Source: a virus. From it: DNA of 64,000 bases. Of this stretch, positions 1 to 64,000 are shown piece after piece. Under the pieces are notes generated by a model. That model saw only the letters and a program-made list of their open reading frames with translations, did no database searches and was not told the origin of the DNA. Position 1 is the stretch's first letter; every line of letters starts with the position of its first letter. The position numbers and the translations under genes were made by a program. The stretch lies in the IMG/VR virus record IMGVR_UViG_3300049137_000145, positions 1 through 64,000 of that record, one strand, 5' to 3'.

Positions 1-15
1 TTTAATTAATTCATC
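1..15 (+). promoter_or_regulatory. Copy A of the AT-rich dyad promoter/operator motif, truncated by the window edge
   Basis: TTTAATTAATTCATCGGGAC matches the reverse complement of copy D (34142-34160 plus flank). It lies about 110 nt upstream of the CDS at 127. Confidence 0.45.
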
Positions 16-126
16 GGGACGCCGGCTGGGTGGACCGGGCCGCGACCGCCGCGAACAGGCGGGGAAGCCGGCCCAGCCGGCGTCCCGGACAGACCGACCG
101 CAGACCAGGGAGACGAGGAACCGACC

Positions 127-669
127 ATGAGCGAGACGTTCGAGCCTGTGGACTTCCGCGACGTGAACGAGGGCGACCGCGTCCAGTTCACGACCAACGA
201 CAACGGGTTCGGCGGTCGCGGCCAGTACCGCCGCACTGGTTCCGTGGTTCGGACTACCGACAAAACGGTTCGCGTAACGTGTGACGACGGCACTGCCGCC
301 GTTCTGCGCCGCGCCGACTGGAGTGCTCGGGCCGTCGGCAAGTCCGCTCAGAAGACGGGCCCCGAGGGCACCCCGCCGTGGCTCGTGGTCAGCATGGACC
401 AGGGTGTCCTACGAGCTGAACCCACCGCCGCCGCAGCCCTGAACTGGTTCAAGCGACTGCACGGGTGCAACCGTGTCCGTGATCGCAGGCAGTACAGCGA
501 GTACGACTACGCCTGTACGTTGGCCACGGGCGGCGAGTACGCGCCGAGTGCGGGCATCGTTCGGGCCGATCACGTTCGCGCCCATGGTGGAGACCCCAAC
601 CAGACGCCTCTGTATCCGCTCGCCGACTCGCCGTACGAGTACGTCGAACGCTCGGGCGAGGGCGACTGA
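127..669 (+). CDS. hypothetical protein
   Basis: ORF track 127..669. The ATG is preceded by the conserved ACGAGGAACCGACC leader and third codon positions are GC-rich. Confidence 0.6.
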   Translation: MSETFEPVDFRDVNEGDRVQFTTNDNGFGGRGQYRRTGSVVRTTDKTVRVTCDDGTAAVLRRADWSARAVGKSAQKTGPEGTPPWLVVSMDQGVLRAEPTAAAALNWFKRLHGCNRVRDRRQYSEYDYACTLATGGEYAPSAGIVRADHVRAHGGDPNQTPLYPLADSPYEYVERSGEGD

Positions 670-797
670 ACCACCCCGGGCCCCGGCCGCCGCGCCGGGG
701 CCCTGCACCACCTGACCAAGGAATCAAGGAAGCGATCCCCCGCTCCGGCCGTATGATCCGTGCCGGCCGACGGGGCCTCAGGAGAGGACGACCGACC

Positions 798-995
798 GTG
801 ACGAAGCAGGACCGCATCACAGACCCCGGGTTCACCGCCGCCATGGACCAGACCGAGGCGGCGATAGCCGAGCTGCGCAGCCTCGGCGTGCCGATGGACA
901 AGGCCATCGTGGTGGTGCAGCGCGTCTACGGCGCCGGCCGGGACCGGGGCCTGCACCTCGGCCTGCGCATGGCCGACGTCCCGCCGGCGTCCTGA
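798..995 (+). CDS. hypothetical protein
   Basis: Same frame as ORF 753..995. GTG at 798 follows GGAGAGGACGACCGACC, the same leader type used by neighbouring genes. Confidence 0.5.
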   Translation: MTKQDRITDPGFTAAMDQTEAAIAELRSLGVPMDKAIVVVQRVYGAGRDRGLHLGLRMADVPPAS

Positions 996-1022
996 CGACC
1001 GGCCGGAAACTCACCGGGCCCC

Positions 1023-1064
1023 GGGGTTGTGTACCCCAGGGCCCTATGGTTTAATTAAATCAAC
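1023..1064 (+). promoter_or_regulatory. Copy B of the sigma70-like promoter with overlapping dyad operator
   Basis: GGGGTTGTGT, 17-nt spacer, TTTAAT, embedded in ATGGTTTAATTAAATCAAC. It ends 37 nt before the ATG at 1101. Confidence 0.6.
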
Positions 1065-1100
1065 AGGCCGGACGGACCGGCCGGGAACGAGGAACCGACC

Positions 1101-1667
1101 ATGGGCAAGGGCGGCGGCTACAGCAAAGGCCAAACCAAGCCGTACTCCGTCGTACGCGTCTGGAGCGGCGGTAAGCCGTCCCGCTCCGCACACTGGACAC
1201 TAGGCGCCGCCGAGGCCGACATGCTTGACTCGCTGCGCGCCGCGAACGCCCGAGACAGTGAGATCGAGGTCCGGGTCATCGACCGGGCGACGGGCGAGAC
1301 CGTGGTCACACCCCAGCGTTGTGTCGCGTGCCGCGAGCGGTGGGCCACTGAGCCCGGTTCCGCCCGTGGCGCCGAGGCACCCTCGCTCTGCCGCTACTGC
1401 GAGGACGAGTATGTGGACCCGGCGCTGGCCGCCCAGACCGAACCGCTGGTCAACGCTCTCCGGGCGAAGGGGCTGGAGCCCACCACGCAGCCGGACGGCA
1501 TGGTGACCGTAGAGGCGAACGGCATCGACTGGACGATGCAGCCGGTTCCGCACGCGGTCACGGGTGAACCGTGCGGTGTGTGGTCGGCCGTCGGCCCCGC
1601 CGGCCCGCGCGGTCAGTTCGTCGCGCGCAACGCGGCCGAATTCGTCGCCGAGCGGCTGGTCCCGTGA
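1101..1667 (+). CDS. hypothetical protein
   Basis: ORF track. AACGAGGAACCGACC leader directly before the ATG. Confidence 0.6.
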   Translation: MGKGGGYSKGQTKPYSVVRVWSGGKPSRSAHWTLGAAEADMLDSLRAANARDSEIEVRVIDRATGETVVTPQRCVACRERWATEPGSARGAEAPSLCRYCEDEYVDPALAAQTEPLVNALRAKGLEPTTQPDGMVTVEANGIDWTMQPVPHAVTGEPCGVWSAVGPAGPRGQFVARNAAEFVAERLVP

Positions 1668-2470
1668 TGGGAGCCTGGACGACCCGGGACCTGCTCCGCG
1701 CGCAGAAGCGCGGGGCGGTCATCCGGACGGTGTGGGGCGACTCGGTCCGCTGGGATCCCCGCCGGTCGCGCGACCCGGAGCCGTGGGAGGACATCACGGA
1801 CGTCCGCTACGCGGCCCGGCACTGCCGCCCCGAGCACCCCGACGGCACACCCTGGAACGACGACCACGGAAACGAGGAACCGACCATGACCCGGCAGACA
1901 GCCGCTCCGCTGGAGCACACCAGCCTGAACCCCAGCTACCGCGAAGCGTGGGGCCAGGTCCAGAACGTCAAGGACGGGTCCCTGCTGCTGGACCCGCCGT
2001 ACCAGCGCGGCAGCGTGTGGACGCTGGACCAGCGCATCGCGCTCGTGGAGTCCTGGCTGCGCGGCCTGCCCGCCGGCGTCGTCATCCTCTCCAATCGGGG
2101 TACCGGCCTGTGGCATAGCGGCGACCCGTACGAGACGGGCAGAGGCATCTGGGCCGTGGTTGACGGCAAGCAGCGTCTGACCACCGCCATGGCGTGGTTC
2201 GCCGGCGAGTTCGCCGTCCCCGCTTCGTGGATGCCGAACGACTACGTAGCCAAGACCGAGGACACCGACGACGGCCCGTACGTACGCTTCACCGGCCTGA
2301 CCCGGAAGGGCTGCACCTTCGTGAAGCGCCGGTGCGGATTCATGGTCGCCGAGATCAGCGACTGTGCCACCGAGGCCGACGAGGCCCGGTTCTACCTGCT
2401 CGTCAACGGCGGCGGCACGCAGCAGACCGACGCCGACATGGCCAACGCGGCGCGGGTGGCGGAGGGCTGA
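1667..2470 (+). CDS. DUF262 (ParB-like / GmrSD N-terminal type) domain protein with no DUF1524 nuclease half
   Basis: Motifs LDPPYQRGSVW and VVDGKQRLTT (DGQQR-type). The ATG at 1667 overlaps the upstream stop (ATGA). An alternative start at 1886 carries the conserved 18-mer leader. Confidence 0.7.
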   Translation: MGAWTTRDLLRAQKRGAVIRTVWGDSVRWDPRRSRDPEPWEDITDVRYAARHCRPEHPDGTPWNDDHGNEEPTMTRQTAAPLEHTSLNPSYREAWGQVQNVKDGSLLLDPPYQRGSVWTLDQRIALVESWLRGLPAGVVILSNRGTGLWHSGDPYETGRGIWAVVDGKQRLTTAMAWFAGEFAVPASWMPNDYVAKTEDTDDGPYVRFTGLTRKGCTFVKRRCGFMVAEISDCATEADEARFYLLVNGGGTQQTDADMANAARVAEG

Positions 2471-2473
2471 GCA

Positions 2474-2776
2474 GTGGACAAAGCGCAGTGCCCCAACTGC
2501 ACGGACGGAGCCTGCACGGAGTGCGACGGCGAGGGCTGTGAGGAGTGCAGCCACGGCGGTACGTGCCCCGAATGCGACGGCACCGGCCGCCAGGTGTCCA
2601 CCATGGACGACGGCTGGCACTACGGTCCCGACGGGGTCCCGGAGCGGGGCTTCCTGGAGGGCACGGCCTTCCAGCCGGACGACACCCGCGACCACATGGA
2701 CGCATGGGGCTCCGTCCACCCGGACAACCTGAAGGACTGCGCGCAGTGCCGCGCAGAGAACATCCTGAACCTGTGA
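2474..2776 (+). CDS. Cys-rich protein with DnaJ-type CxxCxGxG-like zinc-finger repeats
   Basis: N-terminus reads CPNCTDGACTECDGEGCEECSHGGTCPECDGTG. GTG start lies 4 nt after the upstream stop. Confidence 0.6.
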   Translation: MDKAQCPNCTDGACTECDGEGCEECSHGGTCPECDGTGRQVSTMDDGWHYGPDGVPERGFLEGTAFQPDDTRDHMDAWGSVHPDNLKDCAQCRAENILNL

Positions 2777-2815
2777 GCACGACGGCCGGCCGGAAGCCGT
2801 AATCCCGGCCAACGA

Positions 2816-2915
2816 GGGCCTGTAGCTCAGTCAGGCAGAGCACCCGTGGAGCGCGAGCCTTGGTCGGTTCCCACGCGCTCCGGGAGACTCCGGTTCGAGT
2901 CCGGACGGCCCACCA
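2816..2915 (+). tRNA. tRNA-like element: canonical D and T arms and an encoded ACCA end, with the anticodon loop replaced by a 33-nt hairpin insertion
   Basis: GGGCCTG-TA-GCTCAGTCAGGCAGAGC-A at the 5' end. TCCGG-TTCGAGT-CCGGA T arm, then CGGCCC-ACCA. There are 47 nt between the D and T arms instead of about 22. Only 5 of 7 acceptor pairs form. Confidence 0.4.
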
Positions 2916-2950
2916 CGACAGACCGCCGACGACCACGAAAACGAGGAGAC

Positions 2951-3451
2951 ATGACCAATCGCCCGCCCGTCCCGGAGGGATGGGAGTTCCGCCTGTCCCA
3001 CGACCGGCGCCTGTTCGCGTTCTACGACCCCGGGAACGGGCCGTGGTTCGTGCCCGAACCAGCGATGCGTGGTCGCTTTGTCGACAGCGCAGACATGGAC
3101 CGTCTGAACTGGGACCGGTACGTACCGGTCCCCGACGCGGACGAGGCGTCCATCACCCTGACCCCGTGCACGCACCTCCAGTCGCTGCACGAGACGGAGC
3201 ACGCGGGACTGATCGTGGAGGGGTGCCCGTGGTGCGCCGGCCGCGAGCGGCAGGGGGTGCCCGGCCATGCCAAGCCGCTTGTCCGTGTGACATCGACCGG
3301 AGTCCGGCCGGGGCTGACCGACGCCGAGCGTGCGATGCTGCGCCACGCGCTGGAGTTGGCAGAGGACGAGATGGCGTCCAAGGGCGGCGAGTTCACCGAC
3401 GACGACCGCGCGGCCGTGACATCGCTCAAGCGCATTGCCGGGAAGGAATGA
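2951..3451 (+). CDS. hypothetical protein
   Basis: In frame with ORF 2846..3451. ATG at 2951 follows AAAACGAGGAGAC. The upstream part of that ORF overlaps the tRNA-like element. Confidence 0.6.
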   Translation: MTNRPPVPEGWEFRLSHDRRLFAFYDPGNGPWFVPEPAMRGRFVDSADMDRLNWDRYVPVPDADEASITLTPCTHLQSLHETEHAGLIVEGCPWCAGRERQGVPGHAKPLVRVTSTGVRPGLTDAERAMLRHALELAEDEMASKGGEFTDDDRAAVTSLKRIAGKE

Positions 3452-3475
3452 CTGCCGCCACCGGAGGGACACTCC

Positions 3476-4471
3476 GTGAGCACGCCGATCATCCGAAGGA
3501 CGACCATGACCGATCAGACCACACCCGCCCCGATCCGCAAGAGCGAGTTGCCCACCACGCCGCCGCCCGCGTGGGAGTTCCACACGTGGTTTCCGCTGCC
3601 GGGCGGGGGCGGCGACCTCGTGCCCGGCCAGCTCTCCCGAGGCGTACAGATCCGCCGCCTCGTGACCTACGGCGATTGGGAGCCCGTGCGACCGGGACGG
3701 TGGGCGGAGGAGCCGCCGTCGAATGCCGCCGCCCCGGACGACCAGACCGCCCTCCGCGACCGCATCGCCGCCGCCATCTGGGAACGGCAGAACCCCGGCC
3801 GCCGGTGGGCCGACTGCGAGTACCGGTGGCGGGCGGACGCCGAGGCCGACGCCGACGCGGTCCTGGCCGTGCTGCCCGCGCCCACCGACCGGGCTGGCGA
3901 TGAAGTGGACCACGCGCAGTACGAGCAGTGGCTGAAGGCCGCCGAAAGTGCGCGCGATGAGGCGCGGTTGCAGTTGGCCCGGGTGCGCGCCGAACGCGAT
4001 TACGCGCGCGGCCGGTTGACAGATGCGGCCATTGAAGTGGTCGAGCGCTGCCCCGACCACGGTGACGGCGAGGGAGCCTGGCTGGTCTGCCACTGCGAGA
4101 TCGCCGACCGGCTGCGCCGCCTGGCCGACGAGACACAGCCCACCGAGTCGGTGCGCACGCCGTGCAGCGTCCCCGAGTGCGACGTCGACGGCACCGGCGA
4201 GCCCTGCACCCGGCACGAGCGCGAGGACTCTCACGCCGAGGGCAACCACGAGCTGTGCGGCCGTGAGTGCCCGGCCGCCGCGCGGCAGGACGGGCCGGTC
4301 GTTACCGTGCACGCCGCGCCTGACCTCAGCCCCGAGGCGACCGAGGCCCTCGGTGCGCTGGTCGACGTGGCTAAGCAACAGATCCAGTGCGATTTCCCCC
4401 ACCCGCACCCCGAGCACCCGTGCGGGCGACGTACCACCGCCGGGGCGCGGCAGGACGGGGCGCCGTCGTGA
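3476..4471 (+). CDS. hypothetical protein with a Cys/His-rich C-terminal half
   Basis: ORF track. GGAGGG Shine-Dalgarno sequence 8 nt before the GTG start. Confidence 0.6.
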   Translation: MSTPIIRRTTMTDQTTPAPIRKSELPTTPPPAWEFHTWFPLPGGGGDLVPGQLSRGVQIRRLVTYGDWEPVRPGRWAEEPPSNAAAPDDQTALRDRIAAAIWERQNPGRRWADCEYRWRADAEADADAVLAVLPAPTDRAGDEVDHAQYEQWLKAAESARDEARLQLARVRAERDYARGRLTDAAIEVVERCPDHGDGEGAWLVCHCEIADRLRRLADETQPTESVRTPCSVPECDVDGTGEPCTRHEREDSHAEGNHELCGRECPAAARQDGPVVTVHAAPDLSPEATEALGALVDVAKQQIQCDFPHPHPEHPCGRRTTAGARQDGAPS

Positions 4472-4895
4472 CCGCCACCCCCATCGGCGTTGAGGTCTCC
4501 TGCGATGGCCCCGACGAGCAGACCGATTGTCCCCAGAGCGCAGCGGTCCGTGCCAGCTTCGAGTCGAGGACCGCTCGGCAGGTACGCGCTGACGGGCGCG
4601 CAGTCGGGGCACACGGCGCGTCCCCGGCTGCCTCCGCGATGTGTGCCCCGACTGCGCCGCTGCGCGGCAGGGCAGGCCGCTGTCGTGACCCGCGCCCGCT
4701 GCCCGCGCGGCCACTGGTTCCCCTCCACCGGCCCCCGTCGCTGTACAGTGCCCGGCGCGTTCTTGATCACCTTGCGGGTGCCCGCCTACTGAAAACCCTT
4801 GTCACTTTCGAGGCGCCCCGAATTCGACTCCGCTGTGGGGCGGTCCGTGCACCATCTGCGGTACGTCCTGTTGACCAAGGAAGAGAGGAAGCATC

Positions 4896-5117
4896 ATGCC
4901 CGAGACCCGTCTCATCTGCCTGGACGAGGGGCACGCGCAGGCCGTCATCGAGGAGGCCACTCGGCCCGGCGACACGGTCCATACGGTTCGCCGTGAGGGT
5001 CCGGTCGTCGTCATCGGCTACTACGACAAGCGGTGGCCGCTGGACGTCGCCGACTGGGCCGGCGAGCACGGCCACTGCACCGACCACAACGCAGCTCGCG
5101 TCATCGCGGGGCTCTGA
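4896..5117 (+). CDS. hypothetical protein
   Basis: ORF track. Leader reads GACCAAGGAAGAGAGGAAGCATC before the ATG. Confidence 0.6.
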   Translation: MPETRLICLDEGHAQAVIEEATRPGDTVHTVRREGPVVVIGYYDKRWPLDVADWAGEHGHCTDHNAARVIAGL

Positions 5118-5132
5118 ACAGAGAGGCGAACC

Positions 5133-5288
5133 ATGGACGGCGTGGAACGAGGAAGCTGCGCCCCGGACGGCTGTGGATCGTGCGCACGGCCGTGCTTCAA
5201 ACAACCAGCCACCTGCCCGCAGCACCCGAGGGGCTGTGAGCCCGACGATCACGTGGAGCCGCCGACTGTGGCGGGCGAAGTCATCTGA
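5133..5288 (+). CDS. small Cys-rich protein (51 aa), below the ORF-track size cutoff
   Basis: My own translation: MDGVERGSCAPDGCGSCARPCFKQPATCPQHPRGCEPDDHVEPPTVAGEVI. GAGAGG lies 6 nt upstream of the ATG. Confidence 0.4.
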   Translation: MDGVERGSCAPDGCGSCARPCFKQPATCPQHPRGCEPDDHVEPPTVAGEVI

Positions 5289-5301
5289 CCCCGCACAGAC
5301 C

Positions 5302-5334
5302 GAAGCCCCGGAGTCGTCCTCGGCCCGGGGCTTC
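5302..5334. terminator. bidirectional hairpin between convergent genes
   Basis: GAAGCCCCGG, loop, CCGGGGCTTC. The same stem sequence recurs at 37597, 41092 and 52574. Confidence 0.6.
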
Positions 5335-5343
5335 GTCATGCCG

Positions 5344-6189
5344 TCATCTCGTCAAGCGTTCGATCTTTCCGGCGAGGTCGGCGACCTGCGCGGCCAGGAT
5401 CTTGCCCTGCTCGGGGTCGGCGGCCAGAGCATCGGGGATCACCCGTCCACGCAGCGCGCGATGGGCGCCGCGCAGCGCGGCCAGTCCCTGCTCCACCCGT
5501 ACGAGGGCGCGGGCCTGTTCGGGAGTGTGCTCCGTCGGCGGGTCCGCTCCGTCGTCATCAGCCGGCCCCTGCTCGGGGATGTAGCCGAGGCGCCGACCGT
5601 GCTCCGTGATGGTCTTCGCGGTGACCTTCTCCCCGGCCGTTCGGATGGCGGCGACGATCTCCTTCACCGCCACTTCCCCGTGGCTCTCCAGAGCGGGAAG
5701 GGCCGCGCGGGCCTGCGACTCCACCGGAGCCGTGTCGAAAATTTTCGACATGACCAGCATGGCCGGGGCAGCGTCGATGAGCTGATACGCGCGGGTGCGG
5801 TCCATGTCCCACCGGGCGCTGATGTAGTCCTCGAACGTTGTGTGCGTGACTTTGTAGAGGCCGCCGTCCTGGTCCCGGATTGCGCGCAGAGCCGTCCCGG
5901 CCTCCACGACGAACCGGGCGCGGGCCGCCTTGAGCGTCGTCCCTGCGGTCTCCTTCGCCCGGTCGATGGCTGCTTCGTACGCGGCCAGCTTCTCCTCGTC
6001 GGTACCGGTGACCGTGGCCGGGTCGATGGGCTGCGGGGTGAACGGGTCCGGCGGGGCCGGTGCGACGACTTCCTTGGACTGTGCTGCGGCATCGTCGTCC
6101 GGCTTCTCGGCGCCGGCGTGCCGGGCGCGCAGAACGTCGGACAGGCCGGACGCGCGGCCGGGCGCGGGGAGCGCCTTCGTCCGGCTCAT
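5344..6189 (-). CDS. ParB/KorB-like DNA-binding partner of ParA
   Basis: The ATG overlaps the parA stop (ATGA). It has an HTH-like segment, FEDYISARWDMDRTRAYQLIDAA, and sits immediately downstream of parA. Confidence 0.55.
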   Translation of the reverse strand: MSRTKALPAPGRASGLSDVLRARHAGAEKPDDDAAAQSKEVVAPAPPDPFTPQPIDPATVTGTDEEKLAAYEAAIDRAKETAGTTLKAARARFVVEAGTALRAIRDQDGGLYKVTHTTFEDYISARWDMDRTRAYQLIDAAPAMLVMSKIFDTAPVESQARAALPALESHGEVAVKEIVAAIRTAGEKVTAKTITEHGRRLGYIPEQGPADDDGADPPTEHTPEQARALVRVEQGLAALRGAHRALRGRVIPDALAADPEQGKILAAQVADLAGKIERLTR

Positions 6190-6983
6190 CGGTCGATCAC
6201 CTTGGCCAGCGTCCGGTACGCCTCGGCGTGCTCGGAGTCCGGCGCGTAGTCGGTGGGCGTCCGGCCGTAGCGCCACGCCTCGGTGATGACGACCCCGAGC
6301 GGGACTGTGGCGAGGATGGGCAGGCCGTCCAGGCTGGCGAACTCATCCAGCACGGACCGTGCGAGGAGACTTGCCGGCCGGCGCAGCCGGTTGACGACCA
6401 GGCCGTGCAGCTCCAGGGGCTTGTCCCTCAGATCCGCGTCCACCGACGCGATCTGGGGCAGCAGCAGCTCCAGTGCCTTGAGGCTGGAGTCCTCGGCCTC
6501 CACAGGGATGAGTACGCCGTCGGCGGCCGTCAGCGCGTTGTCGGTGAGGATGTCCAGGGACGGCGGGGCGTCGATGAGCACGTGGTCCCAGACACCGCGT
6601 GCAGCGGCCAGCATCTTGGCCAGTCGCTGCTCTCGGGCCTTGACCTTGTCGACGTCGCGCACTGCCATGAACATCTCGAACGCGTTGGGGATGACGTCGA
6701 TCCGGCCGTAGGGTGCCGGCTCGGAGTGCGTGGCCGCCAGGTCGGCGACGGGCCCGGTGTACTCCCCGAGGAGCGCGCGGTAGAGGTTCGGTGCACCGGC
6801 GCCCGACGGGGCCTGCGGGACCTTCAGTCCGTCGGTGAGGTGGCCCTGCGGGTCCAGGTCGACCACGAGGACGTGGCGGCCGGCCTCGGCCAGCGCCCCG
6901 GCGACGCCGATGGTCGTAGCCGTTTTGCCGACGCCGCCCTTCTGGTTCGTGACGGCGGTGATGCGCGTGGTGGTTGCGTCCAT
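6186..6983 (-). CDS. parA: ParA/Soj-family partition ATPase
   Basis: Deviant Walker A, KGGVGKTATT, followed by VVDLDPQG. Confidence 0.9.
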   Translation of the reverse strand: MDATTTRITAVTNQKGGVGKTATTIGVAGALAEAGRHVLVVDLDPQGHLTDGLKVPQAPSGAGAPNLYRALLGEYTGPVADLAATHSEPAPYGRIDVIPNAFEMFMAVRDVDKVKAREQRLAKMLAAARGVWDHVLIDAPPSLDILTDNALTAADGVLIPVEAEDSSLKALELLLPQIASVDADLRDKPLELHGLVVNRLRRPASLLARSVLDEFASLDGLPILATVPLGVVITEAWRYGRTPTDYAPDSEHAEAYRTLAKVIDR

Positions 6984-7017
6984 GACGCGGGAGCCTATCC
7001 GGCGTCCGGTGCGTACA

Positions 7018-7062
7018 GGGGTATTGCCCCGATCTGAGGGACTATGATTTAATCAAATCACC
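7018..7062 (+). promoter_or_regulatory. Copy C of the promoter/operator motif, in the parA-divergent intergenic region
   Basis: GGGGTATTGCC ... ATGATTTAATCAAATCACC. The arms ATGATTT and AAATCA are palindromic. It ends 21 nt before the ATG at 7084. Confidence 0.55.
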
Positions 7063-7083
7063 TGTTACCTGAAAGGCTCTCTC

Positions 7084-7344
7084 ATGACCGAATCACTGGC
7101 CGCACGCACTACGGCCAACCAGGTCGCTCGCGGTAAGGCAGCTCTCGCGCGCGACGCGGAGGACATCTCTGCCGCACTTGCCCGGTTCGCCAAAGACGTT
7201 GAGACGGGGCTGGACACGGGCGCAGCTCAGCGTATCGCTCAGGACGTCCAGCAGTTTCTCCTCAGTGCATCGCGCATCGCGGCGGTGCGTGAGACTGCCG
7301 CGCTCTACGACGCCGAAACGGAGGCATCCGCTGGACAGAGCTGA
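7084..7344 (+). CDS. hypothetical protein
   Basis: ORF track. First gene after promoter copy C. Confidence 0.55.
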   Translation: MTESLAARTTANQVARGKAALARDAEDISAALARFAKDVETGLDTGAAQRIAQDVQQFLLSASRIAAVRETAALYDAETEASAGQS

Positions 7345-7375
7345 CCCGGAGACGACTGACCAGGGAAGGCACTAC

Positions 7376-7810
7376 ATGAACGCACTCGAGATACCCAGCA
7401 CGGCCCGAGGAACGGTCCTGCGGTTCGACCCGGGCCGTGACGGTTCGCTGACTATGACCGTGCAGCATCCGACCTCCGGGGTGCACAACAGCGTCGTCCT
7501 GCGGCCGGACTGGCTGCTGCCACTGGCCGCATGGTTCGCCGGCGAAGCGCAACCAGCCGCGCTCGGGGACCTCCCCGGAACGCTGTACGGGCGACGTCTG
7601 GACATCGCGGGCGATGAGTACGCTGTGCTCTGGTCCACTCACACCTGGGCCCGGCTGGACTGCGTGCGTCCGTTCGGCATTGCCCGAGTGCAGGCCGGCC
7701 CTCGCGGCAGGGCTTACGGGTCGGCCGTATTTCTCACCCCAAGGGCGCGGACGGACGCGGCGGTGTGGCTGCGGCGTATGGGTGCCGGTCAGCGGGAATT
7801 CACACCCTGA
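7376..7810 (+). CDS. hypothetical protein
   Basis: In frame with ORF 7178..7810. ATG at 7376 follows GGGAAGG. Confidence 0.55.
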   Translation: MNALEIPSTARGTVLRFDPGRDGSLTMTVQHPTSGVHNSVVLRPDWLLPLAAWFAGEAQPAALGDLPGTLYGRRLDIAGDEYAVLWSTHTWARLDCVRPFGIARVQAGPRGRAYGSAVFLTPRARTDAAVWLRRMGAGQREFTP

Positions 7811-7943
7811 CCGTCCGGTCAGGAGTACCGGGCCTCGGACTCTGGCGGTTCCCCCACCCGCCGGCGTTCCGGCCCACCCGCCATCCGCGTGTTCCGGGGT
7901 GGCGGTTGGCACGGCAGACCAAGGAAACAAGGGGAGGCCCCAC

Positions 7944-8663
7944 ATGGGCACCATAACCATTTCGCACACCCGGGCCGGCGGAACCCTGCTGGAGGGGTCG
8001 TGCAGAAGCGCCGAGGTCGCGGACCTCGTCAGACCGTTCGGTTTCGAGGTCATCCCGTCGCTGGACTGTCTGGGCATCGCCCGGTCCCGTAACCGGGCCG
8101 CACAGCGGTGGCGCATCGACGGAGCCCGGACCGCGCTGGAGGCAGCCGGCTGGAACGTGATCGTGGTGCTCGATGACGACACGCACCCGGCCGTGGCCGA
8201 CCCCCTGCGTGTCCTGCGTCGCATCGACAAACTGGAAGCGGACCGGCGTCGTGTCCGCAGGAGCCTGGACCGGTGCATTGCCGGGTCTCCAGTCGCGGAG
8301 GAACTGGCGGGCCAGCTCGCCGAGCTGGACGAGCAGCTAGCTCACTGGCGTGAGCGCATCCGGCAGGCGGAGGCCGAAGGGTTCAAGGTCTGGTCCCGGG
8401 CCGACTTCCAGAAGGGCGATTTCGTGCGCTACCGGGGCACCTGGTACGAAGTGCTCCGGGTCAACGCGAAATCGCTGACCATTCCGCATGTCCATCACAG
8501 CGTCGGACGGGACGTCGTACGAGTCGGTGACGGAGACCTCGACTGGACGACGTGGACGGCCGGCTACCACGACGGCGTGACGGGCCGGATGAGTCCGGAC
8601 GAGATGAGGGCCTACGAACGGGAGCGGTCCGAACGGGGCTCTGCCCCACGCTGTACGGGGTAA
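7944..8663 (+). CDS. DUF3560-like protein
   Basis: The N-terminus MGTITISHTRAGGTLLEG resembles the DUF3560 family as I recall it. ATG at 7944 follows GACCAAGGAAACAAGGGGAGG. Confidence 0.55.
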   Translation: MGTITISHTRAGGTLLEGSCRSAEVADLVRPFGFEVIPSLDCLGIARSRNRAAQRWRIDGARTALEAAGWNVIVVLDDDTHPAVADPLRVLRRIDKLEADRRRVRRSLDRCIAGSPVAEELAGQLAELDEQLAHWRERIRQAEAEGFKVWSRADFQKGDFVRYRGTWYEVLRVNAKSLTIPHVHHSVGRDVVRVGDGDLDWTTWTAGYHDGVTGRMSPDEMRAYERERSERGSAPRCTG

Positions 8664-8976
8664 CTGACCGCTTTTGCACCCTGGCCAAAAGACAACATCC
8701 GGTGACTGATGCCCTGGTTTCGTTCCGGCCACGTGGAGCGGGGCCCTGCACGCGTACGCAGCAACTCGTTTGATTTTCAAGGGAGTTGCTGCGCGCCGTG
8801 ATCGTATCCGTGCAAGCCTCTGGACAGACTGCCTCTGAGCTGGGATTACTTACAATCGGAAGTCTGTCTCTCACTTTGTGTGGAGGTCGGATTTATCCGT
8901 GTGTGCGTCGTTCCAAGCGTGAGTGCACACAGCAATAGTTCAGTCTGAAAGTGTCACCGCGTCCGAGGAGATATGC

Positions 8977-9384
8977 GTGATACAGGGACTGTTGGGCGGT
9001 TATGCCGCATCTGAAGTGCGATGGCAAGATGAGGCCCTGTGCAACGGGGTCCCGCTGGAGACGTTCGTTCCGGACAAGGAAGACAGCGAAGGCCTGACGG
9101 AAGCCCGGAAGTACTGCGATCTGTGCCCCGTCCGGGGAGTATGCCTGCGCTACGCACTGACGTACGGTCTGCGTGGGTACTGGGGCGGAACTGACACGGC
9201 CGAGCGCCGTCGGCTCAAGGCCAAGAAGGACCGGGTCAAGTGCCCGTCTCCGACGTGCCAGTCCCGCAGAGTGATCGACCTGGAGGAATCCGACGACGCC
9301 CTGTGCCTGGCCTGCGGACTGTCGTGGCAGACCAGCGCCGCGTCACAGCCCCGCTACCGCTCCCAGGAGCGGTCGGCGGCCTGA
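8977..9384 (+). CDS. whiB: WhiB-family Fe-S transcription factor with an extra C-terminal zinc-ribbon-like extension
   Basis: Cys pattern C...CDLCPVRGVC and the GYWGG turn. The C-terminal part reads CPSPTC...CLAC. GTG start lies 7 nt after GAGGAG. Confidence 0.85.
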   Translation: MIQGLLGGYAASEVRWQDEALCNGVPLETFVPDKEDSEGLTEARKYCDLCPVRGVCLRYALTYGLRGYWGGTDTAERRRLKAKKDRVKCPSPTCQSRRVIDLEESDDALCLACGLSWQTSAASQPRYRSQERSAA

Positions 9385-9419
9385 CGGCCCTCCCCGATGT
9401 CAGCGGGGAGGGCCGTCAG
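9381..9419. terminator. 15-bp-stem hairpin after whiB
   Basis: CTGACGGCCCTCCCC, loop, GGGGAGGGCCGTCAG. Confidence 0.65.
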
Positions 9420-9434
9420 TAGGACCAACGTAGC

Positions 9435-9469
9435 GGCCTGGCGACCACTCAGTGAGTGGTCGCCAGGCC
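9435..9469. terminator. second 15-bp-stem hairpin between convergent genes
   Basis: GGCCTGGCGACCACT, loop, AGTGGTCGCCAGGCC. Confidence 0.65.
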
Positions 9470-9505
9470 TTATTGCGGTGAACTCGCACTACCCGGGGGC
9501 ATGTC

Positions 9506-10594
9506 TCACGCGGCGTGCGCCCCTGGTGCACTTTGCAGGTCCCGCGCCCGCGACCATGCCTCCATCCACCGCCACGCGTTCGCGGACAAGCGCAGACTCC
9601 CGGCCACCGCACGTCCGGCCTCCGCCCGTTCGGCGCGCAGCCCGGGGCTGACAACCAGCCGGCGCAGTTCCCGGTACCAGCGGCGCGGAGTGTCGGCGAG
9701 GACGCCCGCCCCCAGCTCGTGCAGGCGGACGTATTCCGCCCGGGGCGATGCCACCCACGGGATCCCGAGAGCACTCAGCTCCAACGGCTTGAGCCACGAC
9801 TTCGCAGCGTTGAACCGGGTGTCGGCGAGCGGGGCGATGCCTATGCCGATGTCCCCGGCCACGGCCGCCGGCCAGCCGTGCACGTCCACCCCCGTACGCC
9901 CCTGCGGATCGTGGAACAGGCCGAACGCGCGCCCGACGCCAACCGGGTCGCCGACGACGCGGAAGTCCGCGCCCTCGGACACCAGGCGCGCAACAGCCCC
10001 GCCGACCACAGCAGGGTCGTCCGGGTGGCTCGCCAGGGCCGCCGGCCAGCCGATGGTGTCCCGATCCACGCGCGGCAGGCCGTAGTAGGTGTCGGGCAGG
10101 TGGTTGTAGAGCACATGGCCGCGTCCGTGCCGGGCGTAGCGCTCCAGCAGGGCGGGTGTGGAGACGGTGACCAGCGTCGCCTCCCGGCAGGCGGCGGTCA
10201 GGTGCTGCCAGGAGTGCCGGTGCACCTGACGGGTGAACCGGTCGTAGCGCCCGACGGTGCGCGGGTGCATCGAGTCGTAGGCCGGGTTCCGGGGGTGCAC
10301 GGCGGTCAGGTCGTCGTCCACGTCCACGACCACGGCGATGCCCTTGGCGCGCAGCAGCGGTACGGCCTCGGCCATCCACTGGTGCGTGAGACGCTGGAAA
10401 ACGATCACGTCCACGTCGTCCACGTCCAGGACGTCCTCCGCGTGGTTGTCCGCACCGATACGGAGTTTCAGGCCCCGGTCGGCGGGCGGACGGATCTCCA
10501 CGTCGTGGCCGTCCGCCCGCAGCAGCTCCGCCGGCCAGATCAGCCGGAAGTACCCGCACCCGCCGAGATCCGCCGGGTACACCACGATTTTCAT
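9506..10594 (-). CDS. glycosyltransferase-like protein
   Basis: 362-aa ORF. The N-terminal Rossmann-like segment KIVVYPADLGGCGYFRLIWPAELL and overall size resemble phage GT-B glycosyltransferases. No diagnostic motif was seen. Confidence 0.5.
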   Translation of the reverse strand: MKIVVYPADLGGCGYFRLIWPAELLRADGHDVEIRPPADRGLKLRIGADNHAEDVLDVDDVDVIVFQRLTHQWMAEAVPLLRAKGIAVVVDVDDDLTAVHPRNPAYDSMHPRTVGRYDRFTRQVHRHSWQHLTAACREATLVTVSTPALLERYARHGRGHVLYNHLPDTYYGLPRVDRDTIGWPAALASHPDDPAVVGGAVARLVSEGADFRVVGDPVGVGRAFGLFHDPQGRTGVDVHGWPAAVAGDIGIGIAPLADTRFNAAKSWLKPLELSALGIPWVASPRAEYVRLHELGAGVLADTPRRWYRELRRLVVSPGLRAERAEAGRAVAGSLRLSANAWRWMEAWSRARDLQSAPGAHAA

Positions 10595-10636
10595 TCCCCT
10601 GGTCTCCGCTCCCTGGTCATCCTGTCTGCCGCCTGG

Positions 10637-10864
10637 TCACTGCCGGGCAGCGGATCCTCCGCCGTCCCCGTCCGCTGCGTCCGTCCGGGACTTGGCTGGA
10701 CGGCCCCTGGACGGCCGTTTCCCCTCCGCAGGGTGCGTGGAGTCGCCTGCGTCCTCCAACGGCCGCAGACGGGCGTCCAGTGCGTCCAGACGCTCCTCCA
10801 GGGCCTCAGTGGCCTGACGCACAGCGTCGTCTATGAGAACTCGCATCCTCGCTTCCTGGGACAT
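10637..10864 (-). CDS. hypothetical coiled-coil protein
   Basis: ORF track. Confidence 0.5.
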   Translation of the reverse strand: MSQEARMRVLIDDAVRQATEALEERLDALDARLRPLEDAGDSTHPAEGKRPSRGRPAKSRTDAADGDGGGSAARQ

Positions 10865-10872
10865 GCCGCCTC

Positions 10873-11847
10873 CTACGCGTCGATCTTGGACTTGATGGCG
10901 TCCACGGCCTGTTTCAGCTCGGTGAGCTGCCGCCCGTTGGACCGGGACTGCGCCCGGATCTCCCGCACCGCCGTGGTGGTGGACTGGACGTGAGTGGCGA
11001 AGGTCCAGTGTTTGTTCGTTGCGTAGTCGGAGGCGTCGGCCGGAGCGGTGAGGACGCCGTCCGTGGTGAAGATGCGCCGGACGTCGCTGCTCTCCAGCAC
11101 TCCGCCGCCGGCGACCAGCTTCTTCACCACCGCGTCAGCGATCTTGTTGATGTCCGTTTCGCTCAGTGCCATGTCCTCGTCCTCTCCGGGCGACCAGCCG
11201 GGATCGTGACGCAGCCGCTCGGCCACGTCGATGCGGAGCTGCTTGGGTGTGAACTCGAACCGGCCCCGGTTGCCATAACCCTCCACGGGGCCGCGCGGAT
11301 CCGGCTTGCCCTCTACCGACGTCTCCCTGTGGCAGGCGACAGACTCGGCGGACCAGCCGTAGTACCGGCAGATGGCGGCATTGACGCGCACCCATGCGTC
11401 GTACTGGACACGCGGGTAGACGTCCTTGCCGTCGCCGAGGTTTTCGGTCTCGATCCCGTAGCTGACGTCGTTGCCGTCGATGGTGCCGGATGCCCTGGAC
11501 GGCGCCGGATGCGTCACCAGTTCGTCGCGGAAGCTCTGGTAGGCGTTGACGGCCATCGGACCGGCGTGGTTCGCGCGGCCGGCGGAGCACATCGTGGCCA
11601 GGCCGTCCTTGGCCAAGTGGATGTGGGCCAGGGGCGGGGGCAGGCCCGGGACGCCGTCCCGGGCAACGATGTCCCGGGAGTTCCGGCCGGCCGTGTGGTG
11701 GTTGAGGATCAGCCGCACGGGGCCGAAGGCGATGCCGGTCTCGTCATCGCGCTCCCGGGTGCGCCACCCGGGGTACTCGGAGACGCGTACGCCTTCGGCC
11801 CGCAGGGTGCGTATGAAGGTGTCGGGGACCATCGGCGTCGCCATCAC
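10873..11847 (-). CDS. endolysin, N-acetylmuramoyl-L-alanine amidase (PGRP / Amidase_2 type)
   Basis: Segments LNHHTAG, GRANHAG, YGIETEN and CHRETS..KPDP are typical of amidase_2 lysins. Confidence 0.8.
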   Translation of the reverse strand: MMATPMVPDTFIRTLRAEGVRVSEYPGWRTRERDDETGIAFGPVRLILNHHTAGRNSRDIVARDGVPGLPPPLAHIHLAKDGLATMCSAGRANHAGPMAVNAYQSFRDELVTHPAPSRASGTIDGNDVSYGIETENLGDGKDVYPRVQYDAWVRVNAAICRYYGWSAESVACHRETSVEGKPDPRGPVEGYGNRGRFEFTPKQLRIDVAERLRHDPGWSPGEDEDMALSETDINKIADAVVKKLVAGGGVLESSDVRRIFTTDGVLTAPADASDYATNKHWTFATHVQSTTTAVREIRAQSRSNGRQLTELKQAVDAIKSKIDA

Positions 11848-12137
11848 ACACGCTCCGGGAAGTGCCAGGTGCCGCCGGTGTGGTCGTCCTCGTCCTGGAG
11901 GACGAACTGGTTGAAGAACATGCCGGTGGGGTTCATCACGGCCAGCGAGACGAACACGCAGCCCGGCTCAGAGTCCGGCGCCACGTCGGTAGCGGTGACG
12001 ATGGCTGCGCGGCACTGCGAGGTGTACTCCTGCGAGCCGTCCGGCCGGTACGGCGTGCCATGGCTGACGTAGTGGACGACCCGCCCGACGGACGGGCGTT
12101 GTGTCCCGGGTATCTCAGGTGTCTCCGGATGCTCCAC
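11844..12137 (-). CDS. hypothetical protein in the lysis cassette
   Basis: Frame of ORF 11844..12161. GTG at 12137 lies 6 nt after AAGGAG. ATG at 12161 is an alternative start. Confidence 0.5.
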   Translation of the reverse strand: MEHPETPEIPGTQRPSVGRVVHYVSHGTPYRPDGSQEYTSQCRAAIVTATDVAPDSEPGCVFVSLAVMNPTGMFFNQFVLQDEDDHTGGTWHFPERV

Positions 12138-12435
12138 TGCGGGCTCCTTTGATCTGCGCATGGCCCACGAGCCATGCCTGGTAAAGCATCAGCACCCCGA
12201 AGAGGGCCGCGAGGAATCCACGCACGATGCGCAGGAGTTCCGCGTCGGACCGCATCACGGTGATGCCGATGGAGATGGCCATGAACGCCGCAACGGCCAG
12301 CGCCTTGGTGACGAGCAGACGTCCGACGGCGTCCCGCCACCACCTGGCGAACACGCTGTAGACAGCTACGAAGGCCAGGCACCCGACGAGCGCCAGGACG
12401 CTGCCCCACAGGTTCACGGCCTCACCGCCCGTCAT
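12115..12435 (-). CDS. holin-like membrane protein with about 3 transmembrane segments
   Basis: Hydrophobic stretches LWGSVLALVGCLAFVAVYSVF, ALAVAAFMAISIGITV and FLAALFGVLMLY. It sits next to the endolysin. Confidence 0.55.
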   Translation of the reverse strand: MTGGEAVNLWGSVLALVGCLAFVAVYSVFARWWRDAVGRLLVTKALAVAAFMAISIGITVMRSDAELLRIVRGFLAALFGVLMLYQAWLVGHAQIKGARSGASGDT

Positions 12436-12653
12436 CGGAACTTTCCCCCCAGCGCATCACGGACCAACGGGGCGAAGTGGTTCCTCTCGCCCAGCGTGCG
12501 CAGGGTACGGGAAATCTCCCGAATCTCCGACGTACGGCTGCGGGCCTGGACGATCTCCTCTCTCAGGCACTGGAGCGCTTCCTGGGCCGCCTGCACGTCC
12601 TCGTCCGGCTGCGTGCGGACGGGGTCACTCTTCCGACGTCTGCGCCAGAGCAC
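12432..12653 (-). CDS. hypothetical protein in the lysis cassette
   Basis: Frame of ORF 12432..12698. GTG at 12653 lies 5 nt after GGAGG. Confidence 0.4.
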   Translation of the reverse strand: MLWRRRRKSDPVRTQPDEDVQAAQEALQCLREEIVQARSRTSEIREISRTLRTLGERNHFAPLVRDALGGKFR

Positions 12654-12945
12654 GGCCGCCTCCTTCCCGGTTGATCCGGGCCGCCTCGGAGACGGCATCC
12701 AGCACGCGTTCGGTCGTCCGCGCGGTACCCATCAGCAGATCGAGCTGGGACTGCTGGAGTTCGATCATCTCCAGGCGCCCTTCGGCAAGGGCACGCCATA
12801 CGTCAATCTGTCTGTCCTTGTCCTGCACGACCAGGTCCACGGTGCTGCGCGGGACCAGCAGGCCCCGCAGCACCATGAGCACGACGAGCAGGACGACTCC
12901 GCCGGCGCCGAGCGTAGGCGTGAGAAACGACGTCATCCCGTCCAC
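12625..12945 (-). CDS. N-terminally anchored membrane protein, possibly a lysis accessory
   Basis: Single transmembrane segment GAGGVVLLVVLMVLRGLLV followed by a coiled-coil region. Confidence 0.5.
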   Translation of the reverse strand: MDGMTSFLTPTLGAGGVVLLVVLMVLRGLLVPRSTVDLVVQDKDRQIDVWRALAEGRLEMIELQQSQLDLLMGTARTTERVLDAVSEAARINREGGGRALAQTSEE

Positions 12946-12999
12946 GGGTCAGTCCTCCTGCAATCCCGGGGCGCGGTGTATGAGGCTGTTCACGATTCG

Positions 13000-13479
13000 T
13001 CACGACCCCGTGAGCCAGGTGAGGTCGGCGGCGGCAACGGCGCTGGTCGCGGTCCGCAGGTCGTCCGGACTCAGGATTCCTTTGTCCAGGAGAGACTTGG
13101 CCAGCCCCACCAGCATGACATCTTGACTGAACAGCAGTGCCCGCTGCGCCGTCGGCAGGGCGGCGACGTCCACGCCGAGCCGGGCCAGCAGTGCCCGGTG
13201 TGCGGCCCAGAGGGCGCGGAGGTGCGTCCGTGTGACGTCGCCCGATCCGGGCTGGGAGAACACGGCCTGGGCCCCGGTCTCGTCCGTCCCCGTGTAGCTC
13301 CAGGCGGTGACGGGGGTCAGCCCGGACGCGGCCATCGCCGCCTCGGCCGCCGACTGGGCCCCGGCCAGGCCCGAGGCCTTCAGAGGGGCCGTTGGGAGAT
13401 GCGGGCGGTCGGACGCGATGAACCATGACCCCAGGTCGTGGTCACGGTAGACGCGCACAGTGGCGTATCCGGCGGGCAC
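13000..13479 (-). CDS. hypothetical protein
   Basis: ORF track. Confidence 0.55.
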   Translation of the reverse strand: MPAGYATVRVYRDHDLGSWFIASDRPHLPTAPLKASGLAGAQSAAEAAMAASGLTPVTAWSYTGTDETGAQAVFSQPGSGDVTRTHLRALWAAHRALLARLGVDVAALPTAQRALLFSQDVMLVGLAKSLLDKGILSPDDLRTATSAVAAADLTWLTGS

Positions 13480-13486
13480 GTGGACC

Positions 13487-14026
13487 TCACAGGGGGATGA
13501 CGGTCAGGCGACGGGACTGAAAGGTGCCGGTGCCTCCGGCTACGCGGTACTTGGCCGTGAAGACGTTGTTCCCGGCGGTCAGGTCTTCGTGGTAGACGAA
13601 CTGACTGGCGACGATGCCGACGTTGGCGGCGCCGTAGACGCCCAGCGCCCGGTTGTCGGCCGCCGCGACGGATGACGCACCGGAAACCTCGTAGCCCATG
13701 CGCGTGGAAAAAGTGGACGAGTTGTGGAGCGACCCGGAGACAACCACGATGGCGCAGTTGCTGGTCGCCACGCTGACGGACGGGCCGAGGGTGCCGCCGT
13801 CCAGATCGGAGTAGCTGGTGGACGTCGTGGTGTCCGAGACGAGCTGGGTTGCCAGTTTCCCGCTCCGTTCCACGATCTGGTTCGTCGCCGACGTGACGAA
13901 GTAGCCGCCGGGGGTGGTCGCCTTGGCGGGCGCCACCTCGGCGAGGTTGTCCCGGACGAAGGTGTTGAACTGGGCCGCCGTGAAAACCGAGCCCGCGACG
14001 GCGGTCATGGGTGCTGTCCAGGCCAT
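13487..14026 (-). CDS. minor tail / fibre-like protein, paralog 2
   Basis: Starts MAWTAPMTAVAGSVFTAAQFNTFVRDNL. It aligns along its full length with the 14041..14583 product. ATG at 14026 follows GGGGAGGAG. Confidence 0.65.
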   Translation of the reverse strand: MAWTAPMTAVAGSVFTAAQFNTFVRDNLAEVAPAKATTPGGYFVTSATNQIVERSGKLATQLVSDTTTSTSYSDLDGGTLGPSVSVATSNCAIVVVSGSLHNSSTFSTRMGYEVSGASSVAAADNRALGVYGAANVGIVASQFVYHEDLTAGNNVFTAKYRVAGGTGTFQSRRLTVIPL

Positions 14027-14040
14027 GGCCTGCTCCTCCC

Positions 14041-14583
14041 CTACAGCGGCAGAACCGCTATCTCGCGGTCCCGGAAGCTGGCCGTGCCGGTCGCGCCGAC
14101 CCGGTACTTCATGGTGAACGTGTTCGTGCCGGGGTTGAGCCCGGTGAAGATGTGGAAGGACGCACCGCGCACGAAGTTGCCGGCCGTGACGCCGTCGGCG
14201 GAGTGCTGCCAGGCGTTGCTCGCCGCGACGGTGGATGCGCCGCTCACCGCGACGGAACACGCGGTCTCGTTGTTGTCCAGGCTGTGCGACTGGCTGGCCG
14301 CGAACCAGACGAACGCCGTCGTGCCGGTAGTGACGGACACCGAAGGGCCGGCGGTGGTCAGGTCGGTGTAGCTGGATGACGTGGTCGACTCACGGGTGGC
14401 GATGGACGCCTGCGAGGGGACGCGGGTCGTGATCACGTTGGGACCCGTGGAGACGAACAACTGGCTGGGCGCGGTCGCCTTGGCAGGCGCCGTTTCGTTC
14501 AGGTTGTCGCGTACGTGCTGGTTGAATGCCGCCGCTGTGAAGGTCGCCCCGGCGACAGCAGTCATGGGTGCACTCCAGGCCAC
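14041..14583 (-). CDS. minor tail / fibre-like protein, paralog 1
   Basis: Starts MAWSAPMTAVAGATFTAAAFNQHVRDNL. Tandem paralog of the downstream gene. Confidence 0.65.
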   Translation of the reverse strand: MAWSAPMTAVAGATFTAAAFNQHVRDNLNETAPAKATAPSQLFVSTGPNVITTRVPSQASIATRESTTSSSYTDLTTAGPSVSVTTGTTAFVWFAASQSHSLDNNETACSVAVSGASTVAASNAWQHSADGVTAGNFVRGASFHIFTGLNPGTNTFTMKYRVGATGTASFRDREIAVLPL

Positions 14584-14637
14584 GGTTCAGGCCACCTCCA
14601 AAACGCAGTTATCGAAACGGGTTCGTTCCGGTACCGG

Positions 14638-14706
14638 CTGTACCCTCTCCGTCGTATAACGCCTATGAGGAGCCAATTTTTCGGTTAACGGACGGAGAGG
14701 GTACAG
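14638..14706. repeat. perfect 16-bp inverted repeat with a 37-nt AT-richer loop
   Basis: CTGTACCCTCTCCGTC at 14638-14653 pairs with GACGGAGAGGGTACAG at 14691-14706. It lies in a 225-nt gap upstream of the fibre paralogs. Confidence 0.7.
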
Positions 14707-14809
14707 CGGGTACGGTTCCATGCAGTGTGCTCTCACCAGTGGATTTTCGGCCTTAACCCTTACAGGCCCTAACGTTTTCTGGTGGTTGCGACGACTCCAC
14801 GGGCCTCGG

Positions 14810-15175
14810 TCAGTGCACTCCGTGCTCCTCGTTCTCCGACTCCAGGTCCCGCACGCTCTGGCCGTGAGGGAGGCCGAATCGGATCGCCACGGGGTGATCG
14901 GTCGGGTACCAGTTGCGGGTGCCGGGTACCGGCCTCCGTGCGAGCACGGCGAAGAGGGCGTGCCGGTCGTCGGGCCAGGAGATGGGCGCCTGCATGCCGC
15001 AGTGGGAGCACAGGTAGAAGTCGGCCGGCACGTCCCGTGGACCGCCCATGCGCGACGGCCGGTACAGGAACTCCACGTTCCCGCAGCCGCCACCCGGGCG
15101 CGGGCAGTCCGCCACCCACTCCCCGTTGTAGACGTACGCACGGGCCACCGGGGTCCGTTCGCGGGGTACTTCCAC
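14810..15175 (-). CDS. Cys-rich hypothetical protein in the tail module
   Basis: Frame of ORF 14810..15232. GTG at 15175 lies 5 nt after GAGGAGG and 10 nt after the upstream stop. Confidence 0.5.
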   Translation of the reverse strand: MEVPRERTPVARAYVYNGEWVADCPRPGGGCGNVEFLYRPSRMGGPRDVPADFYLCSHCGMQAPISWPDDRHALFAVLARRPVPGTRNWYPTDHPVAIRFGLPHGQSVRDLESENEEHGVH

Positions 15176-15185
15176 ACCTGCCTCC

Positions 15186-18100
15186 TCATGTGCCGAGACG
15201 CCCCCGGTCGAACTGGCCCCGGACCGGGTCATCGAACGTGAACACCTCGCCGGGGTCGTCCGCCGTTGTCAGGTCGAACACGCCCTGGTCGAACCCGGCG
15301 CCGCGCTGGTCGAACCGGAAAGCGTTGGACGGCGCGGCCCAGTCCTGCTCGCAGCCGAGGACCACCGCGTGCACCGGCGGCCGGCCGGTCCGGCCCAGGC
15401 GCTGCACCGTGTGCGTGACGCGCTCCACGAAAAAGTCGCTGTCCAGGCCCATCTCACCGTTCACGATCCGGATGCGGTCGCTGACCGTGCGCTGGAGCAC
15501 CTGAGTGAAGTGCGCCGGGTCCTGCGAGACGATGCGGAGCTGCACCGTGGGCCGCCTGCGCCCGTAGTGCCGCAGGATCATGCTGGCGATGGCCTCCGCG
15601 TCAGCCGGGTTCGCCCACGGCGCGCTGTCTGGGTAGGCCCGCTCCCCGTGCCGGGTGACCGAGCCGGGGTCGGTGAGGGACACCCTTACCGTCCGGGCCA
15701 CCGTCAACGGCCGGGCCCTGAGTTGCAGCTTCGTCACGGTCACTGACCGCCCGAGACACTTCAGAGTCAGCGTGGCCGAGACTCCCGAGTTCCGGCTGAG
15801 CACCGTCTGCACCCACCCGGACGACAGGTTGTCGTAGATCAGGTCTACGCCCGGTACGGGCGGCAGGGCCCCCACGAACGGCTCCGAGGCACGGACTTCA
15901 ACATCGACCGACTGACCCTGAGTCAGCGTGTACGTGGAGTTGTCCGTCCATACGACCTCGGGCACTGCGGCAGGCTCACGTTCCTCCACGTCGAACGTGA
16001 CCGAGTTGACGATGTCCCTCCAGCCGTGGGAGTAGACGAACGGCTTGGTGAAGCTGTACCCGGGCACCGCCGGGGCGGTGGTTGAGCAGTCCGCCAGACG
16101 CCCGGCGGAGAACACCGCACGCGGTGTCAGGGACTGGGGGCGCTGGAGCCGGTGGTGCCTGTCGCGGAAGGTGAAGACCCCGCCCGGCGAGACGTAGGCG
16201 AGGGCCGGCGGTCCTTCACTCTTCACCAGATCGTTGATCGCGCTCAGGGCGTCGGTGTCCTCCAGCCACCAGTACCGCACCACCGAGGCGCCCCGGTCGA
16301 TGTCCCGCCCACCGGTCCATCCGGCGAGGTCCAGTACGAGGTTGATCAGGTCACCGGTGCGCATCGAGGTGTAGACGCCGGTCGACAGCTTGATGCCGGC
16401 CAGGTCGTTGAGGCCGTCCAGGAAGGTGAAATCCGCCGTGCGGTCGCCGAAGTCGGCCTGCACGGTGTAGTCGTCAATGCGGCCCCGGAACAGCGGGTAC
16501 CGCTGGCCGTTGAAGTCCACACTCGCGCTCATCGTGCGGGCCGGGTCCAGGTCACCGCTCAGCGGGCTCAGGGCGTTGTCCGGGCTGTACCGGCGAGTGG
16601 AGTTGTCCAGGGTGAACGCCGCGGAGCCGACGACCGCCGGCCCGAGCTGTCGTTCCTGGTCCCTGCCGTAGCTGACCGATATGTCGCTGACGATCTCCGC
16701 CGTGACGTCTTCCGGGTCTGTCGGGGCGTAGACCGCGAAGTCACTGTAGGAGAACGTCACCGGGAGCGTGTTCGTGGCGGCGGCCCCGATCAGGGACCGC
16801 ACTCCGACGGATCCGGCCGCCGTCAGGCCGGTGTCCGTCACGCGGACGGGCCAGGTCTGGGGCTCCGTCGTCCCGGCTTTCCAGATCTTCGCCATGACCT
16901 GGTCGCCCGCCACACGCGTCCGCAGGGTGTAGCGGGTCCCGGCCGTGTAGGTCATCTCGGCCGTCGTCGCGGCGAGCTGTGTCTCTGTCCCTCCGACCCG
17001 CTTGCGCAGGGAGAGGACCGCCGACCCGTCCGGACGCAGCCACGCACGGGCCGCGTACGAGTTGTTTCCGTCGGTGTACCGGGTCAGCGCGTACACGTAG
17101 AAGCTGTCACCGGCCGGCGCCTGATCCGTGGTGAAATCCACCCGCAGGTCCACGTCCGCCGATGGGGACGGTGCGACGGAGAACCGGGACGCGGAACGTG
17201 AGCCGACCAAGTGGACGCCGGAGCCGCCGGTCACGGAGAAGTCGGACGCAGTGGCGCCCACGGTCCAGGTCTGTCCCGTGTCGGCCGTTCCCCAGCCTGC
17301 GGTGGCACTGCGCTGGAACGTGTCCCGGACGTACAGGTCCCCGACTTCCGACAGGCTGCCAGGGATCCCGTCGGCATCCCAGTCGATGACGAACCGGTAC
17401 CTGGGCAGGCCCTGCACGCCGCACAGGTCCCAGCCGCCCGGCTCGGAATGCACAGCGGCGTTGAACGCCTGGGCGGCCACCCGTGGGGTGCCCGGCAGGG
17501 CGTACGCCGTGGTGGTGACGGGCTTGAGGGCCAGGGACCACATGGTAGAGCCGCCCTGGCAGACGGCGTCCCCTCCGGCGGACGTGGTGAACCGCTGTGT
17601 CTGCGTACCGAGGGGCAGGCCCGCTGCGGAGTCGTACAGTGCGGCGAACAGCTCGCCGAATCCGTCGTTGTCGTCCACCCGCTCCACGTCGGCCGCCACC
17701 GAATTGGTGACGGTGCGGGCACCCCATGCCGAGCCGGTGCGGATGGTCACCAGCCAGTCGTCCGCCACCCGGGTAGTGATCTGCGGGTGCGCCTGCGTCG
17801 CTGCTGTGGCGTCCAGCGGCGCGATTGCCGTCCATCGCTCTATCGGCGCGGACGGATCGCAGCCGGTATAGGCAGCCGTGAAGGCCAGCACGTACGGACT
17901 GCCAGCGGGCCAGGGACTGGTGGAGAAGCTGACCGGCACGGTGGAGCCCAGCGAGCCGTTGTCCATGCGCCGGTACACCCACGTCCGGACGCGGGCGGTG
18001 TTCCCGCCCGACAATCCCGGCCCGCCGCCGGTGAGGAGCGTCCAGCCCAGAGGTGTGCTGAGCGGCCCGGTGTTGTCGTCCGTCACGATGACGAGCAGCA

Positions 18101-18209
18101 GCAGATCACCGCTGACGTGACCCGGCGGCAGGGCGACATTGTGCTTGCCGCTGGTCATCGTGACGTCGGCCTTCAACCGGGCGCCGACGGAACGGAAGGC
18201 GACAGGCAT
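15186..18209 (-). CDS. large minor tail protein (1007 aa)
   Basis: The ATG at 18209 overlaps the tape-measure stop (TAATG). It sits directly downstream of the tape measure. The ORF-track extension to 19139 overlaps the tape measure and is rejected. Confidence 0.75.
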   Translation of the reverse strand: MPVAFRSVGARLKADVTMTSGKHNVALPPGHVSGDLLLLVIVTDDNTGPLSTPLGWTLLTGGGPGLSGGNTARVRTWVYRRMDNGSLGSTVPVSFSTSPWPAGSPYVLAFTAAYTGCDPSAPIERWTAIAPLDATAATQAHPQITTRVADDWLVTIRTGSAWGARTVTNSVAADVERVDDNDGFGELFAALYDSAAGLPLGTQTQRFTTSAGGDAVCQGGSTMWSLALKPVTTTAYALPGTPRVAAQAFNAAVHSEPGGWDLCGVQGLPRYRFVIDWDADGIPGSLSEVGDLYVRDTFQRSATAGWGTADTGQTWTVGATASDFSVTGGSGVHLVGSRSASRFSVAPSPSADVDLRVDFTTDQAPAGDSFYVYALTRYTDGNNSYAARAWLRPDGSAVLSLRKRVGGTETQLAATTAEMTYTAGTRYTLRTRVAGDQVMAKIWKAGTTEPQTWPVRVTDTGLTAAGSVGVRSLIGAAATNTLPVTFSYSDFAVYAPTDPEDVTAEIVSDISVSYGRDQERQLGPAVVGSAAFTLDNSTRRYSPDNALSPLSGDLDPARTMSASVDFNGQRYPLFRGRIDDYTVQADFGDRTADFTFLDGLNDLAGIKLSTGVYTSMRTGDLINLVLDLAGWTGGRDIDRGASVVRYWWLEDTDALSAINDLVKSEGPPALAYVSPGGVFTFRDRHHRLQRPQSLTPRAVFSAGRLADCSTTAPAVPGYSFTKPFVYSHGWRDIVNSVTFDVEEREPAAVPEVVWTDNSTYTLTQGQSVDVEVRASEPFVGALPPVPGVDLIYDNLSSGWVQTVLSRNSGVSATLTLKCLGRSVTVTKLQLRARPLTVARTVRVSLTDPGSVTRHGERAYPDSAPWANPADAEAIASMILRHYGRRRPTVQLRIVSQDPAHFTQVLQRTVSDRIRIVNGEMGLDSDFFVERVTHTVQRLGRTGRPPVHAVVLGCEQDWAAPSNAFRFDQRGAGFDQGVFDLTTADDPGEVFTFDDPVRGQFDRGRLGT

Positions 18210-21200
18210 TACGCAGCACCTCCCAGCGGCTTCGGGAGACGGCCCTTGCGGCTGAGCTGGTCCAGGGCTTTCGCCAGCCAGTCCTCGGTTTCCTGCCGGG
18301 AGGCGATGACACCGTGGTTCACGACGGTCAGGTGGATCACGGATGAGGGTCCGGCCGTCTGGCGCACGGACTGGCGGTGGTTGCGCACCTTGGTCCCGGC
18401 GGGCAGCTTCATCAGCTCCCGGCCCATCTCGCCGACCCAGTGCCAGCCGCCCGTGGCGCCGTCGGTGCCGTTGGCGTAGCCGCCGGGCCGGTTGTATGCG
18501 CGCGGGAGGCTGCCGTACGCCGACAGTGCGTAGCGCATCGAGGCGTAAACGTTGGCGAGCGGGTTGATGGACGTGCCGTACATGAAGGGCCCGGTGTTGC
18601 GGTACCGGCCGGCGTGCGCCTGGAAGGTCGGCCGGATCACCTGCATGAGACCGACCGACGGATAGCCGCGCTGGGCGTTGATGTCCCAGAGGTTGACCGC
18701 GCGCGGGTTGCCGCCGCTCTCCTGGTTCATGCGGCGCAGGGTGATGTCGTCGTACGAGAGCGGCTGTTTGACCAGGCCGAGGGCCTGGCGCACCACACCA
18801 CGCCACCGCTGCACACCGGATCCGCCGATGTCCACCGGGCCGCCTCCGCCGAAGCCGAGCAGATCGGACCCCACGGACTTCACCGCAGAGATCAGGCCGT
18901 CCACGGCCATACGTGGAATCCGGGCAGCCATCTTCGCCCAGTTGCTCGTCCCGATAGCGGCTGTGATCCGCTTCAGCGGGGCACCGAGGATCTTCTTCGC
19001 GTTGTCCACCGGGTCTGACAGGAAATCCAGAGCAGCCTTGGAGAACGAGACCGCCTTGCCGAAAGCAGAGCTGATCGCGGAGCCGATGGAGCCGAGGATG
19101 CCGCCCTTCTCCATGAAGTGCGCACCGGCCGCCTGCCACAGGCCCCGGGCCCTGGTTGCGTACTTGGGGTCGGTGGGGATGACGTATTCGGGGTACCTCG
19201 GATCGCCCTCACCGACGATGGCAGTCGGCTTGTTGAACACGCCGGGCTCTGCTCGGCCGACGGTGCCGCCGGCTGCCAGGAGCTTGACCTTTTTCAGCTT
19301 GTTGTCCAGGCCGATCCATCCGGCGATCTTTCCCCAGACGCTGACGATGCCCCGGTTCCACACCCGGTCCAGCACCCAGTTGACCGGGGTTTTCGTCTTG
19401 CTGCGGATACCGCCCCAGATGGTGCCGATACCGTCGCGCATCTCCGCGAAGTAGCCTCTGACGCGGTCGCGCAGGGTCCGGGCCCATCCGGGAATCTTCC
19501 GGGTGAAGAAGTCGCCGATGGGCGAGAACACCCGGGTCCGTATGTTGCCGTAGATGCCGGTCAGGCGGTCGCCCAGACCGCCGAAATAACCGGTCACGCG
19601 GTCACGGACGGTACGCCCCCATCCGGGGATCCTCCGGGTGAAGAAGTCGCCGATGGGCGAGAACACCTGATTGTGTATCGCTGTGTAACGGCTCGTCAGC
19701 CGGTCACGGAGGTCCCCCCACGCGCCGGTCACCTTGTCCCGTACAACGCCCGCTGCCGCTGGCAGAGTCTGTGTGAAGAACCGGCTGATGGGTGCGAAGA
19801 CTTTGTCGTGGGCGATGTTCCAGCCCCGCACGAAAAAGTCGGCGAAGGGCCCGGAGAACCAGGCGCCGACGGCCTGGGCTGCGCTCAGCACGCCGTTCAG
19901 GGCACCCCGGACGATGCTTCGGAAGGTCTCCGATTTTTTCCACAGGACCACGAAGGCTGCGCCGAGGAGCACCAGCAGGCCGATCACGATGCCGATGGGC
20001 GAGGAGATCATCGCAACGGCGAGTGCACGCATGGCGCCGGCGGTCGCCAGCGCGGCGACACGGGCGATGCGCAGCGCTCCGGAGAACAGCCCTGTGGCGA
20101 GGGTGGCCGCCCGCGTGGCTATCGAGCCGGCCCACGTTGCGGCCGTTGATGCGCGGGTGGCCACGGCAGAGGCCATGGCGGCCACCCGGTGTGCGATCAG
20201 AGCGGCCCGGCTTGCGTGGACGGCGCCGGTGGACGTGGTGACCGAAGTGGTGAACAGCCAGGTGACGCCGGCCGCCGCAGACTGGTAGACCGCGTACAGC
20301 TTCAGCCCCGCGTTGACGGCCAGGATGGCCGGGATGATCAACTTCAGCACGGGCGTAGGAGTCGCCGACACGAGCTGTGCGAAGACCTGGAGGACCAGCA
20401 GGCCGAAGCCGCTCATCGGTCCGGCCGCAGAGATGATGTCGGCGAGAGCTGACCCGATGTCCTTCATGGCGGGGACAGCGCCGCGCGCCCGCTCCATGAA
20501 CGTGGCGAAGCCCTCGGACTCGCCCAGATTGGCGCCGAAGTTGGCGAACTGTTCCGTCAGCTCGACCATGCCGCCGGACATCTCCGACTGCACCGGCATG
20601 AAGGCGTTGACCATGCCGACGACACCCACCGTGATGTTCTTCACGGTGGTCAGGAAGTTGCCCAGGGCGCTGCCCGCGTTGCCCTGGAGGTTGCGACCGA
20701 ATTCGCTGAAAACGCGGCCGGCCTGGCCCTCGCCGAACGATGCCGTGAATTCCTTGACCTCCCGCGTGCCGATGCGCACGAACGGCGTCAGCTTGGGCAG
20801 CACCTCGCGGATCTTGTTGATACCTGCCGTGAACAGGGGCATGGTGGTCCCGGACAGGCTGTCCGACCACCGGTCGATGTCGTCTTTCAGGCCCTGGTAC
20901 GCCTTGGCCGTCTCCCGGGTGGCCGGGGTCATGGCCTTCATCTTTTCGTCGTAGATCGCCTGTGATTTGCGCGCGGTGTTCGTCGCGGTGGTGACGTCCG
21001 ACAGGGCCTTGTTGTACTCCTGCGCCTTGGCCTTGGCCTCTGCCGACATACCGGCCGTGATCTTCATTTGCTGGCCGTACTTGACACCCATCTCCTTGGC
21101 CAGGCGCTGGGCGTGGGCCTTGGCGATGGTCGCCTTCTCGTCGGCCTCTTCGGCCGCTTGCAGCTTCTCGCTGGCCTCGGTGATCTTTTTGAACTGCGGG

Positions 21201-21415
21201 ACCACGGCCGCAGCGAAGGCGCCGCCCGCCGCACCGGCGGAGGCCAGAGTGGCCGTCATGGCGCCGACTCCAGCGGTCACGGCGGCGGTCACCGGCAGGA
21301 TGGCCGTGCTCAGGGCAGACGCCCCGAGGGCCCCCAGCCCTTGGATGGCCTTCAGGGCAGGGGACGTGTCGGAGTCAATGCGGACAAAGCCCGTCCCGAT
21401 CAGCGTGCCGACCAT
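18209..21415 (-). CDS. tape measure protein with a lytic-transglycosylase-like domain
   Basis: 1068 aa with long Ala/Gly-rich helical and transmembrane-like repeats. The C-terminal part contains GGNPRAVNLWDINAQRGYPSVGLMQV. It follows the G/T chaperones. Confidence 0.9.
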   Translation of the reverse strand: MVGTLIGTGFVRIDSDTSPALKAIQGLGALGASALSTAILPVTAAVTAGVGAMTATLASAGAAGGAFAAAVVPQFKKITEASEKLQAAEEADEKATIAKAHAQRLAKEMGVKYGQQMKITAGMSAEAKAKAQEYNKALSDVTTATNTARKSQAIYDEKMKAMTPATRETAKAYQGLKDDIDRWSDSLSGTTMPLFTAGINKIREVLPKLTPFVRIGTREVKEFTASFGEGQAGRVFSEFGRNLQGNAGSALGNFLTTVKNITVGVVGMVNAFMPVQSEMSGGMVELTEQFANFGANLGESEGFATFMERARGAVPAMKDIGSALADIISAAGPMSGFGLLVLQVFAQLVSATPTPVLKLIIPAILAVNAGLKLYAVYQSAAAGVTWLFTTSVTTSTGAVHASRAALIAHRVAAMASAVATRASTAATWAGSIATRAATLATGLFSGALRIARVAALATAGAMRALAVAMISSPIGIVIGLLVLLGAAFVVLWKKSETFRSIVRGALNGVLSAAQAVGAWFSGPFADFFVRGWNIAHDKVFAPISRFFTQTLPAAAGVVRDKVTGAWGDLRDRLTSRYTAIHNQVFSPIGDFFTRRIPGWGRTVRDRVTGYFGGLGDRLTGIYGNIRTRVFSPIGDFFTRKIPGWARTLRDRVRGYFAEMRDGIGTIWGGIRSKTKTPVNWVLDRVWNRGIVSVWGKIAGWIGLDNKLKKVKLLAAGGTVGRAEPGVFNKPTAIVGEGDPRYPEYVIPTDPKYATRARGLWQAAGAHFMEKGGILGSIGSAISSAFGKAVSFSKAALDFLSDPVDNAKKILGAPLKRITAAIGTSNWAKMAARIPRMAVDGLISAVKSVGSDLLGFGGGGPVDIGGSGVQRWRGVVRQALGLVKQPLSYDDITLRRMNQESGGNPRAVNLWDINAQRGYPSVGLMQVIRPTFQAHAGRYRNTGPFMYGTSINPLANVYASMRYALSAYGSLPRAYNRPGGYANGTDGATGGWHWVGEMGRELMKLPAGTKVRNHRQSVRQTAGPSSVIHLTVVNHGVIASRQETEDWLAKALDQLSRKGRLPKPLGGAA

Positions 21416-21835
21416 CTACAGCACCACCCCTTGAGCTGCGAGGAACGTCTGGCTTGCGTCCTCGTCGCCGTGCCACCACCACGGCGCTCCGTCTTCAACC
21501 TCCACAGGCACGGGCGCGGGCTGTCCGGGCACCTGCCACAGACGGACCTCCAGCTCGGAGTCCAGCCGTTGCTGAGCGGCGTCCTCGGGCTCGTTCTCTC
21601 CCGGCTGCGTGCGCTGGCACATCTCGTAGTAGACGAGGTTCAGGAAGCGGTCGACGGGGAGGCTGCGGAGATCAACACCTCTCCCGGCGTAGTGGCCGTC
21701 GATGTAATGCCAGAGTCCGGGCCTGGTGATCCACTCGGTGAGGGCGAGGACGGTTCGGTAGGGCGGAGCCCGTACTGCTCCATCAGCCAGGAGACGATGT
21801 CCTCCACCTGGTCGATCTCGATGGGGTTCTCCCGG
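21416..21835 (-). CDS. T-frame extension of the tail assembly chaperone, reached by a -1 frameshift
   Basis: The -1 frame is open from 21835 to the stop at 21416. It reads ...EWITRPGLWHYIDGHYAGRGVDLRSLPVDRFLNLVYYEMCQ... and overlaps the 3' end of the G frame. I could not pinpoint the slippery site. Confidence 0.55.
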   Translation of the reverse strand, partial: PGEPHRDRPGGGHRLLADGAVRAPPYRTVLALTEWITRPGLWHYIDGHYAGRGVDLRSLPVDRFLNLVYYEMCQRTQPGENEPEDAAQQRLDSELEVRLWQVPGQPAPVPVEVEDGAPWWWHGDEDASQTFLAAQGVVL

Positions 21836-22101
21836 TCACGCATGCGCGCGTTGAACCGCTCCAGCGATTCGGGCAGCAGGACGACGTCCAGCATGGCGCG
21901 GAAGGCCTGGAGCTGGTCGGCCACCGAAGCCGTCGTCTCCATCCCGGAGAACTTTGCCGCGAAGTCCAGCAGCACCTCGGCCGGGACGCCCCGTGCCGCG
22001 TGGAAGATGTCGTCGTCTACGCGGAAGGAGATGTCCTGCCGCTTCTTGGTGAAGTCGCGCATCTCGGTCATGGCGCGCACGGTAAGCCCAGAGCACCCCA
22101 T
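21640..22101 (-). CDS. tail assembly chaperone (G frame)
   Basis: Lies immediately upstream of the tape measure and overlaps the -1 ORF. ATG at 22071 is an alternative start. Confidence 0.7.
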   Translation of the reverse strand: MGCSGLTVRAMTEMRDFTKKRQDISFRVDDDIFHAARGVPAEVLLDFAAKFSGMETTASVADQLQAFRAMLDVVLLPESLERFNARMRDRENPIEIDQVEDIVSWLMEQYGLRPTEPSSPSPSGSPGPDSGITSTATTPGEVLISAASPSTAS

Positions 22102-22137
22102 GATCGTTCCGGAGCTGCGTCGGGGCTGTATCGCACT

Positions 22138-22479
22138 TCAGCCCGGTGCGACGTTGGACCATGGCAACGTCAAGCCGTCATGCGCCGACCGTGGGACCAG
22201 GTGCACATGGAGGTGGAACACAGATTGCGTGGCCTCCGGGCCGCGCGAAGTAATGAGGTTCATCGGCCGGCCGTCTGCTGCCAGCTCAGCCGCGCGACGC
22301 ATCGTCGTGGCCGTCACATCAGGGTCTTCACCGAAGTCCGCGACGTGCCTTCGGGGGATCACAAGGACGTGGCCTGCGACTACCGGATTGAGAGGCACGA
22401 TGGCGAGCGCATCAGCCCATTCGCGCACTACGGTGGACGGTGCCCGGCCTTCTGAAATCTCGCAGAATACGCAGCTCAC
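22138..22479 (-). CDS. HIT-family (histidine triad) nucleotide hydrolase
   Basis: Histidine triad HLHVHLVPR and the N-terminal CVFCEI motif. 113 aa. Confidence 0.85.
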   Translation of the reverse strand: MSCVFCEISEGRAPSTVVREWADALAIVPLNPVVAGHVLVIPRRHVADFGEDPDVTATTMRRAAELAADGRPMNLITSRGPEATQSVFHLHVHLVPRSAHDGLTLPWSNVAPG

Positions 22480-22481
22480 AG

Positions 22482-22847
22482 TCAGCCCATCCGGAGCGCC
22501 TTCGTAAGAAAGTCGTTCTTTTTCGTGCCCGGGTGATTCACGACGCGGGCGAACACCGTGCGGCCCTTGACACTGAACTTCAGCACCCGCCGGGTACGCG
22601 GACGGATCTGATGCGGCCGGGTGCCCTTGATGACGTACATGGTCGCCGGGTGGCTGGACTCCACCCGCACGTGCCTCCCGACGACCACGGCGCGGACCTG
22701 GCGCCCCATCTTCCCCGGGGCCATGCGCCGGGCGTTGCGCTGCACCCGGCGGGCCTTGCGGATCAGCTCCTGCATGACCGGCGAGGACGGCGACAGCAGC
22801 AGGTCGTTGACACCGCCGGCCCGGATCTCGATGCGCGCGGCCGGCAC
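22482..22847 (-). CDS. HK97 gp10-like head-tail joining protein
   Basis: The segment GTRPHQIRPRTRRVLKF..GRTVFARVVNHPGTKKNDFLTKAL resembles the gp10 family. Confidence 0.55.
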   Translation of the reverse strand: MPAARIEIRAGGVNDLLLSPSSPVMQELIRKARRVQRNARRMAPGKMGRQVRAVVVGRHVRVESSHPATMYVIKGTRPHQIRPRTRRVLKFSVKGRTVFARVVNHPGTKKNDFLTKALRMG

Positions 22848-22848
22848 G

Positions 22849-23349
22849 TCAGCTCCGCACCAGACAGACGCGGGCCGTCAGGTTGACCCCGACGCATCCG
22901 CCCTCGGGACCGACCGGCTCCACCGGGGTCACCAGGTAGTCCAGCACGTCGTCGTCCTCCCGCAGACGGCACAGCGCGGCGGACACGGAATCCAGCATCT
23001 CTGTGGCGTCCTGAAGCAGCAGCCCGGCCGCCGTGTCCAGTTCGTCGGCCGGCGGGGCCATTTCCACACCGTCGGCGCTCGGAGCGCAGCGCACCACGGC
23101 TATGGTGAACTGCCCCACCTCGTACGGCGGCTGGCAGGCGCCCGACACCGTCTCCGACTCCTCGGGGAACACCTCGGACAGGTACAGCCGGGACAACGAG
23201 ACGGCGAGCATCCCGCCGCAGTCGCACGAATCCCACGCGATCTCCCCCGGGACCATGCTGACACGGCCCGGCTTGGACGTCAGCCCCGCGCTCACGGCGG
23301 TCATCAGGCGGGTGCCTACGGTGTACCAGCGCGCGGCCCCCGTGATCAC
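22849..23349 (-). CDS. hypothetical virion-module protein
   Basis: ORF track. The ATG overlaps the upstream stop (ATGA). Confidence 0.5.
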   Translation of the reverse strand: MITGAARWYTVGTRLMTAVSAGLTSKPGRVSMVPGEIAWDSCDCGGMLAVSLSRLYLSEVFPEESETVSGACQPPYEVGQFTIAVVRCAPSADGVEMAPPADELDTAAGLLLQDATEMLDSVSAALCRLREDDDVLDYLVTPVEPVGPEGGCVGVNLTARVCLVRS

Positions 23350-23480
23350 AACCGCTCCTTGCGAAACGCCTCGCCGCGTCGGCGGACCTCCGCGTCCCGC
23401 AGGTACGCCCGGTACCTGCGGCTGTGCTCACACCGGCATAGCCGGGTGCCGTCGAACAGGGCGTGCCAGAGCCAGATCAC
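23346..23480 (-). CDS. small hypothetical protein (44 aa)
   Basis: GTGA overlap with the upstream stop and ATGA overlap with the downstream start. Fills an otherwise uncovered 127-nt gap. Confidence 0.3.
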   Translation of the reverse strand: MIWLWHALFDGTRLCRCEHSRRYRAYLRDAEVRRRGEAFRKERL

Positions 23481-24247
23481 GGCAGCCTCCGCAAGGTCCG
23501 GTCCACGTCGTACACACGGGCCCGACGGCTCAGACCGTGCGGGTTCTCGGACGCGAGGAACATGTCCACCAGGTACAGGCCGGTGCGGCCGTCCTTGAGG
23601 AGCTGTCCGATGTCCGGGTACTGAATCGTTACACCCTGGCGGACGAGCTGCGTCACCCCGGGCGGCAGACGGCAGTCCACGCCCTTGGCCGCCTTGGAGA
23701 TCTCGCAAGCGAGTTCGCCCACGGCCAGGCGCCCGGAATCGGGCACCTCCTCGCCGATCAGGGCGACGACCGACCACGTGCCCGGCCGGTCGTCGCCCAG
23801 AGCGAGATTGTTGCAGCGCGGCCAGGCGAACCCGTCGGTACGGATCAGGCTCCGGCCGGCCAGGCGGTAGGCGCCCGTCGCCATCGGCGTTCCGTCCAGC
23901 TTCACCTCCGTCACGCGGCTGGTCAGGCTGGGCAGACGGACGGTGGAGAGGACCGTGCATGAGCACCCGGCCCGGCAGCCACCCGCACAGTAGGGCAAAC
24001 GGTAGACGTCCCACGGGGGCACGGGGTAGGTGGTCCTCCAGTCCCACAGCGGGTAGCCGGTCCAGTCCCCGCAGTCGTCCGCACAGGGCCGGAGGGTCAC
24101 CGGGCACCGGCCGAACCGGCGTCCGGACAAGGCCCACAGGATTCGCGTGGCCGCGCTCACGGCGTACCCGGTGATCTCCGGGGACAGTGCTGAGACGTCA
24201 CACGTCCAGTGGACCGGCCAGTCCTCGCACACCCCGAACTCGGTCAC
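23477..24247 (-). CDS. Cys-rich virion-module protein
   Basis: Frame of ORF 23477..24292. GTG at 24247 lies 4 nt after AGGAGG. Confidence 0.55.
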   Translation of the reverse strand: MTEFGVCEDWPVHWTCDVSALSPEITGYAVSAATRILWALSGRRFGRCPVTLRPCADDCGDWTGYPLWDWRTTYPVPPWDVYRLPYCAGGCRAGCSCTVLSTVRLPSLTSRVTEVKLDGTPMATGAYRLAGRSLIRTDGFAWPRCNNLALGDDRPGTWSVVALIGEEVPDSGRLAVGELACEISKAAKGVDCRLPPGVTQLVRQGVTIQYPDIGQLLKDGRTGLYLVDMFLASENPHGLSRRARVYDVDRTLRRLP

Positions 24248-24255
24248 AGCACCTC

Positions 24256-24738
24256 CTACGCGGTGAAACGGGCGATCCCCGAATCGCTCCACACGACGGT
24301 GAAACTGCCCGAGACGATGGACTGCGGGCCCCCGAAATACAGGTAGGCCACGCCCTGGTCAGCAACTGTGCCGCCGGTGATGGAGTCGTCGTAGACCAGG
24401 CAGCCGTAGACATCGGACAGGCTGACAGTGCCTGCGGCAGACAGATCGGCCGCGTCGAACATGACCACGCCGGATTCCGGGTTCGTGAACGTCTTGGAAG
24501 CAAGGGCCCTGCCCCCGGCAGGCCAGTTCGTTCCGCCGCTGACCTCCCGGGCGGCCGTCCAGGTGCCGGCGTTGTAGCCGGCAGCGGTGACGGCCGCGTC
24601 CAGGTCCGGGACGACCGTGTCATTGAACAGGGCTGCCTTGACCGTGTCGGAGTCCAGGCCGGTGTACCCGGTCCCGGAGGCCTGCATCATCGGGCCCCTG
24701 ATCCACTCCCGGAAGACCCGGCTGTCCGTCCACGCCAT
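24256..24738 (-). CDS. hypothetical virion-module protein
   Basis: ORF track. Confidence 0.55.
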   Translation of the reverse strand: MAWTDSRVFREWIRGPMMQASGTGYTGLDSDTVKAALFNDTVVPDLDAAVTAAGYNAGTWTAAREVSGGTNWPAGGRALASKTFTNPESGVVMFDAADLSAAGTVSLSDVYGCLVYDDSITGGTVADQGVAYLYFGGPQSIVSGSFTVVWSDSGIARFTA

Positions 24739-24742
24739 CGGC

Positions 24743-25036
24743 TCACCCTCTCGCTACACGCGCGGCCGGGGCGTACACCACGCGGTCCTCGCCGTCGTCG
24801 CGCGTCGTCACCACGGCCATGACCGGCCGGCCGTCACCGTCGTACCTGACGTCCTCGTTGCCGATGTAGTCGTCCCGCAGGACGGCCCGCACCCGGCAGC
24901 GCACACCCTCCAGCACCATCGGGGCGAGAAGTCCCGCGAGGCCAGGGCACGGGTGGAAACGGTTGTCTGCCCCGGTTGTCACCGCTGTCGCGGCACAGTT
25001 GGGGCAGACCCAGTGCTGCTCTCCGGTCAGGATCAC
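24743..25036 (-). CDS. small zinc-ribbon-like protein
   Basis: The GTG at 25036 overlaps the upstream stop (GTGA). Contains CPNC ... HPCP. Confidence 0.45.
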   Translation of the reverse strand: MILTGEQHWVCPNCAATAVTTGADNRFHPCPGLAGLLAPMVLEGVRCRVRAVLRDDYIGNEDVRYDGDGRPVMAVVTTRDDGEDRVVYAPAARVARG

Positions 25037-25728
25037 GACAGGGTCAGCGGGTTGACCTGCGGATCGGGCGGCGGAGTGGTGGTGATGTTCCACAGCCAGT
25101 GTTCGTTGGGCTGCACCGACTCTCCGGGTGGGAGCCAGGACGTGGAGCCCGGTCCCCGGCCCCAGCCGACCACCGGTGTCGTGGAGGCCGCCTGCGTCTC
25201 CGACTGGACCTGGAGCGTGGAGCGCCCGTTCTCCACGGTGTACGTGCCGATCCGGCTCGCGCCGACGTTGGGCCAGGCGTTGTAGATGTAGCGCTGCGCG
25301 CCGGACGGGTCGCAGGCTCCGGATCCGGCAACGCGCTGCCAGACCTCCAGCGAGTACCGGTTGGCCGGCGAACCCTCTGCGAAGGCGAAGCCGGTTCCGG
25401 TCACTCCGGCACCGTTGACGGTCAGCTCCCGAGCCGACGCGAGATAGGCCACACCGGTGGTGTTGATCTCGCAAAAGTCGATGGTGAGCTGCATCCTCTT
25501 GAGGACCGGGTCGTCCTTCTGGTTGACGCACGGCGTTCCGTCGGCCGTGCGCTCGAAAAACTCCTCGCCGTCCTCGTACTGAGGCTCCATGTTGACCTGA
25601 ACGAAGCCCTTGGTCACCACGACCAGGGAGCCGGTGCCGGTGACCGGGTTGCCGCAGGCGTCCACGCGGACGATCCGGGCGTGCGTGCCCTTGATCGCGG
25701 TGGCGGCCGAAGCCACGGTTGCTACCAC
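25033..25728 (-). CDS. virion structural protein, possibly the major tail/tube protein
   Basis: 231-aa ORF. Beta-rich sequence resembling tail-tube families. The gene order is atypical, so the assignment is weak. Confidence 0.45.
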   Translation of the reverse strand: MVATVASAATAIKGTHARIVRVDACGNPVTGTGSLVVVTKGFVQVNMEPQYEDGEEFFERTADGTPCVNQKDDPVLKRMQLTIDFCEINTTGVAYLASARELTVNGAGVTGTGFAFAEGSPANRYSLEVWQRVAGSGACDPSGAQRYIYNAWPNVGASRIGTYTVENGRSTLQVQSETQAASTTPVVGWGRGPGSTSWLPPGESVQPNEHWLWNITTTPPPDPQVNPLTLS

Positions 25729-25738
25729 TGTTCACCCC

Positions 25739-26626
25739 TTACGTGGGTACGCCGAGAGTCATGAGGGCTGCGAGGTGTACGCACTCCCAGCCGAAGAGGT
25801 ACGTCCGGCTGGCCTGCTTGCGGACGGTGTTGGTGCTCCGGTCGAACGTGCCGGGCCAGTCCCGCACCGCGACGTCGGAGCGGTAGCCGAACAGTGCGCC
25901 GGTGGCGTAGAGCCACGCGGACCCCGCCGTAGGTGCCGCGCCGTCCGGGCCGGTTCCGGAGTACCCGGCCGCTGCGATGACGCGGTGGCCGCCGGGCGTG
26001 GACAGGACACCTGTGTCGTCGTCCCACTGGACCAGGTCCCTGGACCGCAGCGTGGCCAGGGCGACGAGAGGTACGTGCACCACACCCCGCCCGCCGTACC
26101 GTTCGGCCAGGGCAGCGTCCAGCAGACCGATGATCTCGGCCGGGTCGCTGGTGGCCGCCACCACTTCATCGGCCGCCGTCTGGAGTCGGACGCCCTGCGG
26201 GTCGTCCAGCGTGGAGTCGGCGGCCAGGTGCGGCCAGACTGTCGTCTGTCCGCCGGCCCGGCCGGACCAGAGCGCACGGGACACCTGAAACGCCTCGCTG
26301 CGAGCCAGCGCCTCCGCCGCCTGATCCACGTCCGGCAGTCCGATGAGCGAGCAGGAGAAGTCCGCGTACACCGTGAAGGCGGTGGCGCCCCGGTCGACGC
26401 CACCTGCGGTGGATTCCAGCGGTGGCGGGGGCGGTGCATCACCGGTCCCGGTGACGGCGACACAGGCGTCCGCGTAGGTCGTCTGCGCTCCGCCGCACCA
26501 GTCCGTCCAGGTCACACCCTGCTGCCAGTGAGGGCCCGACGGGACCGGATGCTGCGCCGCGTCCCACAGGGCGTTCGGGAGCGCGACGAAGTCCGGTCCG
26601 TCGACTATGCCTCGGATGCCGGCCAC
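25739..26626 (-). CDS. virion structural protein, possibly a second capsid (penton or decoration) protein
   Basis: 295-aa ORF directly downstream of the major capsid gene. Confidence 0.45.
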   Translation of the reverse strand: MAGIRGIVDGPDFVALPNALWDAAQHPVPSGPHWQQGVTWTDWCGGAQTTYADACVAVTGTGDAPPPPPLESTAGGVDRGATAFTVYADFSCSLIGLPDVDQAAEALARSEAFQVSRALWSGRAGGQTTVWPHLAADSTLDDPQGVRLQTAADEVVAATSDPAEIIGLLDAALAERYGGRGVVHVPLVALATLRSRDLVQWDDDTGVLSTPGGHRVIAAAGYSGTGPDGAAPTAGSAWLYATGALFGYRSDVAVRDWPGTFDRSTNTVRKQASRTYLFGWECVHLAALMTLGVPT

Positions 26627-26660
26627 GTCACGCTCCCTCGGGTGTCGATGCGGTCAGGAC

Positions 26661-28478
26661 TCAGAGCTGGTGGCCCACGGTCTGGCCGGCGGAGCCCGAG
26701 CCGTTGACCGCGAGCGTCGCCCGGTACAGACGGGACTCGTGACCGACCTTGGCGACCAAGTGCGCCTCCTCGGCCCACAGGGCCGTGAAGTCGTTCTCCG
26801 CGTTCAGCACGCTGTCGCGGATGACACCGAGGTCGAGCTGGAGGCCGTTGCCGTGCAGGAACGTGCCGGCCGCGTACATCATGAAGTCCACGCTGGTGGG
26901 CCAGGCGGTCATGTTGGTGTCCACCCGGCCGAACTGCCCGGCGCCGCGCACCTGCCAGTCGGAGACGAACTGCGGGCGCACCGACCGGTCGGTGAACCAG
27001 GCGATGATCTGCGCGTCCGACACCGACTCCCGCTCGACGTTCGTCCGCCAGGCCAGGTCGGCACGCAGCACTGCGAGCGTCCAGCGCGGCAGGACGACCT
27101 CCAGCACCGCGTCCTCACGCATGGCGAACTTGGCGCGGTAGTCGATGGCTGCCAGCTCGATGCCGTTGAGCAGCGTCTGCACGGCCGGCTTGTTCGCCCC
27201 GCCCAGCGCGATGGCCGCCGTCGACCGGGCGACCATGAGGGAGATCAGCCGGGCGTTGATGACGTGCGCGTAGGCGGCGCGCAGCAGCCGGATGAAGTTC
27301 TGCGTCGCTTCCGGATACGCGTCGTCGGTGAGGTTACCGGCGGTCAGCGAGATGCCGTACGCCTCCAGCCGGTCCTCGTTGAAGGTCGGGCAGGGGACCC
27401 TCAGCGTCGGTTTGTTGACCGAGCCCGTCACCGTGGCGATGTCGTCGTCCTCGGTCCACAGCCACGGGTCCGAGGCGTTGGAGAAGGCGACGCCGAAGCC
27501 GCCGAAGCCGGACGCCGGGTTGGAGCCCGCGTTCTGGAAGAACACGTCGCCGATGGACGGGCTCACCGGGTAACGGATGCCGCCCCGGGAGACGCCGACG
27601 GTCGGCAGGTCGATGAGGCCCACCGGCGTGTCGGCGATGTTGAAGAAGTCGTAGGAGGTCTCGGACGGCGCGCACCAGCCACCGCCGGCGAGCAGGGCCT
27701 CGCCCTTGCCGCCCTCCTGCGTCATCGAGTGCCACAGCTCCTCCACCGTAGAAGCGGAGGTGCGGTCGTCCACCGTGTGCTCGAACTGGTTGCGCAGCGA
27801 GGCGACCAGGTGACGCGGCGCCCCGCGCTCGCCGTACTGCGTGGTCGGGATCGCCTTCGCCTTGGCGCGGAACGCCTCGGACAGGGCCTCCAGCGTGGGC
27901 AGGGTCTGCCCGGCGCCGACACCGGGGATGTCCACCGATGCGGTGACGGCCATCGCCTGCGCGGTCGGCACTTTCGCCTGCGGGGCACGCTCGCGCACCT
28001 GCGACAGGGAGGCGACGCGACGGGCCGCTATGCCGGAGTTGCCGTCGTAGATGACGGACGCCACGCCCTTGGCGACAGCTTCGGCCATCGCGTCCAGGCT
28101 GACACGGCCGCCGGCGGTGACGGGTGCGGCGCCCTCGCCCCCGTCACCGCCTCCGCCGTCCTCGCCGCCGTGGACGGACTGACGGAGCAGCGCCATCTGA
28201 CGGGCACGCTCCTGCTGTTGGGTGGTGGCCAGCTCCTCCGCGCGGACGGCTCGCACGCGCAGCTCGGCGCGGATGCGGTCCAGGTCGCCGGTCAGGCGCT
28301 GGGAGTAGGCGATGTGTTCGGGGGCGAGGCTGTCGAGTCCGGCGATGCGGTCGAACTCCGCGACCGCCCGCGTCTCCAGCTCGCGCAGGTCCGACTCCCC
28401 CACCAGTGAGAGGTCGTCGGGCGCGGTGAACAGTTCGGGTTCCGGCACGTCAACCTCCGGGAGAGCGGCCGAGATCAA
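26661..28478 (-). CDS. major capsid protein with a fused N-terminal scaffold-like coiled-coil domain
   Basis: 605 aa. About 270 aa of helical, Gly/Asp-rich N-terminus followed by a capsid-like C-terminal half (GGWCAPSE...). It lies after the portal and MuF genes. Confidence 0.75.
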   Translation of the reverse strand: MISAALPEVDVPEPELFTAPDDLSLVGESDLRELETRAVAEFDRIAGLDSLAPEHIAYSQRLTGDLDRIRAELRVRAVRAEELATTQQQERARQMALLRQSVHGGEDGGGGDGGEGAAPVTAGGRVSLDAMAEAVAKGVASVIYDGNSGIAARRVASLSQVRERAPQAKVPTAQAMAVTASVDIPGVGAGQTLPTLEALSEAFRAKAKAIPTTQYGERGAPRHLVASLRNQFEHTVDDRTSASTVEELWHSMTQEGGKGEALLAGGGWCAPSETSYDFFNIADTPVGLIDLPTVGVSRGGIRYPVSPSIGDVFFQNAGSNPASGFGGFGVAFSNASDPWLWTEDDDIATVTGSVNKPTLRVPCPTFNEDRLEAYGISLTAGNLTDDAYPEATQNFIRLLRAAYAHVINARLISLMVARSTAAIALGGANKPAVQTLLNGIELAAIDYRAKFAMREDAVLEVVLPRWTLAVLRADLAWRTNVERESVSDAQIIAWFTDRSVRPQFVSDWQVRGAGQFGRVDTNMTAWPTSVDFMMYAAGTFLHGNGLQLDLGVIRDSVLNAENDFTALWAEEAHLVAKVGHESRLYRATLAVNGSGSAGQTVGHQL

Positions 28479-28566
28479 GCGATGTCAAGTCGGCGCGCAC
28501 CGTACATACAAACGGCCGAATCGCCAAAAGTCACAAGGACCCCGACGATTCGGCCGTCTGCGCTGA

Positions 28567-28629
28567 TCAGCCGCCAATCGGGGGCGGCGGTGGCGGTGGG
28601 GGAGGGGCAGGGCGGTTGCAGCCACACAT
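28567..28629 (-). CDS. poly-proline mini-ORF (20 aa), possibly a leader peptide
   Basis: MCGCNRPAPPPPPPPPPIGG. AAGGAG lies 8 nt upstream of the ATG. It sits between the MuF-fusion stop and a 12-bp-stem hairpin (28512-28557) ahead of the capsid gene. Confidence 0.35.
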   Translation of the reverse strand: MCGCNRPAPPPPPPPPPIGG

Positions 28630-28634
28630 GTCGA

Positions 28635-31600
28635 TCACTCCTTTCCGTGTACCTGACGGGACAGGGACGCCAGGACGCGGCGGTATGCCCACTGATCCAG
28701 CTCGTCTTCGGTCAGGCCGTCGTGGAGCTGCGGGATACCGGCTGCGACCAGGGCGAGTTGCTGGCCGAGTGCCGTGCGGGTCTTCAGCTTCGGCACGGGG
28801 AAACCGGGGACGTTGACAGCGAGCAGGCCGACCAGGCGCAGCGAACCGCCGATGCGGCGCCAGTCGCCGGACACCTGGCCTGCGGCGCGCAGTTCCCGGA
28901 TGCGTTCCTCCGGGGTGCCGGGACGGACCGCGCCGGCCACCCAGATGCCGTGCGCGTCGTTGCCCACCGCGACGTCGGCGACGGCCGCGCCGGTGTTGTC
29001 GTAGTGGTCGGCGGCGGCCCGGTAGCCGTAGGACAGCGGGGCGTGCCCGGTGCCCACGGTGATCTGGCCGACGGAGACTGACGATCCGTCCTCCGTCCAG
29101 ACGTTGCCGGTCATGTAGTACGGGTGGGTCTCTTCGTGCGGCGGCGTGACGCACACCCCGGCCTGACCGATGTGGCAGGTGCCCCACAGCGCGGCGTGGC
29201 CGTACACCCGGCCCTCCGGGGTGACGGTGATCCCGGTCGGCACCGACAGGCCGGGGTTGGCGAACCACGCGGCCGGTGGCCGGACGGGCGCATCCACAGT
29301 CAGCGAGCGGAAGCGGGCAACCCGTGTTTCGCGCACCGCACCGATGGGCTCGCCGCCGGCGACGACCGCGCCGTCCTCATCGAGCAGGGCGATGTACGCC
29401 TCGGCGAAGGCCGGGATGTCCACCAGCGTCGCGGCCCGGATGCGGCCCTTGTTGAAAACCACCTTCTCCGGAGACGCGAACAGCATGTCGAACGGGTCGG
29501 GCCCCTCTCCGTCGGCGTCCGGGTCGCTCGGCCAGACCAGCTCCATGTCGGCGTCCTTGATGGAGTCGACGTCCACGGACACGCCGCGCAGGAACTGACC
29601 CTTGATCTTCCCGTGGACGGTGCGGCCGTCCTCGGTGGACAGGTCCAGGACGCCCTCGCCCATGATGAGGCCGCCGTCCTCGCGCCAGATGCTGTCGATG
29701 CGGCCGACGTTGACGGCGATGGTCCGGGGCTCACCGCCGTGGGAGTCCTCTTTGTTCCAGCGCAGCGGGAGCGGGAGGTCGGCCCACGTCAGAGCCTCGG
29801 GCTTGAACTCCCGGCCGTCGCCGGTCTCGATGCCCTCCACTGTGAGCGGGCCCCGCCACGGCGCGGTCTCGCCGTCGGTACCGATCTCCGCCGCCGGCTT
29901 CCCGGCCACATCCTCGGCGTCAGCCGCCGCGCCGTGGGCCAGGGCCTGCGCGGCGCCCGCCGCCTGCTGCTCCCCGATCTTCACGCACTCGCCGTCGGGG
30001 CCCGGCTCCATGCCGGGCGGGCACTGCTTCTCCTCGCCGTCCTGGTTCTCCTTCAGCCGCTTGTCCGCCGGCGTGCCCGGGTTCGGCTCACCCTTGGCCA
30101 GGGCCTCGGTCGCTTCGGTCGTCATGGACTGGTCTCCTTCCGCCGCGTCCTGTGCGGCCCGTTGTGTGCCGGCGCTCGCTGTGGTCGCCGTGTCCCGCAC
30201 GTCCTGCCAGACGGCGACAAGGAACCCCCTGCACGCGTTGCCATAGCGAGCGCCGGTGCAGTCCCGGTAACCCATGACCGGGTACTCCGCCATGGCGGCA
30301 TCCAGGGTGGTGAAGGTGCGGCCGTCGATCACCTTGCAGGGACCGCACGTCCGGCTGTCCAGGATCTCGGAGGCCACGTAACTGGATGCGGGCGGCGCGG
30401 TCTCCATCACCGCGTGGCGTCCGGCGTTCTGCGCGGCAGTCATCGCCTGGCCGACGGCCGCCCGGACGGAGGTGTCGTCCACCGTGGCCAGCTCCCGGTC
30501 GACCTCGGCCGCGATCTGCTCCGACGGGCGGCTGGAGCGCAGCAGGCCGGACAGCTTGCGCTTGGCGGCCGTCAGCAGCGCTCCGGACATGAGGTCGCTG
30601 GTCAGTTCCGCGACGGAGGTCAGCAGGCGCCGACCGGTGAGGGCGGCCACCACGGCGTCGTCCTCGTCACCGTCGGGCAGGGACCAGTCAGGCACCTGCA
30701 CGCCCTGCGCCTCGGCCTCGCGCTGGCAGGCGCGGCCCGCCTTGATGGCGTATTCCTCCATGAGGTCCAGCAGCGTGGCCGTCGCGGCGCGGCCGTCCAG
30801 GGCCAGCTCCGGGACCGAGTCCAGGTCGTCGTCGGCGAGGTCCCGGGTGATCTGTCTGCGCAGGTCCAGTCGCCAGGCGGCCGTCACCGACCGCAGCGCC
30901 CGCAGCGCCCCGGCGGTCGCCGCATCCCACTCCGCGTGCACGCCGGCGAAGTCGGCGCGGCTGGCCAGCTCCAGCTCGGTCGGCTCCCGGCGCAGCGGTC
31001 CGGCGGCGGCCGTCACGGCCTCGCCGAGCGGGATGTCCCGGTCGTCGTCGCCGAAGCTGAGCCGGATCCGGTCGAACATCACTTCACCCAGGCGCTGCTC
31101 CAGATCCCCGAGCAGGGCCGGGTCGTCGCTGTACGCCGCGCAGACGTGCGCCGACCATGGGCTGTGCTGTGGGGGCAGTTCGGGCCGGGCGTGGGTGGAC
31201 TCCAGGGCCTCGGTGACGCAGGCCCGGACCCGCAGCAGCCCGTCCGGCGGAACGTGCTCGCCGGGCTCCACGTCGCCGACGTTCCATACCCAGCACGGGT
31301 AGTCGCCGCCACCGTTCCAGTGCGCGGCGCCGAACGCCTTGGCCCGCACAGGCCCGAGCCCGTACAGCTCCACCAGCGGGCGCAGGATCCCCTCCAGCTC
31401 GTTGCGCTGGTCCTCGGTCCAGGCCGCGCCGTCGTCACCGAGGAAGAACAGCGTCAGGTGCAGCTCCTCGGCCGGCTCGCCACCCGGTATCGCCAGACGC
31501 TCGGCGTCCCCGGGCGTCGGCATGAGAGCGATCATGCACCCCTGTGTGTGCGACCCGTCGGCGGCGGCTGTCAGCGTCGGAGAGTGCTGGTGAGCCTGCT

Positions 31601-31688
31601 TGCGGACCACGGACCTGACGTCCGGCGGAAGTTGTCGGCGGAGCAGGTTGCCGCCCTCGTTGACATCTACTTCAGTGCGCGGGGGCAT
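28635..31688 (-). CDS. fusion protein: 2H-phosphoesterase (LigT)-like N-terminus, MuF/SPP1 gp7-like head morphogenesis domain, prohead-protease-like C-terminus
   Basis: N-terminus has HLTLFFLG ... PWSAHVCAAY. The middle reads ...ILDSRTCGPCKVIDGRTF...YRDCTGARYGNACRGFLV (MuF C-terminal type). The C-terminal part reads WRGPLTVEGIETGDGREF... The start may instead be ATG 31535. Confidence 0.75.
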   Translation of the reverse strand: MPPRTEVDVNEGGNLLRRQLPPDVRSVVRKQAHQHSPTLTAAADGSHTQGCMIALMPTPGDAERLAIPGGEPAEELHLTLFFLGDDGAAWTEDQRNELEGILRPLVELYGLGPVRAKAFGAAHWNGGGDYPCWVWNVGDVEPGEHVPPDGLLRVRACVTEALESTHARPELPPQHSPWSAHVCAAYSDDPALLGDLEQRLGEVMFDRIRLSFGDDDRDIPLGEAVTAAAGPLRREPTELELASRADFAGVHAEWDAATAGALRALRSVTAAWRLDLRRQITRDLADDDLDSVPELALDGRAATATLLDLMEEYAIKAGRACQREAEAQGVQVPDWSLPDGDEDDAVVAALTGRRLLTSVAELTSDLMSGALLTAAKRKLSGLLRSSRPSEQIAAEVDRELATVDDTSVRAAVGQAMTAAQNAGRHAVMETAPPASSYVASEILDSRTCGPCKVIDGRTFTTLDAAMAEYPVMGYRDCTGARYGNACRGFLVAVWQDVRDTATTASAGTQRAAQDAAEGDQSMTTEATEALAKGEPNPGTPADKRLKENQDGEEKQCPPGMEPGPDGECVKIGEQQAAGAAQALAHGAAADAEDVAGKPAAEIGTDGETAPWRGPLTVEGIETGDGREFKPEALTWADLPLPLRWNKEDSHGGEPRTIAVNVGRIDSIWREDGGLIMGEGVLDLSTEDGRTVHGKIKGQFLRGVSVDVDSIKDADMELVWPSDPDADGEGPDPFDMLFASPEKVVFNKGRIRAATLVDIPAFAEAYIALLDEDGAVVAGGEPIGAVRETRVARFRSLTVDAPVRPPAAWFANPGLSVPTGITVTPEGRVYGHAALWGTCHIGQAGVCVTPPHEETHPYYMTGNVWTEDGSSVSVGQITVGTGHAPLSYGYRAAADHYDNTGAAVADVAVGNDAHGIWVAGAVRPGTPEERIRELRAAGQVSGDWRRIGGSLRLVGLLAVNVPGFPVPKLKTRTALGQQLALVAAGIPQLHDGLTEDELDQWAYRRVLASLSRQVHGKE

Positions 31689-33513
31689 GCCCGTTCACCG
31701 CCCTCGGTCGCAGGGAGGTAGAGATCATGGCGGTGGTGTCGGCGTAGGGGCTGCGGCCGTCGATGATCAGCCGGCCGAAGGTGTCCAGGTGGCACAGGTA
31801 CGTCCCGGACGACCCGGGCCGGGCTGACGGAGTCGCCGTGGCGACCGCATGCGTGAAGGGGCACGAATATTCGTAGTCGCCGCACAGACCCGGATGCAGC
31901 AGCTCCCACCGGCCGGCGGCGCCGACGCGGAGCATGTGCTGAGTCCGGGCTTGCTGCACGAGACGCTGCGCCCGCTCGGCCGCCGTCTGCTGCGACGGCG
32001 GGCCTGTCTCGTCCTGCGTCGGCGGTGGTTCGTCGCCCCTGGACGTCCGCGCCGGCGCGGTCTCCCCGGACGACTGCTGCTCGCTTTCAGGGGGCGGGGT
32101 GTTGCCCTGCTGCACGGCCTCGGCGGTACCGGGGTCCTGCGGTGAGACGGGCACGATCTGCGGGACGTCCTCGCCGATGAGCTGGGCGATGGCAGACGCG
32201 GCGCCCGAGGGCAAGGTGCGGATGATGACCCTGAGTGCCTGTTCCTTGAGGTCGGCGTCCGTCGGCTTGTCGGACTCGCTGAAGCCCAGCTCCCGGCGGT
32301 ACGCCGCCCCGGATATCTCCAGCCGGTCGTACGCCAGCGTCGCGTTGCCGCTGCGGTCCGGGCGCAGGGCCAGCTCGCTCATGTCGTACCAGACGACCCA
32401 CGCGGCCGGGTCCTCGCCGGATGCTTCCAGACGGGGTTGGAGGTAGCCACGTGTGAGGGCGTCGCAGATCAGCTCTGCCACAGGGGCTATGTGGGTCTTC
32501 AGCGCGCCTTCCTCCAGTTGCCAGGCGCCCCAGTGGTTGACGTCGCCCATGCCCAGCAGGATCTCGGCGGGCATGTCCAGTTTGGTGGCCAGTCGCTTGA
32601 TCGCACTGTCCCGCTTCTCGATGATCTTCTCGTCAATCTTCAGCGTGAAGTCGACGTGCTTGACCTTCTCGATAGCCTCGGCCGGACCGACCAGAGGAAT
32701 GGGGACCACGGCGGACGCGGTGCCCGGGTTCTGGATCGCGGTCGCCGCGACCTCGATCCATTCGGACATCAGCGGGTTGGGGTCTTCGGCGAATTCTTCA
32801 CGGACTGGGAACGTCAGTTCATCGGGGAGCAGGATGACACCGGCCGATGCCAGACGTGACAGGTACTCCGAGGTGATTTTCCGGTTGACCAGCTCTAGCT
32901 CGCGCATGATCTCCCGGGCGCTGCGCGCGGGAGAGTCGGCGAGGTGGAAATACCGGTCGTGCGGGCGCCACACCCGGACGACGTGGTGGTCCGGGGCGAG
33001 GTCGCGCCAGTCCTGGCCGGTGGTGGCTGACTTCTCGTCCATCACCTGGTACTTGCCTGACTGGACGCGGATCTCGTCCACGGAGCGCACTTGCCAGCGC
33101 TCCATCTTGCCGTCCTGCTCGCCGACCAAGTAGCCCTCTCCGGGAAGGGAGAGCTGAACGGTCAGCCGGCGCATGAGCTGCGCCTGGCTGGTCACGCCCC
33201 CGCCGAACAGCATCATGAGGTCGGCGGCCGTTCCGCTGGTGACGATCTCCGGTTCGTCGGAGTCCGGCTGGAGCCGGGCCGCGCGCAGCCGGACGCGGGA
33301 GAGCATGTTGGACAGCCACCACACGCCGTAGTTGAACTCGCCCAGCGTCTCGTGGAAGCGCCAGACCTCCTCCTGCCACTTCTCCGTGCGGCGCAGGAAC
33401 TTGGTCTCAGGGCCGGGTGGTTCGGCAGCGGCTGCCGTCAGGGCCTCGGGCACTGGTGCGGGCAACGGGACGGGCCTGGGCGTACGGCCCCGGAACACGT
33501 CGTACCACGGCAC
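31672..33513 (-). CDS. portal protein
   Basis: 613 aa, immediately upstream of the MuF-like gene. GTG start lies 6 nt after GGGAGG. Confidence 0.75.
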   Translation of the reverse strand: MPWYDVFRGRTPRPVPLPAPVPEALTAAAAEPPGPETKFLRRTEKWQEEVWRFHETLGEFNYGVWWLSNMLSRVRLRAARLQPDSDEPEIVTSGTAADLMMLFGGGVTSQAQLMRRLTVQLSLPGEGYLVGEQDGKMERWQVRSVDEIRVQSGKYQVMDEKSATTGQDWRDLAPDHHVVRVWRPHDRYFHLADSPARSAREIMRELELVNRKITSEYLSRLASAGVILLPDELTFPVREEFAEDPNPLMSEWIEVAATAIQNPGTASAVVPIPLVGPAEAIEKVKHVDFTLKIDEKIIEKRDSAIKRLATKLDMPAEILLGMGDVNHWGAWQLEEGALKTHIAPVAELICDALTRGYLQPRLEASGEDPAAWVVWYDMSELALRPDRSGNATLAYDRLEISGAAYRRELGFSESDKPTDADLKEQALRVIIRTLPSGAASAIAQLIGEDVPQIVPVSPQDPGTAEAVQQGNTPPPESEQQSSGETAPARTSRGDEPPPTQDETGPPSQQTAAERAQRLVQQARTQHMLRVGAAGRWELLHPGLCGDYEYSCPFTHAVATATPSARPGSSGTYLCHLDTFGRLIIDGRSPYADTTAMISTSLRPRAVNGHAPAH

Positions 33514-33688
33514 GGCATACCTCCCAGTCCGGATCGTGGGGCATGGTAGCCGCGATCACCCGAATAGCCGTTTTCACGGCGAAGAGGGCGCTACGGGCGT
33601 CCCTGGCGGTACTGCTTGCCGGGGCCGCGCCGACGGTTGTCACGCTTCAGTTCCGGGGCGCGGTCGTCTCCCGTCGGCAGCCGTTCAT

Positions 33689-33728
33689 GCGGGAGCCCCG
33701 CCGGCCACCACACCGGCGGGGCTCCCGC
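33689..33728 (-). terminator. perfect 16-bp-stem hairpin
   Basis: GCGGGAGCCCCGCCGG pairs with CCGGCGGGGCTCCCGC. Confidence 0.6.
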
Positions 33729-33816
33729 GCCCCTGTGCACCCTCGACCCGAAGACGTCGGGGTCAACTGGGGCGCACCATACGCGCGAAGGTCGTTTTCA
33801 CCTACTCACACAGGAA

Positions 33817-33843
33817 AGCCCCGGGACAGGACGTCCCGGGGCT
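33817..33843 (-). terminator. 11-bp-stem hairpin directly after the 78-aa gene
   Basis: AGCCCCGGGAC pairs with GTCCCGGGGCT. Confidence 0.6.
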
Positions 33844-33858
33844 CATGGGGCGCGACGG

Positions 33859-34095
33859 TTACATCCGCGCGAGGAAGTCGAGCGCGTCGCGCTCGTTGTC
33901 CCACAGACCGTCCACGTCGGCCGGGTTGGGAAGGACGGTGCGGGCGACGTCGCGGACGGTGTAGAAGCCGGGGGTCCGCATCGGCTCCACGCTGCCCTTG
34001 AACACCTCATTCACGTACACCACCTTGCCGACCCTGGTGCTGGTCACCAGGTGAGCAGGGGTGGTGGGGGTGGCGGGGATGCTGCGAACGGTCAT
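33859..34095 (-). CDS. hypothetical 78-aa protein
   Basis: In frame with ORF 33859..34314. The ATG at 34095 is preceded by GACCAAGGAATAAGGAACCGACC, the conserved leader. Confidence 0.55.
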   Translation of the reverse strand: MTVRSIPATPTTPAHLVTSTRVGKVVYVNEVFKGSVEPMRTPGFYTVRDVARTVLPNPADVDGLWDNERDALDFLARM

Positions 34096-34141
34096 GGTCG
34101 GTTCCTTATTCCTTGGTCCGTCGGGGCCGGTTGTCCGTCCC

Positions 34142-34183
34142 GATGAATTAATTAAACCATACATCAGGTGACGGAACAACCCC
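34142..34183 (-). promoter_or_regulatory. Copy D of the promoter/operator motif
   Basis: Minus strand reads GGGGTTGTTC, 17 nt, TTTAAT, within ATGGTTTAATTAATTCATCGGGAC. Confidence 0.6.
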
Positions 34184-34187
34184 GGGA

Positions 34188-35459
34188 TCACAGACGTGCG
34201 GCCACCCGTTCGCGCAGCTCGGCGGCAGCCGGGGAATCCGGAATGGACGGCAGCCGTGCGGCTACGGCGGCCAGGCCGTCGGTGATCTTTGTGGACTGCA
34301 CACCGGCGGAGCACTCCAGGAAGTCGCCCCAGGTGGCCAACGCCCGGCCGGTGTTGCCCCGCTTGAGCTGGACATGACCGAGGTCGGCCAGCACGATGGC
34401 CCGGGTCCGGCGCCGGTCCAGACCGTGGATGTCCAACGCAAGGTGAAGGTGCTCCTCAGCAGCGGCGAGGTCCCCGAGCCGGGCGTGGATCATCCCGGAG
34501 TCGTGCGCCCACCGGCCGTGGCTGTAGTGCGACGCCCACGACTGCCCCGGCGCAGCCGGCGCGTGCTCCATCGCCCCCTGTGCGGCGGACAGCATCCGGG
34601 CAGCCGTGGCCCGGTCGCCGTCAGCGGCCTTCGCCCGCGCCAGCGTGTTGCGGTAGTAGGCCAGGGCCTTCGGGTTGTCCAGCCGCCGACCCCGTTCCTC
34701 GCACGCCTCGGCCAGCCGGACAGCGGTCGGAATATGCCCGAGGTCGATGGCCTGGTCCGCCAGGCCACGCAGCGCAGTCGCCGCCAGCTCGTTCTCCCCG
34801 GCCTCGGTGGCCAGGCGCACGGAGTACACGAGGTAGCGCTGGCTCAGCCCCACGCTGCCCTCGTCCCGGGCCATCCACCCGATGAGGTGCACAAGTTCCG
34901 CCGTTGCGGCGAACAGCTCCCGGCCCACGGCCTCGGTGTACCGCCCGTCCAGCCACCGACGGACGTCCTCGGTGAGGTAACGCACCGCGAGGTGGCGGGC
35001 GTGCCCGCCGCCCAGCTCGGAGGCCGCGTCGCCCAGGGTGCCGGTCATCGTGCGCACGGCGGAGACCTCCCCCATGCCTACGGCCACGGGCCCCGGGTGT
35101 GCTACGCGCCGGGTGATGGCGTCAGCGTCCGGCAGGTCGAGCGCCGCGAGCCCGGCGGCGGCCGACGCGGTCAGGAAAGTGCGGCGGTCCACGTCGTCTC
35201 CTCCAAGGCTCATCACAGTGGCCACTGTGTCGGTTCGCTGGTCTCCCGTCGATAAGTCGATACCGAGAGCGCGTTCGAGGTACGGCAGCCAGTCCCGGGG
35301 CTCCCGGCGCCCGGTCTCCCACCGATAGATGTCCTGTTTGCCGAGGTATCCCGGCTCGCCCCAGCGCAGCGTCGACAGCTCGTCCGCGAGCGCGGGCTGA
35401 CTGCACCGGGGCCGGCGGGCCTCGCGTGCGGCCCGGATCCGTTCACCGATTGTCGTCAT
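34188..35459 (-). CDS. XRE-family HTH regulator with a long TPR-like helical C-terminal domain; candidate immunity repressor
   Basis: N-terminal HTH (IGERIRAAREARR.SQPALADEL...IYRWETGRREP) plus about 300 aa of helical repeats. It is divergent from a small + strand operon and close to the integrase. Confidence 0.75.
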   Translation of the reverse strand: MTTIGERIRAAREARRPRCSQPALADELSTLRWGEPGYLGKQDIYRWETGRREPRDWLPYLERALGIDLSTGDQRTDTVATVMSLGGDDVDRRTFLTASAAAGLAALDLPDADAITRRVAHPGPVAVGMGEVSAVRTMTGTLGDAASELGGGHARHLAVRYLTEDVRRWLDGRYTEAVGRELFAATAELVHLIGWMARDEGSVGLSQRYLVYSVRLATEAGENELAATALRGLADQAIDLGHIPTAVRLAEACEERGRRLDNPKALAYYRNTLARAKAADGDRATAARMLSAAQGAMEHAPAAPGQSWASHYSHGRWAHDSGMIHARLGDLAAAEEHLHLALDIHGLDRRRTRAIVLADLGHVQLKRGNTGRALATWGDFLECSAGVQSTKITDGLAAVAARLPSIPDSPAAAELRERVAARL

Positions 35460-35586
35460 GATCCGATTCCTTGTTCCTCGATCAACGGGGCGGCGGCTGG
35501 CCTACCCCGGGCATACAGCCTGGCAGATTTTCACGGGCCCTGACAGAGCGTTGACTGGTCATCACACGACGACCTCGGAGGACATC

Positions 35587-35967
35587 ATGCCCGGCACTCT
35601 CGCCCTTCCTACCCTCACCACGACCGCCCGTCGCGCGGCGGAGATCCACGACGTCTGGGCGGCTGACCCGGAGATGCCTGACGTCTCCGGATGCATGGCC
35701 GATGCCGTTCGCGTGCTGGCCGTCCGGGCCGCCGTGTACGAGGCCACCCGCGACGCCGGCGCGGCGGCCCTTCCGGCACCGGCGGCCGTGGAGCTGTCCG
35801 GCCGGCTGCTGGAGCGCCAGTTCCCCGAGCTGTCCCGGGTCGCGGAGCGCAGCGGACACGTCCTCGTCCACGGAGCCGACGGCGGCCGGTGGGAGCCGGG
35901 CGGCTTCCTGCACCGCGTCTACGCCGAGGCGTTCGGCCCGGTTGCCGGGCGGCACTGGCCGGTGTGA
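35587..35967 (+). CDS. hypothetical protein, first gene divergent from the regulator
   Basis: In frame with ORF 35458..35967. ATG at 35587 follows CGGAGGAC. Confidence 0.5.
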   Translation: MPGTLALPTLTTTARRAAEIHDVWAADPEMPDVSGCMADAVRVLAVRAAVYEATRDAGAAALPAPAAVELSGRLLERQFPELSRVAERSGHVLVHGADGGRWEPGGFLHRVYAEAFGPVAGRHWPV

Positions 35968-36051
35968 CGACGCGGCGTATGCCCGAACTCGTGCCTGAGC
36001 AGCCCAGCATGCTGACGCCCCCAGCGCGTCGCTGAGCTGTACGGCCTGCCG

Positions 36052-36216
36052 GTGGAGCTGCTATTTGGTCCGTGGAACCACGGCCGAGGCGTACCGTGCG
36101 ACGACCGGTGCGTCTGCCCTGTGCACGGCACGCCGCTGCTCTACGCACCCGCCCGTGACGAGCACGCCTGTCGGGACGCCAACTGCCGCCATGGCCACGG
36201 GATGGGGGCTCTGTGA
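36052..36216 (+). CDS. small Cys/His-rich ORF; start uncertain, possibly the 3' part of a frameshifted gene
   Basis: Frame with very GC-rich third positions reading ...VELLFGPWNHGRGVPCDDRCVCPVHGTPLLYAPARDEHACRDANCRHGHGMGAL. Not in the ORF track. Confidence 0.35.
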   Translation: MELLFGPWNHGRGVPCDDRCVCPVHGTPLLYAPARDEHACRDANCRHGHGMGAL

Positions 36217-36381
36217 ACGCCAAGGCGGGCGGACAGCCGACGGGGCGCCGGCCAATGTGCGCGAGACAGGTCGGTGAGGTGCAGTAGATTGGCCGCAGCG
36301 GACTACGGGGGTTCGCACCGAGTCCACCGGTCTCGCGGTCGGCCGGACCGACAGAGGGTGTGGGTCGCCCACCTCGTGCAC

Positions 36382-36412
36382 AGAGGGCCGGACGTCAGAT
36401 GTCCGGCCCTCT
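36382..36412 (+). terminator. rho-independent-type terminator
   Basis: AGAGGGCCGGAC, GTCAGAT, GTCCGGCCCTCT, followed by TCTGCATCT. Confidence 0.6.
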
Positions 36413-36511
36413 TCTGCATCTCGGATCCGTCTGCCGCAGAATTGCTCCTGGCGAAGCGCAAAACGTGTGTTTTGAGCGCGCCCCGGCGGGCCGCCGGATA
36501 GGGTCAGCAGT

Positions 36512-37588
36512 GTGACGATCATGAGTACGGGCGCCCCGTCACCGGTCCTCGCCTCCGCGATGCACGACCACCTCGCCGGGCTGCGCGAGCGGCTGGGCGC
36601 CGTACGGCCGCGCGACCGCCGCACCCGCCGGCTCGGGCCGCCGGTGTACCGGCTGGACCTGCTGCACGAGCTGGTGGAGCGCGAGACGTTCGGGCACGTT
36701 GTCACCTGGCTGCGCTCGCGCCGCTCCGACGGTACGGCCCGGGAGTACGCCGACGACGTCCGTCACTGGGCCCTGGCCGGACGGGAGTTGTGCGGCACCG
36801 AACCGTGGTACCTCGGCTCCATCACCTCGGACGTCATCCCGGTGTGGCGTGGCTGGGCGACGGAGGAACTGCGGCTCGGGCCCCGTCGCGTCAACCGCCT
36901 CGCGTCCAGCCTGACCTCGCTCATCGACTGGGTGAAGTACCGGACCCGGCAGGATCTGATCCACCCCATCACCCGGTACGACCGGTTCAAGGTCGACCCG
37001 AACGACGAGTCGTCCATGACCCCGATCCTGGAAGTCGCCGAGCTGCAAGCCGTGCTGGACGCATGCACCACGGCCCGGCAGGCGTTCGCGGTCTCCCTGA
37101 TTTACACCCTGGCAGGCCGCGTCTCGGAGTGCTGCGATGCCGACGCGGACGACCTGTCCTCGGAATCAGGAACGTGCGTGCTCACCCTGCGGCGCAAGGG
37201 CGGCAAGACGGTCCCCTTCCCACTGCCGGCGGAACTGTGCGAGCTGGGCGCGGCGGCCTGGCGGGACAGCACGAGCACGGCGCTCCTGCTCGATGACGAC
37301 GGCCGGCCGATGGACCGCCACGCGGTGGACCGGCTGCTCAACCGCCTTGGGCGTACGGCCGGCGTCCTGCCCGGCCGGGATCTCACCCCGCACGTGCTCC
37401 GCGCGAGCAAGCTGACCCACATGTACGACGAGGGCACGGCGCCGGACGACATTCGCCGCTTCGCCGACCACGCGAACGTCGCCACGACCATGCGGTACAT
37501 CCGGCGCCGTACCAACTCCGGACTGCGCGCACGGCACACGCAAGCGGCTGTGAAGGTATACGAGGGCCTGGTGGACCGGTTCCTGTGA
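36512..37588 (+). CDS. int: tyrosine integrase
   Basis: C-terminal catalytic region: LTPHVLRASKLTHMYDEG...ADHANVATTMRYI (R...HxxR...Y). Confidence 0.9.
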   Translation: MTIMSTGAPSPVLASAMHDHLAGLRERLGAVRPRDRRTRRLGPPVYRLDLLHELVERETFGHVVTWLRSRRSDGTAREYADDVRHWALAGRELCGTEPWYLGSITSDVIPVWRGWATEELRLGPRRVNRLASSLTSLIDWVKYRTRQDLIHPITRYDRFKVDPNDESSMTPILEVAELQAVLDACTTARQAFAVSLIYTLAGRVSECCDADADDLSSESGTCVLTLRRKGGKTVPFPLPAELCELGAAAWRDSTSTALLLDDDGRPMDRHAVDRLLNRLGRTAGVLPGRDLTPHVLRASKLTHMYDEGTAPDDIRRFADHANVATTMRYIRRRTNSGLRARHTQAAVKVYEGLVDRFL

Positions 37589-37596
37589 CACGACGA

Positions 37597-37624
37597 AGCC
37601 CCGGAGCCGTGGGACTCCGGGGCT
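37597..37624. terminator. bidirectional hairpin after int
   Basis: AGCCCCGGAG pairs with CTCCGGGGCT between convergent genes. Confidence 0.6.
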
Positions 37625-37660
37625 GGACTGAGGACCAGAACGGCCGGGCGTTCCTTTCGA

Positions 37661-38218
37661 TCAGGCGGCCGGGGTCGGCATGCGGCTTGCGATGACGCGG
37701 CGCTCACCGGTCGTTTCCAGCTCGCGCCGGGCGATGTCCTCGGTCCAGGCGTGGACGCGGCGCTCGCGGGAGAGCTGGCGGATGGCGGCTTCGTCGTCGG
37801 TGCAGCCCTCGGGGCGGGTCAGGGCTCCGTCCTGGAGCAGGAGCGCGACCACGTGCATCGGGTGGTCCAGGTGGTCCTCGCAAGTGTCGACGGCCGTGCT
37901 CACCACAGACAGGTCGCAGTGGGGCGCCGTGCACAGCCGCTCCAGCGCGTCACCTACCGCTACGTCGGGGCTGTGGGAGTCCACGACGTAGCGCAGGCTG
38001 CGGCTGACGCGCACGATGTCTCCGCCGCCGTCCTCCAGCACCACCTCAGCGTCTCGCAGGTCACGGCCGAGGTACCCGAAACGCACGGTGTCGTCCACGG
38101 CCTGCGTCCACAAACGGGCCGCCAGGAGAGCATCGACCTGGAGCGTCTGCCCGTCTTCGGCACGGAGTTCGGCGGTGCCTGCCGTAGCCCAGGTCATCAG
38201 CTCGGAGAGTGTCGTCAT
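37661..38218 (-). CDS. hypothetical protein (185 aa)
   Basis: In frame with ORF 37661..38281. The ATG at 38218 follows GACCAAGGAGGAC. It is the only gene between promoter copy E and the terminator. Confidence 0.55.
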   Translation of the reverse strand: MTTLSELMTWATAGTAELRAEDGQTLQVDALLAARLWTQAVDDTVRFGYLGRDLRDAEVVLEDGGGDIVRVSRSLRYVVDSHSPDVAVGDALERLCTAPHCDLSVVSTAVDTCEDHLDHPMHVVALLLQDGALTRPEGCTDDEAAIRQLSRERRVHAWTEDIARRELETTGERRVIASRMPTPAA

Positions 38219-38244
38219 CTTCGGGTCCTCCTTGGTCGGTGTTC

Positions 38245-38285
38245 CTGATTTGATTAAATCATGCCTCAGCCGGGGCGGCAACCCC
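38245..38285 (-). promoter_or_regulatory. Copy E of the promoter/operator motif
   Basis: Minus strand reads GGGGTTGCCG, 17 nt, TTTAAT, within ATGATTTAATCAAATCAG. The motif overlaps the stop codon of the exonuclease gene. Confidence 0.6.
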
Positions 38286-39530
38286 AGCAGACATGTCGCG
38301 CAGCCGGTCCACCACCGCGCGGCAGTCCGACGCGGCCCGGTGGTCCCCGCCGTACAGAGGTTGCCAGCGATAACTGCCGTGGTAATCGGACCACTCCCCC
38401 ACCCAGTCCGAGTAGGGCACTATCACGTCCTCGAACCGCATCGTCTCCAGCCACGCAGCGGCGGACGCGGCCGGGTCGTCGTGCCCGGCCTCGCGGTAGT
38501 GCAACGTCAGCTCGTGGCGCAGCCGGCCGACGTCGAACCCCCGGTTGTAAATCAGGCACCGGCGATTGATCAGTGCGCCGGTGAGCTGCACCAGGACGTC
38601 GCCGAACCGGGGCTGTCCCCGAACGTCGGTATCCGTGATGCCGTGGATACCGGACGCCTCCGCTGGGATAGGTTCGCCCGGGTCCAGCAGCGTGTCCACC
38701 AGGACGTCCCCGCCGACGGTCAGTACGGCCAGGTCCACGATGCGCGCTCCGTCGTGCAGTCCGGTCGTCTCTGTGTCCAGGACCACCACGCCCGGGTCCG
38801 TGAGGATGTCCCGCGCCCACGCGGACAGCTCGGCGACCTCACGCCGCCGGGCCTCCTCGGCCAAGCGCGCGTTCTCCTCGGCCTCGCGGCGCTGTGCCTC
38901 GTACCAGCGGCCGTACGCCTCGCCGCACGGCGGGCATCGGCGGGGACCGATCCACGTTCCGGCCGCCCTCGCCTCGGCGATCTCCTTGTCCGTGGATGTT
39001 TGCACGGTGCACGGCTGCTGCGGGCAACCAGGACAGGTACGGCGCCATGCAGCCTCGCGCTCCTCCTCAGCCTGCTTACGGACTGCCTTGCGGATTCGGC
39101 ACGGATCGCACGCTGACCACCCGTACACGTCCTTCGGCAGCGCGGCCCCGGCCTCGCGCCTGCACCAGTGACAGGTGCGCGCCCGGCGTTCCTGCGCCTC
39201 TTGCTGCACCCGCTTCTGACACTCGGTGCACCTGGTGTAGACGACGTACCCGCGCACCTCGCGGCACTCGGGGCAGGTACGCCGGGCCTCCATGGCCCGT
39301 TTCTGCTTGGCGGACAGCGGTCGCATCCGGGCGGCGTCGGCCGGGTCGTACAGGGGGAACTCACCCCAACCGTCCCCGCGCCGGTAGGCCCGCAACAGCG
39401 CCACCGGCTCCTGCCCCTCGGCAGGCTTCAGCCGGTCCGCTTTCAGCTCAGTCACCGTGCGCAGGTGCCGGTGATGCTCGGGGATGTCCCGGCGCTCGTA
39501 GACCGGGAGAGACGTGGTGGTGTCGGTCAT
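38259..39530 (-). CDS. DEDDh (DnaQ-like) 3'-5' exonuclease with an N-terminal multi-CxxC zinc-finger region
   Basis: VVLDTETTGL ... GHNxxFD-like NRGFDVGRL ... H..ASDC, plus at least 5 CxxC pairs in the N-terminal half. Confidence 0.8.
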   Translation of the reverse strand: MTDTTTSLPVYERRDIPEHHRHLRTVTELKADRLKPAEGQEPVALLRAYRRGDGWGEFPLYDPADAARMRPLSAKQKRAMEARRTCPECREVRGYVVYTRCTECQKRVQQEAQERRARTCHWCRREAGAALPKDVYGWSACDPCRIRKAVRKQAEEEREAAWRRTCPGCPQQPCTVQTSTDKEIAEARAAGTWIGPRRCPPCGEAYGRWYEAQRREAEENARLAEEARRREVAELSAWARDILTDPGVVVLDTETTGLHDGARIVDLAVLTVGGDVLVDTLLDPGEPIPAEASGIHGITDTDVRGQPRFGDVLVQLTGALINRRCLIYNRGFDVGRLRHELTLHYREAGHDDPAASAAAWLETMRFEDVIVPYSDWVGEWSDYHGSYRWQPLYGGDHRAASDCRAVVDRLRDMSAGVAAPAEA

Positions 39531-39566
39531 GTCGGAAAGCTACCGCGAGGCACTGACAATGGGTGG

Positions 39567-39818
39567 TCACTCTGGAAGAGTTGGCCCTTCCGGGGCGCGG
39601 AGCTGGTAGTCAGGGCACTTGCCTGGGTCACCCCACGAGGCCGTGTGCGGCTCTCGGCTGTCACACCAAGGGCACGGGAGAACGGGGCGGCCCTGGTTGC
39701 CTTCGATGCCGCAGTGCCCGACGTTCCCGAATCGGGCGTTGCTGTAGACGACGACGGCCTGACGGCCGCAGGTGCACAGCTCACCGGGCGTGGCGGGCCG
39801 TTCTGTCGAGTCGGTCAC
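39567..39818 (-). CDS. small Cys-rich protein
   Basis: ORF track. CTCG...HCG...CPWC. Confidence 0.5.
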   Translation of the reverse strand: MTDSTERPATPGELCTCGRQAVVVYSNARFGNVGHCGIEGNQGRPVLPCPWCDSREPHTASWGDPGKCPDYQLRAPEGPTLPE

Positions 39819-40066
39819 CGCCTGGCCTCCCGCACACCGGCGACGACCCCGTCCAGGAAGGCGTACACGCTCGCCCGGTCCATCGGGCTCTGGCCACTGC
39901 CGCCTACGTGCACCGCGTACCTGTCGTCGTCCAGACTGACGACGTGGATGCGCAGCCCGGTCTCAGTGGCTGCAACTCCGGCAGTCCACTGAACCTCCAG
40001 GTGCGGGGGCCAGTTCGGGTCATACGGCGGGTTGTGGCTTCCGTCGGGGTTTCTCGTGACGTCCAT
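39815..40066 (-). CDS. hypothetical protein
   Basis: ORF track. ATGA overlap with the downstream gene. Confidence 0.5.
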   Translation of the reverse strand: MDVTRNPDGSHNPPYDPNWPPHLEVQWTAGVAATETGLRIHVVSLDDDRYAVHVGGSGQSPMDRASVYAFLDGVVAGVREARR

Positions 40067-40111
40067 GGCCGCAGGCTATCGGTGGCCGCCGACGGTCGGG
40101 GTCCGACCCGC

Positions 40112-40543
40112 TCAAGTCCACTCGCGCGAGGCGAGCAGCGCGGCGCCCGCCCACACCGCGCCCCACACGAGGACCGGTGCAGGGACGCCGACGGTGAAGG
40201 CGACAGCGGCTGTGATCGCGGCGGACAGCCACCCGGACACGCACCACGGGCAGGAGACCAGTTCGGCCAGCCAATGCGGCGACCACTTGGCCCGGCGCAC
40301 GTACCGGTTCGTCTGTCCGTCAATGAGCGTCAACGTACCGAGGGCCGGGTGACGGACGAAGGGTTCGTCGTCCGACGGACGGGCCGGGGTCCACTTCTCC
40401 TGCTCCTTCTCCGTCAACGGGCGCCAGCCGCCGGCGAGACGGTCGCGCAGCCAGAGCACGGGCGGGAACGTGTCCTTCGCGACCAGGCGCGAGGCGCGAT
40501 ACGCGGCAAGAATCATGCAGGCGATGAGCAGCCAGGTGGACAT
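40112..40543 (-). CDS. DUF1360-like membrane protein
   Basis: AAYRASRLVAKDTFPPVLWLRDRL ... CPWCVSGWLSA pattern. ATG at 40543, within ORF 40112..40990. Confidence 0.6.
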   Translation of the reverse strand: MSTWLLIACMILAAYRASRLVAKDTFPPVLWLRDRLAGGWRPLTEKEQEKWTPARPSDDEPFVRHPALGTLTLIDGQTNRYVRRAKWSPHWLAELVSCPWCVSGWLSAAITAAVAFTVGVPAPVLVWGAVWAGAALLASREWT

Positions 40544-40656
40544 GATCGGGCTCCGGGATCTACGGGCGGGACGCCCTGTCGGGTGGCGTGCTGGGGGCGG
40601 CCACCTGGTTGAGCGCCCCGCCGTAGGAGAGACGTTCCGCCAGACGGCCGGTTGCG

Positions 40657-41022
40657 TCAAGCCACGAGACGGCCGGGCGGAGAGACGGAAGCAGGCACCG
40701 GCGCGGTGACGTTCGGCCGGGTGAACAGCCACGCGACGATCATCATGACGGCGCCGACGACCTTCGCCTGCGTCTCGGCGTCCCAGTCGAACCCGAAGTA
40801 CGCGGTAAGCGAGACGCCCGCGACCACGAGGCCGTTCAGGGCCGCGATGATGCCGTCCCCGACCTGTACGGCGACGACGATGCCGAGCACGGCGGCGACG
40901 ATGGCGGTGATGATGGACTGGAGTTTCGGGTCGAACCCGAGGCTGAACGCGCTCAGGATCTGCCACACCGCTCCGACGGCCGCCAGCCACACGGCCGGCT
41001 CCCTGCCGTAGACCTTGCCCAT
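40657..41022 (-). CDS. membrane protein with 3-4 transmembrane segments
   Basis: Highly hydrophobic 121 aa. ATG at 41022 lies 4 nt after GGGAGGA. Confidence 0.55.
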   Translation of the reverse strand: MGKVYGREPAVWLAAVGAVWQILSAFSLGFDPKLQSIITAIVAAVLGIVVAVQVGDGIIAALNGLVVAGVSLTAYFGFDWDAETQAKVVGAVMMIVAWLFTRPNVTAPVPASVSPPGRLVA

Positions 41023-41091
41023 GATTCCTCCCGAGGAAGAGACCCGGGCAGGGTAGGGCAGATCCGCTGATTCACCATCTCGGAGCACGAC

Positions 41092-41123
41092 GAAGCCCCG
41101 GGCCGCGAGGGCGCCGGGGCTTC
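41092..41123 (-). terminator. hairpin after the D5-like gene
   Basis: GAAGCCCCGG pairs with CCGGGGCTTC. Confidence 0.6.
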
Positions 41124-41137
41124 GGGGTTGGGCGGGA

Positions 41138-42079
41138 TCAGGCGGTCGCGTACCCCCGCACCGCGCCCTCCACGATCCAGCGCAGAACGGCGCGCAGCGC
41201 TTCCGGCTCGCGGAGGCGTCGGTGCAGCTCCTGGTTCGTCTCACTCAGATTCCGGAACTCCACAGGGGAGATACGGCGTCGGGTCCCTTCGTCCGACGTC
41301 AGCTCATCCGGGCCGTAGTTCGTAGCGAGCAGCACTGTGTGAGAGCGCGGGAAGGTGATCGTGTCTTGACGCATCCGCCGTCCGTGGAAGTGGTCCATGC
41401 TCACGAGCCGCTTCACACGGTCCATGTCCTGGGGGCCGACGTCCTCCATTGCGATGAGCCGAGTACCCCTGAGGTCGATCAGGTCGAACGGACTGCGGAG
41501 GTTGCTCAGTTCACCGTGCGTGGACGCAGCATAGGTCCCCAGGGCCGCGCTGACAGCTCGCATGAACGTCGATTTACCCGACGCCCCGGCCCCGTGAATG
41601 AGGACTGCTCGGTCCAGCGACCCTCCGGACACCGCCCAGGCGATGTGGTTTTGGAGCTGGGTGCGCCCGGTCTCGGGGATGGCCGCGAGCACCTGGTCCC
41701 ACGCATCGGACTGGGCTTCGGAGTCGTATTCGACGGCCGCGACCTTGGTCATGAGCCGGGACTTGCTGTGCGGGCGGAGTTCTCCTGTGCGGAGGTTCAC
41801 CACACCGTTGGGGACGTTGAGCAGGTCCGGGTACGGGTCCAGGTGGCTGGCGTCCACCTCCAGAGCGCTCCGGAGTTGGATGACTTGGCGAGCAGTCCAA
41901 GAACGGGCGCCCTGCTCTTCCAGATGCCGGTTCATCTTGTGGAGCGCGTCGGAGTTCGTCACCTCGTTCCAGACCTTGCCGGTCCAGTGCAGCCAACCGA
42001 GTCCCGGGTTCCAGAGGAGCCCCAGGTTCGGATCCTCCGCCATCTCTCGCAGCTTGTCGACCTTCACGGTAGCTTCCAT
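41138..42079 (-). CDS. D5_N / P4-family primase C-terminal NTPase (helicase-like); paralog of the central part of the 1447-aa replicase
   Basis: NVPNGVVNLRTGELRPH, Walker A HGAGASGKST, and DHFHGRRMRQD..TFPRSHTVLLATN. Confidence 0.8.
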   Translation of the reverse strand: MEATVKVDKLREMAEDPNLGLLWNPGLGWLHWTGKVWNEVTNSDALHKMNRHLEEQGARSWTARQVIQLRSALEVDASHLDPYPDLLNVPNGVVNLRTGELRPHSKSRLMTKVAAVEYDSEAQSDAWDQVLAAIPETGRTQLQNHIAWAVSGGSLDRAVLIHGAGASGKSTFMRAVSAALGTYAASTHGELSNLRSPFDLIDLRGTRLIAMEDVGPQDMDRVKRLVSMDHFHGRRMRQDTITFPRSHTVLLATNYGPDELTSDEGTRRRISPVEFRNLSETNQELHRRLREPEALRAVLRWIVEGAVRGYATA

Positions 42080-42101
42080 GGTCTTCCTTTCCGCGGTCAC
42101 C

Positions 42102-42143
42102 GATGAATTTACTAAACCATGCTTCCGTACTCCGGACAACCCC
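42102..42143 (-). promoter_or_regulatory. Copy F of the promoter/operator motif
   Basis: Minus strand reads GGGGTTGTCC, 17 nt, TTTAGT, within ATGGTTTAGTAAATTCATCGG. It ends 22 nt before the ATG at 42079. Confidence 0.6.
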
Positions 42144-42203
42144 GCGTCACCCGACCGGGGCGGCGATTCTTCAACCGTCCGCCCGAATCACCAACTCCGC
42201 ACG

Positions 42204-43574
42204 TCACCCGATGGTGCGAGCCGCCGTGGACAGGCCCTTGGACGTGGTGATGCCGGTCATCGTGGCCTTCACGATGCGCTGGTGCCAGGCCGGCCAGACC
42301 ATCGCGTCCAGCCGGTCCGGGGACCAGTCCAGCTCGTCGTACCAGGTGCACATCTGGTCCTCCAGCTCGGGGAACTCCCCCGCCATGTGCCACCGGCCCT
42401 GCTCGGACAGCGCGCTCACCGGCTCGGCGCGGACCTTCTTGCCCCGGGTGGCACGTACGGTCTTGATCGGTATGCGTACACCCATCGCGTCGGCCACCGC
42501 CCGGATCGTGTTGACTGCCATGTCCCCGCCGAAGTTGACCTCCACGCAGATGTCGTCCGCGTCGTAGTCGACGGCCGCCTGGACCGCGCGCCGGCCCCAC
42601 CCGTCCGGGGAGAGGTGACAGGACCGGTCGGCGAGGACGTAGCCGTGGGCGAGTTGCGTCGGTCGCTGGTCTCCAGCGATCTCGCGGTAGTGCACCTGCA
42701 TCGCCTTGCCCACCACGACGATGCCCTGCTCGCCCCGGCCGCCCGAGGGGTCCACGCCGACGGAGATCCGCGCCAGGTCCGGGAGGTCTGCTGGACGCAC
42801 CCGGTGCGCGTCGATCACCGCCCGGGTCCACAGGGCGTTCTCGTCCTGGTCGATGATCTCGGCATGGAGTTCCTGGCGGCCTATCTGCGTGTTGCCGTAG
42901 GCGTCCTCCAGTGCGGCCTTGATGTCCTCGGGCAGGTGCGGGTTGTCGTACATAGACGCCCGGGTGCGCACGACGTTCTCGACTCCGCCGGACGCTAGTT
43001 TCTTGATCAGCGCCCGGGGCTTCGGGGTGGTGGAGGCCACCCAGTGCGGGCGCGGCCCCGTGCGCAGACCGAAGCGCATCTGGTCCCAGGTGTCGTCCAG
43101 GTACCTCCAGGCGGCCAGCTCCTCCAACCAGGACAGGCACCGGTTGCCTCCGGACCGCAGACGCTCGACACTCCCGGGACTGTCCGCCCCGAACAGTTTG
43201 GCCTCGGACCCGTTCGGCCAGCGGATGACCGTACCGCCCTGCACGGTCATCATCCGTGCCTCGGGGCTGTGCACCCGCAGGCCCGACGGGCCGGCGTAGC
43301 AGGATGTCGCCGCGTCGCCGAGGGTCGGTGCGATGATCCCGACCCAGTGCGGGACGGGGCCGGGCAGACACGGCGGGCCCATGACGTGTTCGTGGACGTA
43401 CCGTGCGCAAGCGTCCGTCTTGCCGGCGCCACGACCGGCCAGCAGCAGCCATCCGTACCAGTCGCCGTCGGGCGGGACCTGGTGGGGCAGCGGTGTCCAG
43501 CGCGGTTCGGACAGGGTGCGCGCGTGCATCAGCAATTTCTCGGCCGCGCTCCGGCTCAGCATCCGGTCCACCAT
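42204..43574 (-). CDS. terL: terminase large subunit
   Basis: Walker A LLLAGRGAGKT, then SWLEELAAW, and a C-terminal nuclease-like half. ATG at 43574, within ORF 42204..43763. Confidence 0.85.
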   Translation of the reverse strand: MVDRMLSRSAAEKLLMHARTLSEPRWTPLPHQVPPDGDWYGWLLLAGRGAGKTDACARYVHEHVMGPPCLPGPVPHWVGIIAPTLGDAATSCYAGPSGLRVHSPEARMMTVQGGTVIRWPNGSEAKLFGADSPGSVERLRSGGNRCLSWLEELAAWRYLDDTWDQMRFGLRTGPRPHWVASTTPKPRALIKKLASGGVENVVRTRASMYDNPHLPEDIKAALEDAYGNTQIGRQELHAEIIDQDENALWTRAVIDAHRVRPADLPDLARISVGVDPSGGRGEQGIVVVGKAMQVHYREIAGDQRPTQLAHGYVLADRSCHLSPDGWGRRAVQAAVDYDADDICVEVNFGGDMAVNTIRAVADAMGVRIPIKTVRATRGKKVRAEPVSALSEQGRWHMAGEFPELEDQMCTWYDELDWSPDRLDAMVWPAWHQRIVKATMTGITTSKGLSTAARTIG

Positions 43575-43620
43575 GACGGCTATTGTCGGCCGTCTTGCGG
43601 CGCATGGTTTCCGGAGACGC

Positions 43621-43658
43621 AGCGAGGCCCGCCCCACGGGGGAAGGGCGGGCCTCGCT
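43621..43658. terminator. 13-bp-stem hairpin upstream of terL
   Basis: AGCGAGGCCCGCC pairs with GGCGGGCCTCGCT. Confidence 0.5.
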
Positions 43659-43689
43659 CTGCCGGTTGGAGTCAGCAGCGTGGTCCAGT

Positions 43690-44969
<1,280 letters not shown>

Positions 44970-45791
44970 TCAGGTCGTCGCGGGCTCGGGAATCAGGCCG
45001 AGGCGACGGGCCTTGCGCAGGGCGGCCGGCAGTCGCGTTCCCTTCTCCATCCACGAGACGTCCAGCCGCCTGTACGCCTCGGACAGCCGGGACGCACAGG
45101 ACCCCGCCGGCATCCCCAGCCGGACGGCAGTCTGCGCCAGAGACGTTCCTTTCTCCATCTCCAGCAGGATGCTGACCTGCGTCTCGGACAGACGGACCGG
45201 ACTCTGTGCGCTGCTCGGCCGGGGCGTGGGTTCGCTGCGGAGAAGGCCCCGCATCCGGGCCTCGCGCAGCGCTACCTCGCGGCGGACCGGGGGCGGGAGC
45301 TGGGAGACGCCGAGCACGGCGTACGCCTCGGCGGTGAGGGTTTTGACGGTCTGATGGCTGACGCCCCACGCCTTGCACACCTGCTCCTGTGTGCGTCCCG
45401 CATCGAACGCGCGCAGGAGTCGGACATGCGGTTCCCTGAGCTGGGTCGGGCGGCGAGCGGCGGCGTCGGCGTCCATGCGTTCCCGGTTGCCGCGCTTGCA
45501 GGCTGCACATACGGATTCGTCTTGCTTGATGTGGCGCCGGTAGGCGGCGAGGAGTCCGCAGTCCTCATAGGGCCCGATGTGCCCGGCCAGCAGCCCGTTC
45601 CGGACGGCCTGCGCGGCGGTGGCCACACCCATAACCTCGTAGATCCGGGTGCAGGTCTTCCGTATGACACTGGGGGCCCGGCCGGTCATGCGTGCAATGT
45701 CGGCGCAGGTGTGCCCGGTGGACAGTAGCCACAGGATACGCCGTTGACCTTCCGTCAGGACGACGGGTTGCGGTGTGGTGACCGTGTCCAT
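44970..45791 (-). CDS. regulator with three tandem LuxR/GerE-type HTH modules
   Basis: Three repeats of the L(T/S)ExQxxIL...G.S...IA pattern (LTEGQRRILWLLSTGHTCADIA; LREPHVRLLRAFDAGRTQEQVC; LSETQVSILLEMEKGTSLAQTA). ATG at 45791 follows AAAGGAG. Confidence 0.7.
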   Translation of the reverse strand: MDTVTTPQPVVLTEGQRRILWLLSTGHTCADIARMTGRAPSVIRKTCTRIYEVMGVATAAQAVRNGLLAGHIGPYEDCGLLAAYRRHIKQDESVCAACKRGNRERMDADAAARRPTQLREPHVRLLRAFDAGRTQEQVCKAWGVSHQTVKTLTAEAYAVLGVSQLPPPVRREVALREARMRGLLRSEPTPRPSSAQSPVRLSETQVSILLEMEKGTSLAQTAVRLGMPAGSCASRLSEAYRRLDVSWMEKGTRLPAALRKARRLGLIPEPATT

Positions 45792-45904
45792 CGGGGCTGC
45801 TCCTTTCGTAGATTGGGGTGGGCCCCGGGTCACGTCCACTGACCCGGGGCCCTTGTCGACCGGCGACGTCCCGGGTCTGATCACCGGGTCTGCCAGGACA
45901 CTCT

Positions 45905-45944
45905 CATTTAGTTAAATCCCCTGTTGATGGTTTTGTTAAACCAT
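45905..45944 (-). promoter_or_regulatory. Copies G1 and G2 of the AT-rich motif (tandem, more degenerate)
   Basis: Minus strand reads ATGGTTTAACAAAACCATCAACAGGGGATTTAACTAAATG. G1 overlaps the stop codon of the 45936..46238 gene. Confidence 0.45.
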
Positions 45945-46238
45945 CTTGGACGCCGCCCGCGCGGCTATCCGGTTCGCCAGTGACCACAGCAGCCGGGCCG
46001 CAGACGGCGGTTTGCGAGTCGGCGTCGGGGCCGCACCTATGACGGACGGATCCATAACCCGGCTCGCGGCTACGGCTGCCTTCCGGGCATTGGCCGAGGG
46101 CCACCCCTGGGTGGTCTCATCAACGGCCGCCACGGCCGCATCGAACAGACAGGCGCTGATGGTCACGCCGCCCGCACGTGCATCCACCACAGCGCGGCGG
46201 ACTTCTTTCAGCAGTCGTTCCGTCCCAAGATCTCGCAT
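45936..46238 (-). CDS. hypothetical protein
   Basis: The ATG overlaps the dehydratase stop (TGATG). C-terminal part of ORF 45936..46892. Confidence 0.45.
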   Translation of the reverse strand: MRDLGTERLLKEVRRAVVDARAGGVTISACLFDAAVAAVDETTQGWPSANARKAAVAASRVMDPSVIGAAPTPTRKPPSAARLLWSLANRIAARAASKMV

Positions 46239-47326
46239 CACAGCTCCAGCCATATCGGGTTGGCGAGCGACCAGCGCACGGTGCGCCCGATGGACGACTC
46301 CAGCGGCATCGGCGGCTTCCACCCCAGAGCAGCGAGCCGCGAGCCGTCTAGGGCGTAGCGCAGGTCGTGCCCCGGCCGCGAGGCGTGGAAGGAGATGGGC
46401 TCGATGAGGTCGTCCACCGCGGCGGGGTCCAGTCCCATGGCCTCTCCGACCATGTGCACCAGCTCCACGTTGTCTACCTCGCGCTCGCCGACGATGTTGT
46501 ACCGCTCGGGCCTGGTGAAAGCGCCGTCCCGGTACTGCGCCGGGCCCATCGCGATGTGTATGCGCTCGCCGCTGAGGGTGGTCACCTCGGGTTCGTCCTC
46601 GGTGTACCGCCGGGTCAGCCACAGCCACGCGTCGGCGAGGTTGCGCGCGTGCAGGTAGAAGCGGGAGCCGGGGGTGCCGTCGGGCGCAACGTGCACCAGA
46701 AGGGGGCGGCCCGCGCGCAGGCACTTGATGATTTTCGGCAAGAACTTCTCGCCGTCCTGCATCTCCCCGATGATGTTCATGGTGTTGGTCAGGACGACCG
46801 GCACACCGTAGGTCCGCCAGTAACTGACCGCGATGGACTCCTGCGCCGCCTTGCTCGCGCTGTACGGGTTGGACGGCACGGCCGGCTCCCACTCCGCGTG
46901 CCGGTGCTCCCCGTAGGCCGGGCCGTAGACCTCGTCGGTGGACATCTGGAGGAACAGGCGCGGCTGGATGGCCCGGGCGACCTCCAGCACGTTCAGCATC
47001 AGCGCGACGTTGTTCTGCACAAACGGCACCGGATGGGCGATGCTGCGGTCTACGTGGCTCTCGCTGGCGACGTTCATGATCACGTCGCAGCCGTCGAACT
47101 GGTGCAGCGTCAGTGGGTCGGCCGGCGCCCGCATGTCCCAGTGCACCACGTCCACGCGCCCTGCCCAGTCCGTGTCGGATACGGCGGATGCGATCCGGGC
47201 CGGCAGACCCTTGTGGTGGAAGCTGACCGGGCAGACGACGTCCCAGTCCGTGTTTGTCAGCAGGTGCCGCAGGACGTGGCTCCCGACGAAACCGGCCGCA
47301 CCGGTGAGCAGTATGCGCATGGCCAC
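46238..47326 (-). CDS. NAD-dependent sugar-nucleotide 4,6-dehydratase (RmlB-like, extended SDR)
   Basis: TGAAGFVGSH, ASESHVDRS, STDEVYG, YSASKAA. Confidence 0.85.
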   Translation of the reverse strand: MAMRILLTGAAGFVGSHVLRHLLTNTDWDVVCPVSFHHKGLPARIASAVSDTDWAGRVDVVHWDMRAPADPLTLHQFDGCDVIMNVASESHVDRSIAHPVPFVQNNVALMLNVLEVARAIQPRLFLQMSTDEVYGPAYGEHRHAEWEPAVPSNPYSASKAAQESIAVSYWRTYGVPVVLTNTMNIIGEMQDGEKFLPKIIKCLRAGRPLLVHVAPDGTPGSRFYLHARNLADAWLWLTRRYTEDEPEVTTLSGERIHIAMGPAQYRDGAFTRPERYNIVGEREVDNVELVHMVGEAMGLDPAAVDDLIEPISFHASRPGHDLRYALDGSRLAALGWKPPMPLESSIGRTVRWSLANPIWLEL

Positions 47327-47531
47327 CCGTTCCTAGGTCCCTGGTCGTGGCCGGATCGTAGCCAGGGACCGGGAAATCGCCGAACGCGCAGGAACCGCCC
47401 GATGCGGCGTCGGGCGGTTCCTGTTTTCTGCGCGTGACGTCAGGTCAGATACCCGCTGTCGTGCCGGGTCACTCCCATCGGAACAGACCGGCCCCCGCAA
47501 AACGGATAGAGGCCGGTCAGCACTCCGTGCG

Positions 47532-47819
47532 TCACACGGTGTCCCTGGCGTTGCCGTCGTAGGAGCGCTCGATGTAGAGCACCGACTCGGAGGTCCCGTT
47601 CTCGTACTCGGTACGCAGGCTGTTCAGGGCCGCATCGAGGTACGGCAGGAACTGCTCTGCTGCCACGCGCCGGTCCCCGTTGTTCGTCGTGAGCACGATC
47701 TGAACGGGCAGGTTGTCGCTGGTCTCCAGGCTGTACGTGATCCGCGAGGTGTCGAACCCGTCGGTGGGAAGAGGCACGTCTGTCTCCTGTCGTGGATGGA
47801 CGAACCCGGATGATGCCAC
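47532..47819 (-). CDS. hypothetical protein
   Basis: ORF track. Chosen over the overlapping 47440..47835 frame on amino-acid composition. Confidence 0.45.
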   Translation of the reverse strand: MASSGFVHPRQETDVPLPTDGFDTSRITYSLETSDNLPVQIVLTTNNGDRRVAAEQFLPYLDAALNSLRTEYENGTSESVLYIERSYDGNARDTV

Positions 47820-47835
47820 CTGTCGCCCGGCTCAC

Positions 47836-48477
47836 CTACTGACCGTCGTCCGGATCGTCCGTCTCACTGACGACTTCGCCCTCCAGCGTGCGCAGGTGCG
47901 CGCCGGCTGCCTCCAGCATCCGCTGCCGCTGCGCAGGCTCCAGCTCCACCGCGTTGGCGCCGGCCAGGATGGCCTCCACCACCACGGTCGTCTCCTCGTC
48001 CACCCGGCGGTCCAGCGCGATGGTCAGCTTCTCCGAGGCGTCCGTACCGTCGATCTTGGCCTGTCGCTCCTCGATGCGCTGGAGTCGGTCGATGCATGCG
48101 AGGACCACGCTGTCGTCGCGCAACGGGTTGCCGTCCTCGTCCTTGACGATCTGCCCTTGATAGAGGACGTAGTGCGGCCGGGCAAGCACCGCGTGGACCT
48201 GGCGGCGCATCCCGTCCAGCCGCATCCGCGCCGCCTCGCGGTACTCCTCCAGTCCCATGGCCAGTTCCTTGTTGGCTTGCTTCAGCGCGCGGGAGACGTC
48301 CACGCAGGCCGCCGCCGCCGAGGGGTTGCCCTCGGAGTCCAGGTAGTGCGGGGACATCTGCTCGGCGACCTGCTGCCAGGACAGGCCCCGGTTCTTCAGT
48401 TCGATGGCCCGCGCCCGGCGTTGCGCCACCATCGCCCGGTGGCTCGGCTGGTGGCTGGGCGGATCACCCTTCGCCAT
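47836..48477 (-). CDS. HTH DNA-binding protein, possibly the terminase small subunit
   Basis: N-terminal HTH-like segment AIELKNRGLSWQQVAEQM followed by coiled coil. The functional assignment is tentative. Confidence 0.45.
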   Translation of the reverse strand: MAKGDPPSHQPSHRAMVAQRRARAIELKNRGLSWQQVAEQMSPHYLDSEGNPSAAAACVDVSRALKQANKELAMGLEEYREAARMRLDGMRRQVHAVLARPHYVLYQGQIVKDEDGNPLRDDSVVLACIDRLQRIEERQAKIDGTDASEKLTIALDRRVDEETTVVVEAILAGANAVELEPAQRQRMLEAAGAHLRTLEGEVVSETDDPDDGQ

Positions 48478-48508
48478 GGTCCTTAGCCTCCCTAACGATT
48501 AACAGCAC

Positions 48509-49279
48509 TCACAGTCCGCAGCGCGTGGCGAACGCACCGATGACGGTCCACTGGTGCCAGCGAAACAGGATCTCCGGGTCGTGCCATCCGGCCGCCCGAA
48601 TGGAGTGGATGAGCGTGTCCTGCGGATGCGGGACGAGGACGCCCCGCAGCGCCCGGGACTTGGCCCGGATACCGTCGGCAGAAATGCCGTGCTCTGCCTT
48701 CCAGTCGTGCGACGAGTCAGTGCTGATCTCATGCCACCTCGAGTCGAGCGGCCGAACCTTCTCCGCGACGATCAGTGCGCCGGTCTCCCGTGCGGACATC
48801 CGGGCCAGGTGGAGGGCAGCCACGCGGTCCCGCAACGGGAGGAACTGGAGCGTGAACAGGCACAGCGTCAGGTCCGCGTCCGTGTGCGCGAGCGGCGGGG
48901 ACTGGATCGGCGCGCGTACGTAGTCGATGTGGCGGGCTGGAGCGGTGGCCAGGTTCTCGGCAGCCCTGTCCAGCATCGGTTTCTCAACGTCGTACAGAAC
49001 GGCCGAGACGTCCCGGTGGGCCTGTCGGCGCAGAATGCTACCCACCGTGGTCCCGGTGGACGCGCCGAGGTCGGCGATCAGGCCGCCGTGCGGAACGAGC
49101 CAGTCGGACAGGCCGGCCACGAGATCCTGGATCGCGTCGTAGAACGGGACACTGGCGCGCACGTGGACGTCGAACTCGTTCACCACGTCCGGGGTGAAGG
49201 ACCAGGCGCCGGCGGCGAAGGTCTCCGCAATGTCCCGGCGGGCGGGCGTCTCATCCGTAGAGGCGTCGGTATTCTGCAC
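48509..49279 (-). CDS. CmoA-like class I SAM-dependent enzyme (carboxy-SAM synthase family)
   Basis: Colinear with my recalled E. coli CmoA sequence: WSF..V..F..HV.ASVPFYD, DLGASTG, the exact FTLQFL block, AEK, and HDWKAEHG...AKSRAL. Confidence 0.75.
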   Translation of the reverse strand: MQNTDASTDETPARRDIAETFAAGAWSFTPDVVNEFDVHVRASVPFYDAIQDLVAGLSDWLVPHGGLIADLGASTGTTVGSILRRQAHRDVSAVLYDVEKPMLDRAAENLATAPARHIDYVRAPIQSPPLAHTDADLTLCLFTLQFLPLRDRVAALHLARMSARETGALIVAEKVRPLDSRWHEISTDSSHDWKAEHGISADGIRAKSRALRGVLVPHPQDTLIHSIRAAGWHDPEILFRWHQWTVIGAFATRCGL

Positions 49280-50657
49280 GGTAGTACCTCGCAGGGTCCG
49301 GGAGGGTCTGACTTATCAAGGTCTTCAGCCCGAGGCCATCCTGGAACGCCACCTTCGGGCGGGTGGTCACGGAGTCCGGGAGCCGGCCCCGGTACGCGCG
49401 CTGGAGTACGGCCTTCGGCCGGGCTTTGCCGTCCTGAACGGCGTGCCTGGGCAGGGACAGGGCGAGGTCCACGACGTCCGGGTCCAGGAACGGCAGCCTG
49501 CCCTCCACGCCGTGGGCCATGAACGACTTGTTCACCCGGGGGAAGTTGCGCCGGGCCTGCGCGGCGATCAGGTCCCGCCGGTAGGTGAACCAGCCCGATT
49601 TGGCCAGACCGTGGTAGGCGAACCCGTACGATGCCCACAGCTCGTCACTGCCCTCGCCGGTGTACGTGACCTTGAAGCCGTCGGAACGGATGGCCCTCGC
49701 GAGAGCGAGACACGGCCAGGAGATCTCTACCTGTGCCTTGTAGTCCATCTCGACCTGCGCGACGACGTGAGAGAGGTCGTCGGCCGTCGGCGGCGGGACG
49801 TCGACCTCCACCAACTTGACGCCGATCATCTCGGCTGTCTCCCGGGCGCAGCGCAGGTCCCGGGACCTCGGGTCCATCCGTGCGGTGTAGCAGACCAGGT
49901 CCGGGTAGTGCTGCTTCAGCTCCAGAGCGATGGCGGCGGAGTCGATGCCGCCGGACAGCAAGGAGCACACCGGCACATCGGCAATGGCCCGCCGGTCCAC
50001 GGCCCGCTCAAGGGCCCCAGCGAGGGCGTCGGCCGCGTTGTCCAGCGTCCAGTTCGCCGGATGCGCGGTGAGCCGGTGGAAGGTCCGCCGGGACGTCGCA
50101 CCGCTGGTCGCCTCAGTTCTCCACCACTCCCCCGGACCGACGTCCAGCACAGCCGGGCCGCAGCGGCGCCCGAGCGCGGTGAACGCCTTCAGCTCCGAGG
50201 CGTACAGCACAGGCCGGGTCCGGTGGACGTGCAGCGGGATCTCCCCGTGCCGGTCCCGCGCCGCGTGCAGCACGCCCGGCTCTCGGTCGTCCGTCCACAC
50301 CAGGGCGAACATGCCGTCCAGAGCGGGCAGCGTGCGGGCGGGGCCGAGGACGGCGAGCGCAGCGGCGATGACCTCCGTGTCCCCGCTGGTCTGCCAGGTC
50401 CGGCCAGGATCGGCGCGCTCTACTGTGCGCCGGACGGCCGGGGCGTTGAACAGCTCCCCGTTGTAGGTGAGCAGCACCGGCCCGTCGCGGTACGGCTGAT
50501 CCGAACGCGTGGAAGGGTCCTGAATCGCCAGCCGCGTGTGCCCGAGGGTCACCCCGCCGGACTCGGCGACGGCCGACGCATCCGGGCCCCGGTGCGCCAG
50601 GGCAGCCACAGCCCGGCTGAGGTCCGCGCGGCCGGCGGCGGCGACCAGACCGCACAT
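49251..50657 (-). CDS. asparagine synthetase B-family, glutamine-dependent amidotransferase
   Basis: N-terminal MCG (Cys2 nucleophile), PP-loop SLLSGGIDS, GEGSDELW, and MAHGVEGRLPFLD. The ATG overlaps the methyltransferase stop. Confidence 0.85.
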   Translation of the reverse strand: MCGLVAAAGRADLSRAVAALAHRGPDASAVAESGGVTLGHTRLAIQDPSTRSDQPYRDGPVLLTYNGELFNAPAVRRTVERADPGRTWQTSGDTEVIAAALAVLGPARTLPALDGMFALVWTDDREPGVLHAARDRHGEIPLHVHRTRPVLYASELKAFTALGRRCGPAVLDVGPGEWWRTEATSGATSRRTFHRLTAHPANWTLDNAADALAGALERAVDRRAIADVPVCSLLSGGIDSAAIALELKQHYPDLVCYTARMDPRSRDLRCARETAEMIGVKLVEVDVPPPTADDLSHVVAQVEMDYKAQVEISWPCLALARAIRSDGFKVTYTGEGSDELWASYGFAYHGLAKSGWFTYRRDLIAAQARRNFPRVNKSFMAHGVEGRLPFLDPDVVDLALSLPRHAVQDGKARPKAVLQRAYRGRLPDSVTTRPKVAFQDGLGLKTLISQTLPDPARYYRAEYRRLYG

Positions 50658-51907
50658 CAGATCGTCCCTGCCTCGCGCAGCGGCACGAGGATCCGGTCCC
50701 GCACGGCGGTGGCGATGTGGGACATCATCACCGGCGGCACGGCCCGGCCGATGCGCTCCCAGCGCTGCGCGTACGTCCCGGTGAGCACGAAGTCGGCCGG
50801 GAACCCGCCGATGGCCCGCAGCTCTCCGAGGGTCAGCTTCCGGGCCTCTACCCCGTGACACGGCCCGGTGATCGTGACGTCCCCTTGCGCAGCCATCACC
50901 GTGTTGTATGGCCGGTCCGGGTGCTGCCGCCTGACGTGGAAATACTTCTGCGACTTCTCTCCAGGCCGCAGCCTCGCCCACTCATCGCCGACGGCGTACC
51001 CCTTGATGGACAGGGCCTGCCCTGTCTCCGGGTCGTGGGTGGCCGGGTTCTCCGCGTCACATACGTAACCCGCTCCTTTGTTGGGCCCGCTAGCCATCAG
51101 AGTTGGCGCAGAGCCGCTTTCCGCCGGGTACATCGTTGACAGTACGTCCCGGCGGGCTGCTACGAAGTCGGCGTGAGGCGGGGCCGTACCGTACATAGCG
51201 ATCCACGGCAGCGCGTCCCGCACGGTGTACCGGTACGGCAGCGGCGCTGGGTGCACCGGGTCCATGCCGAGGTTTTCTCGGACACCCACGAAAATGAGCC
51301 GTTGCCGGGCCTGCGGGACGCCCAGCCACGAAGCGTCTAGCACGCGAGCCTGCACCCTGTACCCGCACGCGCGCAGCCGGGCCAGGATCAGCTTGAAATA
51401 CCCCTTGGCCGTGCCTTTGACCAGGCCGGCGACGTTCTCGGCGACGAACGTCCTGGGCTGCGTCTCCTCGATGAGCCGGGCGTACTCGTAGAACAGGTCG
51501 TCGGTGCGCTGCTGGGTGTCACTGTACTTCTTCACCTGGCCCCAGCCGGCCTCGCGTTTGCCGGCTGTAGAGAACGAGGCACATGGCGGGGAGCCGTCGA
51601 ACAGGTCGATCTCCCCGGCCCCGAGGCCGCATGCGTCCAGGATGTCCTGGCCGGTGACCTCCCGGATGTCGCGGGTGTCCAGCACGGTGTACGGCGCCGC
51701 GTTGGCCCGGTACGTCTCCTGCGCAGCGGGGATGAACTCACTGGCCCACAGCACCCTGAAACCGGCCATGCGGTAGCCGAGGGAAGACCCGCCACAGCCC
51801 GAGAACGTACTGACTGCGTTGAAGCCGTTCCACGGCAGGCCCCGGATTTCTCCCATGGACGGCACGCGGTACGGCGGCTTGCCGGTCACCGGGACTTTCC
51901 TGACCAC
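50657..51907 (-). CDS. DNA cytosine-5 methyltransferase-fold enzyme with an atypical motif X (GRAVPP)
   Basis: Motif I FSGCGG, motif IV GSPPCASFS, motif VI ENVAGL, motif VIII QARQRLIFVG, motif X IGRAVPP. Confidence 0.9.
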   Translation of the reverse strand: MVRKVPVTGKPPYRVPSMGEIRGLPWNGFNAVSTFSGCGGSSLGYRMAGFRVLWASEFIPAAQETYRANAAPYTVLDTRDIREVTGQDILDACGLGAGEIDLFDGSPPCASFSTAGKREAGWGQVKKYSDTQQRTDDLFYEYARLIEETQPRTFVAENVAGLVKGTAKGYFKLILARLRACGYRVQARVLDASWLGVPQARQRLIFVGVRENLGMDPVHPAPLPYRYTVRDALPWIAMYGTAPPHADFVAARRDVLSTMYPAESGSAPTLMASGPNKGAGYVCDAENPATHDPETGQALSIKGYAVGDEWARLRPGEKSQKYFHVRRQHPDRPYNTVMAAQGDVTITGPCHGVEARKLTLGELRAIGGFPADFVLTGTYAQRWERIGRAVPPVMMSHIATAVRDRILVPLREAGTI

Positions 51908-52497
51908 TCATACCCGCACTTGGGGCACCGGTGTTCGGTCTCGATGTCCTCGTCGTAGGTCGGGAATTCCGCCGGCGGCACCGGGGCAGGGATGGCGGTC
52001 GCATCGAATTCGGGTGCGTCCGCTTGGCTGAACAGCTCCGCATCCGAGAGCGCGTAACCGGTGCCCACGAGGTCGTCGTCTAGTGTGGCGAGCAGCGCGG
52101 CCAGGGCGTCGTCGTCATAGGAGCCGTCGTCGGCCGACTTGTTGTCCACCAGGTTGATGCGCGTGGCGGTCGCGTCGTCGCACTCGATGAGGTGGGCGAG
52201 CGCCGTCGGGTCGTCGCGGTCCACCTCGATGCAGAGCTGGCACGGCCGGTCGTTGGCCAGCTCCCAGTCCTTGCATGCTTCGCGACCGTCTTCCTCGTGC
52301 CGCAGCAGCGCCAGATACGTGTGGTTGCCGGCGAGGATCGTCAGCGTCTCGTCGGCCCGGCGGACGGTGAGCGGCCTGTACTGCCCGTTGGCCCGTAGGC
52401 TGTCCAGAATCAGATCGACGTTGCCCCGGCGCGCGTTGCCCTCGAACGGGGTGAGATCTTCCAGTGGGACGCGTTCGGTCCCTACGGTCGTGGTCAT
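51886..52497 (-). CDS. ParB N-terminal (ParB/Srx nuclease-like) domain protein with a C-terminal zinc ribbon
   Basis: PLEDLTPFEGNARRGN...ILAGNHTYLA. C-terminus has CPKCGYEW. It overlaps the methyltransferase start by 22 nt. Confidence 0.8.
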   Translation of the reverse strand: MTTTVGTERVPLEDLTPFEGNARRGNVDLILDSLRANGQYRPLTVRRADETLTILAGNHTYLALLRHEEDGREACKDWELANDRPCQLCIEVDRDDPTALAHLIECDDATATRINLVDNKSADDGSYDDDALAALLATLDDDLVGTGYALSDAELFSQADAPEFDATAIPAPVPPAEFPTYDEDIETEHRCPKCGYEWSGKSR

Positions 52498-52573
52498 CGC
52501 TGCCCCTTCGCCTGGTCGACGGACGCGGCGATGTTAAGACCGGAACAGCCCATGATCGTTCCGGAGCACGATG

Positions 52574-52610
52574 AAGCCCCGGGCCGTGAGGATCCGGGGC
52601 TCGGGGCTTC
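52574..52610 (-). terminator. hairpin upstream of the modification cassette
   Basis: GAAGCCCCGG ... GGGGCTTC. Confidence 0.55.
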
Positions 52611-52619
52611 GTCAGGCGG

Positions 52620-52847
52620 TCAGGGATGGGCGCGCAGCCGCAGGGCCTCCAGTTCTTCGGCGACTTGCCGTGCCATGTTCCGGGCCTCGGGAAGGGTGTG
52701 CCGGGAGGCCTTGCACGGCACAGCCCTGTGACCTCTCATCGACTGTTCACGGCTGAAGTGCCGGTAGAGCCTCCCCGCGTCCGTGACCCTGGCCGTGCGA
52801 CTGCACAACGGGCACAGAGTCGTGCCGTCTGCATTGATCTCGTTCAC
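52620..52847 (-). CDS. small zinc-ribbon protein, paralog family member P1
   Basis: CPLCS...GRLYRH...CKAS, C-terminus LRLRAHP. The GTG overlaps the upstream stop (GTGA). Confidence 0.5.
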   Translation of the reverse strand: MNEINADGTTLCPLCSRTARVTDAGRLYRHFSREQSMRGHRAVPCKASRHTLPEARNMARQVAEELEALRLRAHP

Positions 52848-53044
52848 GGGCCGCCCCCGTTCGGGTCCGCCACAGTCACAGTGACCTGGGGCGAGTCGTC
52901 CCGGTCGTAGAACGCGTCCGTGATCCACCGCGTCGCCACTGCGGGAAGTTCCGCATCGGTGTAGTACTCGTCCCCGGGCTCCGCTGCGGGGTGGCCGCGC
53001 CATTCGATGTCCACGATCAGCCGCGTGCGTCTCGGTTCAGTCAC
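52844..53044 (-). CDS. hypothetical protein
   Basis: ORF track. Confidence 0.5.
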   Translation of the reverse strand: MTEPRRTRLIVDIEWRGHPAAEPGDEYYTDAELPAVATRWITDAFYDRDDSPQVTVTVADPNGGGP

Positions 53045-53471
53045 AGATCCCCAGCTCCCTCATTCGCTCGCGGGGTGTCAGTTCCTTGCAACCGCAGGGG
53101 CCGACTTCGGAGACGTGGTCCGGGCACGGGTCGGCGTGACGCAAGTGCCCGCAGCCGGGACAGACCCGATTCGGCGGACAGCCACACCCCTCGCCCTCGT
53201 GATGGCCGCATCCCCGGCAGACCTCCGCCGCCGGGGTCCGGCCCGGGACAGCGACGCCACGCATGAACGCGAACAAGTCCGCCTTGCAGCCGGGGCAAAG
53301 TTCCCGCAGGTCCGCCGACCCGTCCTCGTTGGGGATCTTGGGCCGCGTCCAGCCCTCCGGCAGCTCGGGCCGGGCCGTCGGAATGGCAGGGCCTGTGAGT
53401 CCGGCGAACAGCATCACGGGCCGGGTCTGCTCCTGGAACCCGCAGCGGTCGCACTCCAGATGAACGCTCAT
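53037..53471 (-). CDS. Cys-rich protein with multiple CxxC motifs
   Basis: ATG at 53471 with ATGA overlap. CDRCG, CPGC, CRGCGHHEGEGCGCP, CPGCGH. Confidence 0.5.
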   Translation of the reverse strand: MSVHLECDRCGFQEQTRPVMLFAGLTGPAIPTARPELPEGWTRPKIPNEDGSADLRELCPGCKADLFAFMRGVAVPGRTPAAEVCRGCGHHEGEGCGCPPNRVCPGCGHLRHADPCPDHVSEVGPCGCKELTPRERMRELGICD

Positions 53472-54082
53472 GCCTCGGCCCTCGCTTCCGGGATCCGCCG
53501 GCCGGCCGCGCGGTCCGCATCGCGCCGGGCGTGCTCCGAGTCGTCGTACGCGACGCGCAGGCCGTCTTCGCCGACTATGGTCCGGCTGCCGAGGCACAGC
53601 GCGACGTCATCCATCGTGAGCCGGGTCCGGGTGACAGACGTGATCTCCAGCGCCCTGGCCACGTCGTCGCCGTACAGGACGACGAACTTCCCGCCCCGCT
53701 TCATCGCCCGGTCGTAGTACGCGGCCGGTTTACGCCCCAGGGCTCGCTCCAGCCGCTGCCGGGCGCGGTGGGAGTTGACCGCCAGCACGGCGCCCTTCGG
53801 CTCCACCATGAGGACGCGGGCCCGTTCGGGGATCTCCTGCGACTCCACACGGCCATCGTGGCCCCGGCAGGTGGTGACGCTGCCCTCCCGGGCCGTGACG
53901 GTCCACGCGGTGCCGCCGGGCGGCTCGCACCCCATGAGGGGACGTACCCGGCCGTCCCGGCTCACGGTGTACGCCGTGAACGCGCCCAGGCCCGACACGA
54001 ACGTATCCCCGACGGCCAGGTCCCGGGCGGGCCTGTCACGCAGGTCGCTCCAGTCGTAGCCGTGTCCCTTGGTTTCGTTCAT
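53468..54082 (-). CDS. hypothetical protein
   Basis: ATG at 54082 with ATGA overlap. Leader reads AAGGAAGCGAGGAACGAGGA. Confidence 0.55.
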   Translation of the reverse strand: MNETKGHGYDWSDLRDRPARDLAVGDTFVSGLGAFTAYTVSRDGRVRPLMGCEPPGGTAWTVTAREGSVTTCRGHDGRVESQEIPERARVLMVEPKGAVLAVNSHRARQRLERALGRKPAAYYDRAMKRGGKFVVLYGDDVARALEITSVTRTRLTMDDVALCLGSRTIVGEDGLRVAYDDSEHARRDADRAAGRRIPEARAEA

Positions 54083-54444
54083 TCCTCGTTCCTCGCTTCC
54101 TTGATCTGGAGCTGGGACAACTCCCGGATGCAGTGCGCCCAGCGCGCCGAGGTGCACGTGCCGGACCGTGCGATCTCCCAGGGGATTTGCTCCCGCCCGC
54201 ACCGGCCGCAGACGTACAGCCACGTCCCGTCCTCGTTGCGCTGCGGATGGCGGCCGGCGTCCTTGTTGGCACGCATCTGCTGCGCCACCCCGAACAGGAC
54301 GCCCGAAGCGCGGCATTCCACACGGCCCGCCGCAACCAGCTTCGGCACGTTGCTCTTGTGCCGGTACAGCTTGCCCGTGGCGGTGCGTGAGGCGTAGTTG
54401 CCGCACAGGGGGCATGCGCCACCGCTGCTCGCCCGGCCCATCAC
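54079..54444 (-). CDS. zinc-ribbon protein, paralog family member P2
   Basis: CPLCG...GKLYRH...CRASG, plus a second CGRCG module. Confidence 0.5.
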   Translation of the reverse strand: MMGRASSGGACPLCGNYASRTATGKLYRHKSNVPKLVAAGRVECRASGVLFGVAQQMRANKDAGRHPQRNEDGTWLYVCGRCGREQIPWEIARSGTCTSARWAHCIRELSQLQIKEARNEE

Positions 54445-54623
54445 GCGCTCCCACCGTTGGTGAGCCGTTCGGCGAAGTCGGTCAGCTCGTCCCGAATCAT
54501 CTCCAGGCCGTCCTCGCCGTACTTGTCCGCCAAGTCCTGCGGGTCCCAGCCCTGGGACAGGACCGATTCGAGGATGAGCCCGGCGCGGAACTTCGCCACA
54601 CGCCGGGCCTCACGCTTGTTCAC
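54441..54623 (-). CDS. hypothetical protein
   Basis: ORF track, GTG start. Confidence 0.45.
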   Translation of the reverse strand: MNKREARRVAKFRAGLILESVLSQGWDPQDLADKYGEDGLEMIRDELTDFAERLTNGGSA

Positions 54624-54771
54624 TGCTCAGCCCTCCTGGGGGTCGTCGTGCGTGACCGGGTTGCAGCGTCCGCAGCCCCACACGCCGTGCATGTCCGCAG
54701 GCTGGCCCGGGGGCGCCGGGGCACGGGGTCCCGGCCTCCGTGCGCCACCCGTCCGTCGTCCAGGGCACCGC

Positions 54772-55434
54772 TCAGTCCTCCGTCACCGGGTTGGCCGTGA
54801 TGACAGCCCGGATTGTCTTGAGCGACGGGGTGTCGTGCGGGGATTGTCGGTCCGGCGTAACGCTCAGTCCGAACGGTGTCTTGCGCGCGACGCCCGGGGC
54901 GACGAAGTACCTCAGGTCGTACTGCCAGCGGCGGCCCTCACCGGTCGCCCGGCCTACCCGGGCGTTCAGAACGAACCCGTCGTCATACGGAGCCCATGCC
55001 TGCTGCGTGGCCCAGCCGTTGGCCTCGGCGAGGGCGAACAGGTCGGCGACCGGCTTCGGCAGGGAGTACCCGGCCGGTGCCGTGTCCGTGATGCCCGCCT
55101 CCAGCCGCCGCAGCGTGACGTCCCGAGCGTGCTTCTCTGCCGGAGTCAGGACGTCGTCGCGCGCCAGGGCGGCGTCCAGGGTGACGGTCCGGCCGGAGTA
55201 CCGGCAGGTCCACCCAATGCCGTACGCGTCCTTGATGACCGGGCGGCGCTTGCCGTCCAGGCCCCACATGGCCTTCGGTTCGTGGGTGGTCAGCACACCG
55301 TCCCGGACCGACGCCGTGTTCCCGCACGGGCACAGTGCCTCGACGGTGCGCAGCAGTTCGTACCGCGTGTTCGGCAGGAGTATCGACGGATCGTGTTTCA
55401 CCCCGGTCGCCAGGGTCTCGGCGATGGTCGTCAC
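54772..55434 (-). CDS. hypothetical protein
   Basis: ORF track. Confidence 0.55.
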   Translation of the reverse strand: MTTIAETLATGVKHDPSILLPNTRYELLRTVEALCPCGNTASVRDGVLTTHEPKAMWGLDGKRRPVIKDAYGIGWTCRYSGRTVTLDAALARDDVLTPAEKHARDVTLRRLEAGITDTAPAGYSLPKPVADLFALAEANGWATQQAWAPYDDGFVLNARVGRATGEGRRWQYDLRYFVAPGVARKTPFGLSVTPDRQSPHDTPSLKTIRAVITANPVTED

Positions 55435-55628
55435 GATGCTTTCCTCGGTTCCTTAGTCTTGACCTTGCAGTACTCGCAGAAGTCACGGCCGTCGCGCTTG
55501 TGGGCCCAGCCGTAGCTCTTGGCCTCGCGCCGCGCCTCACTGACGGTTTGCGCAGACGGCACAGTGCTGTTGTCGAGAGGCTGCTGGCAGTCGTCGCAGA
55601 AGACGAAGGCGCGCACGAACGCGGTCAC
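55431..55628 (-). CDS. small zinc-ribbon protein
   Basis: CDDC...CEYC. Confidence 0.5.
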   Translation of the reverse strand: MTAFVRAFVFCDDCQQPLDNSTVPSAQTVSEARREAKSYGWAHKRDGRDFCEYCKVKTKEPRKAS

Positions 55629-55631
55629 CGC

Positions 55632-56147
55632 TCAGCCCTCCGTCTCCGGGATCGGGTCGACGTGGGTCAAGGCGATCCAGGCGCCGTGACCGGTGACCTG
55701 GACGACGGCGGTGTGTCCCTCGGCGACCCATGCTGCGGTGCGGGTGCGCCCCGTCTCTCCCGCGCCCTCCCGGGCTCCGGTCCAGTAGCGCACCGCCTGA
55801 CCGACGGGATACGTCAGGTTCCACGCCTCCACGCGCTCGGCCGGCGTCGGGCCGTCGTTGGCCACACGGGTGCCGTTGCGCAGGGCCGCGTCCAGCGTCG
55901 CGAACTCCCGGAGGTACACCAAGACGTCGTCCTCACGGCTGCTCACGCTGACCTCGTACTTCTGGCCGTCTTCGCTGTAGCTCAATGACGCGATTCCGAG
56001 TCGGCCCTTGTGCCACGGAGACTCGCCGTACCCGGGCCGCCAGTCGTGTCCGGGCTTGTCGGTGTACTGGCGGCGCTCGATGGTCTTCCGGGCCCGCCCG
56101 ATGCGGTCGATGCCGCTGGCGACGTGTCCGAGGTCGATGTCCTGCAT
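55632..56147 (-). CDS. hypothetical protein
   Basis: ORF track. Leader reads GACCAAGGAACGAAGGAAGG. Confidence 0.55.
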   Translation of the reverse strand: MQDIDLGHVASGIDRIGRARKTIERRQYTDKPGHDWRPGYGESPWHKGRLGIASLSYSEDGQKYEVSVSSREDDVLVYLREFATLDAALRNGTRVANDGPTPAERVEAWNLTYPVGQAVRYWTGAREGAGETGRTRTAAWVAEGHTAVVQVTGHGAWIALTHVDPIPETEG

Positions 56148-56224
56148 GGTCCGCCTTCCTTCGTTCCTTGGTCGGTGAACCGGGCCGCCGCCGGATCGCC
56201 GAACAGCCCGGCCATAGGTGCTGT

Positions 56225-56419
56225 TCAGCCCTCGTGGACCCGGACGTCCCCGGGCTCCACCCGGGCACGACCGCCACCGAACGTCTTCACCGTCACCGTG
56301 CCAGGCGTGGAACCGAGGGACGCTGTGTGACCCGGGTGCACCTGCTCCACCACGCCGTCCTCCCAGTTACCGCCGATGAGCACGGACGCCGTAGCACCCT
56401 CTACGATCCGCTCGTCCAT
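56225..56419 (-). CDS. hypothetical protein
   Basis: ORF track. First gene after promoter copy H. Confidence 0.5.
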   Translation of the reverse strand: MDERIVEGATASVLIGGNWEDGVVEQVHPGHTASLGSTPGTVTVKTFGGGRARVEPGDVRVHEG

Positions 56420-56443
56420 CGTTCTCCCCTGTCTCTCAGAACC

Positions 56444-56485
56444 GATGATTTGATTAAACCATGCTTGGGGTGCCGGGACAACCCC
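56444..56485 (-). promoter_or_regulatory. Copy H of the promoter/operator motif
   Basis: Minus strand reads GGGGTTGTCC, 17 nt, TTTAAT, within ATGGTTTAATCAAATCATCGG. It ends 24 nt before the ATG at 56419. Confidence 0.6.
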
Positions 56486-56508
56486 TTGGAGCTGTCCCGG
56501 CGCCGCAT

Positions 56509-56718
56509 CTACGGGTGCGCTGCCAGACGCAGCCGCTCGCCACCCTCCGCCCGCAGGATGGCTATGGCCAGGGCCTCATCAATCGGCAGCCCCGAGGCCT
56601 CACACAGCCGCCACCCGCCGGGTCCGTGCCCCGGGACGTGCGTGTCCTTGAGCGAGTCGGCCATCCGGCCCGTGTCCACCAGGTCCCCGCACAGGGGGCA
56701 CTCGATCACGTCGTTCAT
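56509..56718 (-). CDS. zinc-ribbon protein, paralog family member P3
   Basis: CPLCG...CEASG, C-terminus RLRLAAHP. Confidence 0.5.
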   Translation of the reverse strand: MNDVIECPLCGDLVDTGRMADSLKDTHVPGHGPGGWRLCEASGLPIDEALAIAILRAEGGERLRLAAHP

Positions 56719-56728
56719 GGCCCTTCCT

Positions 56729-56938
56729 TCACGGGTGGGCTCGGGTCGTCAGGCGCCAGTCCTGTGCACGTATCCGCCGCACGGCCTCCGCATCATCCTG
56801 ACGGACGAACGTCTCGCCGAGGCACTGCCCGGCCGCACGTCCCAAGTGGGAGTAGTGCAGCCCGCTCATCAGCCGGACCAACCACACCACTCGACCGCAT
56901 GCCGGGCACATCTCAGGACCGATCATCGTGTCAGCCAT
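56729..56938 (-). CDS. zinc-ribbon protein, paralog family member P4
   Basis: CPACG...HYSH...C, C-terminus TTRAHP. ATG at 56938, within ORF 56729..57313. Confidence 0.5.
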   Translation of the reverse strand: MADTMIGPEMCPACGRVVWLVRLMSGLHYSHLGRAAGQCLGETFVRQDDAEAVRRIRAQDWRLTTRAHP

Positions 56939-56943
56939 GGTCG

Positions 56944-59900
56944 TCAGTCCTTCGCGTAGCAGGACGCCCAGTCCCGGGCCGCCTTGGAGGCCCCGGCGGT
57001 GATCGGCACGCCCTTGAACTCGAACGTGAACGCGTCCAGCACTGTGGCCGTGATCTCCTTCACGCGGTCCTCGGGGACGCACAGGACGACCTCGTCGTGC
57101 ACGACGCAGCGCAGCCACTCCGTGGCCTCCGGAGCCCGGTCGACCAGACGCAGGAGCGCTTCGCACATGATGTCCCGGGCGCCGCCCTGACCCATGAGCG
57201 CCGGGGCCTGCGTCCAGGCACGGTCGGGGTTGCAGCGCATGAGCCGGCCGAACCCGTTGTCCAGCAACTCGCCAGCCGCCGCCCGCTCCCGAACCTCGGT
57301 CCGCCAGGCGCACAACACCGGATACTGCGCGTTCATCTGGTCATCGAACTTCTGGGCCAGTTCCAGCGCGACACCGGAGTTGGCGATGCCCTTGACGGAC
57401 ATGCCGTAGTTCCATCCGTGGCCGATGCGCTTGGCGTTGTCGCGCCACTCACCGTCGTGCCGGCCGAACACGGCGTCGGCGATGCGCGAGTGCGCGTCCT
57501 CGCCGGGAGCGAAGTTGGCCATGTACGCCGGGTCCTGGCAGTGGCCGGCGATGGCGCGCATGTCGACCTGGTCCAGGTCGAAACAGATCAGCAGTGAACC
57601 GTCGTCGGCGATGAGCGGACGCCGCTGGTGCACCTTGCCGCCACGCTTGGCCATGTTGGTGACCGACGGGCGGACGTACGCCCACCGGCCAGAGCCCTGG
57701 AGATCGCCGACCTGGGGGTGGATCCGGTCGCCGATCAGGTGATCCATGATCTCCTGGTACTTCTGGACCGAGGACGTCACGGTGACGATGTGGCCCGCCA
57801 TCTCCTCGATTGCGGTCCAGTCGGCGTTCGGGTGGTATGGACGCCGGTTGGGGTTCAACAAGGCCGGCACCTCGCGACCCCCCGCCCCCTTGCCGACGAA
57901 GTACGACCCCCTGCCCAGCGCATCCTTGTTGAGGCTGATCAGGCCAGACGCCGTCTTGAGGTAATACGGCAGCCCCCGGTCGGCGAACGCCTTGATGATC
58001 GCCTCCCGGCCCTCGTTGGTGGACAGCGGCGACTTGACCGGCTCGTCAGTGAAGACGCGGTTCTTGCCCCGGCCCTTGCCGACGGAGCGGGTCAGCGGGA
58101 CACCGCAGTGCTCGTGCAGCCACTCCAGCGACTCCTGCCTCTTGGCGGCCTCCGCGTCGACCAGCTCACGCAGGACGGGGACGTCGACCTTCCAGCCGGT
58201 CAGGGTCGGCCGGTGCTGGATGTGGGCCACCCGCATCTCACGCCGGACGTAGTCCGAGGGCTCGCCCAGAGCGCGCCGCACGCCCCGGGTGGCCTGAAGA
58301 TCGCCGCTGAAGTAGACGCTCAGCTCGTTGACCGGGATCCGCCCGTACCCGAGGTCGGTGCGCTCGGCCTTGTCCAGCTTGCGGCCGTCGATCTCCTCGG
58401 GCCCGTGCTTGAAGGCGAGCGCCGACAGGTCGTCGGTCTTGCCGTTGACCCCGTGACGCTGTGCGGTCTGGTCGAGGCCGTAGTAGCCCTTGGCTGCCCA
58501 GGGCTTTTCGTGGGCAGCGCCGGGCGGGTCGATGGTCTGCTCCCACCGGAGGGTGTCCATCGTCTTGGCGGCCAGCTTGTCGTAGTCGGCTCCGTGGTGG
58601 ATGGCGAGGGCCATCAGGTCGAACCCGAGCAGATTGTGGCCGTACAGCTCGTCGGCGTCCTCCAGCCGCTTGATCAGCTCATCGACGGAGTTGACGACAA
58701 CCTCCGTGCCGTCCTCGGTGACGTAGCCGGCCAGCCGGACGTACGGGTCGCCGCCGAGGTCTTTGTGCCGGAACAGCAGCTTGGCGCTGTGGGTCTCCAG
58801 GTCGAACCCGACCACGCCGCCGGCGCGAACCGGGGCAGCCTCCGGGGACGGTGCCTGGGCGGGGACGGAGGCCGCACGGGGGGTGTGATCGGCTTCCGCT
58901 TCCGCGAAGGGATCGCCCCCGAACGGATCCGCGTCGAGGGCAGGCTGAGAGGGTGTACCCCCTGTACCTCCTGCTCCTGTTCCCCCTATACGGGGAGAGA
59001 TTTCACGGTTATAGGTCGGAGGAGGTACAGGGGGTACACCCTCGTCTCCGCCGTCGTTGACCTCGTCTTTTCCGTTCGGGTCCTGGAAGCGCACTCCGAG
59101 CCACGCCTGGTAGTTGACGCCCGTGGGGGTGTGGCCGCCCAGTGTCGACCGTCCGTCCCGCGCCCTGATCTTCTTTCGTTCGACCCCGTTCCGGGCGCAC
59201 TCGTCGTGGCCTCCGAATCGGGAGACGAAGGTGCGGTCGGTCCACTCACGGTGGCCCTTGTCCGCCAGGTACTTGTTGAAGACCTCGTGCAGCTCCCGGG
59301 CAAGGATGTGGCTGTTCCAGTCGAACGTCAGGACATCCCCGATGAACGACAAGATCAGGTCCGATTCCTTGCGCCAGCTCAAGGTGTCCTTTTCCACCTG
59401 CTTCGGCGCGGGCGGCATGATCTGCCCCGCTGCGTACCACTTGCGGGCCCCCTCCACCAGCCACGCCAGCGCAGCCTCCGTACGTGGCCCGTCGTCCGTG
59501 CGCAGGCGCTGACGGAGCATCTGGTCACCGGGTTTGTCGTAGGGCCCTGTGCATGCCTCTCCGGGCTTCCTGAACGTGAACGGGAACGTGAGCATCTGGA
59601 GCCTGCGCCACGTGCCGTGGTCCGACTCCTCCACCAGCGGCCGGTGGTTGGTGTTGATGATCAGCGTATGCGTCGCCTTGAAGGTCACGCTGTCCTGGCG
59701 CATCTTGCGCGCCGTGATCTGCTCGGTACCGGCGAGCTGCTTGACCCGGTTGACGTCGAGCTTCTTCGCTTCCGGGGTCTCCTCCAGGACGGCCAGGCGG
59801 GCACCGAGGAAGTCCATCATCTCGGTGGGGTGGTTCTCGCTCGCGTTGCCGAGCAGGGCCCGGTGAGCAACGGCCGTGTGGTACCCGCCGCGCGTACCGG

Positions 59901-61287
59901 CGGCCTTCGCCAGAGTGTCCATGATCGAGGACTTGCCGTTGGATCCGCCGCCCTGGCAGATGAGGATGACGTCGTCCGGCGGCGTGTGCCCGGTGATGGC
60001 CTGGCCGTTGCGGATCTGGAAGTAGTCCACTACGTCGTCAGGGACGGCCTCCAGAGCGGTGTCCCAGTCGGGGTGCCGGGCACCGGGGACGTAGTCGCAC
60101 CCGGTGATCTTCGTCATCAGCCGGTCGGGGTCGTGGGGGGTGAGCACACCGGTGCGCAGGTCCAGGATGCCGTTCTGGCAGTTGAGGGCGTCGGGGTCGT
60201 AGTCGAAATCGGTGGCCGCCGACTCCAGGATGCCCCTGGACAGCTTCAGCAGGTTGCCCAGTTTGGATGCGGCGAGTGCCCCGCGCCAGCCGTCCATCTG
60301 GCTGCGCAGGTCTTTGTTCGGCTCAGCGCGCTGCTGGTCGAGCACGCGCTGAAAGCCCGCCATCGCCCACTGCCGGATGTCCTCCATCACCGTGGCGTCG
60401 GTGCATTCTGTCCATACCTTGCCGTTCCACTGCATCCACCCGAGCCCGGCGGCCCAGCGGTACCGGCCGTCCAGTGTCTCGGAGCACACCGTGTCGGCGA
60501 GGATCGCGTCGGAGAACGCCGCGTCACGCGTGTTGTCGCTCGGCATCTCGGTGGTGGCCGCGCCGTGAAGGTCGGTCAGCGTGCCGCCGGCGTGGAGGAA
60601 ATCGTCCACGCCCTTGGTGGGCGTTCCGTTGATCTCCTCGGGGACGATCAGGTAGTGGATGACGGCGGCCCCCTTGGACTCCAGCCACATCCCGAGCCGC
60701 CGCATGGCCATCAGGACCATCCTGTTGTGCCGCGCGTCGGAGTCGAAACAGATGACGATGGTCCGGCCCTTGAGCGGGATGTCCTCCCAGTCGCCGAGGG
60801 TGCCCAGACGCGACCGCCAGTTGAAGACGCCGGACAGGGAGACGACGGCGAGGCCCTGGGACGCCAGGGAATCCGCCTTTTTCACGCCCTCAGTGATCCA
60901 CAAGGGATTCGTGACGACACGCACCGCGTTCGCCATGAGCGGCGGAACGTCCAGGCGCGGCTTGGTGCCGACGGGGGAGGCGTATTTCATCATCTTGTCG
61001 CCGCTGCCGCTGCTGTGGGGCTGCGGCTGGCCCGGCTTGAACTGCGCACCGATACGCTCACCGGTCACCCGGTACAGCGGAATGAACAGGCCCGGGAATG
61101 CCGTTTCCTCGCGCCAGGCCCACACCGGGATGGATTCCTCACGCAGCCGGGCCCGGTCTTCATCGGTGCCGTACAACGTCTCGTACCCGCGTGCGTCGCG
61201 GTGCTCCGGGGCGATCTCGCTGGCGTCCAGCTCCGCCAGATGGTGGTCCGACACCTGCCCCGAGTTCGTGTCCACGTACGTGGTCAT
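56944..61287 (-). CDS. 1447-aa fusion: Toprim/DUF3854-like primase region, D5_N plus P4-type helicase, family A DNA polymerase (3'-5' exonuclease plus polymerase)
   Basis: N-terminus has LWITEGVKKADS...VICFDSDA. The middle has NCQNGILDLRTG and Walker A GGGSNGKSS. A Pro/Gly linker follows. Exonuclease has VVGFDLETHS. Polymerase has CFDLDQVDMRAIA, RDNAKRIGHGWNYGMS and VHDEVV. Confidence 0.9.
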   Translation of the reverse strand: MTTYVDTNSGQVSDHHLAELDASEIAPEHRDARGYETLYGTDEDRARLREESIPVWAWREETAFPGLFIPLYRVTGERIGAQFKPGQPQPHSSGSGDKMMKYASPVGTKPRLDVPPLMANAVRVVTNPLWITEGVKKADSLASQGLAVVSLSGVFNWRSRLGTLGDWEDIPLKGRTIVICFDSDARHNRMVLMAMRRLGMWLESKGAAVIHYLIVPEEINGTPTKGVDDFLHAGGTLTDLHGAATTEMPSDNTRDAAFSDAILADTVCSETLDGRYRWAAGLGWMQWNGKVWTECTDATVMEDIRQWAMAGFQRVLDQQRAEPNKDLRSQMDGWRGALAASKLGNLLKLSRGILESAATDFDYDPDALNCQNGILDLRTGVLTPHDPDRLMTKITGCDYVPGARHPDWDTALEAVPDDVVDYFQIRNGQAITGHTPPDDVILICQGGGSNGKSSIMDTLAKAAGTRGGYHTAVAHRALLGNASENHPTEMMDFLGARLAVLEETPEAKKLDVNRVKQLAGTEQITARKMRQDSVTFKATHTLIINTNHRPLVEESDHGTWRRLQMLTFPFTFRKPGEACTGPYDKPGDQMLRQRLRTDDGPRTEAALAWLVEGARKWYAAGQIMPPAPKQVEKDTLSWRKESDLILSFIGDVLTFDWNSHILARELHEVFNKYLADKGHREWTDRTFVSRFGGHDECARNGVERKKIRARDGRSTLGGHTPTGVNYQAWLGVRFQDPNGKDEVNDGGDEGVPPVPPPTYNREISPRIGGTGAGGTGGTPSQPALDADPFGGDPFAEAEADHTPRAASVPAQAPSPEAAPVRAGGVVGFDLETHSAKLLFRHKDLGGDPYVRLAGYVTEDGTEVVVNSVDELIKRLEDADELYGHNLLGFDLMALAIHHGADYDKLAAKTMDTLRWEQTIDPPGAAHEKPWAAKGYYGLDQTAQRHGVNGKTDDLSALAFKHGPEEIDGRKLDKAERTDLGYGRIPVNELSVYFSGDLQATRGVRRALGEPSDYVRREMRVAHIQHRPTLTGWKVDVPVLRELVDAEAAKRQESLEWLHEHCGVPLTRSVGKGRGKNRVFTDEPVKSPLSTNEGREAIIKAFADRGLPYYLKTASGLISLNKDALGRGSYFVGKGAGGREVPALLNPNRRPYHPNADWTAIEEMAGHIVTVTSSVQKYQEIMDHLIGDRIHPQVGDLQGSGRWAYVRPSVTNMAKRGGKVHQRRPLIADDGSLLICFDLDQVDMRAIAGHCQDPAYMANFAPGEDAHSRIADAVFGRHDGEWRDNAKRIGHGWNYGMSVKGIANSGVALELAQKFDDQMNAQYPVLCAWRTEVRERAAAGELLDNGFGRLMRCNPDRAWTQAPALMGQGGARDIMCEALLRLVDRAPEATEWLRCVVHDEVVLCVPEDRVKEITATVLDAFTFEFKGVPITAGASKAARDWASCYAKD
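58951..59041. repeat. perfect 22-bp inverted repeat with a 47-nt AT-richer spacer, inside the helicase-polymerase linker coding region
   Basis: GGGTGTACCCCCTGTACCTCCT at 58951-58972 pairs with AGGAGGTACAGGGGGTACACCC at 59020-59041. Confidence 0.85.
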
Positions 61288-61341
61288 GGGGTTCCTGCTT
61301 CCTTGGTCATTGCTTCCTTGGTCTGCTGGGGCGCAAGCACG

Positions 61342-61821
61342 TTACGGTCTCCTCCCCTTCCGGCCGGCCGGGCGCCGACTGTCGAACCGGGCCGCCGAGG
61401 CGGCGTCCCACGCGGCTGCGAACCGGGGCCCGGTCCACATCCGGTGGACGTCGGCGACGACGCCCTCCGGGTGCCAGACCCGTACCGTGTGGTCCCGGCC
61501 GCACGCGTCACCGCGCCGGTGCAGACCACGCAGCACGAGGACGAGCATTCCGCTGCCCTGGGCCAGCTCCGGCCAGCGTGGGTCGTCGAATGTATCGCTG
61601 GGCGGCTTAATCTCCACCCACGCCTGGTCAGGAGCCCAGTCGGGCCGGATCCGAAAATCCGGCAGGTACCAGCCGCTTGCGAGCTGGTAGCCCTCGGGCT
61701 CGTACTCCCAGGGGATGCCTGCCTCGGTGGCAAACGTGGCGAACCGGGCCTCGGTCCGGGAGAGGAAACTGCACCCGAACGCGCGAGTTTTTATTGCCTG
61801 GATCCCCGGAGCGCCCATCAT
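61342..61821 (-). CDS. PD-(D/E)XK-type nuclease
   Basis: SRTEARFA...GIPWEYEP...YLPDF...WVEIKP motif order. The ATG at 61821 overlaps the upstream stop (ATGA). Confidence 0.6.
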   Translation of the reverse strand: MMGAPGIQAIKTRAFGCSFLSRTEARFATFATEAGIPWEYEPEGYQLASGWYLPDFRIRPDWAPDQAWVEIKPPSDTFDDPRWPELAQGSGMLVLVLRGLHRRGDACGRDHTVRVWHPEGVVADVHRMWTGPRFAAAWDAASAARFDSRRPAGRKGRRP

Positions 61822-62042
61822 GACCCCGTAACGGCCGGTGATGCTGCGGAGATGGTGACGACGACGGGCGTGTTCCGGGCGACCAGCCATTTCTCGGACT
61901 CGGTCTCGGAGATCCACACCCGGCCGTTGCCGCTCTTGTGCTTGGTCAGCGGGACGTCCGGGTCGTCCAGCCACCGGTAGACGGTCCCGGTGTGCACTCC
62001 GTGACGGGCCGCCACCTGGGCGACGGTCAGAAAGCCCTTCAC
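61818..62042 (-). CDS. excisionase / MerR-like HTH DNA-binding protein
   Basis: LTVAQVAARHGVHTGTVYRWL. GTG start lies 3 nt after AAGGAGGAG. Confidence 0.6.
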   Translation of the reverse strand: MKGFLTVAQVAARHGVHTGTVYRWLDDPDVPLTKHKSGNGRVWISETESEKWLVARNTPVVVTISAASPAVTGS

Positions 62043-62267
62043 TGCTCCTCCTTGACGGTGTGTAGTTACGCGTCTCGATGATACCCACGTTTACACACGC
62101 TTACACGATGGGTACCATACCGGACAGAGGGCCCGACGGAGCCCCGCCGACCACAGACCAAGGAATCCCGGGACGCCGGGCGCAGATGGGGCGACGTCAC
62201 GGCCCCGCGCTCCCCTGTGAAGTGCGGGTTCGGTGATTGTGCACCCCGCTGGGAGGATCACGGATTC

Positions 62268-62597
62268 ATGACCAAGGAACTGGCCGTCTACGCGGACACA
62301 CTTAATCTGCTCGGCTCCGACGTGCTGGACCCGAGCCCTACGGGCCCGGACTGGGAACTGACGGACGTCCTCGGCCGGCTGCGCCGGAGGGCTGTCCGCT
62401 TGACCGGACCGCACGCCAGTTGCCCGCACTGTCGCTGGGCGACCCCGTGCGCCGGCCCCGGCGACGGCGAGCACTTCGCGGACCTGTGGGAGCACCTGAT
62501 CGTCCACCACGGTGTCGACATCCGCTACGCCGACGAGCCGGCCCGCAAGGCGTGGAACCGCGCGCTGGCTGAGTACGAGGGAGCGAAGGCCGCATGA
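62268..62597 (+). CDS. hypothetical protein
   Basis: In frame with ORF 62217..62597. ATG at 62268 follows GGGAGGA. Confidence 0.5.
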   Translation: MTKELAVYADTLNLLGSDVLDPSPTGPDWELTDVLGRLRRRAVRLTGPHASCPHCRWATPCAGPGDGEHFADLWEHLIVHHGVDIRYADEPARKAWNRALAEYEGAKAA

Positions 62598-62836
62598 GTG
62601 CTGAGGACTACAACCACGGACTCCGGGCCAGGGCACTGGCCGTGTCCGAGACGGAACTGCGCCGCGCGGTAGACCGGCTGCTGGAGCGGTGTGGCCGGGA
62701 AGAGGTCCATCAGGTGCCCGGGTCGCCCCGGTCGGGGATGCTCCACGCTTCCGAGATCTACACGCTGCTGGGTCTGCGCGGCGGCCCGGACTACAGCGCA
62801 CTGCGTGAGGCGCTGGACGAAGGGGGCGACCGGTGA
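62594..62836 (+). CDS. hypothetical protein
   Basis: ORF track. ATGA overlap with the upstream gene. Confidence 0.5.
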   Translation: MSAEDYNHGLRARALAVSETELRRAVDRLLERCGREEVHQVPGSPRSGMLHASEIYTLLGLRGGPDYSALREALDEGGDR

Positions 62837-64000
62837 GCCAGACCCTCAAGCTCCGGGAGTACCAGCGCGAGGCCATCGACGCTGTCCAGGCGGCCTGGGC
62901 CGATGGGATGCAGCGGCCCGCCGTGGTGCTCCCGACCGGTGCCGGCAAGACGGTGATCTTCTCCCGCATGGCGGCCGAGCACATCGCAGCCGAGGGAACG
63001 CGCGTCGTCATTCTCGTGCACCGTGACGAGCTGGCCGACCAGACGCTGAGCAAGTTGCAGCAGACCGAACCGAACCTGTTCACGGGCAAGGTGAAGGCAG
63101 CCTCCGACAACATCGCGGCCGACGTCATGGTCTGCTCGGTACAGACCCTTGCCCGGGAGACCAGGTTCAACCGGTTGCTCGACTCGCAGGAGAAGTGCGG
63201 CAAAGTCGGCCTGGTCATCGTGGACGAGTGCCACCATGCGGCAGCCGTCAGCTACCGCAACATCCTGGCTGGGCTCGGCTGTTACAGCGGAATGCCGGGC
63301 ACCCGGGCCGTCGGTTTCACGGCCACGATGGCCAGGGGCGACGGCCAGGGCCTCGGCAGCGTGTGGGAGGACGCGGTCTACACCCGCTCCCCGCTGTGGA
63401 TGATGTCCCGGGGCCACCTGGTCGACGTCCGGTCCAAGCTGATCGACGTGGACACCCTGCATCTCGGGGACGTCAAGCGGTCCAAGGGCGATTACACCGC
63501 GTCCTCCCTGGGCGACGCGCTGATGGCGGCCGGCGGCCCGCAGATCATCGCCAAAGTGCTGGAGGAACACGCGGCCGACCGGCGCAGCCCCATTGTCTTC
63601 ACCCCGACGGTGGAGGTCGCGCGGGCAACGGCGGAGGCCCTGCCGGACGCGGCGTACGTACACGGAGGCACGCCCCGCGAGGAGCGGCTGAACATCTACC
63701 GCAAGTTCCGCACCGGCGAGGTGCGCACGCTGGTGAACTGCATGGTGCTGACCGAGGGGGCCGACTTCCCCTTCGCGGACTGCGCGGTCATCGCCCGGCC
63801 GACGAAGTCCGAGCCGCTGTTCATCCAGATGGTCGGCCGAGTACTGCGGCCCTCTCCCGCCACCGGCAAGACGGACGCCCTGGTGCTCATCCTCGCCGGC
63901 GAGGGCGGTTCGCTGTGCACGCTGGTGGACCTGGAGCCCGGGGCAGACATCCGGGAGGTGAAGGACGGCGAGTCGCTGGCCGAGGCTTACGAGCGGGAGG
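62833..64000 (+). CDS. SF2 DEAD/DEAH-box DNA helicase, 3' end beyond the window
   Basis: My own translation from the GTG at 62833 (GTGA overlap): LPTGAGKT, DECHH, FTATM, and later TEGADFP and QMVGRVLR. Open to the window end. Confidence 0.85.
   Translation, partial: MSQTLKLREYQREAIDAVQAAWADGMQRPAVVLPTGAGKTVIFSRMAAEHIAAEGTRVVILVHRDELADQTLSKLQQTEPNLFTGKVKAASDNIAADVMVCSVQTLARETRFNRLLDSQEKCGKVGLVIVDECHHAAAVSYRNILAGLGCYSGMPGTRAVGFTATMARGDGQGLGSVWEDAVYTRSPLWMMSRGHLVDVRSKLIDVDTLHLGDVKRSKGDYTASSLGDALMAAGGPQIIAKVLEEHAADRRSPIVFTPTVEVARATAEALPDAAYVHGGTPREERLNIYRKFRTGEVRTLVNCMVLTEGADFPFADCAVIARPTKSEPLFIQMVGRVLRPSPATGKTDALVLILAGEGGSLCTLVDLEPGADIREVKDGESLAEAYERE

Follow-up and report, generated by a model that had tools for sequence, protein, structure and literature searches.

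Gene organization of the cassette

The window analyzed here, a stretch of 64,000 nucleotides, comes from a novel high-GC actinophage whose DNA polymerase-primase shows no more than 29% identity to any deposited phage. Four overlapping genes lie on its minus strand between positions 48509 and 52497 (all features described below are on this strand). In order, they encode: (i) a ParB-like N-terminal-domain protein of 203 aa (51886-52497), the first gene in the operon, (ii) a homologue of CmoX-type C5-carboxymethyltransferases (50657-51889), (iii) an AsnB-type glutamine-dependent amide ligase of 468 aa with the N-terminus MCG (49251-50657), predicted to be a 5-carboxymethylcytosine (5cxmC) amidotransferase, and (iv) a homologue of CmoA-type carboxy-SAM (Cx-SAM) synthases of 256 aa, which starts at GTG 49279 (48509-49279).

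The initial annotation described these genes as a single chained unit, and both gene calls and overlaps bear this out, since every junction is overlapping. The overlap between the ParB-like and methyltransferase genes exists whichever start is used, but the start initially proposed for the latter (GTG 51907, 416 aa) is less likely than GTG 51889 (410 aa). This second start creates a GTGA overlap with the stop of the ParB-like gene and agrees with the JGI gene call P0121 and with the N-terminus (MTKPPY) of the homologue P0177. The stop of the methyltransferase gene and the start of the AsnB-like gene have one base in common (TGATG, 50659-50655), and the stop of the latter (49253-49251) lies inside the start region of the CmoA-like gene.

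An identical gene order is found in dozens of IMG/VR contigs and in Streptomyces phage TurkishDelight (gp122-gp125, NC_073473), and therefore this arrangement is not due to chance. The TurkishDelight cassette shows the same overlap pattern, including the 29-nt ligase/CmoA overlap and the conserved N-terminus, and its ligase also has a glutaminase domain. Identities reach 50% for ParB, 64% for CmoX, 75% for the ligase (gp124, UniProt A0A7T0Q3R0) and 64% for CmoA. However, it is located at the genome end of a phage with a different backbone and carries generic annotation only.

Homologues of CmoA and CmoX

The initial annotation considered that no such pathway had been described. This is out of date, since a CmoA-CmoX-CmoY pathway leading to Cx-SAM, then to 5cxmC and then to a glycine amide was published in December 2025 for Synechococcus phage S-B43 (Yang et al., Nat Commun; PMC12783734). 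In that work, CmoA was found to produce Cx-SAM and CmoX to produce 5cxmC with Cx-SAM as sole accepted cofactor, and CmoY to catalyze the ATP-dependent ligation of an amine to 5cxmC already present in DNA. That paper also covers the Arg determinant, the association with ParB and the glutaminase-bearing cluster to which the present ligase belongs, all considered below. The operon is a new copy of this published hypermodification system, belonging to a sub-type predicted to make a simple amide. Both systems encode a CmoA, a C5-methyltransferase homologue with SPPC and a carboxylate-binding Arg, and an AsnB-family adenylating ligase encoded between or beside them. They differ by their gene order (ParB-CmoX-ligase-CmoA compared to CmoA-CmoY-CmoX in S-B43), by the ParB-like gene found here ahead of CmoX and by their hosts (a high-GC actinobacterium compared to a cyanobacterium).

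The best NCBIfam model for the CmoA homologue is TIGR00740 CmoA (E 5.7e-28), with 98 bits compared to 116 for SpCmoA. As initially reported, the protein aligns over its full length with E. coli CmoA (4GEK, E 4e-18) and includes the exact FTLQFL block (48839-48856). It belongs to phrog_4752 (E 9e-54), as does the validated SpCmoA, to which it is 26% identical. Its score is below the NCBIfam curated cut-off, and R199 of E. coli CmoA is replaced by Ser, with Arg at the next position; this also applies to SpCmoA, which is active. Neither CmoB nor tRNA genes were found in the window, which counts against a tRNA role of this homologue.

The methyltransferase matches PF00145 (E 9e-53) and belongs, with SpCmoX, to PHROG 116. 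Its best PDB sequence match is SpCmoX itself (8YF3, E 7e-58, compared to 5.5e-24 for the next best), with 33% identity over the full length, and 8YF3 is also the top fold match (E 2.7e-28, TM 0.80) of its AF2 model (pLDDT 84.3). All the motifs claimed initially were found: FSGCGG (I), SPPCA (IV), ENV (VI), QARQR (VIII) and the deviant IGRAVPP (X). Motif IV (51578-51592, catalytic Cys codon 51581-51583) aligns by its SPPC with S95-P96-P97-C98 of SpCmoX. The Arg of motif X is encoded by a cgg codon located exactly where it had been placed, at 50744-50746 (R382 in the numbering of the 410-aa product, R388 in that of the 416-aa one). According to the alignment (ERIGRAVPPVMM / ERVGRMVPPLMM), it falls on R350 of SpCmoX, which lies on the Cx-SAM carboxylate in the crystal structure (PMC12783734). 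The target-recognition region is variable and not alignable with that of SpCmoX; therefore, the GC specificity of SpCmoX should not be extrapolated to this enzyme.

The precedent mentioned in the initial annotation, a replacement of the motif X Asn by a basic residue that enables carboxymethyl transfer from Cx-SAM, is correct and corresponds to M.MpeI N374K (Kohli laboratory); according to PMC12783734, 5cxmC had previously been reached by this route only. Unlike this engineered, CpG-specific enzyme, which needs the CmoA of E. coli, the methyltransferase found here is natural, carries an Arg, and is encoded with its own CmoA and a downstream ligase.

Arg occupies the motif X position in 118 of the 120 nearest homologues. 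Among about 120 related loci, whose sequences are related and whose counts are not phylogenetically independent, a CmoA-like gene is present in the flank of all those with Arg (83/83) but of none with Asn (0/32) or Met (0/1). The motif IV Cys is followed by A, S or C in all of the 85 Arg-type loci and by V, Q or T in Asn-type ones. A syntenic sister phage (L008) has an Asn-type transferase gene preceded by its ParB gene and directly followed by a p213 homologue, with neither ligase nor CmoA. This distribution bears on two other readings. Database labels ("DNA cytosine methyltransferase", "asparagine synthase", "tRNA methyltransferase") would fit an ordinary 5mC methyltransferase accompanied by unrelated auxiliary metabolic genes, namely an asparagine synthetase and a CmoA involved in tRNA cmo5U. 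However, these labels are generic, and this reading is very improbable considering the replacement of the SAM-pocket Asn by an Arg in perfect covariation with CmoA, the lack of CmoB and tRNA genes in the window, and the behavior of SpCmoX, whose R350N mutant is inactive and whose wild type refuses SAM (PMC12783734). Alternatively, the main function of CmoA could be to deplete the host of SAM or to provide a metabolite for anti-defence, DNA modification being secondary. SAM depletion was raised as an open question in PMC12783734, but CmoA is exclusive to Arg-type transferases, a tight link unlike what would be expected for a stand-alone SAM sink, and we give this proposal hardly any weight.

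The motif X Arg is kept whether the ligase of the locus is of the glutaminase or of the CmoY type, and also in loci devoid of ligase; therefore, the cofactor is most simply Cx-SAM in all three cases. The order in which the reactions occur cannot be read from gene order alone, and the ligase could act on the free cofactor, converting Cx-SAM to carbamoylmethyl-SAM whose amide group would then be moved directly to DNA. The constancy of the carboxylate-binding Arg and the action of SpCmoY on 5cxmC already in DNA (PMC12783734) make such an order most unlikely, and modification of 5cxmC in DNA is preferred.

The AsnB-type ligase

Like E. coli AsnB (1CT9, E 8e-39), the ligase combines an N-terminal Ntn glutaminase and a PP-loop ATP pyrophosphatase (adenylating) domain, detected as GATase_6/7 and Asn_synthase. 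Its catalytic residues (C1, R49, N74, G75, E76, D98, E348, D351, R387 and K449) and its SGGIDS loop (49938-49955) are conserved. Cys2 and SGGIDS are present as initially described, together with all glutaminase residues. However, the ligase differs from AsnB by the replacement of TTIR, at the aspartate site, by AQVE (49719-49736), of D384 by N and of K376 by L, and by the lack of about 85 C-terminal residues. It also scores below the TIGR01536 and NF006949 equivalog cut-offs. Its predicted substrate is a DNA base and not free aspartate, and the features listed above further weaken the view that it is an ordinary asparagine synthetase. An invariant xQ[V/I]E replaces TTIR in cassette ligases, and validated SpCmoY-type ligases carry a comparable K-x-x-[V/F]-E in this position, which suggests that both types share their acyl substrate. 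The ligase gene, found in 34 of the 76 assessable Arg-type loci, is always located between those of CmoX and CmoA.

No variation is seen in the six glutaminase residues (Cys1, R49, N74, G75, E76 and D98) or in those of adenylation among 13 cassette ligases that share about 34-91% identity, and the invariance of the former argues for a working glutaminase in the N-terminal domain. AsnB relatives that no longer use glutamine, such as beta-lactam synthetase and lasso cyclases, typically lose Cys1. Both points speak against a variant of the pathway with the same first two steps, in which the ligase would attach glycine, another amino acid or an amine and the glutaminase domain would be regulatory or vestigial. 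This variant, which we regard as unlikely, draws on the existence of several ligase clusters with differing predicted amine substrates and on the use of glycine by SpCmoY, the only ligase assayed (PMC12783734). However, SpCmoY-type enzymes are devoid of any glutaminase domain (271 aa for SpCmoY compared to 468 aa here). The second-largest ligase cluster, represented by A0A7T0Q3R0, was predicted to use glutamine-derived ammonia; the enzyme of this cluster was insoluble in the authors' hands and hence could not be assayed (PMC12783734). The same prediction is made for the ligase found here.

The ParB-like protein and the predicted pathway

The ParB-N assignment made initially is supported by PHROG families, with a match to phrog_723 "ParB-like partition protein" (E 1e-37), but not by Pfam PF02195, which gave no match to this protein even at E ≤ 10, nor by PDB sequences, the best match being Spo0J with an E of 0.77. 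In its C-terminal part, the protein has a zinc-ribbon-like motif, CPKCG (51913-51927), which is conserved. A ParB homologue is encoded directly upstream of the methyltransferase in 77 of 85 Arg-type and 26 of 33 Asn-type related loci. Similarly, a small ParB-like gene adjoins that of a post-replicative base-modifying enzyme in the hypermodification clusters of phages with ParB-dependent thymine dioxygenases (5mYOX/ParB; PNAS 2026, PMC13229309). However, the partner is there an Fe/2OG dioxygenase whose ParB dependence is experimental, whereas the CmoX-ParB link is made by analogy, and the ParB-like protein found here is too divergent for PF02195. By this analogy, it may be a partner of the transferase and not of the carboxy chemistry, and could activate this enzyme or target it to DNA; SpCmoX is active without any ParB (PMC12783734).

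Altogether, we consider it probable that the cassette is an operon of the CmoA/CmoX/ligase type that hypermodifies cytosines in DNA after replication, leading in three steps to 5-carbamoylmethylcytosine. First, the CmoA homologue would convert SAM and host prephenate to Cx-SAM. The CmoX homologue would then flip the target cytosine out of double-stranded DNA, the SPPC cysteine would attack C6, and the carboxymethyl group of Cx-SAM would be transferred to C5, giving 5cxmC; the motif X Arg would hold the cofactor carboxylate, and the small residue following the Cys would give it room. Finally, the AsnB-type enzyme would adenylate the carboxylate of 5cxmC at its PP-loop site and amidate it with ammonia freed from glutamine by its own intact Ntn glutaminase domain, yielding the uncharged 5-carbamoylmethylcytosine. 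The route proposed initially is well supported. Its steps to Cx-SAM and to 5cxmC are strong inferences from the validated homologous system, of which all testable family-defining sequence features are found here, and, for 5cxmC, also from the sequence determinant. The last step, with glutamine-derived ammonia, and its product are a prediction. In the published system, 5cxmC blocks HhaI (PMC12783734). The likely benefit of the modification would be to shield phage DNA from the restriction endonucleases of the host.

The phage and its probable modification cassette

The window has a GC content of about 69% and encodes a terminase, a portal, a major head protein, a tape-measure protein, an endolysin and a polymerase fusion, and these genes lie almost exclusively on the minus strand; it is thus a tailed actinophage. 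A megablast search of the cassette against deposited phages gave zero matches. Therefore, the window does not correspond to a known isolate, and searches at the protein level were required. No deposited phage is closely related to it, and the identity of its polymerase to Streptomyces phage proteins does not exceed 29%. A methyltransferase identical to that of the window (P0121) is encoded on a 93,476-bp JGI contig, and an IMG/VR contig (L003/L010) is a relative at roughly 75-91% identity. The primase-helicase/DNA polymerase fusion (56944-61287, minus strand) is a single ORF of 1447 aa in which a primase-helicase of the DUF3854/D5 type is joined to a DNA polymerase of family A (DNA polymerase I), whereas the nearest Streptomyces phages carry the primase-helicase and the polymerase as two separate genes. 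The head-associated protein (1017 aa; 28635-31688, minus strand) has MuF/portal-associated and protease-like PHROG matches, and its residues 31-224 match an 'RNA ligase' PHROG. The lysin (43890-44912, minus strand) combines Rpf-type transglycosylase, NlpC/P60 and LysM domains, and its position is kept in L008, a 75-kb contig from Logan (SRR22742169).

Four ORFs with a high GC content at third codon positions make up the cassette, all on the minus strand; they encode a ParB-like protein (51886-52497), a C5-methyltransferase (50657-51907), an AsnB-type ligase (49251-50657) and a CmoA homologue (48509-49279). The methyltransferase stop and the ligase start share one base (TGATG), and the ligase stop (49253-49251) lies 29 nt within the CmoA ORF (start codon GTG 49279). 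The same ligase/CmoA overlap, with a conserved N-terminus, is found in Streptomyces phage TurkishDelight. The initial annotation had described four genes chained by overlaps: these overlaps are real, but the methyltransferase start that it placed at 51907 is less likely than GTG 51889, since the latter overlaps the ParB-like stop as GTGA and agrees with the 410-aa gene called by JGI as well as with where the homologous protein P0177 starts. A scan of 47400-53200 for promoters and terminators, which is uninformative for a high-GC actinophage, found none.

From this cassette, the initial annotation had deduced that the phage makes its own carboxy-SAM (Cx-SAM), writes 5-carboxymethylcytosine (5cxmC) into its DNA and amidates it. 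The mechanism was essentially right and corresponds to a real hypermodification system, but the pathway is not undescribed as had been thought, since it was published in December 2025 for Synechococcus phage S-B43 (Yang et al., Nat Commun, 7 Dec 2025; PMC12783734). In S-B43, (i) the phage CmoA (SpCmoA) converts SAM and prephenate to Cx-SAM, (ii) CmoX (SpCmoX), a C5-methyltransferase homologue with Cx-SAM as sole cofactor, writes 5cxmC at GC sites, and (iii) CmoY (SpCmoY), an AsnB-like ATP-dependent ligase, couples glycine to 5cxmC in DNA, the glycine amide being present in virion DNA (PMC12783734). In the 1.9 Å structure of SpCmoX (8YF3), the cofactor carboxylate is held by Arg350, which replaces Asn304 of HhaI, and the R350N mutant is dead; furthermore, 5cxmC blocks HhaI, an anti-restriction effect (PMC12783734). 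The survey of these authors, in which CmoX was searched by an 'SPPC' motif with the catalytic Cys and an Arg at R350, totals 5,615 CmoX (SPPC + R350), 4,257 CmoA, 2,251 ligases and 1,660 ParBc (PMC12783734). The window cassette is a divergent actinophage copy of this published CmoA/CmoX/ligase system and belongs to a sub-type with a glutaminase ligase.

Predicted carboxy-SAM synthesis and carboxymethyl transfer

The methyltransferase matches PF00145 (E 9e-53) and TIGR00675 (166 bits, over the cut-off of 100.65). Its best sequence match among solved structures is 8YF3 (E 7e-58), followed by the HaeIII methylase (5.5e-24), and 8YF3 is also the top fold match of its AlphaFold2 model (pLDDT 84.3; E 2.7e-28, TM 0.80). 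It shares 33% identity with SpCmoX over the full length. When the segment ERIGRAVPPVMM of the window protein is aligned to ERVGRMVPPLMM of SpCmoX, the window Arg falls on R350: ERIGRAVPP faces ERVGRMVPP, and a count of chain positions puts the Arg at residue 350. Likewise, GSPPCASFS aligns to GSPPCSAFS, with the SPPC motif and its catalytic Cys present. The window protein has the C5-methyltransferase fold, SPPC, the R350-equivalent Arg and a nearby CmoA gene, two genes downstream. The alignment brings the motif X Arg to the residue that contacts the cofactor carboxylate in 8YF3; its codon, claimed at 50744-50746, is there (cgg at 50746-50744), as are motifs I, IV, VI, VIII and X of the methyltransferase, FTLQFL of the CmoA homologue and Cys2 and SGGIDS of the ligase. 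This enzyme is strongly predicted to carboxymethylate cytosine at C5 with Cx-SAM as donor. Between motifs VIII and IX, the variable region (CmoX residues ~215-347) aligns with neither SpCmoX nor any solved methyltransferase, and residues 233-280 are disordered in the model; deduction of a target motif from this target recognition region was rejected for these reasons.

For the CmoA homologue, the top NCBIfam model is TIGR00740 (E 5.7e-28, 98.2 bits; cut-off 193.3). Since the biochemically active SpCmoA (115.6 bits) also misses this cut-off, the latter is uninformative for phage CmoAs. Both proteins match phrog_4752 (E 9e-54 for the window, 7e-71 for SpCmoA), and E. coli CmoA (4GEK) aligns at residues 21-243, essentially its full length, with an exact FTLQFL block. 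The position of E. coli Arg199, which we take to be the residue contacting the Cx-SAM carboxylate, corresponds to Ser208 then Arg209 in the window protein and to Glu in SpCmoA. Phage CmoAs have in common an Arg located five residues past an invariant Lys, one helical turn after the Arg199 position (KSRALRG in the window, 48641-48661). A role in tRNA modification is disfavoured because neither tRNA genes nor CmoB were found in the window. The homologue is strongly predicted, from its sequence, to be a Cx-SAM synthase using SAM and prephenate.

The distribution of these genes in related phages bears on both predictions. Among the 120 nearest homologues of the window methyltransferase in a large protein collection, motif X has Arg in 118, Asn in one (P0177) and Met in one (P0160). 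IMG/VR loci were then retrieved with the window protein (n = 80) and with P0177 (n = 43), pooled and freed of duplicates. A CmoA-like gene flanks all 83 assessable Arg-type loci, compared to none of the 32 Asn-type loci and not the single Met-type locus (Fisher p ~4e-29, relatedness of loci being ignored). The co-localisation of cassette homologues anticipated by the initial annotation is thus observed. The P0177 phage is syntenic with the window (pol-primase, small genes, ParB-like gene, methyltransferase, homologue of the 213-aa protein p213, regulator, endolysin) and lacks the ligase and CmoA between the methyltransferase and p213, as does the phage with the Met variant. L008 is a syntenic sister phage whose locus (5468-9002) encodes the ParB-like protein and a methyltransferase with RIGNAVPP; it has no ligase or CmoA gene, and a 375-aa secreted-looking protein takes their place ahead of the p213 homologue. 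Judging by its sequence, L008 provides a naturally occurring 'methyl-type' equivalent of the cassette. Sister phages with Asn in motif X and devoid of CmoA and ligase provide a clean natural control.

The residue that follows the catalytic Cys also covaries with motif X: Arg-type loci (85/85) have Ala, Ser or Cys there, and Asn-type loci have Val, Gln or Thr. The reading of PPCA instead of PPCQ, pointed out initially, therefore follows the chemistry. A small residue plausibly gives space for the larger group, and Cx-SAM use may have a second determinant at this position; no mention of such a signature was found in the text consulted of PMC12783734.

The cassette is also present in a bacterial chromosome, as a prophage copy in Streptomyces sp. 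NBC_01207 (CP108554.1, locus 6988-12155; L135). This copy carries two CmoX paralogues in tandem, of 361 and 415 aa, each with SPPCA and RIGRAVPP. Their variable regions differ, and the arrangement suggests two target specificities that would be served by a single ligase and a single CmoA.

The glutaminase-type ligase and its putative product

The ligase has complete GATase_6/7 and Asn_synthase domains and matches E. coli AsnB (1CT9, E 8e-39). It is 75% identical to TurkishDelight gp124 (A0A7T0Q3R0), the representative of a ligase cluster for which the same authors report insoluble enzyme (PMC12783734). Thirteen cassette ligases (~34-91% identity) were aligned with E. coli AsnB from MG1655. All 13 keep Cys1, R49, N74, G75, E76, D98, SGGxDS, E348, D351, R387 and K449. 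The TTIR segment of AsnB, which Boehlein and colleagues reportedly tied in 1997 to aspartate binding and aspartyl-AMP formation, is replaced by an invariant xQ[V/I]E (AQVE in the window). Furthermore, D384 is changed to Asn and K376 to Leu or Gln (Leu in the window), and the ligases stop ~85 residues short of the AsnB C-terminus. The window ligase thus resembles AsnB in its glutaminase residues and PP-loop but differs from it in the aspartate-binding segment and in its equivalog scores, which are below the cut-offs of TIGR01536 (253.5 compared to 267.1) and NF006949 (232.7 compared to 499).

The comparison with CmoY is also informative. SpCmoY and eight CmoY-type ligases of cassette loci have K-x-x-[V/F]-E at the place of TTIR, and the families cross-match, the window ligase matching phrog_26038 of SpCmoY (E 2e-9) and SpCmoY matching phrog_16728. 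However, SpCmoY is a single-domain enzyme that is devoid of glutaminase and uses glycine, whereas the window ligase has a full glutaminase domain with every catalytic residue. Because of this complete GATase_6/7 domain, it falls outside CmoY sensu stricto and within the A0A7T0Q3R0 cluster. Both types of ligases would bind one acyl substrate, 5cxmC in DNA, and would differ in their nucleophile, glycine for SpCmoY and ammonia here. When the Arg-type loci whose downstream sequence extends for 2.5 kb or more are sorted by ligase, 34 carry a glutaminase ligase, nine a CmoY-like ligase and 33 no ligase; in the relatives sampled, the glutaminase type is therefore about as common as the ligase-free form. 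Since the carboxylate-binding Arg is kept with or without a ligase, the latter would work after the transfer and not on the cofactor.

The proposed pathway would begin with Cx-SAM synthesis, followed by C5 carboxymethylation of DNA cytosine. These first two steps are very probable, being based on validated homologues, on the residues that define the family and on the covariation observed in related loci. In the third step, the ligase would amidate 5cxmC to 5-carbamoylmethylcytosine with ammonia from glutamine, channelled from its own glutaminase. The conservation of the catalytic residues, of the operon position and of the shared substrate-site signature makes this step fairly probable. The literature search found no report of 5-carbamoylmethylcytosine in DNA, nor any report of the amide postdating PMC12783734; 'carbamoylmethyl' was encountered solely for tRNA ncm5U and for the adenine modified by phage Mu Mom. 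A base described in eLife in 2021 was rejected as a precedent, carbamoyloxymethyl-C being a different chemistry. The computed [M+H]+ values are 285.119 for 5-carbamoylmethyl-dC, whose base fragment would be at 169.072, and 286.103 for 5cxmdC, compared to 343.1 for the published glycine amide. By analogy with the published system, the window cassette would have an anti-restriction role.

The ParB-like protein, flanking genes and implications

The 'ParB-N' label initially given to the first protein of the cassette is supported by PHROG 'ParB-like' families (E 1e-37 to 1e-15) but not by Pfam, which gave no match at E<=10, including PF02195, nor by PDB sequence comparison, whose best match is Spo0J at E 0.77. 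The orthologous neighbour in a related locus (L009) has a weak PF02195 match. A CPKC(G/Q)Y...SGK motif is kept at the extreme C-terminus (51913-51927 in the window) of the ParB-like proteins of the window, L008 and L135. The CPKC motif and a cluster of Cys in the middle of the protein may form a zinc ribbon, and such a ribbon could stand in for the absent ParB DNA-binding domain. The ParB-like gene precedes the methyltransferase in 77/85 Arg-type and 26/33 Asn-type loci. As both types have one upstream, it tracks the transferase clade and not the use of Cx-SAM. We propose that it acts as an activator or loader, on the model of phage thymine dioxygenases that depend on ParB (PMC13229309). That the ligase yields 5-carbamoylmethylcytosine and, at the same time, that transferases of the CmoX clade in actinophages, both methyl and carboxymethyl, require the divergent ParB-like protein as activator or loader is a joint proposal towards which we lean slightly.

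Downstream of the cassette, p213 (47836-48477, minus strand) matches phrog_645, annotated 'RNase E'. In relatives, it is always next after the cassette or the methyltransferase, and in L009 the large terminase comes directly after it. Rather than an RNase, p213 may be a small terminase subunit. Three genes downstream of the cassette is an SDR gene (46238-47326, minus strand) of the dTDP-glucose 4,6-dehydratase type (TIGR01181, E 4e-59, below cut-off; phrog_540, nucleotide-sugar epimerase). It was found in only one of 80 related loci, the closest relative, and is probably not a member of the module. A glycosyltransferase-like gene is located at 9506-10594.

The small residue after the catalytic Cys and the replacement of TTIR by xQ[V/I]E are two signatures that could guide annotation and enzyme engineering. 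TurkishDelight, which grows on Streptomyces scabiei and carries the same four-gene cassette (gp122-gp125), is a cultured phage usable as a test system. If the glutaminase-type ligase makes 5-carbamoylmethylcytosine, tRNA ncm5U would have a DNA counterpart in this acetamide-bearing base, which would count as a new natural base of DNA and provide a neutral alternative to the charged 5cxmC.
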